NCBI GenBank assembly: GCA_017416445.1
Contig: JAFQCJ010000019.1
Coordinates: 13,442-77,441, forward strand
Source of the DNA: Oscillospiraceae bacterium
GTDB lineage: Bacteria > Bacillota > Clostridia > Oscillospirales > Oscillospiraceae
Direction: 5' to 3'
Length of the DNA stretch: 64,000 nucleotides
In this document: piece by piece, positions 1-64,000 of the stretch
How positions within the stretch are numbered: the first letter of the stretch is position 1
How the letters are laid out: each line of letters opens with the position of its first letter
The notes under the pieces: model-generated
Databases searched by the model: none
Seen by the model: the letters and a program-made list of their open reading frames with translations, nothing else
Told to the model about the DNA's origin: nothing
Program-made: the position numbers and the translations under genes

Positions 1-47
1 TCAAACTCTTTCTCGTAAATATGCATACATTTACTCCTTCTTCGTCA

Positions 48-2042
48 TTACAGCAGGCCCATACCGCCGTTGATCAGCAGGAACACAGGGGCAAAGACCA
101 GAGACACGACGGTCATCAGCTTGATGAGAATGTTGATGGAGGGGCCGGAGGTATCCTTGAAAGGATCGCCCACGGTGTCGCCCACGACGGCGGCGCGATG
201 TGCCTCACTGCCCTTACCGCCGTGATTGCCCTCTTCGATGTACTTTTTGGCGTTGTCCCATGCACCACCGGCATTGGACATAAACAGCGCCATCAGCACG
301 CCGGTGACCAGCGCGCCGGCCAACAGGCCGCCCAGAGCACTGGTGCCCAGCACGATACCCACCACCAGAGGTGCCACCACGGACAGAACGCCGGGAACCA
401 GCATTTCGTGGAGGGCAGCCTGGGTGGAGATGGCCACACAGGAGGTATAGTCGGGCTTTGCCTCACCCTCAAGGATGCCGGGGATGGTGCGGAACTGGCG
501 GCGCACTTCCTCGATCATCTTATAGGCAGCCTTGGACACGGAGTCCATGGTAAGGGCGGAGAAGAAGAAGGGCAGCATACCGCCGATGAACAGGCCAACG
601 ATGACCTTGTAGTTCAGGAGGTCAATGCCGAAGTCAAAGAGCTTCACGGCCTCGGCATAGGAGACAAAGAGTGCCAGTGCGGTGAGGGCGGCGGAGCCGA
701 TGGCAAATCCCTTACCCATGGCCGCGGTGGTGTTGCCCACGGCATCGAGACGGTCGGTGATGTTACGGACATTCTTGGGCAGACCGGACATCTCGGCAAT
801 ACCGCCGGCGTTGTCGGCAATGGGGCCGTAAGCGTCAACAGCAACGGTGATGCCGGTGGTGGAGAGCATACCCACGGCAGCCAGTGCAATACCGTAGAGG
901 CCGTTGGACATGTAGGCACCGATAATGCCAACAGCGATCAGCAGAATGGGGATGGCAGTGGAGTGCATACCCACAGCCAGACCGGAGATGACGGTGGTGG
1001 CAGAGCCGGTCTCGGACTGCTGCGCAATCTTCTTGACGAAGCGGTAGTCGCCGGAGGTGTAGACCTCGGTGATAATACCGATGACCACACCCACAATGAG
1101 GCCAAAGATGATGGCAATAGCCGCTTTCATGTTGCCAAAGAACACCCAGCTCAGCACCAGTGCAGCCACGATGACAACAGCATTGGAGACATAGGTACCG
1201 GTTTTCAGTGCTTTATGGGGGCTGGCTTTCTCATCGCCCTTGACGAAGAAGCTACCCACGATAGAGGCGGCAATGCCGATGGCTGCCAGCAGCAGGGGGA
1301 AGACGGCACCGGTGATGCTGTAAGTCACCGCGCCGAGGGTAATGGCGGAGACAATGGAGCCCACATAGGACTCGAAGAGGTCGGCACCCATGCCGGCCAC
1401 ATCGCCCACATTGTCGCCCACATTGTCGGCGATGGTAGCGGGGTTACGGGGATCATCCTCAGGGATACCGGCTTCCACCTTACCCACCAGGTCGGCACCT
1501 ACATCGGCGGCCTTGGTATAGATACCGCCGCCCACACGGGCAAACAGGGCAATGGAGGAGGCACCCAGGGAAAAACCGGAGAGCACATTGGCATTGCCGG
1601 TGATGAGGTAGATGAGACCGCAGCCCAGCAGGCCCAGACCCACCACGCACATACCCATAACGGCACCGCCGGAGAAGGCGATAGACAGGGCTTTGTTCAT
1701 GCCGGAATCCTTGGCGGCAGCCGCGGTACGGACATTGGCCTTGGTGGCCACATTCATACCACAGTATCCGGCAAAGGTGGAGAACACGGCGCCCACCAGG
1801 AAGGCGATAGCAGTACCCCAGCTGATGCCGAAGCCCACCACCACGAACAACACCACCACAAACACCACAAGGATCTTGTACTCAGACATCAAAAAAGCCT
1901 GGGCACCCTCGTGGATAAAGGCGGCAATCTCCTTCATTCTGTCAGTTCCTGCGTCCTGCTTGGAGACTTTGCGGGAGAGATAAAACGCAAACAGCAGCGC
2001 AATCACACCCAACACAGGCGCAAGGATAGCAAGCTTATCCAT
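48..2042 (-). CDS. hppA: Membrane-integral ion-translocating pyrophosphatase, K+-dependent type (probably Na+-pumping)
   Basis: 664 aa polytopic membrane protein with [36 protein letters not shown] and [10 protein letters not shown] motifs. GNTTAA (Ala rather than Lys) marks the K+-dependent subfamily. Confidence 0.95.
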
Positions 2043-2115
2043 ATTGTTTGTTCCTTTCTTTCTTCTGTTCCTTTTCCGTTAGTTCAGCCTGTTTGAACTG
2101 ATTCTAAACATATAT

Positions 2116-2144
2116 ATTCTAGTACAAGGGCGCTAATATGGCAA
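2116..2144 (-). promoter_or_regulatory. sigmaA-type promoter of hppA
   Basis: Minus strand TTGCCA-17 nt-TAGAAT. Confidence 0.65.
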
Positions 2145-2217
2145 GAAAAACTGTTGAAAAACACGCTATTTTGAAAAGATAATTTTTTCACAACATGAAA
2201 ACATATATAAATAAGCG

Positions 2218-2253
2218 AAAAACGGGAAACTTCTTTAAAAAGTTCCCGTTTTT
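2218..2253 (-). terminator. Intrinsic terminator downstream of the DUF1622 gene
   Basis: aaaaacgggaa...ttcccgttttt inverted repeat with A/T flanks. Confidence 0.6.
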
Positions 2254-2310
2254 CTCCCAAATGTTTGGAATGTTTGATTCGATCTGTATCTTTGTTTCAA
2301 AAGTCTATTT

Positions 2311-2652
2311 TTATCCGCATTTTTCCTCACTGTCGCCATGGGAGTGCTTCATCTCAAAGTGGATAAGGAGAGAGAGCAGGGCACGCAGTGCGATGACTAC
2401 CCCCAGCACCAACAGCTCGTGGAGGTCACGGATCAGCACCGTTTTCAGAATCTCAGCAGCCATCTTGAACTCCAGACTCAGCGCAAGCCCCTTGGCCAGG
2501 TGGAACTTGACATCACAGCTGCTTTTGGTAAAGAGGCTGCACATATATTTCCAGAATGCACCCAGCACCGACACCGCCACCACGGCGATTCCCATCAGTT
2601 CACAAAGGGGGATCAAGATCTCCAATACAAATTCCACAATATGCTCCAACAT
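2311..2652 (-). CDS. DUF1622-family small membrane protein
   Basis: LAKGLALSLEFKMAAEILKT and LGVVIALRALLS motifs; three hydrophobic segments; GAGGAG RBS before the ATG at 2652. Confidence 0.8.
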   Translation of the reverse strand: MLEHIVEFVLEILIPLCELMGIAVVAVSVLGAFWKYMCSLFTKSSCDVKFHLAKGLALSLEFKMAAEILKTVLIRDLHELLVLGVVIALRALLSLLIHFEMKHSHGDSEEKCG

Positions 2653-2822
2653 AGTGATTTCTCCTCTTTCGTTTTCTTTTCTGATATTATACGCCTCCGC
2701 TCTCTTTTTTGGAAGTGACTTTGGCAACAGTTGCGCGGTTTTTGTTGTACTTTTCCGTAACCGTGTGATATAATGACCGCAATTATTCTTCCCCCATCTC
2801 CGTGTGGGAAAAGGAGGCGGCT

Positions 2823-4496
2823 ATGCTGCACAATAACTCGACTCTCTCCTGGGATATCTATCCCCGACCCCAGTTACAGCGCAAAAGTTATGTAAACTTG
2901 AATGGCCGGTGGGATTTCGCTGTTTCTTCCCATAGTGACTTCCCTCCCCAATATGATACCGTCATCACCGTCCCTTACTGTCCGGAAAGCACCCTGTCCG
3001 GCTTGGAAGTAACGGTAAAGCCGGGTAGTTATCTCTTCTATCGCCGCACACTGACCCTTCCCGATGGGTTTGTCCACGGACGGGTACTGTTGCATATCGG
3101 CGCCGCCGACCAGGTGTGTGACATTTATGTAAACTCCCACTTTGTCGGACATCACGAGGGCGGCTATACCGCTTTCACCACAGATATCACCGAAGCGCTG
3201 CAGGAGGAGAACACCCTCGTCATCCGCTGCTATGATGATCTGCGGGACACCTCCTTTCCCTACGGCAAGCAGAGCCTGAAGCGAGGCGGTATGTGGTACA
3301 CACCCGTGTCCGGCATTTGGCAGAGCGTGTGGCTGGAGAGCGTACCGCAGCAGTACATTGCGCATCTGGATATCCACACAGACATGACCTGCGCCACTGT
3401 CACCGTCTCGCCGCCCCTGACAGGCGTGGTGCGCTGCGAGGGGGTGGACTATCCCCTCGAAAACGGCTGCGCCGTCATTACTCCCGCCCAGCCGCAACTG
3501 TGGAGTCCCCAGCACCCCCATCTCTACGACTTTACCGTGGAGACAGCAGAGGATACCATCCAGAGCTACTTTGCCCTCCGCACCATTGAATGCAGGGAGG
3601 TCAATGGCATCCCCCGCCTGTGTCTCAATGGGAAGCCCTACTTCCTCCACGGCCTTCTTGATCAGGGCTACTGGCCCGAAGGCATCTACACCGCCCCCTC
3701 CCCTCAGGCATATGCCTCGGATATTCTCGCCATGAAGCGTCTGGGTTTCAACACCCTGCGCAAGCACATCAAGGTGGAGCCGGAGGAATTTTACTACCAG
3801 TGCGACAAGCTGGGCATGATCGTGGTGCAGGACATGGTGAATAACGGCGATTACTCCTTCCTCCGCGACACGGCCCTGCCTACGGTCGGCCTGCAAAAGC
3901 TGGATGACCGCCGTCTTCATCGCGATAACATCACCCGCCGTCGCTTTTTCGACTGTATGACCGAGACGGTGCAGCAGCTGCGCAACCACCCCTCTATCCT
4001 CTGCTGGACGATCTTCAACGAGGGCTGGGGGCAGTTCGATGCCGACAGCGCCTACGATACACTGCGGGCACTGGATTCAAGCCGCATCATCGACGCCACC
4101 TCCGGCTGGTTCCGCCGCCACAAGAGCGATGTGGACAGCCGCCACATCTATTTCGGCCCCTGGTCTCAGCTGAAAAAAGGGGACGGAAAGCCGCTGTTCC
4201 TCAGCGAATTCGGCGGCTATGCCTGCGCTGTGGAGGGGCATCTCTTCAACCCCCAAAACGCTTACGGCTACAAGACCTGCACCTCTGTGTCTGACTTTCA
4301 GACACAGATCGAAGCCCTTTACCGCCGCCGCATCCTCCCCGCTGTGAAAGAGGGCCTCTGCGGTGCCATTATGACACAGGTCAGCGATGTAGAGGACGAG
4401 ATCAACGGCTTCCTCACCTATGACCGCGCCGTGGAAAAAGGCGATGCAGAAACCATGCAGCGTCTGGCACAAGAGCTGCAGAAATCGATCCAATAA
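2823..4496 (+). CDS. Glycoside hydrolase family 2 (beta-galactosidase/beta-glucuronidase-like)
   Basis: YPRPQL, LNGRWDF, HEGGYTAF, SGIWQSVWLE, LDQGYWP, RKHIK, NEGWG (acid/base) and SEFGG (nucleophile). AGGAGG RBS. No signal peptide seen. Confidence 0.9.
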   Translation: MLHNNSTLSWDIYPRPQLQRKSYVNLNGRWDFAVSSHSDFPPQYDTVITVPYCPESTLSGLEVTVKPGSYLFYRRTLTLPDGFVHGRVLLHIGAADQVCDIYVNSHFVGHHEGGYTAFTTDITEALQEENTLVIRCYDDLRDTSFPYGKQSLKRGGMWYTPVSGIWQSVWLESVPQQYIAHLDIHTDMTCATVTVSPPLTGVVRCEGVDYPLENGCAVITPAQPQLWSPQHPHLYDFTVETAEDTIQSYFALRTIECREVNGIPRLCLNGKPYFLHGLLDQGYWPEGIYTAPSPQAYASDILAMKRLGFNTLRKHIKVEPEEFYYQCDKLGMIVVQDMVNNGDYSFLRDTALPTVGLQKLDDRRLHRDNITRRRFFDCMTETVQQLRNHPSILCWTIFNEGWGQFDADSAYDTLRALDSSRIIDATSGWFRRHKSDVDSRHIYFGPWSQLKKGDGKPLFLSEFGGYACAVEGHLFNPQNAYGYKTCTSVSDFQTQIEALYRRRILPAVKEGLCGAIMTQVSDVEDEINGFLTYDRAVEKGDAETMQRLAQELQKSIQ

Positions 4497-4529
4497 AAAA
4501 ATTCCCGACCCTAAGGTCGGGAATTTTTT
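4495..4529. terminator. Bidirectional intrinsic terminator between GH2 and the acnX operon
   Basis: aaaaaaattcccgacc-ctaa-ggtcgggaatttttt. Confidence 0.85.
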
Positions 4530-4537
4530 ATTGGAAG

Positions 4538-4984
4538 TTAGCCGTCCACTTCTACGGTGCCGTCTTCCTTGACGGTGATCATCATACCATCCTTGACATA
4601 GGCAAGGAACTCCTCGCCCAGAGAATCCACCACAGGCATGGTAACGCCCTCCACCCACACATCGGCCAACACTGCACCGGCGGCAGCCAGCGAGTCGATA
4701 GGGTTGGCAAAAAGCATACAGGCGGGGTTCTTCTTCAGGGCGCAGGCACAGTACAGCACCAGACCGCCGGTGGTGGAGCCGATGGTCTGCGGCAGGCACA
4801 GCGCCTTGTTGATAAGGGGTTTGCCGTGAAGTTCGGCGTTGTTCTGGTCACTGCACTTGACCTCTTTGTCGCCAAACTGGAGGGGCATCTGGAGCGATGC
4901 CAGGGTATTGAAGCCCTGTGTGGTAACAACAGCCTCCGCCGTCACCGTACCGGGGGTAATCACTCTGCCTTTAAACTGTTTCAT
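4538..4984 (-). CDS. Aconitase X small (swiveling, DUF126) subunit
   Basis: FKGRVITPG..AEAVV, HGKPL.NKAL, PQTIGST (conserved Ser), DSLAAAGAVLAD, KDGMMITV. ATGA overlap with the upstream gene. Confidence 0.85.
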   Translation of the reverse strand: MKQFKGRVITPGTVTAEAVVTTQGFNTLASLQMPLQFGDKEVKCSDQNNAELHGKPLINKALCLPQTIGSTTGGLVLYCACALKKNPACMLFANPIDSLAAAGAVLADVWVEGVTMPVVDSLGEEFLAYVKDGMMITVKEDGTVEVDG

Positions 4985-6261
4985 TCGGCGTTGCCTCCCT
5001 TCGTGATAGCCTGCAGGATCTGGGCATCGGTATAGTAGCGGGCACTGGTGTAGGTCCGCAGCTTGTTGGAAGAGGTGATGACCGGCATCTTCTTGCAGAG
5101 AGGATTGTTCATGTACATCAAGGGGCAGATATAGGAGGTGATAATGCCCGTGGCCTTCAGACGGGGGGCGTACTCCGTCTTTTCAAAGGCCTCCAGCACC
5201 TTGGGAGGTGCAGTGAACACAGTGGGGATAACCACCTTCTTGTTGCCGCTGTCCTTAAGACCCTGCTCTACCTTCTCCGTCCAATCCTTCAGCTGCTGCA
5301 AAGACAGATGGGGGCATCCCACAAAGCACAGCTTGGGCTTGGCATCGGGATTCTTCCAGATGACAGGATAGTTGTCCTGCACCCGCTGGAGTTCGGCATC
5401 ATCGATGATGTACTCCTTGGCTCCCTCCACGATGAGGCTCTCACCCAGTTCCACGGCCTCGGGAGTCAGCTTGTCGATATGGTACAGGCCTACTGCACCG
5501 TTGGAGGCGGTGGCGGCACCGAAATCCTTGAGATAGGCGCAGGCAGCATCGTCCAGCTCGGTACCCAGCCACTTGTCCAGGCCCACCACATAAGGTACAT
5601 CCTCCATCACCTTCATGCCGATGGCAGAGCCGAGAAGCTGTGCCTCAGGCTTTTTGGTGGTGGCAATCTTTACCACCCAAGTAGCCTTGCGTCCCTCGTC
5701 GGTCAGGAGGCCAAAGTAGGGCACATAGCCCACAATAGAACCCATGATATCAATGATACCGGAGTTGCGGTTGCAGCGGGCACCCAGCACGGAGTTGGCA
5801 TACACCACGGCGCTGGACTCCGCCCAGCTGAGCACTTCGCCCTTTTGGGGCTTGTTGCCCACCTCATCCATGTAGCAGGCGCAGGTGAAGGCATCTTCAT
5901 CCAGCAGCCCCAGTTCCATCAGCTGCTTTTCATAGAAATCCTGCTTGGTGTACATAAACTTGTTAAACACGAAATTCTGCAGGAAGTTGGCAGGGACATT
6001 CTTATCCAGCGGACGGGGATCAACCGAGAACTTCTGCCCCGAGGCCACGCCTGCATCCAGCAGCTGCTGCATCAGGTCGTACACGGGGGCCATGACTTTC
6101 AGTCCGAAGGAGGTGACCAGATGGTTATACTTTGAGGTGATGGGCACCAGCTTTTCTGCACCAAAAGCATCGCCGTACATCACCAGCGTTTTCAGTACCT
6201 TGGCCAGGGTCTCACCCTTTTCGCCGTTTAAGATGGCTTGCTGTTCAGGGGTCAATACCAT
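4981..6261 (-). CDS. Aconitase X large (catalytic, DUF521) subunit
   Basis: MVLTPEQQAILNGEKG N-terminus, TCACY, AESSAVVYANSVLGARCNR, FGAATASNGAVGLYHI..LTPEA, GCPH, ICP and TSSNK. Three candidate Fe-S Cys ligands are present. Confidence 0.88.
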   Translation of the reverse strand: MVLTPEQQAILNGEKGETLAKVLKTLVMYGDAFGAEKLVPITSKYNHLVTSFGLKVMAPVYDLMQQLLDAGVASGQKFSVDPRPLDKNVPANFLQNFVFNKFMYTKQDFYEKQLMELGLLDEDAFTCACYMDEVGNKPQKGEVLSWAESSAVVYANSVLGARCNRNSGIIDIMGSIVGYVPYFGLLTDEGRKATWVVKIATTKKPEAQLLGSAIGMKVMEDVPYVVGLDKWLGTELDDAACAYLKDFGAATASNGAVGLYHIDKLTPEAVELGESLIVEGAKEYIIDDAELQRVQDNYPVIWKNPDAKPKLCFVGCPHLSLQQLKDWTEKVEQGLKDSGNKKVVIPTVFTAPPKVLEAFEKTEYAPRLKATGIITSYICPLMYMNNPLCKKMPVITSSNKLRTYTSARYYTDAQILQAITKGGNAE

Positions 6262-6280
6262 AGTTGTGTTCTCCTTTCGT

Positions 6281-8350
6281 TTACAGCTTCATGCACACAT
6301 CCCATGCGCCCCAGATAACGCTGCGGAGATTACCCACCTTGTTGGCATCACCGATCACATGGATGTGTTTGTCCTTCTGTGCTACAGGGGCGGGCTTATA
6401 GCCCACGGAGAGGATGACGGAGTCGGCCTCCAGGGTAGAGAGGTTACCCTCCTTATCCTTGATAGTCACGGTACCCTCGCCAATCTCAGTGACACCCGTC
6501 TCCAGATACACAGGCACTTTGTTGGCCTCGAAGAAGTCACGGAGGAAGCTGGTGTTGGCAAGGCAGACACCGGGGGTGACAATAAGGTCGTCCATCATCT
6601 CCACGATTTGAGGCTGCTTACCCTGCAGATACAGCTCATAGGCGATCTCGCAGCCGGTGAGGCCGCCGCCGATGATGACCACCTTCTGGCCCACAGCCTG
6701 CTTGCCCAGCAGGAAGTCCACAGCCTGAATGGCGGTATCGGCACCCTTGACAGGAATCTTGTTGGCGGTGGCACCGGTGGCCACGATGACCTCGTCGGCG
6801 CCGAGGGCATTCACATCGGTAACAGGGGTATTCAGCTTCACCTCGATGGGATACTTGGTCAGTTCCCGGCGATACCAGGCGATGAGTGCCTTATCCTTTT
6901 CCTTGAAAGAGGGGGCGGCAGCAGCGATGAACACGCCGCCCAGCTCGCCGGACTTTTCATACAGCGTCACCTTATGGCCCCGCTTGGCGCAGACAAGAGC
7001 TGCCTCCATGCCGCCGATGCCGCCGCCGACGATGGCGATGTTCTTCACCTTCTTGGCAGGCTTGATGTAGTGCTTGGTGGACTGCATGGTCTCGGCGTTG
7101 ATGGCGCAGCGGGCAAGACCCATGGTATCCTTCAAGTCCTGGGTATTATAATGACCCTTGGAAGAGGAGAAATTGAAGCAGCCGCTGTGGCAGCAGATAC
7201 AGGGACGGATATCCTCCAGACGATCCTCCAGCAGCTTGGTGATCCACTGGGGGTCAGCAAGGAACTGACGGGCCACACCCATGCCGTCGATCTTGCCTTC
7301 GGCAATGGCAGCAGCCGCCACATCCGGCTCCATACGGCCGGCACAGACTACGGGAATATCCACAAAGTTCTTGATGTGGGCCACATCGTCCAGATTGCAG
7401 TTCTGAGGCATATACATCGGGGGATGTGCCCAGTACCAGGAGTCATAGGTGCCGTTATCGGCGTTGAGCATATCGTAACCGCAGTCCTGCAGATACTTGG
7501 CAGCACGCTCAGACTCGGCCATGGCACGACCCATCTCCGGCGCATCGTCACCGGGGACGATACCCTTCTGGAACCCCTTGAGCTTGGACTCCACGCTGTA
7601 GCGCAGGGATACGGGGAAATCGTCGCCGCAGCTCTCCTTAATGGCCTTCACCACCTCGGCAGCAAAGCGATAGCGGTTTTCAAAGCTACCGCCGTACTGG
7701 TCGGTACGCTTGTTAAAGAACTCGATGGCGAACTGGTCCAGCAGATAGCCCTCATGGACCGCATGGACTTCCACACCGTCCACACCGGCATCGCGGCAGA
7801 GCTTGGCGGTCTTGGCAAAGGCCTCGATGATCTCGTGGATCTGATGTACCGTCATCTCGGGGCAGATGATGTCGGGAGCCCAGCGGGCAGGCTGGGCACT
7901 GGGAGAGGCCAGCTCGTGGGAGGTGTCGAGGATGGGCTTCAAAATGGCGCGGGTAAACTTGTTCTTATGCAGAGGGCCCACCAGTTCCGTAATAGCCCAG
8001 CTGCGACCCATACCGGCGGTAAGCTGGACAAAGAGTTTGGCGCCGGTCTTGTGGATCTCGTCCATAAAGACCTTCAGTTCCTCGAACATTTTGGGGTTCT
8101 GCCACAGCCATTTCCCCCAGAAGGTGTCGCGCAGAGGGGCAATGCCGGGAATGATGAGTCCCACATTGTTCTGGGCACGCTCCAAAAACAGCTTCGCCGC
8201 CTCCTTATCAAAGTGGCAGCCACCCAGTTCGAACCAACCGAACAGAGAGGTGCCGCCCATGGGACACATGACGATGCGGTTCTTGATCTCCACATTGCCT
8301 ACCTTCCAGGGAGTAAACAATGCCTCGTACTTCTTATCAACAGTGTTCAT
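6281..8350 (-). CDS. Old-yellow-enzyme-family FMN/FAD/[4Fe-4S] enoate reductase (2-enoate reductase/FadH-like)
   Basis: LFTPWKVGNVEIKNRIVMCPM, GVEVHAVHEGYLLDQF, NKRTDQYGGSFENR, CICCHSGC-X23-C cluster motif, two GxGxxG Rossmann motifs (GGGIGG, GGGLTG). AAAGGA RBS before the ATG at 8350. Confidence 0.9.
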   Translation of the reverse strand: MNTVDKKYEALFTPWKVGNVEIKNRIVMCPMGGTSLFGWFELGGCHFDKEAAKLFLERAQNNVGLIIPGIAPLRDTFWGKWLWQNPKMFEELKVFMDEIHKTGAKLFVQLTAGMGRSWAITELVGPLHKNKFTRAILKPILDTSHELASPSAQPARWAPDIICPEMTVHQIHEIIEAFAKTAKLCRDAGVDGVEVHAVHEGYLLDQFAIEFFNKRTDQYGGSFENRYRFAAEVVKAIKESCGDDFPVSLRYSVESKLKGFQKGIVPGDDAPEMGRAMAESERAAKYLQDCGYDMLNADNGTYDSWYWAHPPMYMPQNCNLDDVAHIKNFVDIPVVCAGRMEPDVAAAAIAEGKIDGMGVARQFLADPQWITKLLEDRLEDIRPCICCHSGCFNFSSSKGHYNTQDLKDTMGLARCAINAETMQSTKHYIKPAKKVKNIAIVGGGIGGMEAALVCAKRGHKVTLYEKSGELGGVFIAAAAPSFKEKDKALIAWYRRELTKYPIEVKLNTPVTDVNALGADEVIVATGATANKIPVKGADTAIQAVDFLLGKQAVGQKVVIIGGGLTGCEIAYELYLQGKQPQIVEMMDDLIVTPGVCLANTSFLRDFFEANKVPVYLETGVTEIGEGTVTIKDKEGNLSTLEADSVILSVGYKPAPVAQKDKHIHVIGDANKVGNLRSVIWGAWDVCMKL

Positions 8351-8384
8351 ACGCCATCGATCCTTTCTTTTGTCTCCTGTGAGG

Positions 8385-8432
8385 TTGTCAATAGTATGAA
8401 AATATTGTACTACTCCCCTTTTCAAAACGCAA
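8385..8432 (-). promoter_or_regulatory. sigmaA promoter of the enoate reductase-acnX operon, with an adjacent Rex-like box
   Basis: TTGCGT-17-TACAAT on the minus strand (8432-8404). Imperfect 18-bp palindrome TTGTCAA-tagt-ATGAAAA at 8385-8402. Confidence 0.55.
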
Positions 8433-8472
8433 GAAGAATCCATTTTTCTCCGTATATTTGATATAATTATAC

Positions 8473-8509
8473 AAAAAAGAACGGGCAAGGTCAGCACCTT
8501 GCCCGTTTT
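8473..8509 (-). terminator. Intrinsic terminator of the xpaC-telA-TPM operon
   Basis: aacgggcaagg-tcagca-ccttgcccgtt stem followed by a T-run on the minus strand. Confidence 0.8.
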
Positions 8510-8520
8510 CTGTTTTGCTT

Positions 8521-9495
8521 TCAGCGTCTGCCGCCGCGGAATCCACCGCCGCCAAAGCCGCCGCGACTGCTGCGGCCTCCGCCGCTGCTGCGGCGCACAC
8601 TGCTGCCGCTGCGGCGACCACCACTGAAGCCGCCGCCGTTAAAGCCGCCGGTGGGGCGGTTATTCATGGGACGGGACTGGTTGGGACGGGACTGATAACC
8701 GCCGCCTACAGGAGGGGGAGGTGCCGCGGGACGGGGACGGGCAGGACGGTAGAGACTGCGTCCCCAAAAAATGGGATAGTACCTCACCGGTGCCACGATG
8801 CCGGGGATGATATACCGGCGGCGATAGCGGGTATAGCGCACGCGGTCAAAGAGCACCCATACCACGAAGATCATGAGAACGAGGAATATCACACCCACGA
8901 TGCCGCCACCGGCCTCTTTTCCATGGTCCACCGGCGCATACCAGTCTCCGCCGCTGGACCAACCACTCTTATGGGCAGGGTCAACCTGTCCATAGAATAC
9001 ATCGGCCTGACGGAAGAAGGCTGTCACCGCGCCGTCGAAATCGCCGTCATAATAGGTCTCATCCAGCGCCTGGCGCAGCTTTTGCTGCTGATAATCCTGC
9101 ATCACCGCGCCCACATAGTCGCCCATATAGACCTGCCAGTCGCCATTCTCTACCAGCACAAGGATCATGTCGTTTTCTCCGAGGCCCCACTTTTGACCCA
9201 AAGCCGCAGCGTAGTCCTCGCCATCCCAGCCGTTCAGGCGCTCCACAGTGGCCACTGCCACCACGGCATAATATTTCTCATCCCAGGCGGTATTGTACTG
9301 TGTCACCACCTGCTCCGTGGCGTGATCCAACAGTTCTGCCTCGTCGCAGATCCACTGGCGGTACTCCACAGGCAGTAACTCTGTAGGTTCCTTGGCGAGA
9401 AAATGCTCCTTGCGCAGTTGTCCCAGGAACACAGCGGCTGCTATGGCCAGCACCACAGCGATGATGCCCACCACGCGGTTTGTCGATAATTTCAT
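8521..9495 (-). CDS. TPM-domain (DUF477/YgcG-like) membrane protein with Pro/Gly/Arg-rich C-terminal tail
   Basis: N-terminal TM; ICDEAELL, VVAVATV, LGQKWGLGENDMILVL and YYDGDFDGAV TPM signatures; second TM; GGFGGGGFRGGRR tail. Confidence 0.8.
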   Translation of the reverse strand: MKLSTNRVVGIIAVVLAIAAAVFLGQLRKEHFLAKEPTELLPVEYRQWICDEAELLDHATEQVVTQYNTAWDEKYYAVVAVATVERLNGWDGEDYAAALGQKWGLGENDMILVLVENGDWQVYMGDYVGAVMQDYQQQKLRQALDETYYDGDFDGAVTAFFRQADVFYGQVDPAHKSGWSSGGDWYAPVDHGKEAGGGIVGVIFLVLMIFVVWVLFDRVRYTRYRRRYIIPGIVAPVRYYPIFWGRSLYRPARPRPAAPPPPVGGGYQSRPNQSRPMNNRPTGGFNGGGFSGGRRSGSSVRRSSGGGRSSRGGFGGGGFRGGRR

Positions 9496-9523
9496 AGCGT
9501 TACCCCTTTCAAGGAGTGTTCTC

Positions 9524-10696
9524 TCAGCGATGCAGCTCCATCAGTTTCTGCTTCAGCTCACCCTCAATGCGACCCAGCTCCGCCTCGGCGGCCTTGCGCT
9601 TCTGGGCTCCCTCGGACTGAATACGCAGCACCTCATCGAGGGTGGAGATGAGCTGCTGGTTGGTGTGCTTCAGCGTCTCGATATCCACGATGGAGCGCTC
9701 CGCCTCCTTGGCGGTGGCGATGGTACCCATCTTCAGAGCATCGGCATTCTTTTTCAGCAGTTCATTGGTCATCTCTGTGACGGCACTCTGGGCGGCAGTG
9801 GCCTGACGGCTGTGCTCCATGCCCAGTGCCAGCACCATCTGGCTCTTCCACAGGGGGATGGTGTTCACCAGAGAAGACTGGATCTTTTCGATCATAAGGG
9901 TATCGTTATTCTGCAGCAAACGGGTCTGCGGGCCCATCTGGACAGAGATCATGCGGGTCAGTTCCAGATCATGAAGCTTCTTTTCAAAGCGCTCACACAG
10001 CTGAACATAGTCGTTATATGCCTGGGCATCCTCGGCCAGGCCAGAGGCCTCTGCCTTCTTACGCATCTCTTCCAGCTCGCCGCTACGGACATCCGCCAAA
10101 CGCTTCTTGCCCGCCAGGATGTACATGGTCAGTTCCTTATAGTACTTCAGGTTCAGCTCATACATCTGGTCGAACATGGCCACATCTTTCAAAAGAGTGA
10201 TCTGATGATTCTCCAAACTCTGAGCGATCTTATCCACATTGGCCTCTACCTTGCTGTAGCGGGCCTTGAAGGCCTCCACGCTTTCACCGGCCTTGTAAAA
10301 CAGTCCCTTCAGTCCCTTGGGCTTCTCCAGGGCGGTAAACCCTTTCAGCTCCACCACCAAACGGCCCAGATCGTTGCCGATCTCACCCAGGTCCTTGTTG
10401 CGCACATTGCCCAACGCACCCTCGGAGAAGGAGGCCACGCTTTTCTGTGCCGCAGCACCATACTGTAAAATCTGATTGGTGTCCCGAATATCGATCTTCT
10501 TGGCAAACTCGTTGACGGCAGCCTTTTCTTCCTCCGTCAGCATACTCTCATCCAGCACCACAGGCTCCACCGCCTTTTCCTCCTTGGGAATTGCAGGCGT
10601 GTCGGGCGCTTCGGGGGTCAGGGTCAGCTTGGGCATCTCCACGGCAACAGCGTCATCCGGAGTCAGGGTCAGCTGCGGGATCTTATTCTCGGTCAT
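9524..10696 (-). CDS. telA: Toxic anion resistance protein TelA/YaaN
   Basis: ILQYGAAAQK, LLKDVAMFDQMYELN, FEKKLHDLELTR, QTRLLQNND..EKIQS..VNTIPLWKSQ, ERSIVDIETL. Confidence 0.9.
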   Translation of the reverse strand: MTENKIPQLTLTPDDAVAVEMPKLTLTPEAPDTPAIPKEEKAVEPVVLDESMLTEEEKAAVNEFAKKIDIRDTNQILQYGAAAQKSVASFSEGALGNVRNKDLGEIGNDLGRLVVELKGFTALEKPKGLKGLFYKAGESVEAFKARYSKVEANVDKIAQSLENHQITLLKDVAMFDQMYELNLKYYKELTMYILAGKKRLADVRSGELEEMRKKAEASGLAEDAQAYNDYVQLCERFEKKLHDLELTRMISVQMGPQTRLLQNNDTLMIEKIQSSLVNTIPLWKSQMVLALGMEHSRQATAAQSAVTEMTNELLKKNADALKMGTIATAKEAERSIVDIETLKHTNQQLISTLDEVLRIQSEGAQKRKAAEAELGRIEGELKQKLMELHR

Positions 10697-10736
10697 AGCG
10701 CTTCTTCCTTTCTTTTGTTTTATATTACGATCTTTT

Positions 10737-11456
10737 TTACAGTTCCAGTGTGATCTCTCCTGCACTCACCTGGGTGGCAGTCTCCACCGCAGCGGCGGAG
10801 CTCTCGGCCTCACGCACCGCCTCTTTGAGGCCATCCTCAGTGATACCCTCCCGGGCCAGCATCTGTTCCATTACTACCATATCGGTGGAGATGTCCAGCG
10901 CCTCGGCGGAGAAGAGGTTGTCCAGCTGCTTTTCAAATGCGCGGATGATGGTGGACATCATATTCTCCACGCGCTTCATCGTGGAAGTAATGTTCTCACC
11001 CTCCACCTGCTGCTCCTCCAACACATCGTAGGAGCGCAGCACTTTCAGTGTGGTGGGAAGATAATAGTTCATAAAACGGCGGATGTCCCGCAGTTTTTCG
11101 GGATTGGCCTCCACATGATCGAAGATCCGTTGGGCAAGGATCTGCAGCCGCACAATCTGCCCAGAGATCCCCTCGTCATCAATGGCCGCGTCAAGTACCT
11201 TCATCTCTTCGATGGCAGCCTTTCCCTCGGCAAGCATCTTATCCAGTTCCGCGTTGCCCGTAGTCACGGGCTCTTCGGGCACTTCCACCTCCACATTGCC
11301 ACAGAAACAGCGGGCAATCACACCCACCACCGCCGTGGCGGCAATGGCCAGCAGGAAATGGGGCAGCCGATACAGGGGGAAGAGCAGGCCGTAGAGTACC
11401 CAGGTCAGCGCCACAACATACAGCGGTATGGCGGATTTTTTCACGATTTTTTTCAT
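10737..11456 (-). CDS. xpaC: XpaC-like (5-bromo-4-chloroindolyl phosphate hydrolysis family) protein
   Basis: Two N-terminal TMs; RRFMNYYLPTT.K..Y and LF..EALDISTDM.VM motifs; lies upstream of telA as in the known xpaC-yaaN pair. Promoter TTGACC-17-TATAAT upstream. Confidence 0.8.
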   Translation of the reverse strand: MKKIVKKSAIPLYVVALTWVLYGLLFPLYRLPHFLLAIAATAVVGVIARCFCGNVEVEVPEEPVTTGNAELDKMLAEGKAAIEEMKVLDAAIDDEGISGQIVRLQILAQRIFDHVEANPEKLRDIRRFMNYYLPTTLKVLRSYDVLEEQQVEGENITSTMKRVENMMSTIIRAFEKQLDNLFSAEALDISTDMVVMEQMLAREGITEDGLKEAVREAESSAAAVETATQVSAGEITLEL

Positions 11457-11558
11457 GTCCGACCCTCCGTTTTCAGCATTTCGTATTGGGGTTATTATAC
11501 TCCATCCGCCTCCCTCGGTCAAGAAAAAAGAGACGGCTGCGCCGTCTCTCCTCCCCTG

Positions 11559-12104
11559 TCACAGCCCCTGTGAAATACCCGTCTGGCCTGTTACGGGATC
11601 GGTAAACAGGGGGATCTGTGGTGGGAAAAAGGTCCAGTATACGACGAGGGCCAGAGACAGCAGCAGTATGGCAGCGCCGCAAACCGACCAGAACTTACCC
11701 TGCAGCCTCCCCTTATCCAGCCACCGCCACGAAACAAAAAAAGCCAGCAGCACCGCAAGCTGAAAGATGATAATATTTATAATGGCCACATTGCTGCCGC
11801 TTGCACCCACATAGGTGTAGTACACCGCAGGGATATAAATCACGCCCAGCAGCAGCGCCGCAGCACGGGAGCCAAGAATATTGATGCGACTACGGCGTAA
11901 CGCCAGCGTCTCCAGCACTGACCACAGCACCCATGGTACTACCAGTAGTTTGATGTGCTCCCACACCGACTCGTTGACGGCAGCAATCGCACCAACAGCT
12001 GCGCTCTCTCCTGACCAATCAAAGACAAAGTGGAAGAGATTGCCCCAGATCAGCGTGAAAAACAACCCCGCCACTTCCCACTTACGCCACGATTTTTCTC
12101 TCAT
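11559..12104 (-). CDS. Conserved multi-TM hypothetical protein (DUF6512-like)
   Basis: GNLFHFVFDWSG, AVNESVWEHIKL, YIPAVYYTY and PPQIPLFTDP motifs. Confidence 0.7.
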   Translation of the reverse strand: MREKSWRKWEVAGLFFTLIWGNLFHFVFDWSGESAAVGAIAAVNESVWEHIKLLVVPWVLWSVLETLALRRSRINILGSRAAALLLGVIYIPAVYYTYVGASGSNVAIINIIIFQLAVLLAFFVSWRWLDKGRLQGKFWSVCGAAILLLSLALVVYWTFFPPQIPLFTDPVTGQTGISQGL

Positions 12105-12230
12105 CTGTCCACTTCTCCCTCCGCTGATATTCTCTATCAGTGTACACGGTGCAAGAAGAAAATATGCATTTCACCCGCCCCATTCGATTACTCTTTGTAT
12201 TGTTTCGACAAAATATTACGATACAGATAG

Positions 12231-12264
12231 AAAAACACCCGGGTTCGGATGAACTCGGGTGTTT
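12231..12264 (-). terminator. Intrinsic terminator of the TRAP operon
   Basis: aaacacccgggttc-ggat-gaactcgggtgttt hairpin with A-run on the plus strand. Confidence 0.75.
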
Positions 12265-12290
12265 GGTTCGGATTAGGTTTGTATCCAGCG

Positions 12291-14279
12291 TCAGACCGCT
12301 GCAGCGTTGATTTTCTTGGCGTGGGTGTACTGATACACCACCACAGCCGCCAGTACTACGAGGCCGATGACATCGGTCAGCAGACCGGGAATCATCATGC
12401 ACAGGCCACCGGCAATCAACACCAGACGAAGAACTACAGGCACCTTGCAGTAGAAATGACCATTAAGGGCCGTCGCCACAGAGAACAGACCCAACAGCGC
12501 CGTAATACCAATGACAATCACATCGAAAATCATGGCGCCGATATTGGGCACCACAGCGCCGCTCAGATCCACAAAGAGCATCTCCGGATTATAAGCGAAG
12601 ATATACGGGACAATGAAGGCGGCTATTGCCAGCTTTGTTGCTGTAATACCTGTCTTCATGGGATCGGACTTCGCGATAGCAGAGCCGGCGTAGGCAGCCA
12701 GTGCCACGGGAGGCGTAATGTCTGCCACGATGCCAAAGTAGAACACAAAGAAGTGGGCGGCCACCACATTGAAGCCCAGCTGTACCAGAATGGGGGCACA
12801 GGTAGCAGCCATGATGCAGTAGTTGGCGGTGGTGGGAACGCCCATGCCCAGCACGATGCAGCAGATCATGGTCAGCACCAGACCGATGATGGTAGCATTA
12901 CCGGCGAGGTTGACAATACCGTTGATGAGGATAGATGCAAGACCGGTAACAGTGATGCATCCGGCAATGATACCGGCCATAGCGCAGGCCACAGCCACGG
13001 TGACAGCGCCGCGGGCACCGGCCTCGAGAGCCTCGAGGATCTTGCCGGGGGTCAGTCGCTCCTCGGAGTTGAGGAAGCCCACCACGATGGCGGCAAGGAT
13101 AGACACAGAGGCGGAGAACTGCATGGTACGGGCACCGGAGGAGACCAGGCCGATCAGCAGCACCAGAGGCAACAGCAGATAGACCTTCTTCAGCAGATAG
13201 CTGACCTTGGGCAGCTCGCTCTTGGGAATACCCTTCAGACCCAGTTTCTTGGCCTCCAGATGGACGGTAATAAAGATACCGGCAAAATAGAGAACGGCGG
13301 GCAGAATGGCCTTGATGGCAACCTGAATATAGGGAATATCCATGTACTCTGCCATCAGGAAGGCGGCAGCGCCCATGATGGGAGGCATGATCTGACCACC
13401 GGTGGAGGCAGCAGCCTCAACAGCGGCGGCAAACTCGGGCTTATAGCCCGTCTTCTTCATCAGCGGGATGGTGATAGAGCCGGAACCCACGGTGTTGGCC
13501 ACGGAAGAACCGGAGCACATACCCTCCAGGGCACTGGCAACCACGGCCACCTTGGCGGGGCCGCCGGAGTAGGCGCCCACCAGACGGTTGGCGAACTGGA
13601 TGAAATAGTTGCCGATACCGGTACGCTCAAGAAATGCACCGAAGATGATGAAGAGGACAATATAGGTGTAGCAGACATTGATGGGGGTACCGATCACACC
13701 GGAGGTGGTGTAGAACAGCTTATAGATAATGTTCTTCAATGCCTGATAGAAGTCGGGATTATAAGAGAGCTGATTGTAGAATGCGTAGATCACCAGCGCA
13801 CCCACCACGCAGAGAATAGGAACACCTACGCAGCGGCGGCACAGTTCGATCAGCACCAGAATGCCCACGATGCCGATGACAACATGGTGCGGCTGAATAC
13901 GGGTAGCGACCTTAATGATAGGCAGGGCATTGAACGCGAAGTAGAAAAACGCGCCTGCACCTAAAACCATCAACACGATATCATACCAGGGGATGTGATT
14001 GACACGCACATGCCCCTTCTTGGCAGGATAGGTGATGAATCCGACAACAATAATAAAACCGAGGAACAGGGTAAGCCGGGTCTCAGGCAGTGCCGTGGAG
14101 AACAGCGTCATACCAATGCAATACAGGGCGAAGGCAGCCAGCAGACAGCGCACAACGATCTTGGGCACGCCCTCCCAGACACGGGTAGCGGATTCGCGGT
14201 CATATTTCCGCATTACCGCCTCAAGGTCCATATCGTGGTCATGAACCGCGTCGGCCTTGTGTTTTTTGAACAAACTCAT
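12291..14279 (-). CDS. TRAP transporter fused 4TM/12TM permease
   Basis: GGPAKVAVVAS, SGSSVANTV.SGS.TIPLMKKTGY, EAAASTGGQIMPPIMGAAAFLMAE, LGMGVPTTANY, ADITPPVALAAY. Confidence 0.93.
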   Translation of the reverse strand: MSLFKKHKADAVHDHDMDLEAVMRKYDRESATRVWEGVPKIVVRCLLAAFALYCIGMTLFSTALPETRLTLFLGFIIVVGFITYPAKKGHVRVNHIPWYDIVLMVLGAGAFFYFAFNALPIIKVATRIQPHHVVIGIVGILVLIELCRRCVGVPILCVVGALVIYAFYNQLSYNPDFYQALKNIIYKLFYTTSGVIGTPINVCYTYIVLFIIFGAFLERTGIGNYFIQFANRLVGAYSGGPAKVAVVASALEGMCSGSSVANTVGSGSITIPLMKKTGYKPEFAAAVEAAASTGGQIMPPIMGAAAFLMAEYMDIPYIQVAIKAILPAVLYFAGIFITVHLEAKKLGLKGIPKSELPKVSYLLKKVYLLLPLVLLIGLVSSGARTMQFSASVSILAAIVVGFLNSEERLTPGKILEALEAGARGAVTVAVACAMAGIIAGCITVTGLASILINGIVNLAGNATIIGLVLTMICCIVLGMGVPTTANYCIMAATCAPILVQLGFNVVAAHFFVFYFGIVADITPPVALAAYAGSAIAKSDPMKTGITATKLAIAAFIVPYIFAYNPEMLFVDLSGAVVPNIGAMIFDVIVIGITALLGLFSVATALNGHFYCKVPVVLRLVLIAGGLCMMIPGLLTDVIGLVVLAAVVVYQYTHAKKINAAAV

Positions 14280-14410
14280 GGGGTTTTCTCCTAATCCGAA
14301 AAATTGTAAAGAACGCACGAGGACTACGGCGGGAAAATCCCGCCGTAGTCTCGTTAATTACCGATAGACAGGCCTAACGGCCTTTCTCCGTCAGTGTCCG
14401 CACTAAGGAA

Positions 14411-15397
14411 TCAGCCGGCGACAGTGAAGCCCTTCTCAGCGAAGTACTTGGCAGCACCGGGATGGTAGGGGACAGAGGTGATGGAGGAGCCGTACTCCAG
14501 GCTCAGCTCGCCGTACTTGGCATGGCTGGAGACCAGATTGGCAGCATTGTCGAAGATGTCGGCGCACAGGGCGTAAACAGCATCCTCGGACACAGTGTTG
14601 GCAGCCAGGATGACAGCACCCACGGCCACGGTGGTCACATCGCCGTCGAGACCGGCATAGGTATCAGCAGAGATGACATTCTTGGCATAGTAGGGGGAGG
14701 AGGCCAGCAGTGCCTCAATATGCTCGTCATCCAGAGCCACCAGATGGACATCCTTGGTGGTAGCCAGATCGGTGATAGCAGCGGTGGGAGCACCGGAAAC
14801 CACGAAAGCGGCATCGATCTGACCATCCTTCAGGGAGGAGGCGCTATCGCCAAAGCCCTGGTAGGTGGGCTCAATGTCAGCCTCGGTCAGGCCATAGGCA
14901 CCCAGAATGTCGATGGCGTTGAAGTACACACCGGAACCGGCGGCACCGATGGAGACCTTCTTACCGGCCAGATCAGCAACAGTCTTGATCTCGGGATCCA
15001 GCGTCACGATCTGCACCTGCTCCATATACAGAGCTGCCACAGTGGAGAAGCAGTCAATCGCACCCACTTCGGCAAACAGGTTGGTACCCTCATAGGCGTA
15101 AGCCATTACATCGGACTGGCAGAAGGCCAGCTCAGCATTGCCGTCCAGCAGCTCCATGACATTGGACTGGGAACCGTTACCCACCAGACCCACAACATCC
15201 ACACCGGCGTTGTTGGTGGCGTGCTGGGCAATGACGGAACCGAAGGCATAATAGGTGCCGGACTCACCGCCGGTCACAAAACGCAGCTTGGAGGGGGCGG
15301 GAGTATTGCCTTCGCCACCATCGGCGGGGGCGCTGCCGCAGGCCACCAGGCTGAGTGCCATCACGAGGGCCAGAACCAGAGCAAAAAACTTCTTCAT
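14411..15397 (-). CDS. TAXI-family TRAP solute-binding lipoprotein
   Basis: Lipobox LVAC; TGGESGTYY, QSDVM, LYMEQVQIV, GKKVSIGAAGSG, DGQIDAAF, VPYHPGAAKYF. Confidence 0.93.
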   Translation of the reverse strand: MKKFFALVLALVMALSLVACGSAPADGGEGNTPAPSKLRFVTGGESGTYYAFGSVIAQHATNNAGVDVVGLVGNGSQSNVMELLDGNAELAFCQSDVMAYAYEGTNLFAEVGAIDCFSTVAALYMEQVQIVTLDPEIKTVADLAGKKVSIGAAGSGVYFNAIDILGAYGLTEADIEPTYQGFGDSASSLKDGQIDAAFVVSGAPTAAITDLATTKDVHLVALDDEHIEALLASSPYYAKNVISADTYAGLDGDVTTVAVGAVILAANTVSEDAVYALCADIFDNAANLVSSHAKYGELSLEYGSSITSVPYHPGAAKYFAEKGFTVAG

Positions 15398-15480
15398 AAC
15401 AGTATCTCTCCTTGCGAATCAGAATATTGCGGGAAACCCGCGTGCCGCCGCAAGCGGCGGACTTTTTACTCGATGGTCGT

Positions 15481-15509
15481 ATTATACTACTCACTTTTCA
15501 TTTTTGCAA
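15481..15509 (-). promoter_or_regulatory. sigmaA promoter of the TAXI-TRAP operon
   Basis: TTGCAA-17-TATAAT on the minus strand. Confidence 0.75.
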
Positions 15510-15753
15510 GTCCTAATTTTAAAAATTTCATTTTAATTTTTTCGTTTTTTCTGTTTTCTCCCTTCCATCACCGCAAATTCCATGTTTTTACAACATTTTT
15601 ACAGAATACTCTCTTCTCGCTAAAGCTGCATGCCTTTCATTTTGCAAGTCTTTCCTGCAAAAATTGCAATTTTTGGGACTTAACTTGCATTTTCCCATTC
15701 TTGCTCCACAATATCTCGTGTTTTGTTCGCCGCTGCCGCACAATTGGGACATC

Positions 15754-15786
15754 AAAAAAGAAGAGCCCCGCAGGGCTCTTCTTTTT
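15754..15786 (-). terminator. thrS terminator
   Basis: aaaaaagaagagccc-cgca-gggctcttcttttt. Confidence 0.85.
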
Positions 15787-15804
15787 GGTATATTGGGACT
15801 TTTT

Positions 15805-17598
15805 TTACTTCTTGGCCTTGGTGTCCACAACTTCCTTCACCAGTGCCACAAACTCCGCTACACTCATGGCGCCCAGATCGCCGTCGGCGCGGTGACGGGG
15901 AGAGACGGTACCGTTCTCGATGTCGCGATCGCCCACGATCACCATGTAGGGAACCTTCTCCATCTGACCGTCGCGGATCTTCTTGCCGATCTTCTCGTTG
16001 CGGTAGTCCACCTTAGCGCGGACACCGGCCATCTGCAGCTGCTCCTGCACAGACTTGGCATAATCGGCAGCGCGATCGGTAACAGGCATGACACGGACCT
16101 GCTCATCCATCAGCCAGGTGGGCAGCGCACCGGCATACTCCTCAATGAGGTAGGCCAGAGTACGCTCATAGCAGCCCATGGAGGTGCGGTGGATGATATA
16201 GGGCAGTGCCTTCTCGCCGTTCTCGTCGATATAGTACATACCGAACTTCTCAGCCAGCAACATATCCACCTGAATGGTGACCAGCGTATCTTCCTTGCCG
16301 AAGACATTCTTGTACTGGATATCCAGCTTGGGGCCGTAGAAAGCGGCCTCGTCGATACCCACCTCGTAATCAATGCCCAGATTGTCAAGGATCTTACCCA
16401 TGACAGCCTGTGCCTCTTCCCACTGCTGGGCAGTACCCTCGTACTTGTTGTTGGGGTTGGCGGGATCCCACTGGGAGAAGCGGAAGAAACACTTATCCCA
16501 CATGCCCAGAGTCTCCATCATATACTTGCTCAACTCGAAGCAGCGGTGGAACTCCTCCTCCAGCTGATCGGGACGCAGCACCAGATGGCCCTCGGAAATG
16601 GTGAACTGGCGGACACGGATGAGGCCGTGCATCTCACCGGAGTCCTCGTTGCGGAACAGGGTGGAAGTCTCGCCCAGGCGCATGGGCAGATCACGGTAGG
16701 AGCGCTGACGGTTCAGATAGACCTGATACTGGAAGGGGCAGGTCATAGGACGCAGAGCAAAGCACTCAGCGCTCTCATCGTGGGGATCGCCCATGATGAA
16801 CATACCATCCAGATAATGATCCCAGTGACCGGAGATGCGGTACAGGTCGCGCTTGGCCATCAGAGGCGTCTTGGTGCGGACATAACCCCACTTCTCCTCC
16901 GTGTCCTCCACCCAGCGTTGCAGCTCCTGAATGGCACGGGTGCCCTTGGGCAGCAGCACAGGCAGACCCTGACCCACATAGTCCACCGTGGTGAAGTACT
17001 CCAGCTCACGACCCAGCTTGTTATGGTCGCGCTTGAGAGCCTCAGCCTGCTGGGCAAGGTATGCGTCCAGCTCATCCTTCTTGGGGAAAGCCACAGCATA
17101 GATACGCTGGAGCATCTTGCGGTTGGAGTCGCCGCGCCAGTAAGCACCGGTAGCGGAGGTCAGCTTGATGGCGTTGCCCTTAATGCGGCCGGTGGAATCC
17201 AGATGGGGGCCGGCACACAGGTCAACGAACTCACCCTGCTTATAGAAGCTGATAACAGCATCCTCGGGAAGGTCGTTGATCAGCTCTACCTTGTAGGGCT
17301 CTTCCTTCTCCTCCATAAACTGGATGGCCTCGGCGCGGGGCAGCTCGAAGCGCTCCAGTTTCAGCTTCTCCTTGCAGATCTTGCGCATCTCAGCCTCCAT
17401 GGCCTCCAGATGCTCGGCGGTAAAGGAGAAGGGCGCATCGAAGTCATAGTAAAAACCGTTCTCGATGCTGGGACCGATGGCCAGCTTCACCTCGGGGTAC
17501 AGGCGCTTGACAGCCTGTGCCAGCACATGGGAGCAGGTGTGCCAGTAGGTCTGGCGGTATTCCTTGTTTTCAAAAGTGTAGATGTTCTCTTCGCTCAT
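15805..17598 (-). CDS. thrS: Threonyl-tRNA synthetase lacking the N-terminal TGS domain
   Basis: HTCSH and DLCAGPH editing motifs, RDHNKLG, SGHWDHY, LRPMTCP, HGLIRVRQF, AAFYGPKLD, IIHR, GKKIR anticodon domain. Confidence 0.97.
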   Translation of the reverse strand: MSEENIYTFENKEYRQTYWHTCSHVLAQAVKRLYPEVKLAIGPSIENGFYYDFDAPFSFTAEHLEAMEAEMRKICKEKLKLERFELPRAEAIQFMEEKEEPYKVELINDLPEDAVISFYKQGEFVDLCAGPHLDSTGRIKGNAIKLTSATGAYWRGDSNRKMLQRIYAVAFPKKDELDAYLAQQAEALKRDHNKLGRELEYFTTVDYVGQGLPVLLPKGTRAIQELQRWVEDTEEKWGYVRTKTPLMAKRDLYRISGHWDHYLDGMFIMGDPHDESAECFALRPMTCPFQYQVYLNRQRSYRDLPMRLGETSTLFRNEDSGEMHGLIRVRQFTISEGHLVLRPDQLEEEFHRCFELSKYMMETLGMWDKCFFRFSQWDPANPNNKYEGTAQQWEEAQAVMGKILDNLGIDYEVGIDEAAFYGPKLDIQYKNVFGKEDTLVTIQVDMLLAEKFGMYYIDENGEKALPYIIHRTSMGCYERTLAYLIEEYAGALPTWLMDEQVRVMPVTDRAADYAKSVQEQLQMAGVRAKVDYRNEKIGKKIRDGQMEKVPYMVIVGDRDIENGTVSPRHRADGDLGAMSVAEFVALVKEVVDTKAKK

Positions 17599-17635
17599 GG
17601 GATATTCCTCCTTCAAGATTCGGGGTGTAAGAGGA

Positions 17636-17880
17636 TAAAAAATCCCCACCCCTGACATGGTTCTCAGGGGTGGGGTAATACATTACTCCACGGTTCCACC
17701 CTGCTTACAGCACTTGTGTGCTGTCGCTCGTGTGCCTTTTAACGGAGGCAAATCGTTCCGGTCATCCCGGACGGCTCAGGAGTGGTACAGACCGCCCAAC
17801 CACCATGCATCGCTTCCAGCCAGGGCGACGCTCTCTTGTTCGGTGTGGTTACGGCTTCTTCTCCGTCATCGCTGTTTTTA
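17636..17880 (-). ncRNA. T-box riboswitch (Thr) upstream of thrS
   Basis: Minus strand: GCGATGA start, AGAGA and GCTGGAA stem I motifs, probable specifier ACC (17784-17786), T-box GGTGGAACC (17692-17700), terminator ccccacccctga...tcaggggtgggga-TTTTTT. Confidence 0.92.
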
Positions 17881-17891
17881 CATCAACGGAT

Positions 17892-17920
17892 AGTATAAAC
17901 CCTTTTTTATTCCTTGTCAA
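17892..17920 (-). promoter_or_regulatory. sigmaA promoter of the T-box/thrS leader
   Basis: TTGACA-17-TATACT, overlapping the 3' end of the HAD gene. Confidence 0.8.
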
Positions 17921-18554
17921 CGGGGAAATGCAGCACCTCTTCCGCCGTATCGGCAATTTGCGTCGCCCCGAGAGAGACCAGCAGCTCACGACTGCGGAAT
18001 CCCCAGCTGACAGCGATCAAAGGCATATCGGCGTTCTTCGCCGTGGCCACATCCACCTCGCTGTCACCGATGTATACCGCCCCTTCCCTCTTCGCCTCCA
18101 GCTCTGCAAGGGCGGCAACGATCATATCGGGAGCAGGCTTGCGGGGGATACCGCTGCGCTCACCAAAGGCGGGAATGCCGGGAAAAAACCTCTCTGCCAG
18201 CTCACAGACAGCCCCATGGGGCTTATTGGACACGATAGCCACCTTGCAGCCTTCGCCTTTTAGTTTCTCCAACACCGTCATGATCTCTTCATAGGGTGCA
18301 GTCTTGATACAGGAGTGGGCCTCGTAATAGGTTCTGAAGTCCTCCAGCATCGTCTGAAATTGCGGAGCCGCCTCCCCCTCCGGGAGACAACCGGCTACCA
18401 GTTCACGGGCTCCGTTGCCGGTGGCCGCCACCACAGCTTCACGGCTGCAGGTGGGATAGCCGTATTTCACAAGGATGTGGTTTACCGCATCGGTCAAATC
18501 CTGAGCCGTGTCCAGCAGTGTGCCGTCCAAATCAAATAGGTAAGTGGTATACAT
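17907..18554 (-). CDS. HAD-family hydrolase (phosphoglycolate phosphatase-like)
   Basis: FDLDGTLLDT, VSNK, RKPAPD, YIGDSEVD, VSWGFR. Confidence 0.9.
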   Translation of the reverse strand: MYTTYLFDLDGTLLDTAQDLTDAVNHILVKYGYPTCSREAVVAATGNGARELVAGCLPEGEAAPQFQTMLEDFRTYYEAHSCIKTAPYEEIMTVLEKLKGEGCKVAIVSNKPHGAVCELAERFFPGIPAFGERSGIPRKPAPDMIVAALAELEAKREGAVYIGDSEVDVATAKNADMPLIAVSWGFRSRELLVSLGATQIADTAEEVLHFPVDKE

Positions 18555-18618
18555 GTTGCATTTCTCCTTTTTTCTCGCTGCCCTACAGTATACGCCTCCC
18601 GCCCTCATTCGTAAAGAG

Positions 18619-18654
18619 AAAAAAAAGATGTCCGACGGAGGTCGGACATCTTTT
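18619..18654 (-). terminator. Terminator of the APC permease
   Basis: aaaagatgtccgac-ggag-gtcggacatctttt. Confidence 0.8.
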
Positions 18655-18671
18655 CATGTCTTGTGTGTTCC

Positions 18672-20012
18672 TCAGGCGTTCTTCTTGCCACGGAAGAAGG
18701 CACCGATGATCATAACCACCACGAAGACGATGAGGTAGAACACGACATTCATCTTGTGGGAGTAGATAGCGGCGAAGACCATGAACAGGGAGCAGATGGT
18801 AGCCAGAGTGGGCATCACGCTGCGCTTGAAGCCAGACAGGGTCTTCTGCTTCATCAGGGCGAAGTAGATGGGGATGTACATAGCGTACAGGGTGATGATG
18901 GGCAGCTCGGAAGAGTCGAAGCAGAAGGGGCCGAACCAGTTGCCCATCAGGCAGCCGCCGTAGAAGTACACCAGCCACAGGATGGAGATGAACAGGCCGA
19001 ACACGGCGGAGTTGGTAGGCATGCCGGTGTTGGGGTCAACATTCTTGAACATAGCCAGCTTGGAGCTGCTGCTCTCCTCAGCCAGATCGTACAGACCGCG
19101 GGTAACAGCCATGGTCAGGCCGTTCAGAGTGCCCCAGCAGGAGATAACGACGAAGGCAAAGATAGCCACGCCACCAAACTTACCAAAGACATTGGTGAAG
19201 GCGATCTTGGCACCGGCCTCACCGCCAGCCATCATGGTAGCGCTGTCAACAGCACCGGCCAGACCGATGTAGTAGACGACATAGACGATGGCAACGATGA
19301 TGGTACCGATCAGCAGAGCCTTGGGCAGGTTGCGCTTGGCATCCTTCAGCTCCTTGCCGATGGAGGTGGCGCAGATCCAGCCCTCGAAAGCGAAGGCCAG
19401 AGCCACGATGGCACCAAACAGACCCTCGGAGAAGGGCAGCTCGTTGACCACGGTGGTGAAGTTCTGGACGGTCATGCCGTTGCTCAGACCCACGATGGTG
19501 CCGACGATAGCCATCAGGAACAGGGGGATCAGCTTGATGATGGTGGTGGAGATCTGGAACTTACCGGCCAGCTTGGGGGCCAGAGCGTTCATGGCGTAGG
19601 TGACGATCAGGAAGGCACCGGCCAGCACCATGGTGCGGCCGCCAACCACTGCGTCTTCCCAGCCCAGCAGCACGCCGAAGTAACGGGCGGGCAGCCAGCT
19701 CAGAACGGACACCAGGGAGGGATAATAGATGATAGCCATGAACCAGCCGATATAATAGCTGTAGGTCTTGCCGCAGGCTGCCTTGGAGAAGCCCACCAGA
19801 CCGTCCACGCCGTCGTAATGGCCGGACACGATGCCGAAGGTGTAGGCAGAGATGATCATGACCACACCCATGATGATGAATGCAAGGATACCTGCGATCA
19901 TGTTGCCGCCGGTACGGTTCAGGACGGACTCAGCCTTAAAGAAGATGCCGGAGCCGATGACGGTACCGATGACCATAGCGATCGCTACGGGCAAACCGTA
20001 TCTTTTTTCCAT
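18672..20012 (-). CDS. APC-superfamily amino acid permease
   Basis: GTVIGSGIFF (TM1), FAFEGW (TM6), KRNLPKAL; about 12 TMs. Promoter TTGCAA-17-TATACT at 20105-20077. Confidence 0.9.
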   Translation of the reverse strand: MEKRYGLPVAIAMVIGTVIGSGIFFKAESVLNRTGGNMIAGILAFIIMGVVMIISAYTFGIVSGHYDGVDGLVGFSKAACGKTYSYYIGWFMAIIYYPSLVSVLSWLPARYFGVLLGWEDAVVGGRTMVLAGAFLIVTYAMNALAPKLAGKFQISTTIIKLIPLFLMAIVGTIVGLSNGMTVQNFTTVVNELPFSEGLFGAIVALAFAFEGWICATSIGKELKDAKRNLPKALLIGTIIVAIVYVVYYIGLAGAVDSATMMAGGEAGAKIAFTNVFGKFGGVAIFAFVVISCWGTLNGLTMAVTRGLYDLAEESSSSKLAMFKNVDPNTGMPTNSAVFGLFISILWLVYFYGGCLMGNWFGPFCFDSSELPIITLYAMYIPIYFALMKQKTLSGFKRSVMPTLATICSLFMVFAAIYSHKMNVVFYLIVFVVVMIIGAFFRGKKNA

Positions 20013-20282
20013 AGTTGTTAATCCTTTCTCACTTTCCTATTGTTGATTGTTTGCTTTTTCACAATCTAACACAGATAGTATACTACTCCTAAAATTTCCT
20101 TGCAAGCAAATTTTTGTGGTAATTTGCGAGAAAAAACACCCCTCGTTTCGTCTATTTCGACAGATACGCACATTTTGTCAAACTCCCGCACTTTTCTTCT
20201 AAAGAAACTTTTCTCCGCTTTTTTTGGAAAACCCGCTGCCTCTCTTTTCCCTTTTCTTAAAACACACCCCTAAACGAAACAG

Positions 20283-20367
20283 AAAAACCGCACCGAACTT
20301 GGTGCGGTTTTTTGATTTTAACAGAAATCACACATTAAAACGGAAGTTGGTAATATCGCCGTCCTGC
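20283..20367. repeat. 85-bp direct repeat, copy 1: displaced ychF 3' end plus terminator
   Basis: Identical by eye to 22336-22420 (aaaaaccgcaccgaacttggtgcggttttttg...gtaatatcgccgtcctgc). Confidence 0.95.
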
Positions 20368-20478
20368 GTAGCGCGTTTCTTGATATCGTTTGAAAAAAAC
20401 ATTAAAGTCCCAGTTTATGTGATATGCTATTCTAAAAAGGTAGTTATCAAGTGCAGAGAGAAAGGAGGATGCAACCAC

Positions 20479-21033
20479 ATGGATGACAGAGAAATCATAG
20501 CCCTGTTTTACGAGCGCTCAGAACAGGCAATCGGAGAAGTATCCAAAAAATATGGCGACCTGTGTTTCAAAATCGCCATCAACATTTTAAACGATGCCCA
20601 AGACGCAGAAGAATGTGTCAACGATGCCTATCTCGGCGCATGGAACAGCATTCCCCCTCAGAACCCCGCGCCCCTCAGATCCTATCTCTGCCGCATCGTC
20701 CGCAACCTCGCATTGAAAAAACTCCGCACTAACACTGCGCTGAAAAGAGGCAGTCAGTTGGAGGTCTCGCTGTCCGAGTTGGAAAACTGCATCCCCGACA
20801 ACTCCTTTGATGAACATCTCTCTGCGAAAGAACTGACAGAGCAACTCAACGCCTTTCTCTCCACTTTGCCCCGTGATGACAGAGTGATGTTCCTCAAGCG
20901 CTACTGGTTTGCAGAGCCGTTGTCGGAGATCGCCAAGACCTTTGGCATCACCGAACATAATGCATCGGTGCGGCTCAGCAGAATCCGCAAAAAACTGCAT
21001 CAATACCTGAAAAGCAAGGAGGTATTTTTATGA
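20479..21033 (+). CDS. ECF (sigma-70 group 4) RNA polymerase sigma factor
   Basis: MDDREIIALF, DAEECVND.YL..W, YL.RIVRN.AL (region 2); FLKRYWF...SEIA.....VRLSRIRKKL (region 4). AGGAGG RBS. Confidence 0.93.
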   Translation: MDDREIIALFYERSEQAIGEVSKKYGDLCFKIAINILNDAQDAEECVNDAYLGAWNSIPPQNPAPLRSYLCRIVRNLALKKLRTNTALKRGSQLEVSLSELENCIPDNSFDEHLSAKELTEQLNAFLSTLPRDDRVMFLKRYWFAEPLSEIAKTFGITEHNASVRLSRIRKKLHQYLKSKEVFL

Positions 21034-22328
21034 CGGAATACAGAATAGATGCTCTGTCCTCGGCGATTGGAAATATTGACACGGCGTATTTGGAAGAAGC
21101 CCTCGCCTTTGAGGTGAAAGCAACTCGCACGAAAAGATCTGTCCGCTTCCCCAAATTATCTGCCGCCTGCGTGGCCCTTTTCCTCATTTTAGGCGTTTCG
21201 GCCACCGCCTTTGCCATCAGCAGGATCCCGTTGTCGTGGCGCGACATTTTTTCTCCCAGTCAGACGGTGATCGGTGATGAGGATGAAGAACCTGTCATCT
21301 CCCAACAGCAGGCCGCGGCCACAGAGGAACTGCAGATCAAGGCGGAGAAGGTAATTTCTGACGAGCGAACGCTATATCTTCTCTATTCTGTAAAGGCCAA
21401 TGATGGCGCTGTTCTTGATCAAAAGGGCCACTTTTCCGACTTTGCGCTATATCTCCCCGGTCAAATGATGTCCGGCGCTTACGCGTCGTACTTTCTGGAG
21501 CGAAAGGACGGTGTACCCGAGAACGAACTAGAGGGCGTTGTATACGCCGACTGGCAACCGGACGACAGCGCCAACGGCCTTGTGATGACCTTCTCAAACT
21601 GGCAGGAAGAGGCGTGGTTTGATGATGCAAAGGTAGACTTCAACATAGCAGAATTGATGGCAAATCCCGGTGATGCAGAGATTCCTCTCCCCTATGGCGG
21701 CATATCCCTCTGCGGTGTCGACTGGGAGGGCGGTGTCCTTCGGTTGACAATGAAAGGGCCACGAGATGTCGGAGAATGGTCATTGGGGCGACACTGGTAT
21801 TTTATCGATACCCGCACCGACACGGTCATCTATCCGGAACAGCGTGCCGACTATTATCAGCCGGATGAGATTGATTCCGGCATATGCTATTTCCGAAATT
21901 ATGTACCCGTTGACAAGAAAACCCTCCCCTACTTGGAAATGCACTGGGGTGGAAAGGAAGTCTCTACCACCGTCCTTGCGGGAGAATGGCTGGTCACACT
22001 GGACGAAACACCCATCACCGTACAGAGCGAACTGCTGGCAGAGAATGTCCCCCTGTCCTATCATGGCGAGGAGCTTTTGGCCGAAAAAGTCGAGTGTTCC
22101 AAGCTATCCATGGCGGTGTATTTCGCCGACTATGTCGATTCTACCACCGGTATTCTCGGCGCGTTGAAGATTTTCGACGCAAAGGGCGATGCCGTTCCCT
22201 GCGACTGGGGATTTACCGCTGATCAGACGGACGACAGCTGCATGATTTGGACACGATTCAGTGAGCCTATTGAACCCGAAACCATCTGCAAACTAACATT
22301 CAATGGAGACACGATATTCACCCGATAA
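21030..22328 (+). CDS. Putative membrane-anchored anti-sigma factor (DUF4179-like) with a large extracytoplasmic domain
   Basis: ATGA coupling to the ECF gene; N-terminal AIGNIDTAYLEEA motif; one TM (LSAACVALFLILGVSATAFAI); acidic beta-rich C-terminal region. Confidence 0.7.
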   Translation: MTEYRIDALSSAIGNIDTAYLEEALAFEVKATRTKRSVRFPKLSAACVALFLILGVSATAFAISRIPLSWRDIFSPSQTVIGDEDEEPVISQQQAAATEELQIKAEKVISDERTLYLLYSVKANDGAVLDQKGHFSDFALYLPGQMMSGAYASYFLERKDGVPENELEGVVYADWQPDDSANGLVMTFSNWQEEAWFDDAKVDFNIAELMANPGDAEIPLPYGGISLCGVDWEGGVLRLTMKGPRDVGEWSLGRHWYFIDTRTDTVIYPEQRADYYQPDEIDSGICYFRNYVPVDKKTLPYLEMHWGGKEVSTTVLAGEWLVTLDETPITVQSELLAENVPLSYHGEELLAEKVECSKLSMAVYFADYVDSTTGILGALKIFDAKGDAVPCDWGFTADQTDDSCMIWTRFSEPIEPETICKLTFNGDTIFTR

Positions 22329-22335
22329 ACATAAC

Positions 22336-22420
22336 AAAAACCGCACCGAACTTGGTGCGGTTTTTTGATTTTAACAGAAATCACACATTAAAACGGAAGT
22401 TGGTAATATCGCCGTCCTGC
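22336..22420. repeat. 85-bp direct repeat, copy 2: last 40 nt of ychF plus bidirectional terminator
   Basis: Hairpin aaaaaccgcacc-gaactt-ggtgcggttttt at 22336-22365 and codons for QDGDITNFRFNV*. Confidence 0.95.
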
Positions 22421-23454
22421 ATGACATACTCCTTACCCTCGAGGCGGAACAGCCCCTTCTCCTTGGCGGCTGCCATAGTGCCGCAGGCCTTCAGATCCTC
22501 GAAAGCAATGACCTCGGCGCGGATGAAACCGCGCTCAATGTCGGAGTGGATCTTGCCGGCGGCGCGAGGAGCCTTAGTGCCGCGAACGATGGTCCAGGCG
22601 TGGACATCATCCTCGCCGGCGGTAAGGAAGGAGATATATCCCAGAAGGTCATAGCTGGTGGTAATGAGGCGGGCAAGACCGGTCTCGGTAAGACCCAAGT
22701 CCTCCATAAACATGGCAGCCTCTTCCTCGTCCATCTCGGCGATATCCTCTTCAAACTTGGCAGCCACAGGCAGCACAGCGGCCCCCTGCGCCTCTGCCAG
22801 TGCCTTCAGCGCCACGAAGTTGGGATTGCTCTCATAGTTCGCCATGTCCGTCTCACTGAGGTTGGCGGCGTAGATGACGGGCTTGACCGTCAGCAGTCCC
22901 CCGTCGATCAAAATGTCCTTATCCTCTTCGGTGAACTGGAAGGTACGGGCAGGCTTACCATCGGAGAGATGGGCAATCAGCTCGGTGCACATCTCCACCT
23001 CACGCTTGGCCTTCTTATCGCCGCTCTTGGCGTTCTTCTTGGCCCGCTCCAGTCGGCGCTCCACCAGCTCCATGTCTGCCAGCACCATCTCCAGATCAAA
23101 GGTCTCGGCATCCCGGGCAGCATCGGCAGGCTCTAAAAAGATGGTCTCGTCATCGAAGCAGCGCACCACCTGCACCAGTGCATCGGTCTGGCGAATGGCC
23201 TGAAAAACCTCGTTGCCCTTGCCGCCCTTTGCCACACCTGCCACATCCACAAAGTCGATGGTGGCGGGGCTGTACTTCTTGGGATGATAGTACTCCGCCA
23301 GCCAGTCGAGGCGCGCATCGGGCACCTTGGCAGAGCCCATATTGGGCTTGGCAGCGGCGTTGGTATAGGCGCCGGTCTCGGCCTTGGCACCGGTAAGGGC
23401 ATTAAACAGGGTACTCTTGCCCACATTGGGCAGACCCACGATACCTAATTTCAT
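22381..23454 (-). CDS. ychF: YchF/OLA1-family P-loop NTPase with a divergent G-domain
   Basis: GIVGLPNVGKSTLFNALT, FVDVAG, VVRCF, and TGS domain AAGKIHSDIERGFIRAEV...RLEGKEYVMQDGD. Switch regions are atypical (see findings). Confidence 0.85.
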   Translation of the reverse strand: MKLGIVGLPNVGKSTLFNALTGAKAETGAYTNAAAKPNMGSAKVPDARLDWLAEYYHPKKYSPATIDFVDVAGVAKGGKGNEVFQAIRQTDALVQVVRCFDDETIFLEPADAARDAETFDLEMVLADMELVERRLERAKKNAKSGDKKAKREVEMCTELIAHLSDGKPARTFQFTEEDKDILIDGGLLTVKPVIYAANLSETDMANYESNPNFVALKALAEAQGAAVLPVAAKFEEDIAEMDEEEAAMFMEDLGLTETGLARLITTSYDLLGYISFLTAGEDDVHAWTIVRGTKAPRAAGKIHSDIERGFIRAEVIAFEDLKACGTMAAAKEKGLFRLEGKEYVMQDGDITNFRFNV

Positions 23455-23583
23455 AAAGGATATCCTCCTAATCGTTTCTGACAAAATATTGTATCATCTT
23501 TATACCGAAAGCGCAAGAGCGGAAACGGTATATTGCAATTTCACCACCATTAGGGTATAGTATTGCCACAAGGAGGTGGTGCT

Positions 23584-24324
23584 TTGGAGACAAAAAAGCC
23601 TTTTGAACTGACCTCGGCGGCACTGCATATTATCGCCATGGCTTTCATGCTGTGCGACCATCTCTGGGCCACCGTAGTCCCCGGCAACGACTGGCTCACC
23701 TGTGTGGGGCGTCTGGCCTATCCCCTCTTTGCCTTTATGACGGTAGAGGGTTATTTTCACACAAAGAATTTCAAAAAATATATGCTGCGGCTTCTTTTCT
23801 TCGCCGTACTCTCTGAGCTGCCCTTTAACCTGATGGCAGGCGGAAGCCTCTTCTACCCCATCCATCAAAATGTCCTGTGGACTTTCCTCATTGCACTGCT
23901 GATGGTTCACTGGAACCATCAGACAAAGGACAAAGCTGTGTGGCAGCGGCTGGCGGTGGCAGCAGCAAGCCTTATCATTGGCGGTTTGGCAGGTCTTCTT
24001 ACCATGGTGGACTATCACCACGGCGGTGTGCTGATGGTGCTGGTGTTCTACTTCTTCCGTGGAAAGAAGTGGTGGTGCTATGCAGGACAGGTACTGTGCC
24101 TGTGGTATATCAATGCCGAGATGCTGGGCGGTTTTGGCTACGAGCTGTTTTTGTTCGGTCAGCGATTCTTCCTGGCCCGTCAGACGCTGGCGCTGCTGGC
24201 TCTCCCTTTTATCTGGCTCTATCGCGGCAGGCGCGGCCATCACTCCCGTGTGTTTCAATACTGCTGCTATGCCTTTTACCCCGCCCATTTACTGGTGCTG
24301 TGGGCGCTGGGAAGGGTGCTGTAA
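23584..24324 (+). CDS. TraX-family membrane protein (putative acyltransferase)
   Basis: LHIIAMAFMLCDH, GRLAYPLFAF..VEGYFHT, SELPFNL, QNVLWT, YAFYPAHL. TTG start with AGGAGG RBS. Confidence 0.85.
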   Translation: METKKPFELTSAALHIIAMAFMLCDHLWATVVPGNDWLTCVGRLAYPLFAFMTVEGYFHTKNFKKYMLRLLFFAVLSELPFNLMAGGSLFYPIHQNVLWTFLIALLMVHWNHQTKDKAVWQRLAVAAASLIIGGLAGLLTMVDYHHGGVLMVLVFYFFRGKKWWCYAGQVLCLWYINAEMLGGFGYELFLFGQRFFLARQTLALLALPFIWLYRGRRGHHSRVFQYCCYAFYPAHLLVLWALGRVL

Positions 24325-24330
24325 TATGAC

Positions 24331-24363
24331 AAAAATCCCCCGACGGACTTGTCGGGGGATTTT
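24331..24363. terminator. Bidirectional terminator between traX and proS
   Basis: aaaatcccccgac-ggactt-gtcgggggatttt. Confidence 0.85.
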
Positions 24364-24387
24364 GTTATGCACTTTTTTGCGCTGCGA

Positions 24388-25827
24388 TCAATACGCCACG
24401 CCCCAGTAGATATCGGTCTCGCACTCCTTGCCGCAGACCACACACTTGCCCACATTGCGGCGCTGCTGCAGAGGCATGCAGCGGCTAGACACACCGGCCT
24501 TCTCCTTCATGGCCAGTTCGCACTCCAGGCTGCCGCACCACTTGGTACGGGCAAAGCCGCCCTTGCCCTCGGCCATGGCCTTAACCTCTTCCCAGGAGGT
24601 CATGTCGAAGCAGTTGTCATTCAGGTTCTTCTCTGCCATGGCGTAGAGGTTCTCGTGGATGTCCTTGAGCATCTTCTCCACGGCGCTCTCCAGCTCATCC
24701 AGAGGCACGAAGGTCTTCTCACCGGTATCGCGGCGGGCGAAGCAGCACTGACCCTTCTCCATATCCTTGGGGCCGATCTCCACACGCAGAGGCACACCCT
24801 TCATCTCGTACTGGGCGAACTTCCAGCCGGGGGACTGATCGGAATCATCCAGCACAGCACGAACACCGGCGGCCACCAGACGATCCTTCAGCTCGCGGGC
24901 GGCATCCAGCACGCCCTCCTTATGCTGAGCAATCGGTACGATGACCACCTGCATGGGGGCAATGACGGGGGGCAGCACCAGACCGTGGTTATCGGAATGG
25001 GTCATGATGATAGCACCGATGAGACGGGTAGAAGCACCCCAAGAGGTCTGGAAGGGGTACTGCAGGGTGTTGTCGCGGCCGGCGAAGGTCACATCGTAGG
25101 CACGGGAGAACTTGTCGCCGAAGAAATGGCTGGTGCCGGACTGGAGGGCCTTGCGGTCCTTCATCATGCACTCAATGGTGTAGGTAGCCTCAGCACCGGC
25201 AAACTTCTCCTTATCGGTCTTGCGGCCCTTCACCACAGGCATAGCCAGTGCGTTGCGGCAGACATCGGCGTAGCAGTTCAGCTGCTGCTCGGTCTCGGCC
25301 TCGGCCTCTTCCTTGGTCTCATGGATGGTGTGACCCTCCTGCCACCAGAACTCGCGGGAACGGAGGAAGGGGCGGGTAGTCTTTTCCCAGCGGATGACGG
25401 AGCACCACTGATTATACAGCATGGGCAGCTCGCGCCAGGAGTGGAGCACATGGGACCAGTGGTCGCAGAACATGGTCTCGGAGGTGGGACGGAAGGCCAG
25501 ACGCTCCTCCAGCTTCTCGCTGCCGCCGTGGGTAATCCAAGCCACCTCGGGGGCGAATCCCTCCACCAGTTCGCCCTCCTTCTTCAGCAGGCTCTCGGGG
25601 ATGAGGACGGGCATTGCAACATTCACATGACCCGTCTTTTTAAACTCGTTATCCATGTACTTCTGGATGTTCTCCCAAATGGCATAGCCATAGGGGCGCA
25701 GGATCAAAAAGCCCTTCACGCTGGCGTAGTCCACCAGCTCGGCCTTCAGGCAAATATCGGTGTACCATTTCGCGAAGTCCACCTCCATGGGGGTGATCGC
25801 TTCCACATTTCTCTGGTCTTTAGCCAT
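24388..25827 (-). CDS. proS: Prolyl-tRNA synthetase, archaeal/eukaryotic type (no INS editing domain)
   Basis: EGFAPEVAW, RPTSET, RWEK.TRPFLRSREF.WQEGHT, ALQSGTSH, TSWGASTR; C-terminal Zn-binding Cys and terminal AY. Promoter TTGACA-17-TACAAT upstream. Confidence 0.96.
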   Translation of the reverse strand: MAKDQRNVEAITPMEVDFAKWYTDICLKAELVDYASVKGFLILRPYGYAIWENIQKYMDNEFKKTGHVNVAMPVLIPESLLKKEGELVEGFAPEVAWITHGGSEKLEERLAFRPTSETMFCDHWSHVLHSWRELPMLYNQWCSVIRWEKTTRPFLRSREFWWQEGHTIHETKEEAEAETEQQLNCYADVCRNALAMPVVKGRKTDKEKFAGAEATYTIECMMKDRKALQSGTSHFFGDKFSRAYDVTFAGRDNTLQYPFQTSWGASTRLIGAIIMTHSDNHGLVLPPVIAPMQVVIVPIAQHKEGVLDAARELKDRLVAAGVRAVLDDSDQSPGWKFAQYEMKGVPLRVEIGPKDMEKGQCCFARRDTGEKTFVPLDELESAVEKMLKDIHENLYAMAEKNLNDNCFDMTSWEEVKAMAEGKGGFARTKWCGSLECELAMKEKAGVSSRCMPLQQRRNVGKCVVCGKECETDIYWGVAY

Positions 25828-25967
25828 AGGAATACCTCTTCTCTCGCGGAAAATCCGCGTTATTCTCAACTTTTTTATTGTACCGATTACCCTACTTTTT
25901 GTCAAGGTCTTTGGAGAACAAGAAAAAAAGAAACTGCCCGTAGGCAGTTTCTTTTTTCTTGTGTTGT

Positions 25968-26411
25968 TTACTCGCCCATGGCGGCGCCGCACTCGGGGCA
26001 GAAGCGGCTGTTGCTGGGAGTACCGCAGGCGGGGCAGGCCTTCAGCTCGGGAACGGCCTCAGGTTCCACCACGGGGGCAGCCTCTTCAGAGACGAACTCC
26101 ACGGTGATCTCATCCTCCACCAGGGATGCCTCCAGCTCGGCGATCTTGGCACGGCCTGCCTCAATGGCAGCCACCACATCCTTCACCGCATCAGGCATCT
26201 CGCCGGTATACTCTGCGCAGAACCACTGGCCGATGGCACAATAGTTCTTCTCCATCTCACGCTCCTCAGCCTTGATGGCCATACGGGTCTGAGCGGTCTC
26301 CTTTACATCCTTTGCCTTGTCAGCGGCCAGTTCAGCCACATCTTTTGCCTTCTCGGCGGCGACAGCAGCGTACTTTTTTGCCTTATCGGCGATTCCATCA
26401 AAAAATGCCAT
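25968..26411 (-). CDS. Hypothetical coiled-coil protein with C-terminal zinc ribbon
   Basis: N-terminal 11-mer A/K repeats; CPACG...FCPECG. AAAGGAG RBS; own promoter TTGCAA-17-TATAAT and downstream terminator (about 25921-25959). Confidence 0.75.
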   Translation of the reverse strand: MAFFDGIADKAKKYAAVAAEKAKDVAELAADKAKDVKETAQTRMAIKAEEREMEKNYCAIGQWFCAEYTGEMPDAVKDVVAAIEAGRAKIAELEASLVEDEITVEFVSEEAAPVVEPEAVPELKACPACGTPSNSRFCPECGAAMGE

Positions 26412-26511
26412 AGAGTTTCTCCTTTCTTCTTATGGGCTTGCGCTTTATGGGTGCATTATATCGTTTCACATATGGTTTTGCAAGGGTCTTGGAACGAAAT
26501 TTACAGATTGT

Positions 26512-28005
26512 TTAATGCTCGATCCAATCGGCGGCTCGCTGCACCGCCCGCTTCCACAGCGCATAGTCGGCGTCGCACTCGGCCTGTACCCGCCGGGGGG
26601 TAAACATTCCCTCGCTGCGGCGCAGGGCGGCAAGCTCTTCCGTATCTCTCCAGAACCCGCAGCTGAGGCCCGCCAGTGCCGCAGCACCAAAGGCGGTGGT
26701 CTCCACCATCGCAGGGCGATCCACAGGGATCTGCAGAAGGTCCGACTGAAGCTGCAGGAGGATATTGCTGACGCTGGCTCCACCGTCGGCGCGAAGGCAG
26801 GTGATGTCGCAGCCGGCATCCTGCCGCATGGCCAGCATGAGATCGGTGACCTGATAGGCGATGGACTCCAGCACCGCCCGGGCGATATGTGCCCGACCTG
26901 TGCCACGGGTAATTCCCAAAATAGAGCCGCGGGCATACATATCCCAATAGGGAGCGCCGAGGCCCGTAAAGGCAGGCACCACGATGACACCGCCGCTGCT
27001 GTCCACACTTTCGGCCAGTGTGTCACACTCGGAAGCCGTGGAAATAAGCTTCAGTTCATCCCGCAGCCACTGAATGGTGCTGCCGCCGTTAAAGACACTT
27101 CCCTCCAGCGCGTAAGTCGTCTCTCCGCCGATCTGCCACGCCACGGAGGAAACAAGACCTGCGCGACTGCGAACGGGGATGGAACCTACATTCATAAGGG
27201 TAAAGCAGCCGGTGCCATAAGTATTCTTGGCATCACCCACACGGAAGCAGGTCTGACCAAAAAGAGCGGCCTGCTGGTCACCTGCTGCGCCGCAGACGCT
27301 GACACCGGCCAGTTTTTCCAAACCGGGGATCCCTTCCTTCACCGCCCCGTAGTGCTGGGAGTTCCCCACCACCTTGGGCAGAATATTCATGGGGATACCC
27401 AGAATGCCACAGAGTTCAGCATCCCAGCACAGCTTGTGGATATCGAAGAGCATGGTGCGGCTGGCGTTGGTGCAATCGGTAATGTGCTGTCCCGTCAGTT
27501 TCCAGATCAGCCATGTCTCCACCGTGCCGAACAGCAGTCTCCCCTGTTCCGCCTTGCGGCGGGCATTGGGGACATTGTCCAAAATCCAGCGGATCTTGGT
27601 TGCGGAGAAATACGCGTCGATCCGCAGACCTGTAGCCGACTGGATACGCTCCCGAAGGCCACGGCGCTTCAACTCCTCGCAAAGCTCCGCTGTGCGGCGG
27701 CACTGCCAGACAATGGCATTATAGATGGGCTTGCCCGTCTCCTTATCCCAGAGAATGGTCGTCTCCCGCTGATTGGTGACGCCAATACCGGCAATGGCTC
27801 CGGCAGGGATCTCCTGCAGAGCATCGGCAGCAGCGCGGACCTGGGACCCCCAGATCTCCTCAGGGTCATGCTCCACCCAGCCGGATTGGGGGTAGTATTG
27901 CGGAAAGTCGTACTGGCCCTTCCCTACGATGGCGCCGGTCTTGTCAAAAACGATGGCGCGGGAGCTGGTAGTGCCCTGATCCAGTGCAAGGATATATTTT
28001 TCCAT
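26512..28005 (-). CDS. glpK: Glycerol kinase
   Basis: ALDQGTTSSRA, GWVEHDP, TNQRETT, NAIVWQCRRT, YFSATK, GDQQAALFGQ, KNTYGTGCF, PAFTGLGAPYW. Confidence 0.96.
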   Translation of the reverse strand: MEKYILALDQGTTSSRAIVFDKTGAIVGKGQYDFPQYYPQSGWVEHDPEEIWGSQVRAAADALQEIPAGAIAGIGVTNQRETTILWDKETGKPIYNAIVWQCRRTAELCEELKRRGLRERIQSATGLRIDAYFSATKIRWILDNVPNARRKAEQGRLLFGTVETWLIWKLTGQHITDCTNASRTMLFDIHKLCWDAELCGILGIPMNILPKVVGNSQHYGAVKEGIPGLEKLAGVSVCGAAGDQQAALFGQTCFRVGDAKNTYGTGCFTLMNVGSIPVRSRAGLVSSVAWQIGGETTYALEGSVFNGGSTIQWLRDELKLISTASECDTLAESVDSSGGVIVVPAFTGLGAPYWDMYARGSILGITRGTGRAHIARAVLESIAYQVTDLMLAMRQDAGCDITCLRADGGASVSNILLQLQSDLLQIPVDRPAMVETTAFGAAALAGLSCGFWRDTEELAALRRSEGMFTPRRVQAECDADYALWKRAVQRAADWIEH

Positions 28006-28111
28006 GACAAATCCCTCTTTTCATCCGTTGGATTGTATGCTATGATAGCGGTGTCGACACACGGGAAACTTCTTGTTTTGCCGATTATAACACAGAAAGG
28101 GTGAAAATGCT

Positions 28112-29044
28112 ATGACAAATAAATCGGATTTCACCTTCCTCTCCACCGATGGGTCCACTCAGCTCCACGGTATCCTGTGGGAACCTGCGGAAGTCCCTGC
28201 AGTGGCGGTACTGCAGATCGCCCACGGTGTGGCGGAGTATGTTGACCGCTACGATGATTTCGCCCGTTTTATGAATGACCACGGCGTGGTGGTGGTGGGA
28301 CACGATCACCTTGGCCATGGCCTGTCTGTGACGGAAAATGGTACCCCTGTCTACTTTGGCGATGGGGCCACATGGAAAACCGTGACGGACGACCTCTATA
28401 CGCTTCACACCCGCATGAAGGAGCGCTACCCCCAGCTGCCCCATGTACTGATGGGGCACTCTATGGGTTCTTTTCTGGCCCGCAGCTATCTGGTGCGCTA
28501 TCCCGGCACGGTGCAGGCTGCCATTTTGATGGGTACCGGATGGCAGGGCGGTCTTACCGTCTCGGCAGGCATCGCCCTTTGCAACATCCTCGCCTCCAAG
28601 GGGGCAGACAAGCCTCATCCCCTGATTACCAAGCTGGCCTTCGGATCGTATAACAAGAAGTTCAAGAGTCCCCGCACTCCCTCCGATTGGCTCAGTGCCG
28701 ACGAGGAGAATGTAGATGCTTACATCGCCGATCCCCTCTGTGGCGGCGAGATGACGGTTGGTCTGTTCCGGGAGATGCTGCGGGGCATTCGTTTTAACCA
28801 GCGATTCCGTTCTCTGGACAAAATGGATGGCACTACCCCTGTGCTGCTGATCTCCGGCAACAGCGATCCTGTTGGCAACATGGGCGGCGGTGTAAACCAG
28901 ACCTATATTGAGTTTAAGCGCAGCGGTGTGGCGGACTGCACCGCAAAACTCTACTCCGGACTGCGCCACGAGATCCTCAATGAGAAGGCGCACCGCAACG
29001 AGGTATACGGCGATATTTGGAACTGGATGGAGGCAAGACTATGA
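28112..29044 (+). CDS. Alpha/beta hydrolase (lysophospholipase/monoacylglycerol lipase family)
   Basis: HGVAEY..RY, DHLGHG, GHSMGS nucleophile, [15 protein letters not shown]. Confidence 0.9.
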
Positions 29045-29619
29045 GCACATGGGACGAACTGAAACAGGAGTGCTTATCCTGCCAGGCCTGTGAACTGTGC
29101 AAAACCCGGACGCAGGTGGTTTTTGGCGTGGGCAACCCCGAGGCAGAGGTGCTGTTTATCGGTGAGGCTCCCGGCAAGAACGAGGACGAGCAGGGGGAAC
29201 CCTTTGTGGGCCGCGGCGGCAAGCTGCTGGATGATATGCTGGCCATGATCGGACTGCAGCGGGAGAACATCTATATCACCAACTCCGTCAAGTGCCGTCC
29301 TCCCGAGAACCGTGACCCTCTCAACACAGAGAAGGATGCCTGCCGTGGGTATCTCCGGCGTCAGGTGAAGCTGATGCGTCCCAAGATCATCGTCTGTCTC
29401 GGCCGCATCAGTGCCATGGAGCTCATCCGCGAGGACTTCAAGATCTCCCAGGAGCACGGCCAGTTCTTTGACAAGAACGGTACCCTGATGATGGCGCTGT
29501 ATCATCCTGCGGCGCTTCTGCGCGATCCCCGCAAGAAACCGGAGACCTTTGAGGATCTCAAGCAGCTGCAGATGAAAATCCAGGAGATCTGCACCCGCAC
29601 GCCTCTGATTTTTGAGTAA
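29041..29619 (+). CDS. Uracil-DNA glycosylase family 4 (Fe-S)
   Basis: [38 protein letters not shown] overlap with the hydrolase. Confidence 0.93.
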
Positions 29620-29625
29620 ACGAAG

Positions 29626-29650
29626 AAAGACCGCCTCTCGGCGGTCTTTT
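29626..29650. terminator. Bidirectional terminator
   Basis: aaagaccgcc-tctc-ggcggtctttt. Confidence 0.75.
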
Positions 29651-29662
29651 CCTATCTACCTA

Positions 29663-30238
29663 TCAAATGCCGGCAGCGACGCTGTCCTCGCAGCAGCGCA
29701 TGGCCTCCAGCGTCTTATCCAACAGTTTGTCAAGCTCCCAGCCCAGGCGCTCGGCACCGGTTGTAATGACCTCACGGGAGCAGCCGGCGGCAAACTTCTT
29801 GTCCTTGAACTTTTTCTTCAGACTGCTCCGTTCCATGTCCTTGCAGCTCTTGCTGGGACGCATACGGGCAGCCGCGCCGATGAGGCCGGTCAGTTCGTCG
29901 GCAGCAAAAAGCACCTTCTCCATCTCGTGGGTAGGCTCTACATCGCAGCAGATGCCGTAACCGTGGGAGCAGACGGCGTGGATGAACTCCGCATCGCAGC
30001 CCGCCTTCTCCAGCAGTTCAGGAGCTTTGAGGCAGTGTTCATCAGGCCACATACCGTAGTCGATGTCGTGAAGGAGGCCCACCGTGGCCCAGAAATCGGC
30101 ATCCTCACCGTAGCCCAAATCGTTGGCATACCAACGCATGACTCCCTCTACCGTCAGGGCATGCTGGATGTGGAAGGGCTCTTTGTTGTACTCACGCAGC
30201 GCGTTCAGAGCTGCCTCGCGGGAGATGGTCTGTTTCAT
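29663..30238 (-). CDS. HD-domain (HDIG-like) phosphohydrolase
   Basis: HALTVE, GLLHDIDY, HAVCSHG, LFAADELTGLI, KKKFKDKKFAAG. Confidence 0.88.
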   Translation of the reverse strand: MKQTISREAALNALREYNKEPFHIQHALTVEGVMRWYANDLGYGEDADFWATVGLLHDIDYGMWPDEHCLKAPELLEKAGCDAEFIHAVCSHGYGICCDVEPTHEMEKVLFAADELTGLIGAAARMRPSKSCKDMERSSLKKKFKDKKFAAGCSREVITTGAERLGWELDKLLDKTLEAMRCCEDSVAAGI

Positions 30239-30296
30239 GGTGGATCTGCCTCCGTTTCCTTTGTATAGTGATGTTATTGTAGCACGGCCTACGCCC

Positions 30297-30566
30297 CTAT
30301 GCAAGAGCCTTTTCCAGCAGTGAAAGCACTTGCTGCATATGGCGCATCTCCTCCCGCAGCACGGCACGGCACATAGCCGCCTCCGCTTCCTCTCCCTCAG
30401 GCATCACCGATGCCATCGGCTGCGGACGGGGCGGTGCAGACGGCACAGAGGATATCGGCTGCATCATCCCCTCAAACCGCCCCCGCCCTGCTTCGGGATA
30501 GGGCGTCTCCTGCGGATTGACCCGCTGCCACACAGCAGCGGCAGCGGAAGAATCGTATTGATCCAT
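30297..30566 (-). CDS. Small hypothetical protein, possibly sporulation-associated
   Basis: AAAGGAGG RBS; VWQRVNP...PYP N-terminus and LREEMRH C-terminal helix; CATAGTAT -10-like element upstream. Confidence 0.55.
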   Translation of the reverse strand: MDQYDSSAAAAVWQRVNPQETPYPEAGRGRFEGMMQPISSVPSAPPRPQPMASVMPEGEEAEAAMCRAVLREEMRHMQQVLSLLEKALA

Positions 30567-30774
30567 GTATCCATCCCTCCTTTCCGCGCCATACTATGCC
30601 AAAAGCGAAAAATAAGTTCCTCCCCCGTTGCTTTTTTCCCTATCTTCTGCTATGATAGTGGACTTGGAAGGGAGTATTTCCCTTTTCTTAAAAGTGTTGC
30701 AAATATCACACTTTTTATTTCCCGGATGTGGTACACTATCCATGCGGAAATACAGGCACAAAGGAGGCATTCCT

Positions 30775-31518
30775 ATGCTGGAACTGCAAAATATTTCCTA
30801 TCGCGTTTCCACCCCCGAGGGGGAAGTGGATATTTTGAAGAATATTTCCATCACCATTCCCGATCACCGTCTGGTGGTCTTTACCGGCCCCAACGGCGGC
30901 GGTAAAACCACACTGGCGAAGGTCATTATGGGTCTTGTGCAGCCCACCGGTGGCAAGATCCTGTATAACGGCGAGGACATTACCGGTCTTTCCATCACGG
31001 AGCGCGCCCGCCGCGGCATCAGCTACGGTTTTCAGCAGCCTCCCCGCTTCAAGGGCATCACGGTCAACGACCTACTGCTCCTTGCTGCCGGTGAGAAGAA
31101 GCTGACCAAAGACCGCTGCTGCCAGTACCTGACCAAGGTAGGACTGTGCGCCAATGACTATCTCGACCGCGAGGTGGATGTCTCCCTCTCCGGCGGTGAG
31201 GTCAAGCGCATCGAGATCGCTACGATCCTGGCCCGCGGCAGCGAACTGATGATCTTTGACGAGCCCGAGGCCGGCATCGACCTGTGGAGTTTTGCCCGCC
31301 TCACCGAGACCTTCGAGCAGATCCACAAAGAGGACGAGGCCACCATGATCATCATCTCCCATCAGGAGCGCATCATCCGCCTCGCCGATGAGATCGTGGT
31401 GATCGCAAACGGTGAGATCGCCCACCGCGGTGATTGCGAGCAGATCTTCCCCCTCATTTTGGCCGACACGCTGGGCGGCTGCCCCGTGATCGAGAGAAAG
31501 GAGGCTGCAACTGTATGA
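30775..31518 (+). CDS. sufC: SufC-like ABC ATPase (Fe-S assembly)
   Basis: GPNGGGKTT, FQQPPRFKG, LSGGEVKRIEI, FDEPEAGID, ISH. AGGAGG RBS. Confidence 0.88.
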   Translation: MLELQNISYRVSTPEGEVDILKNISITIPDHRLVVFTGPNGGGKTTLAKVIMGLVQPTGGKILYNGEDITGLSITERARRGISYGFQQPPRFKGITVNDLLLLAAGEKKLTKDRCCQYLTKVGLCANDYLDREVDVSLSGGEVKRIEIATILARGSELMIFDEPEAGIDLWSFARLTETFEQIHKEDEATMIIISHQERIIRLADEIVVIANGEIAHRGDCEQIFPLILADTLGGCPVIERKEAATV

Positions 31519-32444
31519 TGAACGAACTGGACAAGAGTTTGCTGGAAAAGATCGCCGATCTCACCGGTACTACCGCTGATGCGCTGAACATCCGTAAGGA
31601 CAGCGGCTGCGCCGCCCGCCAATCCACTGAGCATATTGAAATCTCCTCCAAGACCGACGGTAAGGAGGGAATCGACATCCGCATCAAGGACGGCACGAAG
31701 GGCGAAAAGTGTTACATCCCCGTGATTATCAGTAAGTCGGGCCTCAGCGAGATGGTCTACAATGACTTCTACATCGGCGACGACTGTGATGTGGAGATCG
31801 TGGCCGGCTGCGGCATCCACAACTCCGGCTGCAATGAGAGCCGTCATGACGGTGTCCACACCTTTTATGTAGGGAAGAACTCCCGCGTCCGCTATGCTGA
31901 GAAGCACTACGGCGAAAACGATCCCGGACAGACGGGACAGAATGTAATGAACCCCAAGACTGAGGTCTATCTCGGCGAAAACTCTGTGATGCAGATGGAC
32001 ACGGTGCAGATCCGCGGCATCGACTCCACCCGCCGGGAGACGGCATTCCACTGCGAGGCCGGCAGCGAAATCGTTGTCACCGAGCGTCTGCTGACCCATG
32101 GCAAGCAGGTGGCGGAGAGCGACATGGTCATCAACCTGAATGGTGCCGATGCCAAGGGCCGCGTCATCTCCCGCTCCGTTGCACAGGATGAATCGCAGCA
32201 GGTGTTCTATCCCCGTATGGTAGGTAACGCCGCCTGTTTCGGCCATGTGCAGTGCGACTCCATCATCATGGGGGATGCCAAGATCCAGTCCATCCCCGCC
32301 ATCATTGCCAACTGCCCTGAGGCACAGCTGATCCACGAGGCCGCCATCGGCAAGATCGCCGGCGATCAGCTGCTGAAGCTGGAGACGCTGGGTCTGACGG
32401 AAGAGGAAGCCGAGAACACCATTCTGGAGGGCTTCCTGGCATAA
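31515..32444 (+). CDS. sufB: SufB/SufD-family Fe-S scaffold protein
   Basis: AGCGIH, YAEKHYG, SRSVA, GHVQCDSII, LIHEAAIGKIAGDQL, GLTEEEAE..ILEGFL. ATGA coupling to sufC. Confidence 0.85.
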   Translation: MMNELDKSLLEKIADLTGTTADALNIRKDSGCAARQSTEHIEISSKTDGKEGIDIRIKDGTKGEKCYIPVIISKSGLSEMVYNDFYIGDDCDVEIVAGCGIHNSGCNESRHDGVHTFYVGKNSRVRYAEKHYGENDPGQTGQNVMNPKTEVYLGENSVMQMDTVQIRGIDSTRRETAFHCEAGSEIVVTERLLTHGKQVAESDMVINLNGADAKGRVISRSVAQDESQQVFYPRMVGNAACFGHVQCDSIIMGDAKIQSIPAIIANCPEAQLIHEAAIGKIAGDQLLKLETLGLTEEEAENTILEGFLA

Positions 32445-32453
32445 ACAGTATAC

Positions 32454-32523
32454 AAAAAGACCGCCCTGTGGCGGTCTTTTCTCTTATACAGTAAAAAAGA
32501 AAGCCCTTCCGGGCTTTCTTTTT
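32454..32523. terminator. Tandem terminators between convergent sufB and glgP
   Basis: aaagaccgcc-ctgt-ggcggtcttt and aaagaaagccc-ttcc-gggctttcttt. Confidence 0.8.
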
Positions 32524-34925
32524 TACTTGCGGTAAGGCACATGCCAGATAGTGTTGGCGTAGTCCGCAATGGAGCGGTCTGCGGAGAAGATGCCGCTGCG
32601 GGCAATGTTCAGCAGGCTCATACGGTTCCACTTCTCACGGTCGCCGTAGGTCTCCACCATACGCTGCTCGGCTGCAGCATAGGAGGGCAGGTCTGCCAGC
32701 AGCATATACTCATCGCGCATCACCAGGCTGCGCCACAAATCCTCAAAGTTCTCCCCGCCGATGCCGTGCTTGAGCATATCCACGGTGTTGCGGAGCATGG
32801 GATCGCGGTTGTAGAACATCTGGGGATCATAGTTGGGACGGAGATTGGCCACCTCGTCGGCATGAAGGCCAAAGAGGAACATATTCTCGTCGCCCAGCAC
32901 CTCGTGCATCTCCACATTGGCGCCGTCCAGTGTGCCCACTGTCAGGGCACCGTTCATCATGAACTTCATGTTGCCCGTACCGCTGGCCTCCTTGCCGGCG
33001 GTGGAGATCTGCTGGCTCACCTCGCTGGCGGGCATCAGCATCTCGGCCATAGACACGCGGTAGTTCTCCAGGAACACCACCTGCAGACGGTCCTTGCAGA
33101 CGGGATCGTTATTGATCTGGGTGGCAAGGGCGTTGATCATGCGGATGATCCGCTTGGCAACGGCGTAGCCGGGAGCGGCCTTGGCACCGAAGAGGAAGGT
33201 GTGGGGGCGGAAGTCCATGTTGGGATTGTCACGCAGCTGCTGATACAGATTGATGATGTGCAGCGCGTTGAGAAGCTGACGCTTGTACTCGTGGAGGCGC
33301 TTGACCTGCACATCAAAGATGCCGTCGGTGTTCAGCACCACGCCCTGCTGGCGCTTGGCCCAACGGGCAAAGGCCTCCTTGTTGGCCTGCTTGATCTCGC
33401 CGATGCGCTTGAGCACAGCGGCATCGTCGGCATACTTCTCCAGACCCTTCATCAAGGAGGCATCGGTGAGGTAGCCCTCACCCACCGTCTCCTTCAGCAG
33501 GGTATCCAGCGGTGCGTTGATCTGGCTGAGCCAGCGGCGATGGTCCACGCCGTTGGTCACATTCTTGAACTTCTCAGGCTCCATGGCGCACTGATTGCGG
33601 AATACATCGTTGCGGAGAATATCGCTGTGGAGGGCACTGACGCCATTAACAGCCATGCCGCCGGCGATGCAGAGGTTGGCCATGTGCACGCCGCCGTCCC
33701 AGATGACGGCCATCTTGGCGATCTTGGCAAGGTCATTGTTGTAATAGGCCTCGATACGCTCCTGATAGCGGCGGGCGATCTCGGTGAGAATCTGCCACAC
33801 GCGGGGCAGGAGATCCTCCATCAGCTGCTGGGGCCAGCACTCCAGTGCCTCAGCCAGCACCGTGTGGTTGGTATAGGCCACAGAGTTGGTGGTGATGTGC
33901 CATGCCTCGTCCCAGCTGAGACCGGCATCGTCGATGAGGATACGCATCAGTTCGGGCACCACCAGCGCAGGATGGGTGTCGTTGATCTGAATGACATTCT
34001 TCTCGTGGAAGTTCTTCAGAGTACCGTAGGTCTGGATATGACGGCGGGTGATGGACTGTACCGTAGCAGAGACGAAGAAGTACTGCTGCTTCAGGCGCAG
34101 GGACTTGCCCTCATAGTGATTGTCCTCGGGATAGAGCACCTTGGAGATAACATCGGCCATGGCACGCTCTTCACCGGAGCGGAGATACTGGCCCTGAGAG
34201 AAGAGGGTCATGTCGATGGGCTTGGGAGACTTGGCATCCCACAGGCGCAGGGTGTTGACATGCTCGGTGCCGTAACCGGCCACTTCCATATCACAGGGAA
34301 CCGCCAGCACACGGGTATAGTCCTCGTGGACCACCATGAGATGGTTATTGTCCCAGCGGGTGCGGATCTTGCCGCCGAAGTGGACTTCCTCCGCCTCCTG
34401 AGGCTTGGGCATCAGCCAGGCATCACCCAGAGGCATCCAGTCATCGGGCAGCTCCACCTGCTGGCCCTCCACGATCTTCTGACGGAACAGGCCCAGCTCG
34501 TAGCAGATGGAATAGCCGGTGGCGGGGATCTCCAGCGTAGTCATGCTGTCCAGATAGCAGGCAGCCAAACGGCCCAGGCCGCCATTGCCGAGGCCGGCGT
34601 CGGGCTCGGTATCGAAGATCCGGCCGGCATCGAAGCCCAGCTCCTCAATCGCGGAGCGCAGCTGAGGCAGCAGGTCCAGGTTATAGGCATTCTTCATCAG
34701 GCTGCGGCCCATGAGGAACTCCAGAGAGAGATAGTGCACCTTGCGCTGTCCCTCGGCCTCTGCCTTCTGGCGGCTGGTAACGCCACGCTCAGCCATAATG
34801 TCACGCAGGACCATGGCACAGGCCTTCAGCACTTCGCCGTCGCTGGCCTGCTGCTCCGTGCAGCCGTAGTTCAGCCGCAGTTTCTGAATAATACTGTCTT
34901 TGATTTGTTGCGTAGAATAGGTCAT
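32523..34925 (-). CDS. glgP: Glycogen phosphorylase
   Basis: GLGNGGLGRLAAC, QINDTHP, QVKRLHEYKRQ, EASGTGNMK (PLP Lys). Confidence 0.97.
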   Translation of the reverse strand: MTYSTQQIKDSIIQKLRLNYGCTEQQASDGEVLKACAMVLRDIMAERGVTSRQKAEAEGQRKVHYLSLEFLMGRSLMKNAYNLDLLPQLRSAIEELGFDAGRIFDTEPDAGLGNGGLGRLAACYLDSMTTLEIPATGYSICYELGLFRQKIVEGQQVELPDDWMPLGDAWLMPKPQEAEEVHFGGKIRTRWDNNHLMVVHEDYTRVLAVPCDMEVAGYGTEHVNTLRLWDAKSPKPIDMTLFSQGQYLRSGEERAMADVISKVLYPEDNHYEGKSLRLKQQYFFVSATVQSITRRHIQTYGTLKNFHEKNVIQINDTHPALVVPELMRILIDDAGLSWDEAWHITTNSVAYTNHTVLAEALECWPQQLMEDLLPRVWQILTEIARRYQERIEAYYNNDLAKIAKMAVIWDGGVHMANLCIAGGMAVNGVSALHSDILRNDVFRNQCAMEPEKFKNVTNGVDHRRWLSQINAPLDTLLKETVGEGYLTDASLMKGLEKYADDAAVLKRIGEIKQANKEAFARWAKRQQGVVLNTDGIFDVQVKRLHEYKRQLLNALHIINLYQQLRDNPNMDFRPHTFLFGAKAAPGYAVAKRIIRMINALATQINNDPVCKDRLQVVFLENYRVSMAEMLMPASEVSQQISTAGKEASGTGNMKFMMNGALTVGTLDGANVEMHEVLGDENMFLFGLHADEVANLRPNYDPQMFYNRDPMLRNTVDMLKHGIGGENFEDLWRSLVMRDEYMLLADLPSYAAAEQRMVETYGDREKWNRMSLLNIARSGIFSADRSIADYANTIWHVPYRK

Positions 34926-34946
34926 AGGGTTTGTATTGCTCCTTGC

Positions 34947-36374
34947 TTACAGGTTTTGATAAATATTATGATACTCAGCGGCGCTGCGCGTCCAGCTGAA
35001 ATCGTCTGTCATACCGCGCTGCTGCACAATGCCGAATCCCTTGCGGTCACCGTAGTACAGCTGCACTGCCTGGTGGATAACTCCCAGCATATCCTCCACC
35101 TTATAGTCGTTGAAGAGGAAGCCGGTACCATCCTCCTGCCCCACCTGGCAGGATTTGACACTGTCGGCCAGGCCGCCGGTCTTGCGGACAACGGGCACCG
35201 TGCCGTAGCGCATGGCGATCATCTGGCTGAGGCCGCAGGGCTCACTCTTGGAGGGCATCAGCAGAATGTCGGCGCCGGAGTAGATGCGGCGGGAAAGAGC
35301 CTCGGAATAAGTGACCTGCGCTGCCACACGACCGCCGTAGCGATAGGCCTGGGAACGGAAGAAGTCCTCATAGTACTCATCGCCCTTGCCCAGCACCACC
35401 AGTTGCACACCCATGTCCATGATCCGGTCAAAGCCGGCGCAGATCAGATCCACACCCTTGTGTCCCACCAGACGGCTGACGATGGCCAGCAGGGGAACAT
35501 CGGGATCCTCACGCAGCCCCAGAGAGACCTGGAGATCTGCCTTGCACTTTGCCTTTCCGGACATATCCTCAGCGGTATAGGCCACAGGGACAGCGGGGTC
35601 CACAGCGGGATCATAGGCGGTCATGTCGATGCCGTTGAGCACACCGTGGAGCTTATAGGACACGGCGTTGACAATGGACTCAAGGCCGTGTGCAAAGAAG
35701 GGATCACGGAGCTGCGCGGCATAGGTGGGGCTGACGGTGGTAACAGCATCGGACACCAGCATGGCGCCCTTCATCAGGTTGATATCGCCGTCCATGGCCA
35801 GCGTACCGTCGTTCCACCAGCCCTCGTGGAGACCGAAGAGGTCATAGAGGGTCTCGGCACCGTAGCGGCCCTGATACTCCACATTGTGGATGGTAAACAT
35901 GGTCTTGATATTGCGTACCGCATCCCAACGGGTAGCCACATCCTTGAGATAGATGGGCACCAGCGCCGTCTGCCAGTCGTTGCAGTGGATTACATCGGGC
36001 ATACAGTTGAGACTGGGCAGCAGGTTCACCACGGCCTTGGAGAAGAAGGCGAAACGCTCGCCGTCGTCATAGTCGCCGTAGAGGGTGCCGCGGCGGAAAT
36101 AGTACTCGTTGTCCACAAAGTACCAGGTGACACCGCGATACTCCATGGAGAACAGGCCGCAGTACTGATGACGCCACGCCACATCCACATAGATGTAGTT
36201 GCGGTAGGTCATCTTCTCGCGCCACTCCTGAGAGATCTGTCCGTACAGGGGAAGGATGACGGAGACATCGTCGCCGCCCTCAGCCAGCGCAATAGGCAGA
36301 GAACCGGCCACATCGGCCAGACCGCCGGTCTTGCAGAAAGGGAATGCCTCAGAGGCTACAAACAATACATTCAT
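34947..36374 (-). CDS. glgA: Glycogen synthase
   Basis: KTGGLADV, HCNDWQT, TIHN..YQG, EPCGLSQM, KTGGLAD. Confidence 0.97.
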   Translation of the reverse strand: MNVLFVASEAFPFCKTGGLADVAGSLPIALAEGGDDVSVILPLYGQISQEWREKMTYRNYIYVDVAWRHQYCGLFSMEYRGVTWYFVDNEYYFRRGTLYGDYDDGERFAFFSKAVVNLLPSLNCMPDVIHCNDWQTALVPIYLKDVATRWDAVRNIKTMFTIHNVEYQGRYGAETLYDLFGLHEGWWNDGTLAMDGDINLMKGAMLVSDAVTTVSPTYAAQLRDPFFAHGLESIVNAVSYKLHGVLNGIDMTAYDPAVDPAVPVAYTAEDMSGKAKCKADLQVSLGLREDPDVPLLAIVSRLVGHKGVDLICAGFDRIMDMGVQLVVLGKGDEYYEDFFRSQAYRYGGRVAAQVTYSEALSRRIYSGADILLMPSKSEPCGLSQMIAMRYGTVPVVRKTGGLADSVKSCQVGQEDGTGFLFNDYKVEDMLGVIHQAVQLYYGDRKGFGIVQQRGMTDDFSWTRSAAEYHNIYQNL

Positions 36375-36391
36375 TCGGTATCCTCCCTTTT

Positions 36392-37500
36392 TTACAGCAC
36401 GGTGTTCTTGGCTACTACCACAGGATAGCTCTCATGGCCCATCATGGAGGTATTCTCAGAGAACACCACATTCTTATCGGCGATAACATTGCGCACCATA
36501 GCGCCTGCCTTTACCACCGTGTCCTTAAAGAGGATGGAATTGACCACCGTGGCCCCCTTCTCCACCTTGACACCGCGGAAGAGAATGGAGTTGCGGACGC
36601 TGCCCTGTACATCACAGCCATCGGAAATGAGGGAGTTCACGCACTCCACAGAGGGGTCAATATAGGTGGATGCCGCATCGTTCTCCTTGGCGTAGACGGG
36701 GCGCTGGGGGCAGAAGAGCTGGTTGCGGATCTCGGGGTGCAGCAGCTCCATAGAGCGGTTGTAGTAGTCCTGCACCGTGTCAATGCGGGCGGCAAAGTTG
36801 TCCCAGACATAGCCGCGCATATTCAGCTCGCCGCACTTATCCTGCAGGATGTGGCGACGCCAGCCATAACGGTTGTGGGCCATGGCATCGGACACCAGAT
36901 CCAGCAGCAGCTCGCGGCTCATAATGAAGATATTCAGGCTCTGATAGCCGGCAGGGGTATTCACATCGTAGACGGTATCCACAATGCGGCCGGTGATGTC
37001 CATCGTGAAGTAGGTATCAGCAGGACGGCCGGGCTGAGAAGAGCAGACACAGGTGATATCGGCACCGGAGGCAACATGGCTGTCCAGCACATCCTTCAGG
37101 GGAATGTTGGTAACGATATCGCTGTCGCACAGCACCACATAGTCCTGACGGATGTGGCGCAGATAGTCCATAACACAGCCCAGGGCCTCCAGCTTACCGC
37201 GGAACTGACCGCTGCTGTCACGGTTCTCCTGATAGACAAAAGCGGGCAGCAGCTTGAGACCGCCGTACTTGCGGCTCAGGTCCCAGTGCTTACCGGTACC
37301 CAGATGATCCAGCATGCTCTGGCACTTGCCGTGCATGATGACACCTACATCGGTGATGCCGGCGTTGACCATGTTGGAGAGCATAAAGTCCACCACGCGG
37401 TAGTCACCGCCGAAGGGGACGGAGCCATAGATGCGCTGTTCTGTCAGCGTGGCCAGCTCTGTCTTTTTCTCATAGGAGAAAATAATTCCGTGCATTCCTT

Positions 37501-37504
<4 letters not shown>
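36392..37504 (-). CDS. glgD: ADP-glucose pyrophosphorylase regulatory subunit
   Basis: [29 protein letters not shown]-terminal beta-helix; lacks the catalytic GGxGxR motif. Confidence 0.93.
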
Positions 37505-38711
<1,207 letters not shown>

Positions 38712-38715
<4 letters not shown>

Positions 38716-40586
38716 GCCTCTTTTCCTCCTGTAGAGCGTTTTGAGAGTCTGTATTTTCCCTGTAAAATGACCGCACCCAGCGGGGGGATGCGCAGCTCGA
38801 TGGACTGCTCCTCCCCGTGGGAGGGGATGTGCTCGGTGAAAACGGGCTCCGGGTTCACCACGCCGCTGCCGCCCCAGCATTCGTCGTCGGTGTTAAACAG
38901 CTCCTCATACTGCCGTTTGGGCGGTACGCCGAAGCGATAGTGCTCATGGGCAACAGGAGAGAAATTTACCGCCAGCAGCAGGGATTTCCCCTTGCGGTCA
39001 GTACGGCGGAACACCAGCACATTGTTGGTATTGTCATCCACCACCTGCCATTGGAAGCCCTCCCAGTCACGGTCGTTCTCCCACAGCGCCTTATGCTTGC
39101 GGTAGAAGCGGTTCAAAGCGCGGATACACTCGTGTGTCTTGCGGCACTCCTCGTTGTCCAGCAAATACCAGTCCAGACCTTTGCGGAAATTCCACTCGTG
39201 CCACTGGCCCAGCTCCGTGCCCATGAAGGTCAGCTTCTTGCCGGGGTGACAGAGCATATAGGCGTAGAAACTGCGGACACCGGCCAATTGCTGCCAGTCG
39301 TCACCGGGCATCTTACCCCGGAGAGAGCCTTTCATATGTACCACCTCATCGTGGGACACCGGCAGCACAAAATTCTCAGAGAACGCATACATGATGGAGA
39401 ATGTCACATCATGGTGATGGTCACGGCGGAAGAAGGGGTCCATCTTCAAATAGTGGCACACATCATTCATCCAGCCCATGTTCCACTTCAGGTTAAAGCC
39501 CAGACCGCCCACCTCGGGAGGATGGGTCACCTGCGGCCATGCCGTGGATTCCTCGGCCACCATCAGCACCGCAGGATTAACGGAGAAGGCGGTGCGGTTG
39601 AGCTGACGGAGGAACTCGATGGCCTCCAGATTCTCGTGACCGCCGTATTTGTTGGGCCGCCACTCCTGTCGGTCGTAGTCCAGATACAGCATAGATGCCA
39701 CAGCATCCACACGGAGACCATCGATGTGGTACTCCCGCAGCCAGAAGGCGGCGGAGGACAGCAGGAAGGAACACACATCCTCCTTGCCGTAATCGAAAAT
39801 GCGGGTACCCCAGCTCTTGTGCTCCCACTTGAGCTGGTCGGTATACTCATACAGACACGAGCCGTCGAACTGAATGAGGCCGTGGGCATCCTTGCAGAAG
39901 TGAGCCGGCACCCAGTCCAGGATCACGCCGATGCCGGCGCGGTGAAGCCGATCCACCAGATACATGAAATCGTGAGGCGTACCGTAGCGGGATGTGGGGG
40001 CAAAGTAGCCTGTGCACTGATAGCCCCAGCTGTCGTCCAGAGGGTACTCGGTAATGGGCAGGAGCTCTACATAGTTGTAGCCCATGTCCCGCACATATTT
40101 GGCCAGACGGTCGCCTATCTGGCGGTAATTGAGCACCTCGCCGTTCTCCGTGGTCTGCCACGAACCCAGGTGCACCTCATAGATATTGACACGCTCCTCG
40201 GCGGGACGGCGGGTTTTCTGTCTCTCCTGCCATTTCTGATCTTTCCATCGATAGCCGCCGATATCATAGAGCTTACCATTGGTGGACGGGCGTGTCTCCT
40301 GATGGAACCGATAGGGGTCTGCTTTCCACTGTACAGAGCCATCGGACTTGGTCACCACATACTGATACGCATCATACTGCTTGGCGTGGGCCACATGGAG
40401 TTCCCATGTGCCGTCCTCAAGGCGGATCATTCCCCACTGTTCCCAGCCACTGAAGTCACCGACCAGTGCCACATGGCGGGCATGGGGGGCCCATACGCGA
40501 AAGACCCAGCCCTCTTCGGCAGGATGGGCACCGAAGTATTCGTAAGCGCGATCCCACACGCCGCTATAGAGCAAATTCTCTCCCAT
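38712..40586 (-). CDS. glgB: 1,4-alpha-glucan branching enzyme
   Basis: [49 protein letters not shown]. Promoter TTGACG-17-TAAAAT at 40677-40649. Confidence 0.97.
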
Positions 40587-40691
40587 AGCTTGTCTCCCTC
40601 TCTCAAAGTCAAAAAGGTCACACTACTCCTAATTTTATATCCTGCTCTATTTTACCCTATTTTTGTCCTATCGTCAAGGAAACGAGGTAAC

Positions 40692-40720
40692 AAAAAACAG
40701 AGCCTTTGTGGCTCTGTTTT
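40692..40720 (-). terminator. Terminator after ybeY
   Basis: aaaacagagcc-tttgt-ggctctgtttt. Confidence 0.75.
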
Positions 40721-40727
40721 CGTTTTT

Positions 40728-41219
40728 TTACCGTGTAATGCCTAAAATGTCCATAATAGCTTCTTCTCTGGCGCGCATTCTGGCCTTTTCTTCTCCCTCG
40801 TCCAGATGGTCATAGCCCAGCAGATGCAGTACAGAGTGCACCACCAGATAGGCCAGCTCACGGCGTTTGGAGTGGCCGTACTCCCCGGCCTGTGCCTCGA
40901 CACGCTCCATGGACAGGCACATATCCCCCAGAGGGATGAGGCCTGTGGCGGGATCGGTATCCAGCTCGTCGGGCAGCTCCCCGGGGATAAGATCAAACAT
41001 AGGGAAGCTCAGCACATCGGTGGGCGCATCCACCTGCCGCATCTCACGATTGATCTCATGGATACCGCTGTCGTTGGTAATCCGCACATTGATCTCACAG
41101 GGAAGCTCCAACCCCTCCGCTGCCAGCGCCGTGCGGATGACTTTGCGGATAAATGCCCGCAAGCCCTCGTTGATCCCCGGCACATCGGCGGTAACAGGGA
41201 TATAATGTCTTTTTGCCAT
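40728..41219 (-). CDS. ybeY: rRNA maturation RNase YbeY
   Basis: PTDVLSFP, LGD, HSVLHLLGYDH. Confidence 0.95.
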   Translation of the reverse strand: MAKRHYIPVTADVPGINEGLRAFIRKVIRTALAAEGLELPCEINVRITNDSGIHEINREMRQVDAPTDVLSFPMFDLIPGELPDELDTDPATGLIPLGDMCLSMERVEAQAGEYGHSKRRELAYLVVHSVLHLLGYDHLDEGEEKARMRAREEAIMDILGITR

Positions 41220-41229
41220 GGTCTCACCC

Positions 41230-42189
41230 TTACTTTCTCTTTTTCTCCTCGTAGCGGTCGTATGCCTCGATGATGCGCTGCACCATTACATGGCGCACCA
41301 CATCCTCCTGTGTCAGCTTGCAGATGCCCACGCCCTCCACATCCCGCAGCACCTTCATGGCCTCCTTGAGGCCGCTGGTCTTGTCGGCGGGCAGATCGAT
41401 CTGGGTAATGTCACCGGTGATAACCACTTTGGATCCAAAGCCCATGCGGGTGAGGAACATCTTCATCTGCTCACGGGAGGTGTTTTGCGCCTCGTCAAGG
41501 ATGATAAAGCTGTCATCCAGCGTGCGTCCGCGCATATAGGCAAGCGGGGCCACCTCAATGTTGCCACGCTCGAGATATTTCTGATATGTCTCGGCACCCA
41601 GCATATCAAAAAGAGCGTCGTACAGCGGCCGGAGATAGGGATCCACCTTGCTCTGCAGATCGCCGGGCAGGAAGCCCAACCGCTCACCGGCCTCCACAGC
41701 GGGGCGGGTAAGGATGATGCGGTTGACCTGCTTGTCACGGAAGGCCGCCACGGCTGCTGCCACCGCCAGATAGGTCTTACCCGTACCGGCAGGACCTACA
41801 CCGATGGTGACGGTGTTGTTCTCCACGCTGTCCATATACTGCTTCTGGCCGATGGTCTTGGGTTTGACAGGGCGCCCTTTGGAGGTAATGCAGATCACAT
41901 CCTGCGTCAGCTCCGTGATGCGCTCACTCTGTCCCGAGCGGGCAAGGCCGATGACATAGCGCACATGCTGTTCATTGATACTCTCCCCCTTGGCACTGAG
42001 GGTGAGCAGGGCACGGACAGCTTTCTCCGCCAGCATCACATTTTCCACATCGCCGCTGAGAACGATCTCTCCGCCGCGGTTGACCACCATCACCCCGAAC
42101 TCCGCCTCCAAAAGGCGGATATTTTCATCGAAGGAGCCAAAGACATCAATGGCCTCTTCCATACGCTCAATACCGATACGCTGTTCCAT
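41230..42189 (-). CDS. phoH: PhoH-family ATPase
   Basis: GPAGTGKTYLA, RPAVEAGERLGFLPG, APLAYMRGRT, LDEAQN. Confidence 0.95.
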   Translation of the reverse strand: MEQRIGIERMEEAIDVFGSFDENIRLLEAEFGVMVVNRGGEIVLSGDVENVMLAEKAVRALLTLSAKGESINEQHVRYVIGLARSGQSERITELTQDVICITSKGRPVKPKTIGQKQYMDSVENNTVTIGVGPAGTGKTYLAVAAAVAAFRDKQVNRIILTRPAVEAGERLGFLPGDLQSKVDPYLRPLYDALFDMLGAETYQKYLERGNIEVAPLAYMRGRTLDDSFIILDEAQNTSREQMKMFLTRMGFGSKVVITGDITQIDLPADKTSGLKEAMKVLRDVEGVGICKLTQEDVVRHVMVQRIIEAYDRYEEKKRK

Positions 42190-42213
42190 AGTTCACTCTT
42201 CTTTCCTGTACAG

Positions 42214-43404
42214 TCATTCCCCGTATGCAACGGGCACTTCCATGCCCAGCTGCTCACGGCACTCCGCCACCAATGTCACCAGGAGGAGTTCTCCCTCCAG
42301 GCGGTGGGTAAATCGGGTATCCGTTACGGTCCCCCCCTCTCCCAGCTGTGCCGTCAGCTGCTGCAGCAGCCACAACTTGCCCTCGGAGAGCGCTGCCTCC
42401 TCACTGCGGCAGATCTGCTGCCACTCATGCTGTACCGTCTGCTCACGGCACAGGGAAAGCGGCAGTTCTCCGCCAAAAGGCAGCTTTACGGGATAGGTTA
42501 CGGTTATTTTATCACATCCTGCACCTAAGATGCTACCCCTTGGGAAGAAATTTATCCGTTTGTTTCCCACTAAAAGGGAATATCGCGTCCTCTCCCGCTG
42601 TATCTCCCCCTGTACCTGCACGGTCAACGGCACACGGGCAGTAAAGGTATACCATGTTCTGCCCCATATCTCTCCCGTGGCATGCAGGAACCTCACGCCG
42701 CCGAAACGCCCGTCACTGACACCGGAAAGGAGCAGCTGCCCCCTTGTCACCGTATCCCCCACCGCAACACAGCTTTTCCCGTTCAAAGCCCGCACCTCTG
42801 TGATAAGGCCACTTTTTTCTGCCACCACATTGGCAGCTACATAGGGGTCATAGCGCCGGGGCGGACGCTGCCGCTCCACCACCTGCACATGGGCGGTACA
42901 GCCCCGCACATTCACCGTCAGCCACGACAGATCATGGAGCTCCAGCAGTACGCGGTTGCGCAAAGCTTCCTGATCAACGGAAAGGGCGCGGGTGCCGAAG
43001 GCGACACCGTGGCGTTCCAGTGCCCGCAAGATCTCCTGATCGGATACCGTCTCATTGCCGCTGACAGAGAAGAATAAGATCACGCTGGACCCCACCCACA
43101 GCCACAAAAGCGCCAGCACCACCGCAGTCAGGAGTACATACCGCCGCCGCACGCGGCGCAGCATCACAGGGGCGCCGCGGTGCTCCAGTTCCTCCCACTC
43201 CACCGCCCCCTCTTCCGTCACAGCGCGGAGCGTACGCAGCCCATCGGCAGTGGTGTGGAAGCAAAAGGTGTAGGCATCTTCCCACGACAGACCCCAAAAA
43301 GGGACCTCGTGGGCTGAGCACAGGTTCAGCACCCGCTCGGGCGCAGCGCTGCGGCAGCGGGCCGTCACTTCACCCCGCAGGTAGTTTACTGTTTTCCGAT
43401 ACAT
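42214..43404 (-). CDS. yqfD: Sporulation protein YqfD (stage IV)
   Basis: NYLRG, PERVLN, one TM, V.GNETV, VAEKSG.I, GQLLLSG; synteny yqfC-yqfD-phoH. Confidence 0.85.
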   Translation of the reverse strand: MYRKTVNYLRGEVTARCRSAAPERVLNLCSAHEVPFWGLSWEDAYTFCFHTTADGLRTLRAVTEEGAVEWEELEHRGAPVMLRRVRRRYVLLTAVVLALLWLWVGSSVILFFSVSGNETVSDQEILRALERHGVAFGTRALSVDQEALRNRVLLELHDLSWLTVNVRGCTAHVQVVERQRPPRRYDPYVAANVVAEKSGLITEVRALNGKSCVAVGDTVTRGQLLLSGVSDGRFGGVRFLHATGEIWGRTWYTFTARVPLTVQVQGEIQRERTRYSLLVGNKRINFFPRGSILGAGCDKITVTYPVKLPFGGELPLSLCREQTVQHEWQQICRSEEAALSEGKLWLLQQLTAQLGEGGTVTDTRFTHRLEGELLLVTLVAECREQLGMEVPVAYGE

Positions 43405-43409
43405 CTTCC

Positions 43410-43697
43410 CTATTCCACCAGTTCTACTTTCCCGATGTGACCCGTGATACGCAGTTCCTCGTCTGTCATGGCCTGTAATTGCAGCTCACGCCCCGTAAGC
43501 CGCACGATCACCGAACCGCCGTTGATGTCCACCGCCTCCGTGGAATAGCCCAGCACACCCCGATGACGGTCCATATAAAACGAATGGGTCCCCACCAGTT
43601 CCATCCGCGGCAGGTTCGGCGCCAGCACCGTAGGCAAGTCCAGCTTGTCTGTAACCTCCACCGCCCGGTGCAGCAGTCTCCGTCCGCGCTCTTCCAT
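43410..43697 (-). CDS. yqfC: YabP/YqfC-family sporulation protein
   Basis: LDLP..LAPNLPRMELVG...HRGVLGY...G.EL.L..M..EELRITG. AGGAGG RBS. Confidence 0.85.
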   Translation of the reverse strand: MEERGRRLLHRAVEVTDKLDLPTVLAPNLPRMELVGTHSFYMDRHRGVLGYSTEAVDINGGSVIVRLTGRELQLQAMTDEELRITGHIGKVELVE

Positions 43698-43784
43698 ATC
43701 GCTCCCTCCTTTTCTTCCTAAACCTATGCAGACATAGGGCAAAACTTGCCTCTGTACATCATACAGTAGGACGAGGTGATGACC

Positions 43785-44654
43785 ATGGCAAAACACTGGC
43801 GTAATCTTTTTCTCTTTCTTCCCACGGCGGCAGTGATGGCACTGCTGCTCCTCCGCTCCGACATCGCCGCAGAGGCAGTACGAGCAGGGCTGCGGCTGTG
43901 TGCCTCCTCCCTGCTGCCATCTCTGTTTCCCTTCTTTGTAGCGGTGAGCTTTGCCGTGGAGGCCGGTTTGTTCCATACGCTGCGCAGCTGGGGAATCCCC
44001 ACAGCGGCAGCCATCTTCACTCTTGGGGCACTGGGAGGCTATCCCCTGGGCGGCAAAACAGTGGCAGAGGCATATCGTGTCGGTCTGCTGACAAAGGAGG
44101 AGGCGGAGCGACTTCTGTGCTGCTGCAACAATGCAGGCCCCGCTTTTATCCTCACGGTGGTGGGGAGGCATGTATTCCGGAACCCTGTCGCAGGATTCTC
44201 CCTGTGGGGCATCCATCTCTCCGTGGCACTGCTGCTCTTTCTCCTCTCCCGAAGTAAAATACCCTCCACGCTTCCGCCAACCCCACCCCGATTTTCCTTC
44301 GTCAGTGCCTTCCTCTCAGCAGTAACGGAGGCGGCGGAAGCCATGGTACGCCTGTGTGCTTTCGTGGTGTTCTTCTCTGTGGTGATGGCACTTCTGTCCA
44401 CTGCCTCAGGGGGCGTTCCACCCCTGCTGGCGGGATTCGTGGAGTTGACGGTCGGCGTGACGAATCTCACATTCCATCGCCGCGGTTTTACGGCAGCCGC
44501 CGCACTTCTCGGCTGGGGTGGTGTGGCGGTACACTGTCAGACCGCAGCGGTTCTGTCCCACACCGATCTGTCCCTGCGTTCCTATCTCGGGGCAAAAGTC
44601 CTCCACGGCCTCCTCTCGGCAGCCGCCGCATGGTGCGTGTTTCCCCTGCTGTAG
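43785..44654 (+). CDS. ylbJ: Sporulation integral membrane protein YlbJ-like
   Basis: GLRLC...LLPSLFPF, GYPLGG, CNNAGPAFI, ELTVG, GWGGVAVHCQ. Confidence 0.8.
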   Translation: MAKHWRNLFLFLPTAAVMALLLLRSDIAAEAVRAGLRLCASSLLPSLFPFFVAVSFAVEAGLFHTLRSWGIPTAAAIFTLGALGGYPLGGKTVAEAYRVGLLTKEEAERLLCCCNNAGPAFILTVVGRHVFRNPVAGFSLWGIHLSVALLLFLLSRSKIPSTLPPTPPRFSFVSAFLSAVTEAAEAMVRLCAFVVFFSVVMALLSTASGGVPPLLAGFVELTVGVTNLTFHRRGFTAAAALLGWGGVAVHCQTAAVLSHTDLSLRSYLGAKVLHGLLSAAAAWCVFPLL

Positions 44655-44691
44655 AAAAAACCGACCCTCTGTGTGAAAGGGTCGGTTTTTC
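44655..44691. terminator. Bidirectional terminator between ylbJ and uvrC
   Basis: aaaaaccgaccct...agggtcggttttt. Confidence 0.8.
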
Positions 44692-46509
44692 TCACTTTTC
44701 ATGGAGCTGTTTCCACAATGCCTGCGCCACTGCCCCAGGCAGCACGGCAGACAGTTCCTCCTCCGTGGCAGAGGCAATGGCACGGACGGTGCCGAAGTGC
44801 TTCATCAGTGCTTTCTTACGGGCAGGACCAAGGCCCGCCACACCGTCAAGGCGACTGCGGAAGGTGCGTTTTTTTCTCTTCTGCTGCTGGAAGGAAAGGG
44901 CAAAACGGTGGGTCTCCTCCTGTATCCGTCCGATAAGGGCAAAGATATGGGGGGACTGGGATATCCCCAACTCCTCCCCTGCGGCGTTTACCAGCCCACG
45001 GGTGCGATGCTTATCATCTTTCACCATGCCCAGAGTGGGCACAAAAACTCCCAACTCCTGTTGGGCCGCCAAAGCGGCGTGTACCTGCCCCACACCACCG
45101 TCAATGAGCAATACATCCGGCAAGGGAGGAAAGGTCTCATCCTCCCCGTGGCTCAACCGCCGCAGCAGCACCTCGTACATCGCACCGTAGTCGTCTCCCC
45201 CCGACACTGTCTCCACAGAGAACTTGCGATAATCCCGTTTCATCGGCTTTCCCTCTGCAAAGACCACCATGGAGGCCACCGTGTCCTCACCGCCGAGGTG
45301 GGAGATATCGTAACTCTCCATGCGGCGGGGCAGTTCCGGGAGGGAGGCCAGTTTCTGCAAATCTGCCAGCGTGCGGCTCACCCGTTCTGATTCGGTGGTA
45401 ATGCGTTCCACTTCCTCGCGGGCATTCTGCCGTGCCATGTCCACCAAATGAGAGCGCTCGCCTCGCTGCGGTACATGGAGACGCACTTTCCGCCCCACAC
45501 GCTCCGACAGCGCCTGCTCCATCACATCGGAATCCTCAAAGTCGCAGGGCAGCAAGATCTCACGGGGCAGGGCATCGCGGCGGAGATAGTACTGGCTCAG
45601 TACCGCCGCAAGGATATCCTGCTCCTCGCTGTCGGCAGCAGTGGAGAACACCTCCACCTCGCGGCCCAGAAGGTCTCCGTCCTCAATATGGAGCACCGCC
45701 GCGCCGCACTTGACCGCGCCGCTGTACACACCCCATACATCGGTGTCGGCGCAGACTCCTGCAATGACCTGCTGCTGCTTGCTCAGCACCGTGAGGGCAC
45801 GAATGCGGTCACGGAGGGCAGCAGCTTTCTCAAAAGCCATCTCCTCCGCCGCCTGCTCCATCTCCCGCTGCAGCGAGGCCGTCACCTGCCGAAGCTTTCC
45901 GGAGAACAGATCGGCGGCCTGTTCCATACGGCGGCGGTACTCCCTTCCATCAGGGCCATCGGTGCGGCAAAACCCGTCACACTTGCCGATATGGAAATTG
46001 AGGCAGGGCCGCTCCTTGCCGATATCCCGGGGAAAGCGTCGGGAACAGGTAGGCAGCTTCAGGGCCGCCGACACCGCCTGCAGCGCCTGCCGCGTCTCAT
46101 GGCGACCACCGAAGGGGCCAAAATACTGTGCTCCATCCTCGGCCGCCTTGCTGACAAAGGTAAACCGGGGATATTCCTCCCCTCTGTCCATGCGGACAAA
46201 GGGATACCCCTTGTCGTCTTTCAAAAGGATGTTGAACCGCGGCTGATGCCGCTTGATGAGGGAGTTTTCCAGAATGAGGGCCTCAAACTCCGAGCGCACC
46301 ACGATGGTGTCGAACTTCTCCACCTGGGAAACCATCATCCGCGTCTTTTCATTGTGCCGTGCCGAGGACTGAAAATACTGGCTGACGCGGTTTTTCAACT
46401 TCTTGGCCTTGCCTACATAGATGACGAGACCCGTCTTGTCCATCATGAGATAGACGCCGGGCAGCAGCGGCAGACTCTCCGCCGCCTGCAGCAGTTCTTC
46501 TCTTTTCAT
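44692..46509 (-). CDS. uvrC: Excinuclease ABC subunit C
   Basis: PGVYLM..IYVGKAK.LKNRV.QYF (GIY-YIG), ESYDISH, LIDGG.GQ, EETHRFA, HhH. Confidence 0.96.
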   Translation of the reverse strand: MKREELLQAAESLPLLPGVYLMMDKTGLVIYVGKAKKLKNRVSQYFQSSARHNEKTRMMVSQVEKFDTIVVRSEFEALILENSLIKRHQPRFNILLKDDKGYPFVRMDRGEEYPRFTFVSKAAEDGAQYFGPFGGRHETRQALQAVSAALKLPTCSRRFPRDIGKERPCLNFHIGKCDGFCRTDGPDGREYRRRMEQAADLFSGKLRQVTASLQREMEQAAEEMAFEKAAALRDRIRALTVLSKQQQVIAGVCADTDVWGVYSGAVKCGAAVLHIEDGDLLGREVEVFSTAADSEEQDILAAVLSQYYLRRDALPREILLPCDFEDSDVMEQALSERVGRKVRLHVPQRGERSHLVDMARQNAREEVERITTESERVSRTLADLQKLASLPELPRRMESYDISHLGGEDTVASMVVFAEGKPMKRDYRKFSVETVSGGDDYGAMYEVLLRRLSHGEDETFPPLPDVLLIDGGVGQVHAALAAQQELGVFVPTLGMVKDDKHRTRGLVNAAGEELGISQSPHIFALIGRIQEETHRFALSFQQQKRKKRTFRSRLDGVAGLGPARKKALMKHFGTVRAIASATEEELSAVLPGAVAQALWKQLHEK

Positions 46510-46642
46510 GGTCCCGTCACCTCCTCAAATTGTCTTTTTATGCAGTATACCACGCCGCCGCCACAGGGTGCAAGGTTGCTTTTTGCCGATACGGGGGATA
46601 TAATAGAGAAAATTCTGCCTCACAGACAAGGAGGATACCGCC

Positions 46643-47464
46643 ATGATCCAGGATATCGCCCCCCATCGCTTTGACCGCCGCTATGACACCCGTCCCGCCG
46701 CCGGAGATGACATTGCCCTTTGCTACCGGAAAGGCACTGTTCTGTTAAAGGTAGTGGGTGAGGAATACGCCCTCCCCTGCTTTGATGAGGTCATTCCTGT
46801 CAACGATGCCCGCCATCTCTTCGAATTGGACGGGAACGACTGCTTCATGGTGATGAATCCTCCCGCCGAAGCCCCTGAGGGCTTCCGCTATGTGCCCTAT
46901 ATGGAACTGCGTACTGTCCGCCCACAGGAGGTGGCCTTTGCCGCTATTACAGGGGCACAGCTCCACCGCTGGTATGGCTCACGGAAATACTGCGGACGCT
47001 GCGGGCAGAAGCTGCAGCCCAGCGATATCGAGCGAGCCATGGTCTGCCCCGACTGCGGGATCATTGAATACCCCAAGATCTGCCCCGCCGTCATCGTGGC
47101 TGTTACTCACGGCGACAAACTGCTGGTGACCCGTTACGCCGACCGTCCCTTCCGGGGCTGGGCGCTGATCGCGGGATTTGTGGAGATCGGCGAGACGCTG
47201 GAGGACACGGTGCGCCGCGAGGTGATGGAGGAGGTGGGGCTGAAGGTGAAGAACCTGCGCTACTACAAAAATCAGCCCTGGTCTTTTACCGACACGCTGC
47301 TGTGCGGTTTCTACTGCGAGCTGGAGGGTGATGAAACCGTCACGCTGGACACAGCAGAGCTGAAAGAGGCTCACTGGCTCAGCCGCGCTGAGATTCCGCC
47401 GCGGCAGAACGAGGCCAGCCTCACCGCCGAGATGATGGAGATGTTCCGTCTGGGACTGGCATAA
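46643..47464 (+). CDS. nudC: NAD(+) diphosphatase NudC
   Basis: CGRCG/CPDC zinc ribbon, YPKICPAVIV, Nudix box GFVEIGETLEDTVRREVMEEVG, NQPW.F. Confidence 0.92.
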   Translation: MIQDIAPHRFDRRYDTRPAAGDDIALCYRKGTVLLKVVGEEYALPCFDEVIPVNDARHLFELDGNDCFMVMNPPAEAPEGFRYVPYMELRTVRPQEVAFAAITGAQLHRWYGSRKYCGRCGQKLQPSDIERAMVCPDCGIIEYPKICPAVIVAVTHGDKLLVTRYADRPFRGWALIAGFVEIGETLEDTVRREVMEEVGLKVKNLRYYKNQPWSFTDTLLCGFYCELEGDETVTLDTAELKEAHWLSRAEIPPRQNEASLTAEMMEMFRLGLA

Positions 47465-47471
47465 CAACAGA

Positions 47472-47500
47472 TAAAGCGTCTGCCTGCAGGCAGACGCTTT
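47472..47500. terminator. Bidirectional terminator between nudC and the TRIC gene
   Basis: aaagcgtctgcc-tgca-ggcagacgcttt. Confidence 0.75.
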
Positions 47501-47504
47501 TCGT

Positions 47505-48167
47505 TTATTCCGGTTTTTCGCTGTCCTCCACATCGCGGGCACGGGGCAGATCCCAGCGGAAATGCGCCGCACACAAGCGCAGCACAAACACCACCACAAA
47601 ACCTGCGATGTAGCCCAGCCCCATATCGGCATAGCGGCCGCAGAGACAGCAGACAACGGCGCCCGCCGCGGCAGCCAGTGCGTAGATATGCTTAACAAAA
47701 ATATAGGGGACATCTCCTGCCAGCACATCGCGGAGCACGCCACCGCCCACACCCGTCAGCACACCGAGGAACACGCACAGCAGGATGTTGTCGCCGTGGC
47801 CCGCCGCCACCGTAACGCCTACACCCACTACGGTGAAGATCCCGAGACCCACCGAATCGCTGAGGAGCAGCAGAAGGTCAAAAATACGATGGTTGGTAAA
47901 CAGGGCGCGGCGCACCGCCGGCACAAACATCACCAGCGCCGTGGCAAGGCCCACATAGAGATACACCGCGTTGGTAAACACCGCAGGAGGCAGGGCCCCC
48001 AGCAGCACATCACGGGTAATGCCGCCGCCGATGGCCGTCACAAGTCCCAGCACGCAGACACCGAGGATGTCCATATTTTTCCGGATGGCGGTGGTGGCAC
48101 CGCTGATGGCAAAGGCCACTGTACCGAACAATTCCAAAATAAAGGTCAGGTCGCCCATGGTCGCCAT
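47505..48167 (-). CDS. Trimeric intracellular cation channel (UPF0126) family protein
   Basis: GTVAFAISG, TAIGGGITRD, TGVGGGVLRD internal repeat. Start may be 48158. Confidence 0.9.
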   Translation of the reverse strand: MATMGDLTFILELFGTVAFAISGATTAIRKNMDILGVCVLGLVTAIGGGITRDVLLGALPPAVFTNAVYLYVGLATALVMFVPAVRRALFTNHRIFDLLLLLSDSVGLGIFTVVGVGVTVAAGHGDNILLCVFLGVLTGVGGGVLRDVLAGDVPYIFVKHIYALAAAAGAVVCCLCGRYADMGLGYIAGFVVVFVLRLCAAHFRWDLPRARDVEDSEKPE

Positions 48168-48337
48168 CTCTCCTTCTTCTTTCGTAAACCACTTCACAGT
48201 ATAGGCCACGGAGAAAAAAAGTCAACTGCTGAGGGAAAAATTATCGTAGACATTCCCACAAATCGGGGCTATACTGTATTGTGGTGTGGTATGCACACTG
48301 TAAAACTGCTCAAATGAAAGAAAGTTGAGGATCACCT

Positions 48338-49240
48338 ATGAACGCCATTAACAAAACCGCCATGATCACCGTCTGTGGCCGCCCCAATGTGGGTAAGTCC
48401 AGCCTCACCAACGCCCTGGTAGGAGAGAAGATCGCCATTGTGTCCAAAAAGCCGCAGACCACCCGCAACCGCATTTACGGTGTGGTCAACCGCGACAATA
48501 CCCAGTTCGTATTGCTGGATACACCCGGCCTCCACAAGCCCAAGTCCCGCTTGGGTGACTACATGGTGAAAGTGGTGCGGGAGAGCCTGTCCTCCGTGGA
48601 GGCTGCTGTGCTGCTGGTGGAGCCCATCGCCCATGTGGGCGAGCCTGAGCGCATTTTGCTCCAGCGCATTAAGGAAGAACAACTCCCCGCTGTTTTGTGT
48701 ATCAATAAAGTGGACACCGTAACAGATAAGTCCGCCCTGTTGGAAGTCATCGCTGCCTACAGCGCCGAGTTCGATGGGTTCGATGCCATTATCCCTATCT
48801 CTGCCCGTACCGGAGACGGTCTCGAGGAGCTCCTCAAGCATCTGCAGCAGTATGCGCAGGAGGGTCCTCAGCTCTTCCCCGACGGCATGACTACCGACCA
48901 GCCCGACGCACAGGTGTGTGCCGAGATGGTGCGGGAGAAAATGCTCCACTGCCTCGATAAAGAGATCCCCCACGGCACCGCCGTGGAAGTGACCCGCTTC
49001 ACCGAGCGCATTGACAGCGGCATCATTGATCTGGATGTGACCATCTACTGTGAAAAGAAAAGCCACAAGGGCATTATCATCGGCAAGAACGGCGAGATGA
49101 TCAAGCACATTTCCACTCTTGCCCGCCGCGATATTGAGAAATTCATGGGCACCAAGGTCTATATGGAGACCTGGGTAAAGGTGAAAGAAAACTGGCGGGA
49201 CAATGCCCATTTCATCCGCGCACAGGGTTACGAGGACTAA
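48338..49240 (+). CDS. era: GTPase Era
   Basis: GRPNVGKS, KPQTTR, DTPG, NKVD, KH domain GIIIGKNG. Confidence 0.97.
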   Translation: MNAINKTAMITVCGRPNVGKSSLTNALVGEKIAIVSKKPQTTRNRIYGVVNRDNTQFVLLDTPGLHKPKSRLGDYMVKVVRESLSSVEAAVLLVEPIAHVGEPERILLQRIKEEQLPAVLCINKVDTVTDKSALLEVIAAYSAEFDGFDAIIPISARTGDGLEELLKHLQQYAQEGPQLFPDGMTTDQPDAQVCAEMVREKMLHCLDKEIPHGTAVEVTRFTERIDSGIIDLDVTIYCEKKSHKGIIIGKNGEMIKHISTLARRDIEKFMGTKVYMETWVKVKENWRDNAHFIRAQGYED

Positions 49241-49243
49241 GGG

Positions 49244-50011
49244 ATGAACAGCGGCAAGTTCGTCACCAACGGTCTTGTGCTGCGGCAGACCGCCACAAAA
49301 GAGAGCGATTACATCCTGACAGTATTGACCGCCGAGGGGATCATGAGCGTCATTGCCAAGGGGGCACGCAGCCGCCGCAGCCGCTACAGTGCCGCCTGCC
49401 AGTTCCTCGCCTACAGTGAGATGACCGTCACCGGCAAAGGGGATTGGTACTACCTCAACGAGGCCGCCACAAGGGAACTCTTCGATGGTGTACGCTGCGA
49501 CTTTGAAAAGTTGGCGCTGGCCTCCTATTTTGCCGAGCTTACCGAGGTGGTGTGCCGCGAGCAGTGGGAGGCATCGGAGATGCTCTCCCTCCTTCTCAAC
49601 GCCCTCTTTGCCCTCGGTTCCCTACAAAAGCCGCAGAGGCTTATCAAGGCTGCCTTCACATGGAGACTCCTTGCCAACGCGGGGTTCGCCCCACTGGTGG
49701 AGGGCTGCGCTCTCTGTGGTTGCCAACAGCCCGAAAGCCCTCTGCTGGATGTGCAGGAGGGGATCATCCGCTGCAGTACCTGTCCTCCCACATCGGGGCT
49801 GAACCTGCCTCTGAGTGAGAGTGGCTTTGCCGCATTGCGCCATATCCTCCTCTGCCCACCCAAGCGACTCTATAGCTTTACCATTCCTGTACCTGCGCTG
49901 CGTCTGCTGGACAACGCCGCCGAAGTATTCTGTGCAGCACAGCTGGAGCGCACTTTCCGTACACTGGACTACTACAAGGGCATTTTGCCCCCTGAGGAAA
50001 TCATATCATGA
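49244..50011 (+). CDS. recO: DNA repair protein RecO
   Basis: GLVLR...ESD.IL, AKGAR, CALCG/CSTC zinc finger; follows era. Confidence 0.92.
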   Translation: MNSGKFVTNGLVLRQTATKESDYILTVLTAEGIMSVIAKGARSRRSRYSAACQFLAYSEMTVTGKGDWYYLNEAATRELFDGVRCDFEKLALASYFAELTEVVCREQWEASEMLSLLLNALFALGSLQKPQRLIKAAFTWRLLANAGFAPLVEGCALCGCQQPESPLLDVQEGIIRCSTCPPTSGLNLPLSESGFAALRHILLCPPKRLYSFTIPVPALRLLDNAAEVFCAAQLERTFRTLDYYKGILPPEEIIS

Positions 50012-52407
50012 GCGAATTGTTTGAAAAATCTATCCGCACCTTAGAGCTGCCCACAGTACTGGAGCAGCTTGCCGCCTGCGCCGTCTCCGCGGCAGCACGG
50101 GACAAGTGCCGCCGCGCCTTCCCCGCCACCGACCGTGACGATGTGGTCCGTTTGCTGAACGAGACCAACGCCGCCAAGGAGCGGATGCAGCTTCATGGGG
50201 CACCCAACTTTGCCGGTGTCAAGGATGTGTCCGCCGCTTTGCAGCGAGCGGATCAGGGCGGCATGCTGAACACCCGCGAGCTGCTGGATATTGCAGGTGT
50301 CCTGAGCGCCGCCCGCCGCGTCCGCGACTATGATGCCGAGCGAAAAGGGGAGGCTACCTGTATTGACCGTCTTTTCTCTGCCATCCACACCAACCGCTAT
50401 CTGGAGGATAAGATCCGCAGTGCCATCCTCGATGAGGAGAGCATCGCCGACAGCGCCAGTGCCGAGCTGGGAGACATCCGCCGCAAGATGCGCATCGCTG
50501 CCACCAAGGGTCGCGCCATCCTGCAAAAGATCATCTCCTCTCCCTCCTATGCCAAGGTGCTGCAGGAGGCCCTTATCACCCAGCGGGACGGGCGTTTCGT
50601 TGTGCCGGTAAAGGCCGAGCATAAGGGTGCGCTTCCGGGTCTCGTTCACGACATCTCCTCCTCCGGCGCCACTCTCTTCATCGAACCCATGGGGGTAGTG
50701 CAGGCCAACAATGAATTAAAAGAGCTGGAGGCCCGGGAGGAAAAGGAAATCGAGCGTATTTTGATGATGCTTTCGGCGGAGGCTGCCTCCTCCCGGGAGG
50801 CTATCGTCTACGACTATGATCTTCTCGTCCACTTGGATGTGATCTTCGCCCGTGCGCAGCTGAGCTATAAAATGGACGGCAGCTGTCCCGAGGTAGTTCG
50901 CCGTGGCGCTATCTCCCTGAAAAAGGCACGCCACCCGCTCCTTGACCGCGCCAAAGCCGTGCCCATCACAGTGGAGCTGGGCAGCGAGTACGACACGCTG
51001 GTCATCACCGGCCCCAACACCGGCGGCAAGACGGTAACACTGAAAACGCTGGGCCTTCTCTGCCTTATGGCGCAGTGCGGCCTCCATATCCCCGCTGACA
51101 GCGGTTCACAGGTGCGTGTCTTTGACCGCATCCTCGCCGATGTGGGAGATGAGCAGAGTATCGAGCAGAGTCTGTCCACTTTCTCGGCCCATATGTCCAA
51201 TATTGTGGAGATCATGGATAAAACCGATGATCACACCCTTATTCTTTTCGATGAGCTGGGTGCCGGTACAGACCCCATCGAGGGTGCAGCACTGGCCATT
51301 GCCATCATCCAGCACGCCCGCGAAAAAGGCGCTCTCATCGCCGCCACCACCCACTATGCCGAGCTGAAAACCTTTGCCATGACTACCGCAGGGGTGGAGA
51401 ATGCCTCTTGTGAGTTCGATGTACAGACTCTGCGGCCCACCTACCGCCTGTTGGTAGGTATTCCCGGTAAATCCAATGCCTTTGCCATCTCCCGCCGCCT
51501 CGGTTTGAGCGAGGAGGTCATCGAAACGGCACGGCAGCAGATGGACAGTGAGTCGGTCCGGTTTGAAGATGTGCTGACCCAGCTGGAGGAAAAGCGCCAG
51601 CGTCTGGAAAAAGCACAGAATGAGGCCAATCGCCTGTGGCAGCAGCGGGAAGAAGATGCCCGCAAAGCACGCACCTACCGCGAGCAGATGGAGCGTGCCA
51701 AGGAAAACGCCCGCTCCAAGGGTGAGGCCGAGGCACGGCGCATTGTGGCACAGGCACAGATGCAGACCGAGCGTATTTTCTCCGAACTGGACGAGCTGCG
51801 CAAGCAGCAGGCTAAGCAGGCCAACCACCAGGCACTCAACGAGGCCAAGTCCTCTATCCGCCGCAATCTCAATGAGGCACACGATGCTCTCTACGCACGG
51901 GAAAAGGAGGAGCCGACGGAAGCGCCCTCCCGTCCCATCGCCGCAGGGGATATGGTAGAACTCTCCGGTGTCCGCACTGCCGCCACCGTACTGAATGTAA
52001 ATTCCGACGGTTCCCTTCTCCTGCAGGCGGGTAAAATGAAGATGACCGTCAAACCGGGACAGGTCCGGCTGGTGGAGTCCGCTCAGGAGATCGAGCGGCG
52101 CAAGAAGCTCAACGCCGCCTCCCAGCGCAAACAGGCCACTATGCAGCTCAATCTGGCACCCCGTGCCAAGGCGGAGTTGGATATCCGGGGTCTCGAGACC
52201 CTGGAAAGCGAAAGTGTGGTGGAGAATTATATCGACGCCGCTGTCCGCGCCAAGCTGGGTACCGTCACCATCATTCACGGGAAAGGCACCGGCGCTCTGC
52301 GCAAGGCTGTCCATGAAATGCTGAAAAAGAACCGCGCCGTCAAGTCCTTCCGTCTCGGTCACTACGGAGAGGGAGAGGCCGGCGTGACGGTGGTAGAGCT
52401 GAAATAG
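50008..52407 (+). CDS. mutS2: MutS2 (endonuclease/ribosome-collision sensor)
   Basis: ARHPLL, TGPNTGGKTV, EQSLSTFS, DELGAGTDP, C-terminal Smr domain IIHGKGTG. Confidence 0.96.
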   Translation: MSELFEKSIRTLELPTVLEQLAACAVSAAARDKCRRAFPATDRDDVVRLLNETNAAKERMQLHGAPNFAGVKDVSAALQRADQGGMLNTRELLDIAGVLSAARRVRDYDAERKGEATCIDRLFSAIHTNRYLEDKIRSAILDEESIADSASAELGDIRRKMRIAATKGRAILQKIISSPSYAKVLQEALITQRDGRFVVPVKAEHKGALPGLVHDISSSGATLFIEPMGVVQANNELKELEAREEKEIERILMMLSAEAASSREAIVYDYDLLVHLDVIFARAQLSYKMDGSCPEVVRRGAISLKKARHPLLDRAKAVPITVELGSEYDTLVITGPNTGGKTVTLKTLGLLCLMAQCGLHIPADSGSQVRVFDRILADVGDEQSIEQSLSTFSAHMSNIVEIMDKTDDHTLILFDELGAGTDPIEGAALAIAIIQHAREKGALIAATTHYAELKTFAMTTAGVENASCEFDVQTLRPTYRLLVGIPGKSNAFAISRRLGLSEEVIETARQQMDSESVRFEDVLTQLEEKRQRLEKAQNEANRLWQQREEDARKARTYREQMERAKENARSKGEAEARRIVAQAQMQTERIFSELDELRKQQAKQANHQALNEAKSSIRRNLNEAHDALYAREKEEPTEAPSRPIAAGDMVELSGVRTAATVLNVNSDGSLLLQAGKMKMTVKPGQVRLVESAQEIERRKKLNAASQRKQATMQLNLAPRAKAELDIRGLETLESESVVENYIDAAVRAKLGTVTIIHGKGTGALRKAVHEMLKKNRAVKSFRLGHYGEGEAGVTVVELK

Positions 52408-52476
52408 TCCTCTTTTTTGTGAAATATGGCAAAACCTACACGCTTTTTGCCCCATTGGCTATGATATTTGTGTGAT

Positions 52477-52512
52477 TGCCCTATTGCAAGAGGGCACAGA
52501 GTTCGCTATAAT
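52477..52512 (+). promoter_or_regulatory. sigmaA promoter of ptsH with a 20-bp palindrome over the -35
   Basis: TTGCAA(52484)-17-TATAAT(52507); TGCCCTATTG|CAAGAGGGCA. Confidence 0.65.
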
Positions 52513-52572
52513 AGGGATAGTATCCTTACGGCAAGCTGTGCCGATAAATGTGATATATAAGGAGAGCAGAGC

Positions 52573-52833
52573 ATGTATACGAAGGAAATTACCGTCAATA
52601 ACGAAGTCGGTCTGCACGCCAGACCCGCCACCTATTTCATTCAGAAGGCCAACGAGTTCAAGTGCGGCATCTGGGTTGAGAAAGAGGAGCGTCGCGTCAA
52701 TGCCAAGAGCCTGCTGGGCGTCCTGAGCCTGGGTATCGTCAAGGGCACCACCATCACCCTCATCGCCGATGGCGCTGATGAAGAGGCTGCTGTGGAGGCA
52801 CTGGCCGATCTCGTCGAGAATCAGCTCAACTAA
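52573..52833 (+). CDS. ptsH: HPr phosphocarrier protein
   Basis: GLHARPA (His15) and NAKSLLGV (Ser46). Confidence 0.95.
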   Translation: MYTKEITVNNEVGLHARPATYFIQKANEFKCGIWVEKEERRVNAKSLLGVLSLGIVKGTTITLIADGADEEAAVEALADLVENQLN

Positions 52834-52848
52834 CCAACATAACAGAGG

Positions 52849-52931
52849 AAGCACCCCGTCTTTTTCAGGACGGGGTGCTTTATTGTTCGTAGAAAAACGC
52901 ACCAGACGGAACTTCGTCGGGTGCGTTTTTT
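52849..52931. terminator. Tandem terminators between convergent ptsH and mreB
   Basis: aagcaccccgtc...gacggggtgctt and aaaaacgcacc...ggtgcgttttt. Confidence 0.8.
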
Positions 52932-52940
52932 GTCTCATCT

Positions 52941-53972
52941 TCAGTTCATCTGCTTTCTGCGGCTCAGGTTCACTGTGCCGTCAGTCATGGAACCTACACT
53001 GTCGAGGCTCTTACCGGTGCCTTCGGCCACGCAGGAAACAGCGTCGGCTGCCACAATGGTGTGGATGCCGGTGCGGGCAGTAACCAGCTTGTCGAAGCCG
53101 TCCACCAGGGAGCCACCTCCGGTCATAACAATACCGTTGTTGGAGATATCGGCCACCAACTCGGGAGGCGTGCGCTCCAAAACGCCGTGAATGGCTTCCA
53201 GAATGCGCTCCACAGGCTCCTCAAAGGCCTCCAGCATCTCCGTAGAGGTAACGCTCAGGGTCTTGGGCAGGCCCGTAAGCAGACAGCGGCCCTTCACATT
53301 GATGCAGGTCTCCTGCTCCTTGGGGAAGACGCAGCCGATCTGGATCTTCATCATCTCAGCAGTACGCTCACCAATCAGCACATTGTGCTTGCGGCGCATA
53401 TACTTGACGATGGACTCGTTGAACTGGTCGCCGGCCACCTTAATAGAAGTGGACTCCACCACGCCGCTGAGGGAGATGACCGCGATATCAGTAGTACCGC
53501 CGCCGATATCCACCACCATGTTGCCATCGGGCTTGGCAATATCCAGGCCGGCACCGATAGCGGCGGCTACAGGCTCTTCAATGAGATAGACGCGGCGAGC
53601 ACCGGCCTGAATACCGGCATCCACCACAGCGCGCTCTTCCACCTCGGTGATACCGGAGGGAACGCAGATAATAACACGGGGCTTAAACAGGCTGAAGCCG
53701 CCGGTGACTTTATGGAGGAACTCCTTGAGCATACGCTCGGTCATGTCATAATCGGAGATGACGCCCTCACGGAGAGGACGGATGGCCACAATATTGCCGG
53801 GGGTTCTGCCCAGCATGGCCTGTGCCTCGGCACCCACCTTCAGCAGACGGCCCGTGTTTTTATCAATAGCCACCACGGAGGGCTCGTTGAGAACAACGCC
53901 CTTACCCTTTACATACACCAGAACGGAAGCGGTACCCAGATCGATACCGATATCTTTAGACCAAGAAAACAT
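52941..53972 (-). CDS. mreB: MreB/Mbl actin-like rod-shape protein
   Basis: GIDLGTA, EPSVVA, RPLREGVI, VDIGGGTT, MTGGGS. Not followed by mreCD, so possibly an Mbl paralog. Confidence 0.9.
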   Translation of the reverse strand: MFSWSKDIGIDLGTASVLVYVKGKGVVLNEPSVVAIDKNTGRLLKVGAEAQAMLGRTPGNIVAIRPLREGVISDYDMTERMLKEFLHKVTGGFSLFKPRVIICVPSGITEVEERAVVDAGIQAGARRVYLIEEPVAAAIGAGLDIAKPDGNMVVDIGGGTTDIAVISLSGVVESTSIKVAGDQFNESIVKYMRRKHNVLIGERTAEMMKIQIGCVFPKEQETCINVKGRCLLTGLPKTLSVTSTEMLEAFEEPVERILEAIHGVLERTPPELVADISNNGIVMTGGGSLVDGFDKLVTARTGIHTIVAADAVSCVAEGTGKSLDSVGSMTDGTVNLSRRKQMN

Positions 53973-54135
53973 AGCTGCACCTCTGTACTTCTGTCGAATT
54001 TGTCCTTATGGTACACGGCAAATGTGCCGTTTTTCCCTAATTAATCATTATACTGTTGCTCTTTGCTATTTGCAAGAGTCAGTTTCTATTGTTTACAGTT
54101 TGTCCATCACATATTCTGCCCGAAGCGGCAGCAGA

Positions 54136-54810
54136 TTATCGTCCATCCCGCACCATGCTCAAGGTCAGAGCCACCACATCCGCGGCACCTGCACTTTTCA
54201 GTACACGGGCACACTCGCTGAGCGTTGCGCCGGTGGTACACACATCGTCAATGAGCAGCAACCGCTTTCCGGCAAAAGCATCCGCATTCACCACACGGTA
54301 GACGCCCAGTACATTGGCGCGGCGTTCATCTCCGTCATCAATGCCGGATTGGGGTGGATTGTCCACTGTTTTCTCCAGCGTCTCCAAAGGCATGACATGC
54401 CAGTCTACGCAGAGGGAGGCCGCCAGCAGCCGTGACTGATCAAAGCCACGCTTTTTCAAGCGCTTATGACTGACAGGCACCCATGTAACGGCATCAAATT
54501 CCCCGCTGTACCGCTCAGCGGCACACTGCGCCATCAGCTGTCCGAAACAGTCCAGGCCGCCGGTCATGCTGCGGAATTTCAGGTCATGTACTGCCTTACG
54601 AACGCCATCTTCATAGTAGAGAGGGGCTGTCACACGGAGCGATCCCACTGTCCGCTCCTCATCGCACCAGGGCAAATCTCTGCGGCAGCTGTCGCACAGC
54701 AGCTGTTTTCCCGTAATGGCACCACAGAAGGGACACTTGCGGGGGAAGAAGAGATTCATCATGCCGCCTATGGTTTGGTTAATGGCATCGTTGACATCTT
54801 TCCAACTCAT
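54136..54810 (-). CDS. comF: ComF-family competence protein (zinc finger plus PRTase)
   Basis: CPFCG..LCDSC, RGFDQ, LLIDDVCTTGAT. Confidence 0.9.
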   Translation of the reverse strand: MSWKDVNDAINQTIGGMMNLFFPRKCPFCGAITGKQLLCDSCRRDLPWCDEERTVGSLRVTAPLYYEDGVRKAVHDLKFRSMTGGLDCFGQLMAQCAAERYSGEFDAVTWVPVSHKRLKKRGFDQSRLLAASLCVDWHVMPLETLEKTVDNPPQSGIDDGDERRANVLGVYRVVNADAFAGKRLLLIDDVCTTGATLSECARVLKSAGAADVVALTLSMVRDGR

Positions 54811-57014
54811 TCTTCACTTGCCTCCTTTAATCTGCGGCGCAAACCGCTGTAGCGGCGCTGACGGCGGTCGTCTGCCGCCATGGTGCCGGGTATTGTCTCA
54901 TCACCTACCAGTACCAGCAGCTCCCGGGCGCGAGTAATGGCGGTATACAGCACGCCGCGCACCATCAGGGCGGGCGCAACGGGGGTGGAGATAAGCACCA
55001 CCGCCCGGTATTCGCTGCCCTGCGCCTTATGTACCGTCATGGCGTAGGCCAGCTCCAGCTGGGAGAGCATGTCGTTGGTATAGAGGCAGGTACGCTCATC
55101 GAACCGCACTTTCACCAGTTCACCGGAGGGATCAATCTCCTGGATAATGCCTACATCACCGTTGAAAATGCCGGCTCCCATGATACCGTCGCTGCTCTCC
55201 CACACCACATCGTAGTTGTTCTTTGTCTGCATCACCCGGTCTCCTTCACGGAGCACCGTCTCACCCCAGAGTTTCTGCCGTTTTTGGGGAGAGGGCGGGT
55301 TGAGGGCAGCCTGCAGGGCGCGGTTTAAATTCACCGTGCCGCACACACCCTTACGGGTGGGGGACAGCACCTGGATCTCCGCAGCGGGGATGCCCATATT
55401 CTCCGGCAGACGCTGGTGACACAGTCCCACCACCGTTTCCACCAGCGCCTCCGGGGCACGGCGGCGGAGGAAGAAAAAGTCGTTTTGATTGTTCTGCAGT
55501 TCCGGCGCTTGGCCACAGTTGACGGCATGGGCATTGCGGATGATGGCGGAGTGTTGTGCCTGACGGAAAATCTCCGTCAGGGTCACAGCGGGGATCACAC
55601 CGCTTTTCAGCAGATCCCCCAGCACATTGCCCGCCCCTACCGAGGGCAGCTGGTCGCTGTCACCCACCAGAATAAGACGGCAGTCGCCCTTCAAGGCCCG
55701 CAGCAGAGCCGCCATCAGTTCCAGATCCACCATGCTCATCTCGTCCACGATAACCGCATCGCAGACCAGCGGGTCTTTTTCATTTCTGCGGAATGTGACC
55801 TCGCCGCTGAGTTCATTGTAGCTCATGCCGAGGCAGCGGTGGATGGTCTGTGCCTCTCTGCCGCAGAGTTGGCCCATCCGCTGGGCCGCACGGCCCGTGG
55901 GGGCCAGCAGCAACACGGACAGTCCCATCCGCTCAAAGAGGGTCACAATACCGCGGACAGAGGTGGTCTTGCCGGTACCGGGGCCGCCGGTCAGCACCAG
56001 CACCCCCTGCTCTGCCGCCAGCGCCACAGCGCGGCGCTGCAATGGGGCATAGGTGACCCCCTGTACGCACTGGATCTCATCGATGATCTTCTCGGCATCC
56101 ACCCAGTGCTCCCGCTCCTGCGTACAGGCGCTCCGGAGGCGGGCGGCAACATAGATTTCCGCCTCATACATATAACGAAGGTAACAACCTTCCACATTGG
56201 CAATAGGTCGGCAGACGACGCGGCCCTGTGCGCACAGATTGTCCACGGCTTTTTCCACCGTGTCCTCCCCTACCTCAATGAGTTGGGCAGTTGCCGCCAC
56301 CAGCTTGTTGCGGGGCAGGAACACATGACCGTTATTCAAATTGTGGCTCAGCTCATACAGTACTGCCGCTTCCACACGGCAGGCGTCCTCCCCCTCAAAG
56401 CCCATGGAGATGGCGATCTCATCGGCAGTGGAAAAATCCACACCGAAGCGCTCATGGACAAGGAGATAGGGATTGTCCTTCAGTTTGGTGACCGTCTCTT
56501 CACCATAGGTGCGCACCAGGGCCATGGCCATGGATACAGGCAGCTCATAGCGGCTCAAAAACTCTGTTACCCGCTTGATTCCCGTCAGGGAGCGGAAGGC
56601 TGCAGACAGTTCCGTTGCCTTTTTGGCGGTCATACCTTTGATAGCCGTCAATTTCTCCGGCTCCTCCTCGATGACACGGAGGGTATCGGTGCCGAACCGC
56701 TCCACCAACCGGGAGGCCGTGGCGGGGCCAACGCCTTTGAGAACGCCTGAGGCAAGGTAGGCCATGATTTCAGCTTCCCCCTCGGGCAGCCGGCGATCCA
56801 CCGTCTCGGCGGAGAGCTGCCATCCATAGGCGGAATGCTCCACCCATGTGCCGGTGACGGTCATACTCTCACCGACGGCAGCAAAGGGGATACAGCCCAC
56901 CACCGTCACTTCCTCGCCCTGTTCTGTCAGCAGTGCGAGTACTGTATAGCCGTTTTCCTCATTGCGGAATACCACATTCTGTACGACTCCCTCTACAGTG
57001 CTGTGTCCGGTCAT
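54807..57014 (-). CDS. recD2: ATP-dependent RecD2-like DNA helicase
   Basis: FRNEENGYTV, GGPGTGKTT, APTGRAA, VDEMSM, GDSDQLPSVG, AYAMTVHKAQGSEY, YTAITRA. Confidence 0.94.
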   Translation of the reverse strand: MTGHSTVEGVVQNVVFRNEENGYTVLALLTEQGEEVTVVGCIPFAAVGESMTVTGTWVEHSAYGWQLSAETVDRRLPEGEAEIMAYLASGVLKGVGPATASRLVERFGTDTLRVIEEEPEKLTAIKGMTAKKATELSAAFRSLTGIKRVTEFLSRYELPVSMAMALVRTYGEETVTKLKDNPYLLVHERFGVDFSTADEIAISMGFEGEDACRVEAAVLYELSHNLNNGHVFLPRNKLVAATAQLIEVGEDTVEKAVDNLCAQGRVVCRPIANVEGCYLRYMYEAEIYVAARLRSACTQEREHWVDAEKIIDEIQCVQGVTYAPLQRRAVALAAEQGVLVLTGGPGTGKTTSVRGIVTLFERMGLSVLLLAPTGRAAQRMGQLCGREAQTIHRCLGMSYNELSGEVTFRRNEKDPLVCDAVIVDEMSMVDLELMAALLRALKGDCRLILVGDSDQLPSVGAGNVLGDLLKSGVIPAVTLTEIFRQAQHSAIIRNAHAVNCGQAPELQNNQNDFFFLRRRAPEALVETVVGLCHQRLPENMGIPAAEIQVLSPTRKGVCGTVNLNRALQAALNPPSPQKRQKLWGETVLREGDRVMQTKNNYDVVWESSDGIMGAGIFNGDVGIIQEIDPSGELVKVRFDERTCLYTNDMLSQLELAYAMTVHKAQGSEYRAVVLISTPVAPALMVRGVLYTAITRARELLVLVGDETIPGTMAADDRRQRRYSGLRRRLKEASEE

Positions 57015-57036
57015 GGTCTTTCCCCTCCTTTCTTTG

Positions 57037-59859
57037 TTACAATACGCGTTTGAGATATTGGCCCGTATAAGAACCCTCTGCAGCAGCCACCTCTTCAGGC
57101 GTGCCTACCGCAATGATGCGACCACCGCCGCTGCCTCCCTCAGGACCCAGGTCGATGAGGTAGTCGGCACACTTGATCACATCCAGATTGTGTTCAATGA
57201 CCAGCACGGTGTTGCCCGCATCCACCAGCCGCTGCAGCACCAGCAGCAGCTTTTTCACATCGTCGGTATGAAGGCCCGTGGTGGGTTCATCGAGAATATA
57301 AATGGTCTTGCCCGTAGAGCGCTTGGACAGCTCCGTGGCCAGTTTGACCCGCTGTGCCTCACCGCCGGAGAGGGTGGTGGAGGACTGGCCCAGACGGACA
57401 TAGCCCAGACCCACATCTGCCAGCGTCTGAAGCCGTTTGGCAATCTTGGGGATGGCGGAGAAGAAGGGCAGTGCCTCGTCCACCGTCATATCCAGCACAT
57501 CGGAGATGGACTTGCCCTTATACTTCACCTCCAGCGTCTCACGGTTATACCGCTTGCCGCGGCATACCTCGCAGGGGACATACACATCGGCCAAAAAATG
57601 CATCTCGATCTTCAGCACACCGTCACCGCAGCAGGCCTCGCAGCGGCCACCCTTGGTATTGAATGAGAAACGGCCGGGTCCGTAGCCCCGCTGTTTTGCC
57701 TCCGGTAATGAGGTGAACAGATCGCGGATATCGTTGAACACACCGGTATAGGTGGCGGGATTGGAGCGGGGGGTACGGCCGATGGGACTCTGGTCGATGG
57801 CGATGACTTTGTCCAGATATTCTTCGCCCTCAATGGCATCGTGCTTGCCGGCGTAGGTCTTCATACGATTCAGATCCGCACCCAGCTTTTTAAAGAGGAT
57901 CTCATTCACCAGTGAGGATTTGCCGCTGCCGGACACACCGGTGACACAGGTCAGCGTCCCCAGCGGAATGGAGGCATCCACATTTTGTAGATTGTTCTCC
58001 CGCGCACCGCGGACCGTCAGCCACTTGCCGCTGCCCGGGCGGCGGATGGCAGGTACCTCGATCCTCTTTTTGCCGCTGAGATACTGGCCCGTCAGGCTCT
58101 CAGGATTCGCCATGACCTCCTCCGGCGTACCGGCAGCTACCACGCGCCCACCCAGCGCACCTGCGCCGGGGCCGATGTCGATGAGGTAGTCCGCCTGCCG
58201 CTGGGTGTCCTCGTCGTGCTCCACCACGATGAGGGTATTGCCCAAGTCGCGGAGACGGCGGAGGGTAGCGAGAAGCTTATCGTTGTCCCGCTGATGCAGG
58301 CCGATGGAGGGCTCGTCGAGAATATAGAGCACGCCCATCAGGCTGCTTCCGATCTGCGTGGCCAAACGGATACGCTGGCTTTCGCCGCCGGACAGGGTAC
58401 CGCTGGAACGGCTGAGTGTCAGGTAGCTGAGGCCCACCGACTGCAAAAACCGCAGCCGTGTACCGATCTCCTTGAGGATCTGGGCAGCGATCATTCTCTG
58501 CTGCTCCGTCAGCTCCAAATCGTCAAAAAAGGCGATCTCCTCGTCCACCGAGAGCGTCGTTGCCTCGAAGATGGATTTTCCTCCCACAGTGACAGCCAGT
58601 GCCTCGCTCCGCAGACGCCGACCCTGGCAGGTAGGGCAGGGGCACTCGGACATATAGGTCTCGATCTCCTTCTTGCTGGCATCGGACTGAGTCTCCCGGT
58701 AGCGACGCTCCAAATTGTTGGCAATGCCCTCAAAGGCCTGATGCAGGATCCCCTTTCCACGGGGCTGGTCGTACTCCAGCGTCAGTTTCTCCCCTTTCGT
58801 GCCATAGAGGATCACATCCTTCACCGCAGCGGGGAGCTGGGCATAGGGGGTGCGGAGAGAAAAGTTATATTTCTTGGCCAGGGCATCGAAATACATGCGA
58901 GAGATGCCGTCGGAGCGAATGGAATTCCACCCGGAGGCCACTACAGCGCCGTCAAGGATGGACTTTGTCTCGTCTCCAATTACCAGGGCAGGATCCACCT
59001 TCTGCTGCATACCCAGACCTGTACAGGTGGGGCAGGCGCCGAAGGGATTGTTGAAAGAAAACAGGCGGGGAGCCAGTTCTTCGATGGATACACCGCAATC
59101 GTCACAGGCGTAGTTCTGGGAGAAGTGGATATCCTCTTCCTCCCGCACCAGATTGATGCTGACAAGGCCGCCCGTGAGATGGGACGCCGTCTCCACGCTG
59201 TCGGTAAGGCGGCTTGCGATATCGGGGCGGACAATAAGGCGGTCCACCACAATATCAATGTGATGCTTGTTATTCTTGGCCAGCGTGATGTCCTCGTCCA
59301 GTTCATACATCTGACCGTCCACCCGGACGCGGACATAGCCGCTGCGGCGGGCATCGGCAAAGACCTTGGCGTGCTCGCCCTTACGGCCGCGCACCACCGG
59401 GGCCATCACCTGGATCCGCGTGCCCTCAGGGAGCGCCATAATGCGGTCGATGATCTGATCGATGGTCTGCTGACGGATCTCCTTGCCGCACTTGGGACAG
59501 TGGGGCGTACCTATTCGCGCCCACAAAAGGCGCATATAGTCGTAGATCTCCGTCACCGTACCCACGGTGGAACGGGGATTCCTGGATGTGGTTTTCTGAT
59601 CAATGGAGATGGCGGGGCTGAGGCCCTCAATGTAGTCCACATCGGGCTTGTCCATCTGCCCTAAAAACATGCGGGCATAGGAGCTGAGGGACTCCACATA
59701 GCGGCGCTGTCCCTCAGCGTAGATGGTGTCGAAGGCCAGCGACGATTTACCGCTGCCGCTGAGGCCCGTCAGCACCACCAGCTTATCGCGGGGGATCGCC
59801 ACATCGATATTCTGCAGGTTATTCTCCCGCGCACCTTTTACAAAAATTTCTTTATGCAT
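57037..59859 (-). CDS. uvrA: Excinuclease ABC subunit A
   Basis: Two ABC modules ([16 protein letters not shown]), [16 protein letters not shown], zinc fingers. Confidence 0.98.
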
Positions 59860-59871
59860 GGGTTTCTTCCT

Positions 59872-60360
59872 TCATTCCACCGTTACATCTGCCGTTATTG
59901 CGTGTACCAGTTCCATCAGTTCCTCAGGTCGACACTCCACCTGAAAGCCGATCTTCCCCGCCGATACCATAATCGTATCCAGAATCTCTGCCGTCTCATG
60001 GAATACGGTAGGAAACAGTTTCTTCATCCCCACAGGGCTGCAGCCGCCGTGGACATATCCCGTCAGGGGCAATAATTCCTTCTGAGGCAACATGACAATA
60101 GACTTCTCCCCTACCGCTTTGGCCGCTTTCTTCAAATCGAGGCTCTCCGCCACAGGGATATCGAATACATAATATTGTCCCGATGCCCCCTTGGCCACCA
60201 GCGTCTTAAACACTGTCTCCGGATCCTGCCCCAAATAGGCTGCCACCGACACGCCGTCCATAGCTCCACCGTCAGTGGGATAGGTATGGGCGGTATAGGA
60301 AACCTTTTGTTGCTCCAATATGCGCATCACATTGGTTTTTTCCTCTTTCACTTTTGCCAT
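59872..60360 (-). CDS. ybaK: Cys-tRNA(Pro) deacylase YbaK/EbsC
   Basis: [33 protein letters not shown]. Confidence 0.92.
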
Positions 60361-60386
60361 GGAGACACCTCCTTATATCGTAGGCT

Positions 60387-61256
60387 TTACTCTTCCTTTG
60401 CCAACAGCACCACGCCGCCAAGGACACAGACGATGCCCAGCACCGTCCACACATTCAGCGTCTCGTGGAAAAACACGACACCCGTCAGCGCCGCCACCAC
60501 AGGCTCTACATTGGCAATAATGGAGGCCTTACCGCTCTCTACACCCTCAAGTCCCTTTGTGTAGAAGAGATAGGGCAACACTGTGGCAATCACCACCAGA
60601 CCTGCAATACCGATCCATGTGGTTCCAAGATGCAGCGAAGGCACAAGTTCGCCCCAATTGAGGAAGGCCAGCGAACCGAGACCTGCGAAGAAAAATGTCC
60701 AATAGATCATGGTGAGGCTGTCATAATGCTCCAGCCCGTAGTGGGCAAAGATGGTATAGGTAGCGTAGCAGAAGCCCGCACCGATACCCAACAGCAAACC
60801 GGTAACCGACACTGTCAGCGCGCCGCTCATAATGCCACTGACCAGCACACAACCGAAAAAGGACAGCACCAGGGCCACCACTTTTCTCTTCGTGATGGGC
60901 GCTTTCCAAAACAGCGCCGACATCAGCACCACAAAAGAGGGCGCAAGGTACAGCAAAATACCCGCCACCGCTAAAGAGCAGTGCATCTGACAGTTGAAAT
61001 ATGTTAGTGCCAAGCCCAATACACTGAGGAGCCCTGCCCCTATAAAGATGGGCAAATGCCGCAGCTTGATGCGGAACACACTGCGACGAAACAGTGCAAA
61101 CACCACCGTCAGCAGCACCAGACTTACAAAGTTACGGATGGTGACGCGATTCCACACGCTGACACCCACTTCTCCCAGCAGACGGTTAAATACCCCGATC
61201 AAACCCCAGCAGGCAGCGCCGAGGATCACATAGATATAGGCAAGTCGCTTACTCAT
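60387..61256 (-). CDS. EamA/DMT-family transporter
   Basis: About 10 TMs; LYLAPSFV and [10 protein letters not shown]. Confidence 0.9.
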
Positions 61257-63223
61257 TTCTCTGTCTCTTTTCGCAATTCTATGATCTGATCACGCAGCAG
61301 CGCGGCGTACTCGAACTCCAGCATCTTGGAGGCAGCCTTCATCTCCTTCTCCAATCGGGCGATGGTCTCCATCCGCTCGGCGCGGCTCAGTTTTTTCTTA
61401 CTCATGGCCGAGGCCTCCTCTGCCGTACGGCCGATCTCCACCATCTCGCGGACACTCTTGCGGATGGTGCGGGGCACGATGCCGTGGGCTTCGTTGAAAG
61501 CGTGCTGCAGCGTGCGGCGGCGCTCCGTCTCCTCCATAGCGCGGCGCATGGAGTCGGTAGTGGTATCGGCATAGAGGATCACCAGTCCTTCGGCGTTACG
61601 GGCAGCCCGTCCGATGGTCTGGATCAGGCTGGTCTCGCTGCGGAGGAAGCCCTCCTTATCGGCATCGAGGATAGCCACCAGCGACACCTCAGGCAGATCA
61701 AGGCCCTCACGCAGAAGATTGATGCCCACCAGCACATCGAATTCGCCGAGACGCAGATCGCGGATGATCTCCATACGCTCCAGTGCCGCCACATCCGAGT
61801 GCATATACCGCACACGGATACCGTTTTGGCGGAAATGCTCCGTCAAGTCCTCCGCCATACGCTTGGTGAGGGTGGTCACCAGTACCCGCTCGTTCCGTTG
61901 GGCACGCTGACGAATTTCGGCGGAAAGATCGTCGATCTGCCCCTCCACAGGCCGCACCTCCACCCGGGGATCCAGTAGACCTGTGGGACGAATGACCTGC
62001 TCCACCAGATTGTCGGCGCGGCTGCGTTCATACTCTCCGGGGGTAGCGGAGACATAGATGGCCTGTCCCACCCGCTGGTCAAACTCCTCAAACTTCAACG
62101 GGCGGTTATCAAAGGCACAGGGCAGGCGAAAACCGTAGCGCACCAGATTTTCCTTACGGGCACGGTCGCCGTTATACATGGCACGGACCTGAGGCAGGGT
62201 CACATGGCTCTCGTCCACCAACAGCAGAAAATCATCGGGAAAGAAATCCAGCAGCGTCATAGGCGGTGAACCCACAGGGCGATTACCGATAATACGGGAG
62301 TAGTTCTCAATGCCGGAGCAGTAACCCAGAGACTGCATCATCTCCATGTCATACTCTGTTCGCTGCCGTAGACGCTGGGCCTCCAGCAGCATATCGTTTT
62401 CCTCAAAATAGGCGAGGCGCTCCGCCAGTTCCTCCTTAATGACGGATATGGCGGCGTCCATCTTATCCTTAGGCGTCACATAGTGACTGGCAGGATACAC
62501 CGCTACATGGTGCAGAGTGCGGATGGCGCTGCCCGTTACAGGGTGGAACTCGGTGATGCGGTCGATCTCGTCGCCGAAAAACTCCACCCGGACGGCCTTA
62601 TCCTTATAGTAGGCAGGATAGATCTCCACCGTGTCTCCCCGGACCCGGAACATATTGCGGCCAAAGGCCACATCGTTGCGCTCATAGCGATCCTCTACCA
62701 GTCGGCGCAGCAGCTCATCCCGCTCCATCACCTGTCCGGGACGCAGAGAGATCATCATCTTCTGGAAATCCTCCGGCTCACCAAGGCCATAGATACAGCT
62801 GACCGAGGCCACTACTACCACATCTCGCCGCTCCAGAAGGGCACAGGTAGCACTGAGGCGGAGGCGGTCGATCTCCTCATTGGTAGAGGCATCTTTTTCG
62901 ATATAGGTGTCAGTGTGGGGAATATATGCCTCCGGCTGATAGTAGTCGTAGTAGGATACAAAGTATTCCACCGCGTTGTCGGGAAAAAACTCACGGAACT
63001 CCTCACACAGCTGGGCAGCCAGCGTCTTGTTGTGGGCCAGTACCAGCGTGGGACGCTGTACCGCCTCGATGACCTTGGCCATGGTGTAGGTCTTACCCGA
63101 GCCGGTAACGCCCATGAGCACCTGCTCCCGCAGGCCGTTCTCTACACCTTCTGCCAGCGCAGCAATAGCTTGGGGCTGATCGCCGGCGGGACGATATTCC
63201 GATACGACTTTAAACTCCGGCAT
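61253..63223 (-). CDS. uvrB: Excinuclease ABC subunit B
   Basis: [38 protein letters not shown]. Confidence 0.98.
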
Positions 63224-63241
63224 AGCCGCTCCTCTCTCTTC

Positions 63242-63910
63242 CTACAGCATGGAACTCTGTCCCATACTGACAAAATCATTGTCCGAGACGATAATATGGT
63301 CCATCAGCTCAATATCCATTGCCTGCAGTGCCGCTTTGACACGGCGGGTCACGATATAGTCACTCTCAGAAGGCAGGGCTACACCACTGATATGGTTGTG
63401 GGCCAGCACCACCATGGATGCATCGCTGAGCAACGCATTCTCCACTACCTGACGCACAGAGAACGCAGCACTGTCCGCATCGCCCTCTGAGAGTTTCTTG
63501 CAGACAAGAAGTTTTCCCTTGGCATCGAGGCAGGCTTGATAGAGCACTTCGCGCCTCTCGTTACCGAGCAGGTTGAGAAAATAGTTTCCGCAGCTTTCTA
63601 CACTGTTCAGGATCCTCTCCTTCACAGGAAGATGCATGGCCCGGCGCATAATAGACGGCAGCAATGTCAGCAGTAGTGCCGCCGACTCTCCTACTCCCTC
63701 TACCCGCTGCAGTTCCTCCACATCGGCGTTCAGTACGCCGTCGAGAGAACCGAACTTTTGCAGCAGCGCATGGGCGATAGGATTGGTATCACGGCGGGGA
63801 ATTGCGTAAAACAGCAGCAATTCCAGTGCCTCATGGTCGGCAAAACCGTCCAGCCCCACGCGGAGAAACTGCTCCTTTTTCCTTGCCCGATGCCCATCGT
63901 GAATGCCCAT
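63242..63910 (-). CDS. radC: RadC-family JAB-domain protein
   Basis: HDGHR, ELLLFYAIPRRDTN, HhH, LAHNHISG..PS.SD, DHIIV. Promoter TTGTGC-17-TATACT upstream. Confidence 0.93.
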   Translation of the reverse strand: MGIHDGHRARKKEQFLRVGLDGFADHEALELLLFYAIPRRDTNPIAHALLQKFGSLDGVLNADVEELQRVEGVGESAALLLTLLPSIMRRAMHLPVKERILNSVESCGNYFLNLLGNERREVLYQACLDAKGKLLVCKKLSEGDADSAAFSVRQVVENALLSDASMVVLAHNHISGVALPSESDYIVTRRVKAALQAMDIELMDHIIVSDNDFVSMGQSSML

Positions 63911-64000
63911 GTTCTCACTTCCCCTCCTGCGTTAATCCGATAATTTTGCAAGTATATAGTATACCATACTGCACCTTTCCGCACAAGGTATATTTTAACT

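Follow-up and report, generated by a model that had tools for sequence, protein, structure and literature searches.

The locus and its boundaries

Three genes on the minus strand of the 64,000-nucleotide window (the whole stretch of DNA that was analysed) encode, in order, an ene-reductase, the large subunit of an aconitase X (AcnX) and its small subunit, as assigned from open reading frames and Pfam matches. The source genome is a metagenome-assembled genome (MAG) of Oscillospiraceae, 66% complete. The following features were located:

8350..6281, minus strand: ene-reductase gene, 689 aa (ATG 8350, stop 6281); Oxidored_FMN, E 2e-54, and Pyr_redox_2, E 6e-37 (Pfam)
6262..6280, minus strand: gap of 19 nt between reductase and AcnL, with an AAGGAG ribosome-binding site ahead of the AcnL ATG
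6261..4981, minus strand: AcnX large (catalytic) subunit, AcnL, 426 aa; PF04412, E 1.5e-90
4984..4538, minus strand: AcnX small (swivel) subunit, AcnS, 148 aa; PF01989, E 3.5e-10
4496..4530 (hairpin 4492-4540): bidirectional intrinsic terminator between AcnS and a convergent GH2 gene; dG -22.3 kcal/mol, z -5.3
8478..8509 (hairpin 8470-8515): bidirectional intrinsic terminator closing the upstream TPM/TelA unit; 14-bp stem, dG -25.4, z -7.1
8466..8494, minus strand: promoter-like site CTGACC-17 nt-TATAAT; 10/12 consensus matches only
8351..8462, minus strand: leader of about 110 nt, with an in-frame ATG at 8443 preceded by a GGAG site

The AcnS start overlaps the AcnL stop as ATGA. Open reading frames and Pfam matches thus confirmed the operon-like anatomy given in the first-pass annotation, and the terminators that it had placed on both sides were recovered by folding. 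The hairpin at 4492-4540 carries a T run and A/T flanks and can therefore serve the convergent GH2 gene as well, while the terminator at 8478..8509 insulates the trio from the TPM/TelA unit upstream. The neighbours of the trio are GH2, TPM, TelA and DUF6512 genes. No CoA ligase, CoA transferase, UbiD or hydroxyproline genes were present near the trio, as had been noted before.

The upstream end was less well placed by the first-pass annotation. Position 8432, where the locus had been made to end, is not an in-frame start of the reductase. The in-frame starts are GTG 8497, ATG 8443 (with a good GGAG site) and ATG 8350, and the homologues start at 8350. The ATG at 8443 may give the reductase a 31-aa N-terminal extension, or it may not be used. 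The single promoter claimed earlier is a consensus match only, such sites being no commoner in the region than in shuffled sequence (3 observed versus 2.5 expected), and its -35 element sits within the stem of the upstream terminator. The fold of the leader was not significant (z -1.2); the leader matched no Rfam family, and no conservation of it was found among relatives. Related contigs from four gut metagenome/metatranscriptome runs spanned the whole unit as far as 8347, with almost nothing at 8348-8488. Animal-gut RNA libraries hold relatives of all three genes, but their contigs indicate presence only, since neither transcription nor a single transcript can be proved from them. From the 19-nt gap and the ATGA overlap only, we infer that the trio is probably co-transcribed.

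Family assignment of the two enzymes

AcnL and AcnS matched PDB 7cnr_A (E 2.6e-38) and 7cnr_B (E 5.8e-6), respectively. The AF2 model of AcnL (pLDDT 94.6) matched 7cnr_A in Foldseek with TM scores of 0.81/0.89. Residues C127, C316, C379, E148-S149-S150, K400 and Y404 of AcnL were invariant in 109 orthologues, and the three cysteines align with the cluster ligands Cys110, Cys283 and Cys342 of TkAcnX. In AcnS, G69-S70-T71-T72-G73 was invariant in 108 orthologues, with S70 aligned to the residue that acts as general base, Ser62(S) in TkAcnX and Ser70 in AtAcnX. The roles of these residues as cluster ligands, in binding the carboxylate and C3-OH and as general base are taken from the AcnX literature (PMC8184944). 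Separate large and swivel subunits, the AcnX fold, the three Cys ligands and the catalytic residues place the protein in Type II AcnX. Aconitase X has no more than two known activities, both characterised enzymes being one-way dehydratases of beta-hydroxy acids, and four of the six Type II subclasses have no assigned function (PMC8184944).

Neither known activity could be assigned to the trio AcnX. A mevalonate-5-phosphate dehydratase (Type IIb) was rejected because the phosphate-binding residues are replaced and no UbiD was found in five cassette genomes. The column of TkAcnX Asn79, anchored by the TTLNP motif, is an invariant Asp81 here, and the Gly48-Val49-Ser50...Asn53 loop of TkAcnX aligns within H47-LVTSFG-LK55, the register of this loop being uncertain. 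Searches of the 66%-complete source genome G000 and of four cassette genomes that are 100% complete gave no match to PF01977, the family of the UbiD-type anhydromevalonate-phosphate decarboxylase. A C3LHyp dehydratase was rejected on its score with the NCBIfam equivalog NF051439 (132.7 bits versus a cut-off of 700). AtAcnX has four substrate landmarks, Asp203, Trp35, Ile206 and Thr72, of which Thr72 alone is retained. Leu28(S) stands in place of Trp35, and no Asp occurs in the loop that corresponds to the Asp203 region. The AcnX therefore lies outside both the hydroxyproline and the mevalonate-phosphate clades, passing a check that the first-pass annotation had set, and belongs to a Type II subclass without a characterised member.

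The reductase is of the FMN/FAD/[4Fe-4S] type, with an OYE barrel, a Cys motif C382-x2-C385-x3-C389 (PCICCHSGC; CICCHSGC at 384) with a distal C414 (RCAIN), and two GxGxxG dinucleotide folds at 442 and 561. The Oxidored_FMN barrel, four-Cys motif and Pyr_redox_2 module are the architecture of the 2-enoate reductase/FadH family. Its nearest PDB entries were FadH (1ps9) and 2-naphthoyl-CoA reductase (6qkg). The nearest NCBIfam models were the long form of BilR (365.9 bits) and BaiCD (343.1 bits), and both identities were rejected since these scores fall below the equivalog cut-offs of 750 and 825. The OYE site motif EVHAVHEGYLLDQF was invariant in 94 orthologues, and conservation within the protein was strongest in its OYE substrate barrel, with EVHAVHEGYLLDQF and NADNGTYDSWYWAHPP among the motifs, and not in the NAD/FAD module.

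Conservation of the AcnX-reductase linkage

About 600 species-level genomes from gut Clostridia carry this AcnX subclass. Linkage was analysed in 80 species-level loci, 77 of which were informative for the position of the reductase. The reductase gene lay directly upstream of AcnX in 72 of these 77 loci and within 1 kb in four more, and AcnS adjoined AcnL in all 80. No further neighbour gene was conserved across the 80 loci, apart from an occasional MarR regulator. An order sample of 301 genomes contained AcnL in 49 and a complete copy in 46, and all 46 had a reductase orthologue with at least 57% identity. The reductase adjoined AcnX in 23 of 29 loci of this sample. Two genomes had the swapped order AcnL-AcnS-reductase; about a quarter of the genomes had the genes non-adjacent, and 13 genomes contained both although they were not adjacent. 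The sole genome of the sample with the reductase but without AcnX was G190 (100% complete), indicating that the reductase can work alone. Conservation of the linkage, on which the first-pass annotation had staked its proposal beforehand, was thus borne out both by the loci and by genome-wide co-occurrence.

In other lineages, AcnL homologues with 38-62% identity adjoin OYE/FAD reductases that belong to other reductase lineages (27-44% identity), in either order. The AcnX-paired enzymes did not form one clade in the reductase tree, so that the pairing is either recurrent or ancient. A weak search found no fused reductase-AcnX protein, and no paper on the pairing of AcnX with an ene-reductase was found in the literature. 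The linkage is not due to chance, and the maintenance of the pair in hundreds of gut species indicates that the two enzymes probably remove a hydroxyl from an acid in two steps.

Proposed reaction, candidate substrates and known systems

We propose, with a probability of roughly 0.55, that the trio is a self-contained, CoA-independent module that dehydrates and then reduces its substrate. Judging from the conserved residues, C127, C316 and C379 of AcnX would ligate a [4Fe-4S] cluster, and a free carboxylate would be bound through S149, K400, T71(S) and Y404. S70 of AcnS would abstract the proton at C2, and expulsion of the C3 hydroxyl by the cluster together with E148 and K400 would give a 2-enoate. 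In the reductase, FAD and then the [4Fe-4S] cluster would relay electrons of NAD(P)H to FMN, and the C2=C3 bond would be saturated in the strictly conserved OYE site. In sum, a 3-hydroxy acid would become a saturated acid at the cost of one NAD(P)H, an electron sink for a fermenter. Neither enzyme has lost any of its catalytic set, which fits this logic. No linked substrate transporter or downstream enzyme was found at the loci, so that neither entry to nor exit from the pathway is visible there.

The order or the roles of the enzymes might be different. The reductase could act first, on a dienoate or oxo-enoate, followed by hydration or dehydration by AcnX, or AcnX could, like classical aconitases, be a hydratase or isomerase that brings a hydroxyl or double bond into conjugation, and not the enzyme of the entry step. 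The reductase gene does stand first in the gut clade, but other clades have the genes in swapped order, and gene order is thus uninformative on the reaction sequence. Hydration is reversible in the aconitase superfamily (PMC8184944); however, both characterised AcnX enzymes work in one direction as beta-hydroxy acid dehydratases, all catalytic residues are kept here, and 2-enoate reduction that pulls dehydration thermodynamically is the simpler logic. We regard a different order or role as unlikely. The reductase could also supply electrons, either keeping the AcnX cluster reduced and active or driving direct reductive dehydroxylation at the cluster. An obligate redox partner would likewise explain the tight co-occurrence, and the clusters of AcnX enzymes are sensitive to oxygen and difficult to reconstitute (PMC8184944). 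Such a role is nevertheless improbable: conservation of the reductase is highest in its OYE barrel, which indicates that its substrate is a defined organic compound, the characterised AcnX enzymes work without a reductase, the reductases of AcnX relatives are only 27-44% identical to that of the window, and G190 retains a reductase without AcnX.

Similarly poor odds are given to a variant of the hydroxyproline route, in which AcnX would act as dehydratase on a 3-hydroxy imino acid, with the flavoenzyme in place of pyrroline-2-carboxylate reductase, yielding proline or N-methylated proline. T72 of AcnS is invariant; its counterpart in AtAcnX binds the ring nitrogen, whereas TkAcnX has Val. A related trio (AcnL 53% identity) adjoins a gene of the proline-racemase family that is controlled by a sigma-54 activator. 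Against this stand the low C3LHyp dehydratase score (133 versus 700), the Asp203 and Trp35 columns, which are not Asp and Trp here, and the lack of hydroxyproline genes near any of the 80 loci and of the proline-racemase family PF05544 in five near-complete cassette genomes. The flanks of the trio differ in nearly every genome and the MAG labels span several families, suggesting horizontal transfer of the block, and functionally unrelated genes could in principle merely travel together on it. This explanation is disfavoured as very improbable, since co-occurrence holds in the 13 genomes with non-adjacent genes, adjacency is kept when the order is rearranged, and other AcnX clades are paired with non-orthologous reductases.

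For the dehydrate-then-reduce module, a small beta-hydroxy acid whose distal group is cationic or contains nitrogen is a possible substrate, though short of a likely one; carnitine, 4-amino-3-hydroxybutyrate and 3-hydroxyproline-like compounds are examples. A hydroxy di- or tricarboxylate appears unlikely and a membrane-permeant hydroxy acid, aryl or other, somewhat more so; the remaining odds fall to substrates outside these three classes. A sister AcnX clade lies inside MttB/corrinoid/BCCT quaternary-amine clusters, which point to carnitine-like beta-hydroxy amino acids there, and related AcnX clades point to nitrogen-bearing beta-hydroxy acids. BCCT, OpuAC and MttB were absent from the gut-clade genomes searched. 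No di- or tricarboxylate transporter was linked to the trio (DASS occurred in none of five genomes, CitMHS in three of five), and the substrates proposed by the first-pass annotation (citrate/aconitate to tricarballylate, aryl-hydroxypropionates and cyclic hydroxy acids) gained no evidence. At long odds, this AcnX subfamily with its ene-reductase might process beta-hydroxy amino acids or betaine acids independently of CoA. The sister clade would then convert L-carnitine to crotonobetaine and gamma-butyrobetaine before MttB-type demethylation, and the gut-Clostridia trio would act likewise or on a related cationic 3-hydroxy acid. If so, the trio would be an unrecognised microbial source of gamma-butyrobetaine, a trimethylamine precursor. 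Should its substrate be carnitine-like, the trio would be relevant to the biology of trimethylamine and TMAO; should it be an acid from plants or the host, the trio would account for a saturated product in which hindgut fermentation ends.

These results tie one AcnX subclass of no assigned function to an ene-reductase by three independent lines of evidence: by adjacency, by co-occurrence of non-adjacent genes and by recurrent pairing with different reductase lineages, and mark out a two-enzyme pathway open to direct testing. If it is borne out, the known ways in which gut fermenters dispose of electrons would be extended by a CoA-free reductive dehydroxylation.

The trio AcnX shares its two-subunit architecture and fold with the (R)-mevalonate-5-phosphate dehydratases of Type IIb, TkAcnX of Thermococcus kodakarensis (7cnr/7cns) and the Aeropyrum pernix PMDh. 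The three [4Fe-4S] Cys ligands, the Glu-Ser/Lys/Tyr set holding the carboxylate and C3-OH, and the small-subunit Ser base are also found in TkAcnX. However, identity with TkAcnX is about 26% and the phosphate-binding positions are replaced; TkAcnX is archaeal, whereas the trio AcnX is bacterial, has an ene-reductase partner and no UbiD decarboxylase partner. The superfamily fold, the catalytic Ser/Glu/Lys/Tyr and the swivel-domain Thr72 are common to AtAcnX, but the Cys pattern here is that of the [4Fe-4S] site, not the [2Fe-2S] site, and equivalents of Asp203 and Trp35 as well as hydroxyproline neighbours are missing. The reductase has the three-module architecture, Cys motif and His...His...Tyr OYE-type site of clostridial 2-enoate reductases, FadH (1ps9), BilR and BaiCD/BaiH, but it forms its own clade, scores below all curated equivalog cut-offs and is genetically tied to a dehydratase.

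The E. coli carnitine pathway combines the dehydratase CaiD with the reductase CaiA, acting on CoA esters, and bile-acid 7-alpha-dehydroxylation combines the dehydratase BaiE with BaiCD/BaiH. The Cai and Bai dehydratases, of crotonase and SnoaL folds, are unrelated to AcnX. The Cai pathway needs CoA activation, whereas the trio has no linked CoA ligase or transferase and AcnX binds free carboxylates. The logic of both pathways is like that proposed for the trio: elimination of a hydroxyl gives a conjugated C=C bond, the reduction of which serves as an electron sink.

Organization of the window locus

The first-pass annotation described three co-oriented genes with a 19-nt gap and an ATGA overlap, flanked by terminators. 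The gene arrangement, on the minus strand, was confirmed by ORF and Pfam analyses, and both flanking hairpins folded stably with T runs, as expected for terminators.

Features of the window locus (window positions)
2802-4496, plus strand: GH2 glycosidase, 564 aa, converging on the operon and sharing a bidirectional terminator with it
4492-4540: hairpin with T run, bidirectional terminator (-22.3 kcal/mol, z -5.3)
4984..4538, minus strand: AcnS, small swivel subunit of aconitase X (AcnX), 148 aa, PF01989, ATGA overlap with AcnL
6261..4981, minus strand: AcnL, large subunit of AcnX, 426 aa, PF04412 (E 1.5e-90)
19-nt gap between reductase and AcnL, minus strand: carries an AAGGAG site
ATG 8350 (probable start) to 6281, minus strand: ene-reductase, 689 aa, Oxidored_FMN (E 2e-54) and Pyr_redox_2 (E 6e-37)
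8494..8466, minus strand: sigma-70-like site, a consensus match of a kind no more frequent than in shuffled sequence
8470-8515: hairpin with T run (-25.4 kcal/mol, z -7.1)

The reductase also carries the Cys motif PCICCHSGC...RCAIN and two GxGxxG folds. The window genome is an Oscillospiraceae MAG that is 66% complete. The upstream neighbour of the trio is a TPM/TelA unit, and the pairing of the GH2 gene with the operon was not kept in other genomes.

The end of the operon had been placed at 8432, where no in-frame start exists. The reading frame of the first gene stays open as far upstream as GTG 8497, and homologues begin at ATG 8350, which is most probably the true start. Reductase orthologues aligned from residues 1-5, and contigs of relatives from four gut runs covered the genes densely up to 8347. 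For the 8348-8488 bin, neither RNA run gave any coverage and the two DNA runs gave almost none. At 8441-8443 (minus strand), 93 nt upstream of the conserved start, an ATG in the same frame has a strong GGAG site. Initiation at this ATG 8443 would add 31 residues, an extension present in no orthologue; the extension may be specific to this strain, the codon may open a short upstream ORF that has run into the gene, or it may be unused. The leader (8351-8462) matched no Rfam family at a permissive threshold, giving only chance matches on the terminator hairpin, and its fold had a z of -1.2. A riboswitch or leader was rejected on these grounds as a clue to the ligand.

Linkage of the reductase and AcnX

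The reductase and AcnX are linked more than by chance, as indicated by three independent lines: adjacency, co-occurrence and recurrent pairing. With one genome per species, at least 594 loci with a close relative were detected, and the best 80 of them (80-90% AcnL identity, 77 with room upstream) were analyzed. In these 80 loci, AcnS adjoined AcnL in all 80, and the reductase was located no more than 200 bp upstream in 72 of the 77 informative loci and within 1 kb in four more. The gene-neighbourhood check proposed by the first-pass annotation thus found the linkage conserved.

Clustering of every flank ORF in the 80 loci identified no other conserved gene around the trio. The sole recurring extra was a MarR regulator directly upstream, which gave 8-13 Pfam matches among 40 immediate same-strand upstream neighbours (40 downstream neighbours were tallied likewise) and a 13-locus cluster in the flank ORF clustering. 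A ketopantoate-reductase-family gene (ApbA and ApbA_C, 338 aa) was found in 3/80 loci (L060, L063 and L069), as a fourth co-oriented gene directly 3' of AcnS. With these occasional genes as the only candidates, a conserved transporter, regulator or extra enzyme beside the trio was rejected. A weak search for a fused reductase-AcnX protein among longer proteins gave none except one odd match of 1032 aa.

Of 301 genomes sampled evenly across the order, 49 carried AcnL, and a reductase orthologue (57-82% identity) was present in all those whose AcnL copy was complete. AcnX and reductase were non-adjacent in 13 genomes, on separate contigs or 14-45 kb apart, where the neighbours were unrelated housekeeping genes. 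The order was swapped to AcnL-AcnS-reductase in two genomes (G040 and G087). The reductase occurred without AcnX in only one genome of the sample, G190. This 100%-complete genome belongs to the window's own family, and its gut-clade reductase (58% identity; L133, G190:C14:1-8500) adjoins a xanthine/uracil-permease-family gene. The reductase of genome G257 (L129:7558-10270), which lies apart from AcnX, is directly preceded by two genes, encoding a ferredoxin-NADP-reductase-like protein (FAD_binding_6, NAD_binding_1, Fer2) and an amine-oxidase-like flavoprotein.

AcnL homologues from other lineages (38-62% identity) also adjoined OYE/FAD reductases. These recurrent-pairing loci comprised L032, L135, L141 and the only four out-of-order matches in a 400-genome phylum sample. 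Their reductases shared 27-44% identity with that of the window and were located on either side of AcnX. In the maximum-likelihood tree, the gut-clade reductases formed one clade (100/100), and unpaired paralogues branched between them and the other AcnX-paired reductases. Judged from these sequences, the AcnX-paired reductases are not monophyletic. One Bacillota locus (L155:5940-12368, G528) encodes a sigma-54/PAS activator, a reductase (~42% identity), AcnL (53%) and AcnS; the next gene downstream, convergent with them, belongs to the proline-racemase family (PF05544, E 1e-128). A single stop codon lies in frame within the AcnL match of each of two out-of-order genomes (TAA in L151 of G544, TGA in L152 of G447) and may mark either a broken gene or the end of the match.

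Relatives of each of the three genes occurred in animal-gut RNA libraries. Being assembled contigs, these sequences cannot show that the genes share one transcript, and among the pieces listed none spanned a gene junction. The small shares in two of the public runs (X19 and X20) came from relatives and not from the window strain. By far most of the loci were from MAGs of the hindgut or faeces of ruminants and other animals, and the best run holders were animal gut metagenomes; because the catalogue is biased, this pattern is descriptive and gives no evidence of enrichment.

Proposed reaction and candidate substrates

The trio is best read as a system for CoA-free reductive dehydroxylation, in which AcnX would remove water from a free 3-hydroxy carboxylate and the flavoenzyme would saturate the resulting 2-enoate with NAD(P)H. 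We infer this chemistry from what each enzyme family is known to catalyse and from the retained catalytic residues, with roles taken from Watanabe et al. 2021 (PMC8184944).

AcnX residues invariant in 108-109 orthologues
C127, C316, C379: three cluster cysteines
E148-S149: Glu-Ser
K400: Lys
Y404: Tyr
S70, T71: small-subunit general base and its neighbour

The OYE barrel, EVHAVHEGYLLDQF included, was the most conserved part of the reductase, which argues that this enzyme would bind a defined organic substrate rather than act as a mere electron supplier.

A possible substrate is indicated by the sister AcnL clade (43% identity; Desulfobacterales and Anaerolineae), in which quaternary-amine clusters surrounded AcnX in five of six contexts examined.

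Gene content of sister-clade loci
L141:1-19314: BCCT, corrinoid protein, MttB, reductase, AcnL, AcnS, EamA, two more MttB genes
L135: trio between MtbB (Dimeth_Pyl) and MttB-family genes called in pieces, with two flanking sigma-54/PAS activators
L142, L144, L159 (~9001-17900 in each): AcnL and AcnS ~7 kb apart, no ene-reductase between
L142, L144, L159, intervening genes: class-III aminotransferase, ADP-forming acyl-CoA synthetase, MttB homologue, 3-hydroxyacyl-CoA-dehydrogenase-family gene
L142, L159, upstream: ETF and 4-hydroxybutyryl-CoA-dehydratase-family genes

This context fits a C4 acid of the beta-hydroxy amino or betaine type, for example carnitine or 4-amino-3-hydroxybutyrate, and the trio-bearing loci would fit a conversion of carnitine via crotonobetaine to gamma-butyrobetaine without CoA. 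On the Desulfobacterales-type contigs (L135:2584-3969 and 10189-13292; L141), the trio lies within methylamine/quaternary-amine clusters that hold up to three MttB paralogues and also amidohydrolases. In-frame pyrrolysine (TAG) codons may explain why MtbB and MttB are called in pieces. A metagenome pattern scan for further sister-clade loci gave nothing confirmable.

Two observations speak against extending this reading to the gut clade, the gut Clostridia carrying the window-type cassette: the specificity loop of their AcnX differs from that of the sister clade, and neither BCCT, OpuAC, MttB nor the proline-racemase family was found in five near-complete cassette genomes. With the first three found in 0/5, carnitine/betaine uptake and demethylation were rejected for this clade. 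The tricarboxylate and aryl substrates suggested by the first-pass annotation gained no support; the di-/tricarboxylate uptake genes DASS and CitMHS were found in 0/5 and 3/5 cassette genomes, respectively, an uninformative pattern.

Comparison with characterized enzymes

Both enzyme families are already known, and no published description of their pairing in a pathway was found in the literature searched. The AlphaFold model of AcnL (pLDDT 94.6) superposed on chain A of the archaeal mevalonate-5-phosphate dehydratase TkAcnX (7cnr_A) at TM 0.81/0.89. Comparison with characterized members, as the first-pass annotation had advised, pointed to neither known activity, and the landmark residues of both were not conserved. 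At the position of Asn79, which binds phosphate in TkAcnX, the window AcnX has Asp81, and the TkAcnX phosphate loop falls within H47-LVTSFG-LK55 in the alignment. In place of Asp203 and Trp35 of the cis-3-hydroxy-L-proline (C3LHyp) dehydratase AtAcnX, the window AcnX has neither Asp nor Trp. It scored 133 against the C3LHyp equivalog cut-off of 700, and UbiD was not found in five cassette genomes. As a weak hint from the alignment, Asp81 together with the kept small-subunit Thr72(S) might favour a substrate whose distal group is cationic or contains nitrogen; Asp occupies the Asn79 column in several clades.

The window reductase was below every curated equivalog cut-off, scoring 366 against 750 for BilR and 343 against 825 for BaiCD. 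Type II AcnX has been split into subclasses a-f, of which c-f are uncharacterised (PMC8184944), and its sequence places the window AcnX among these uncharacterised subclasses.
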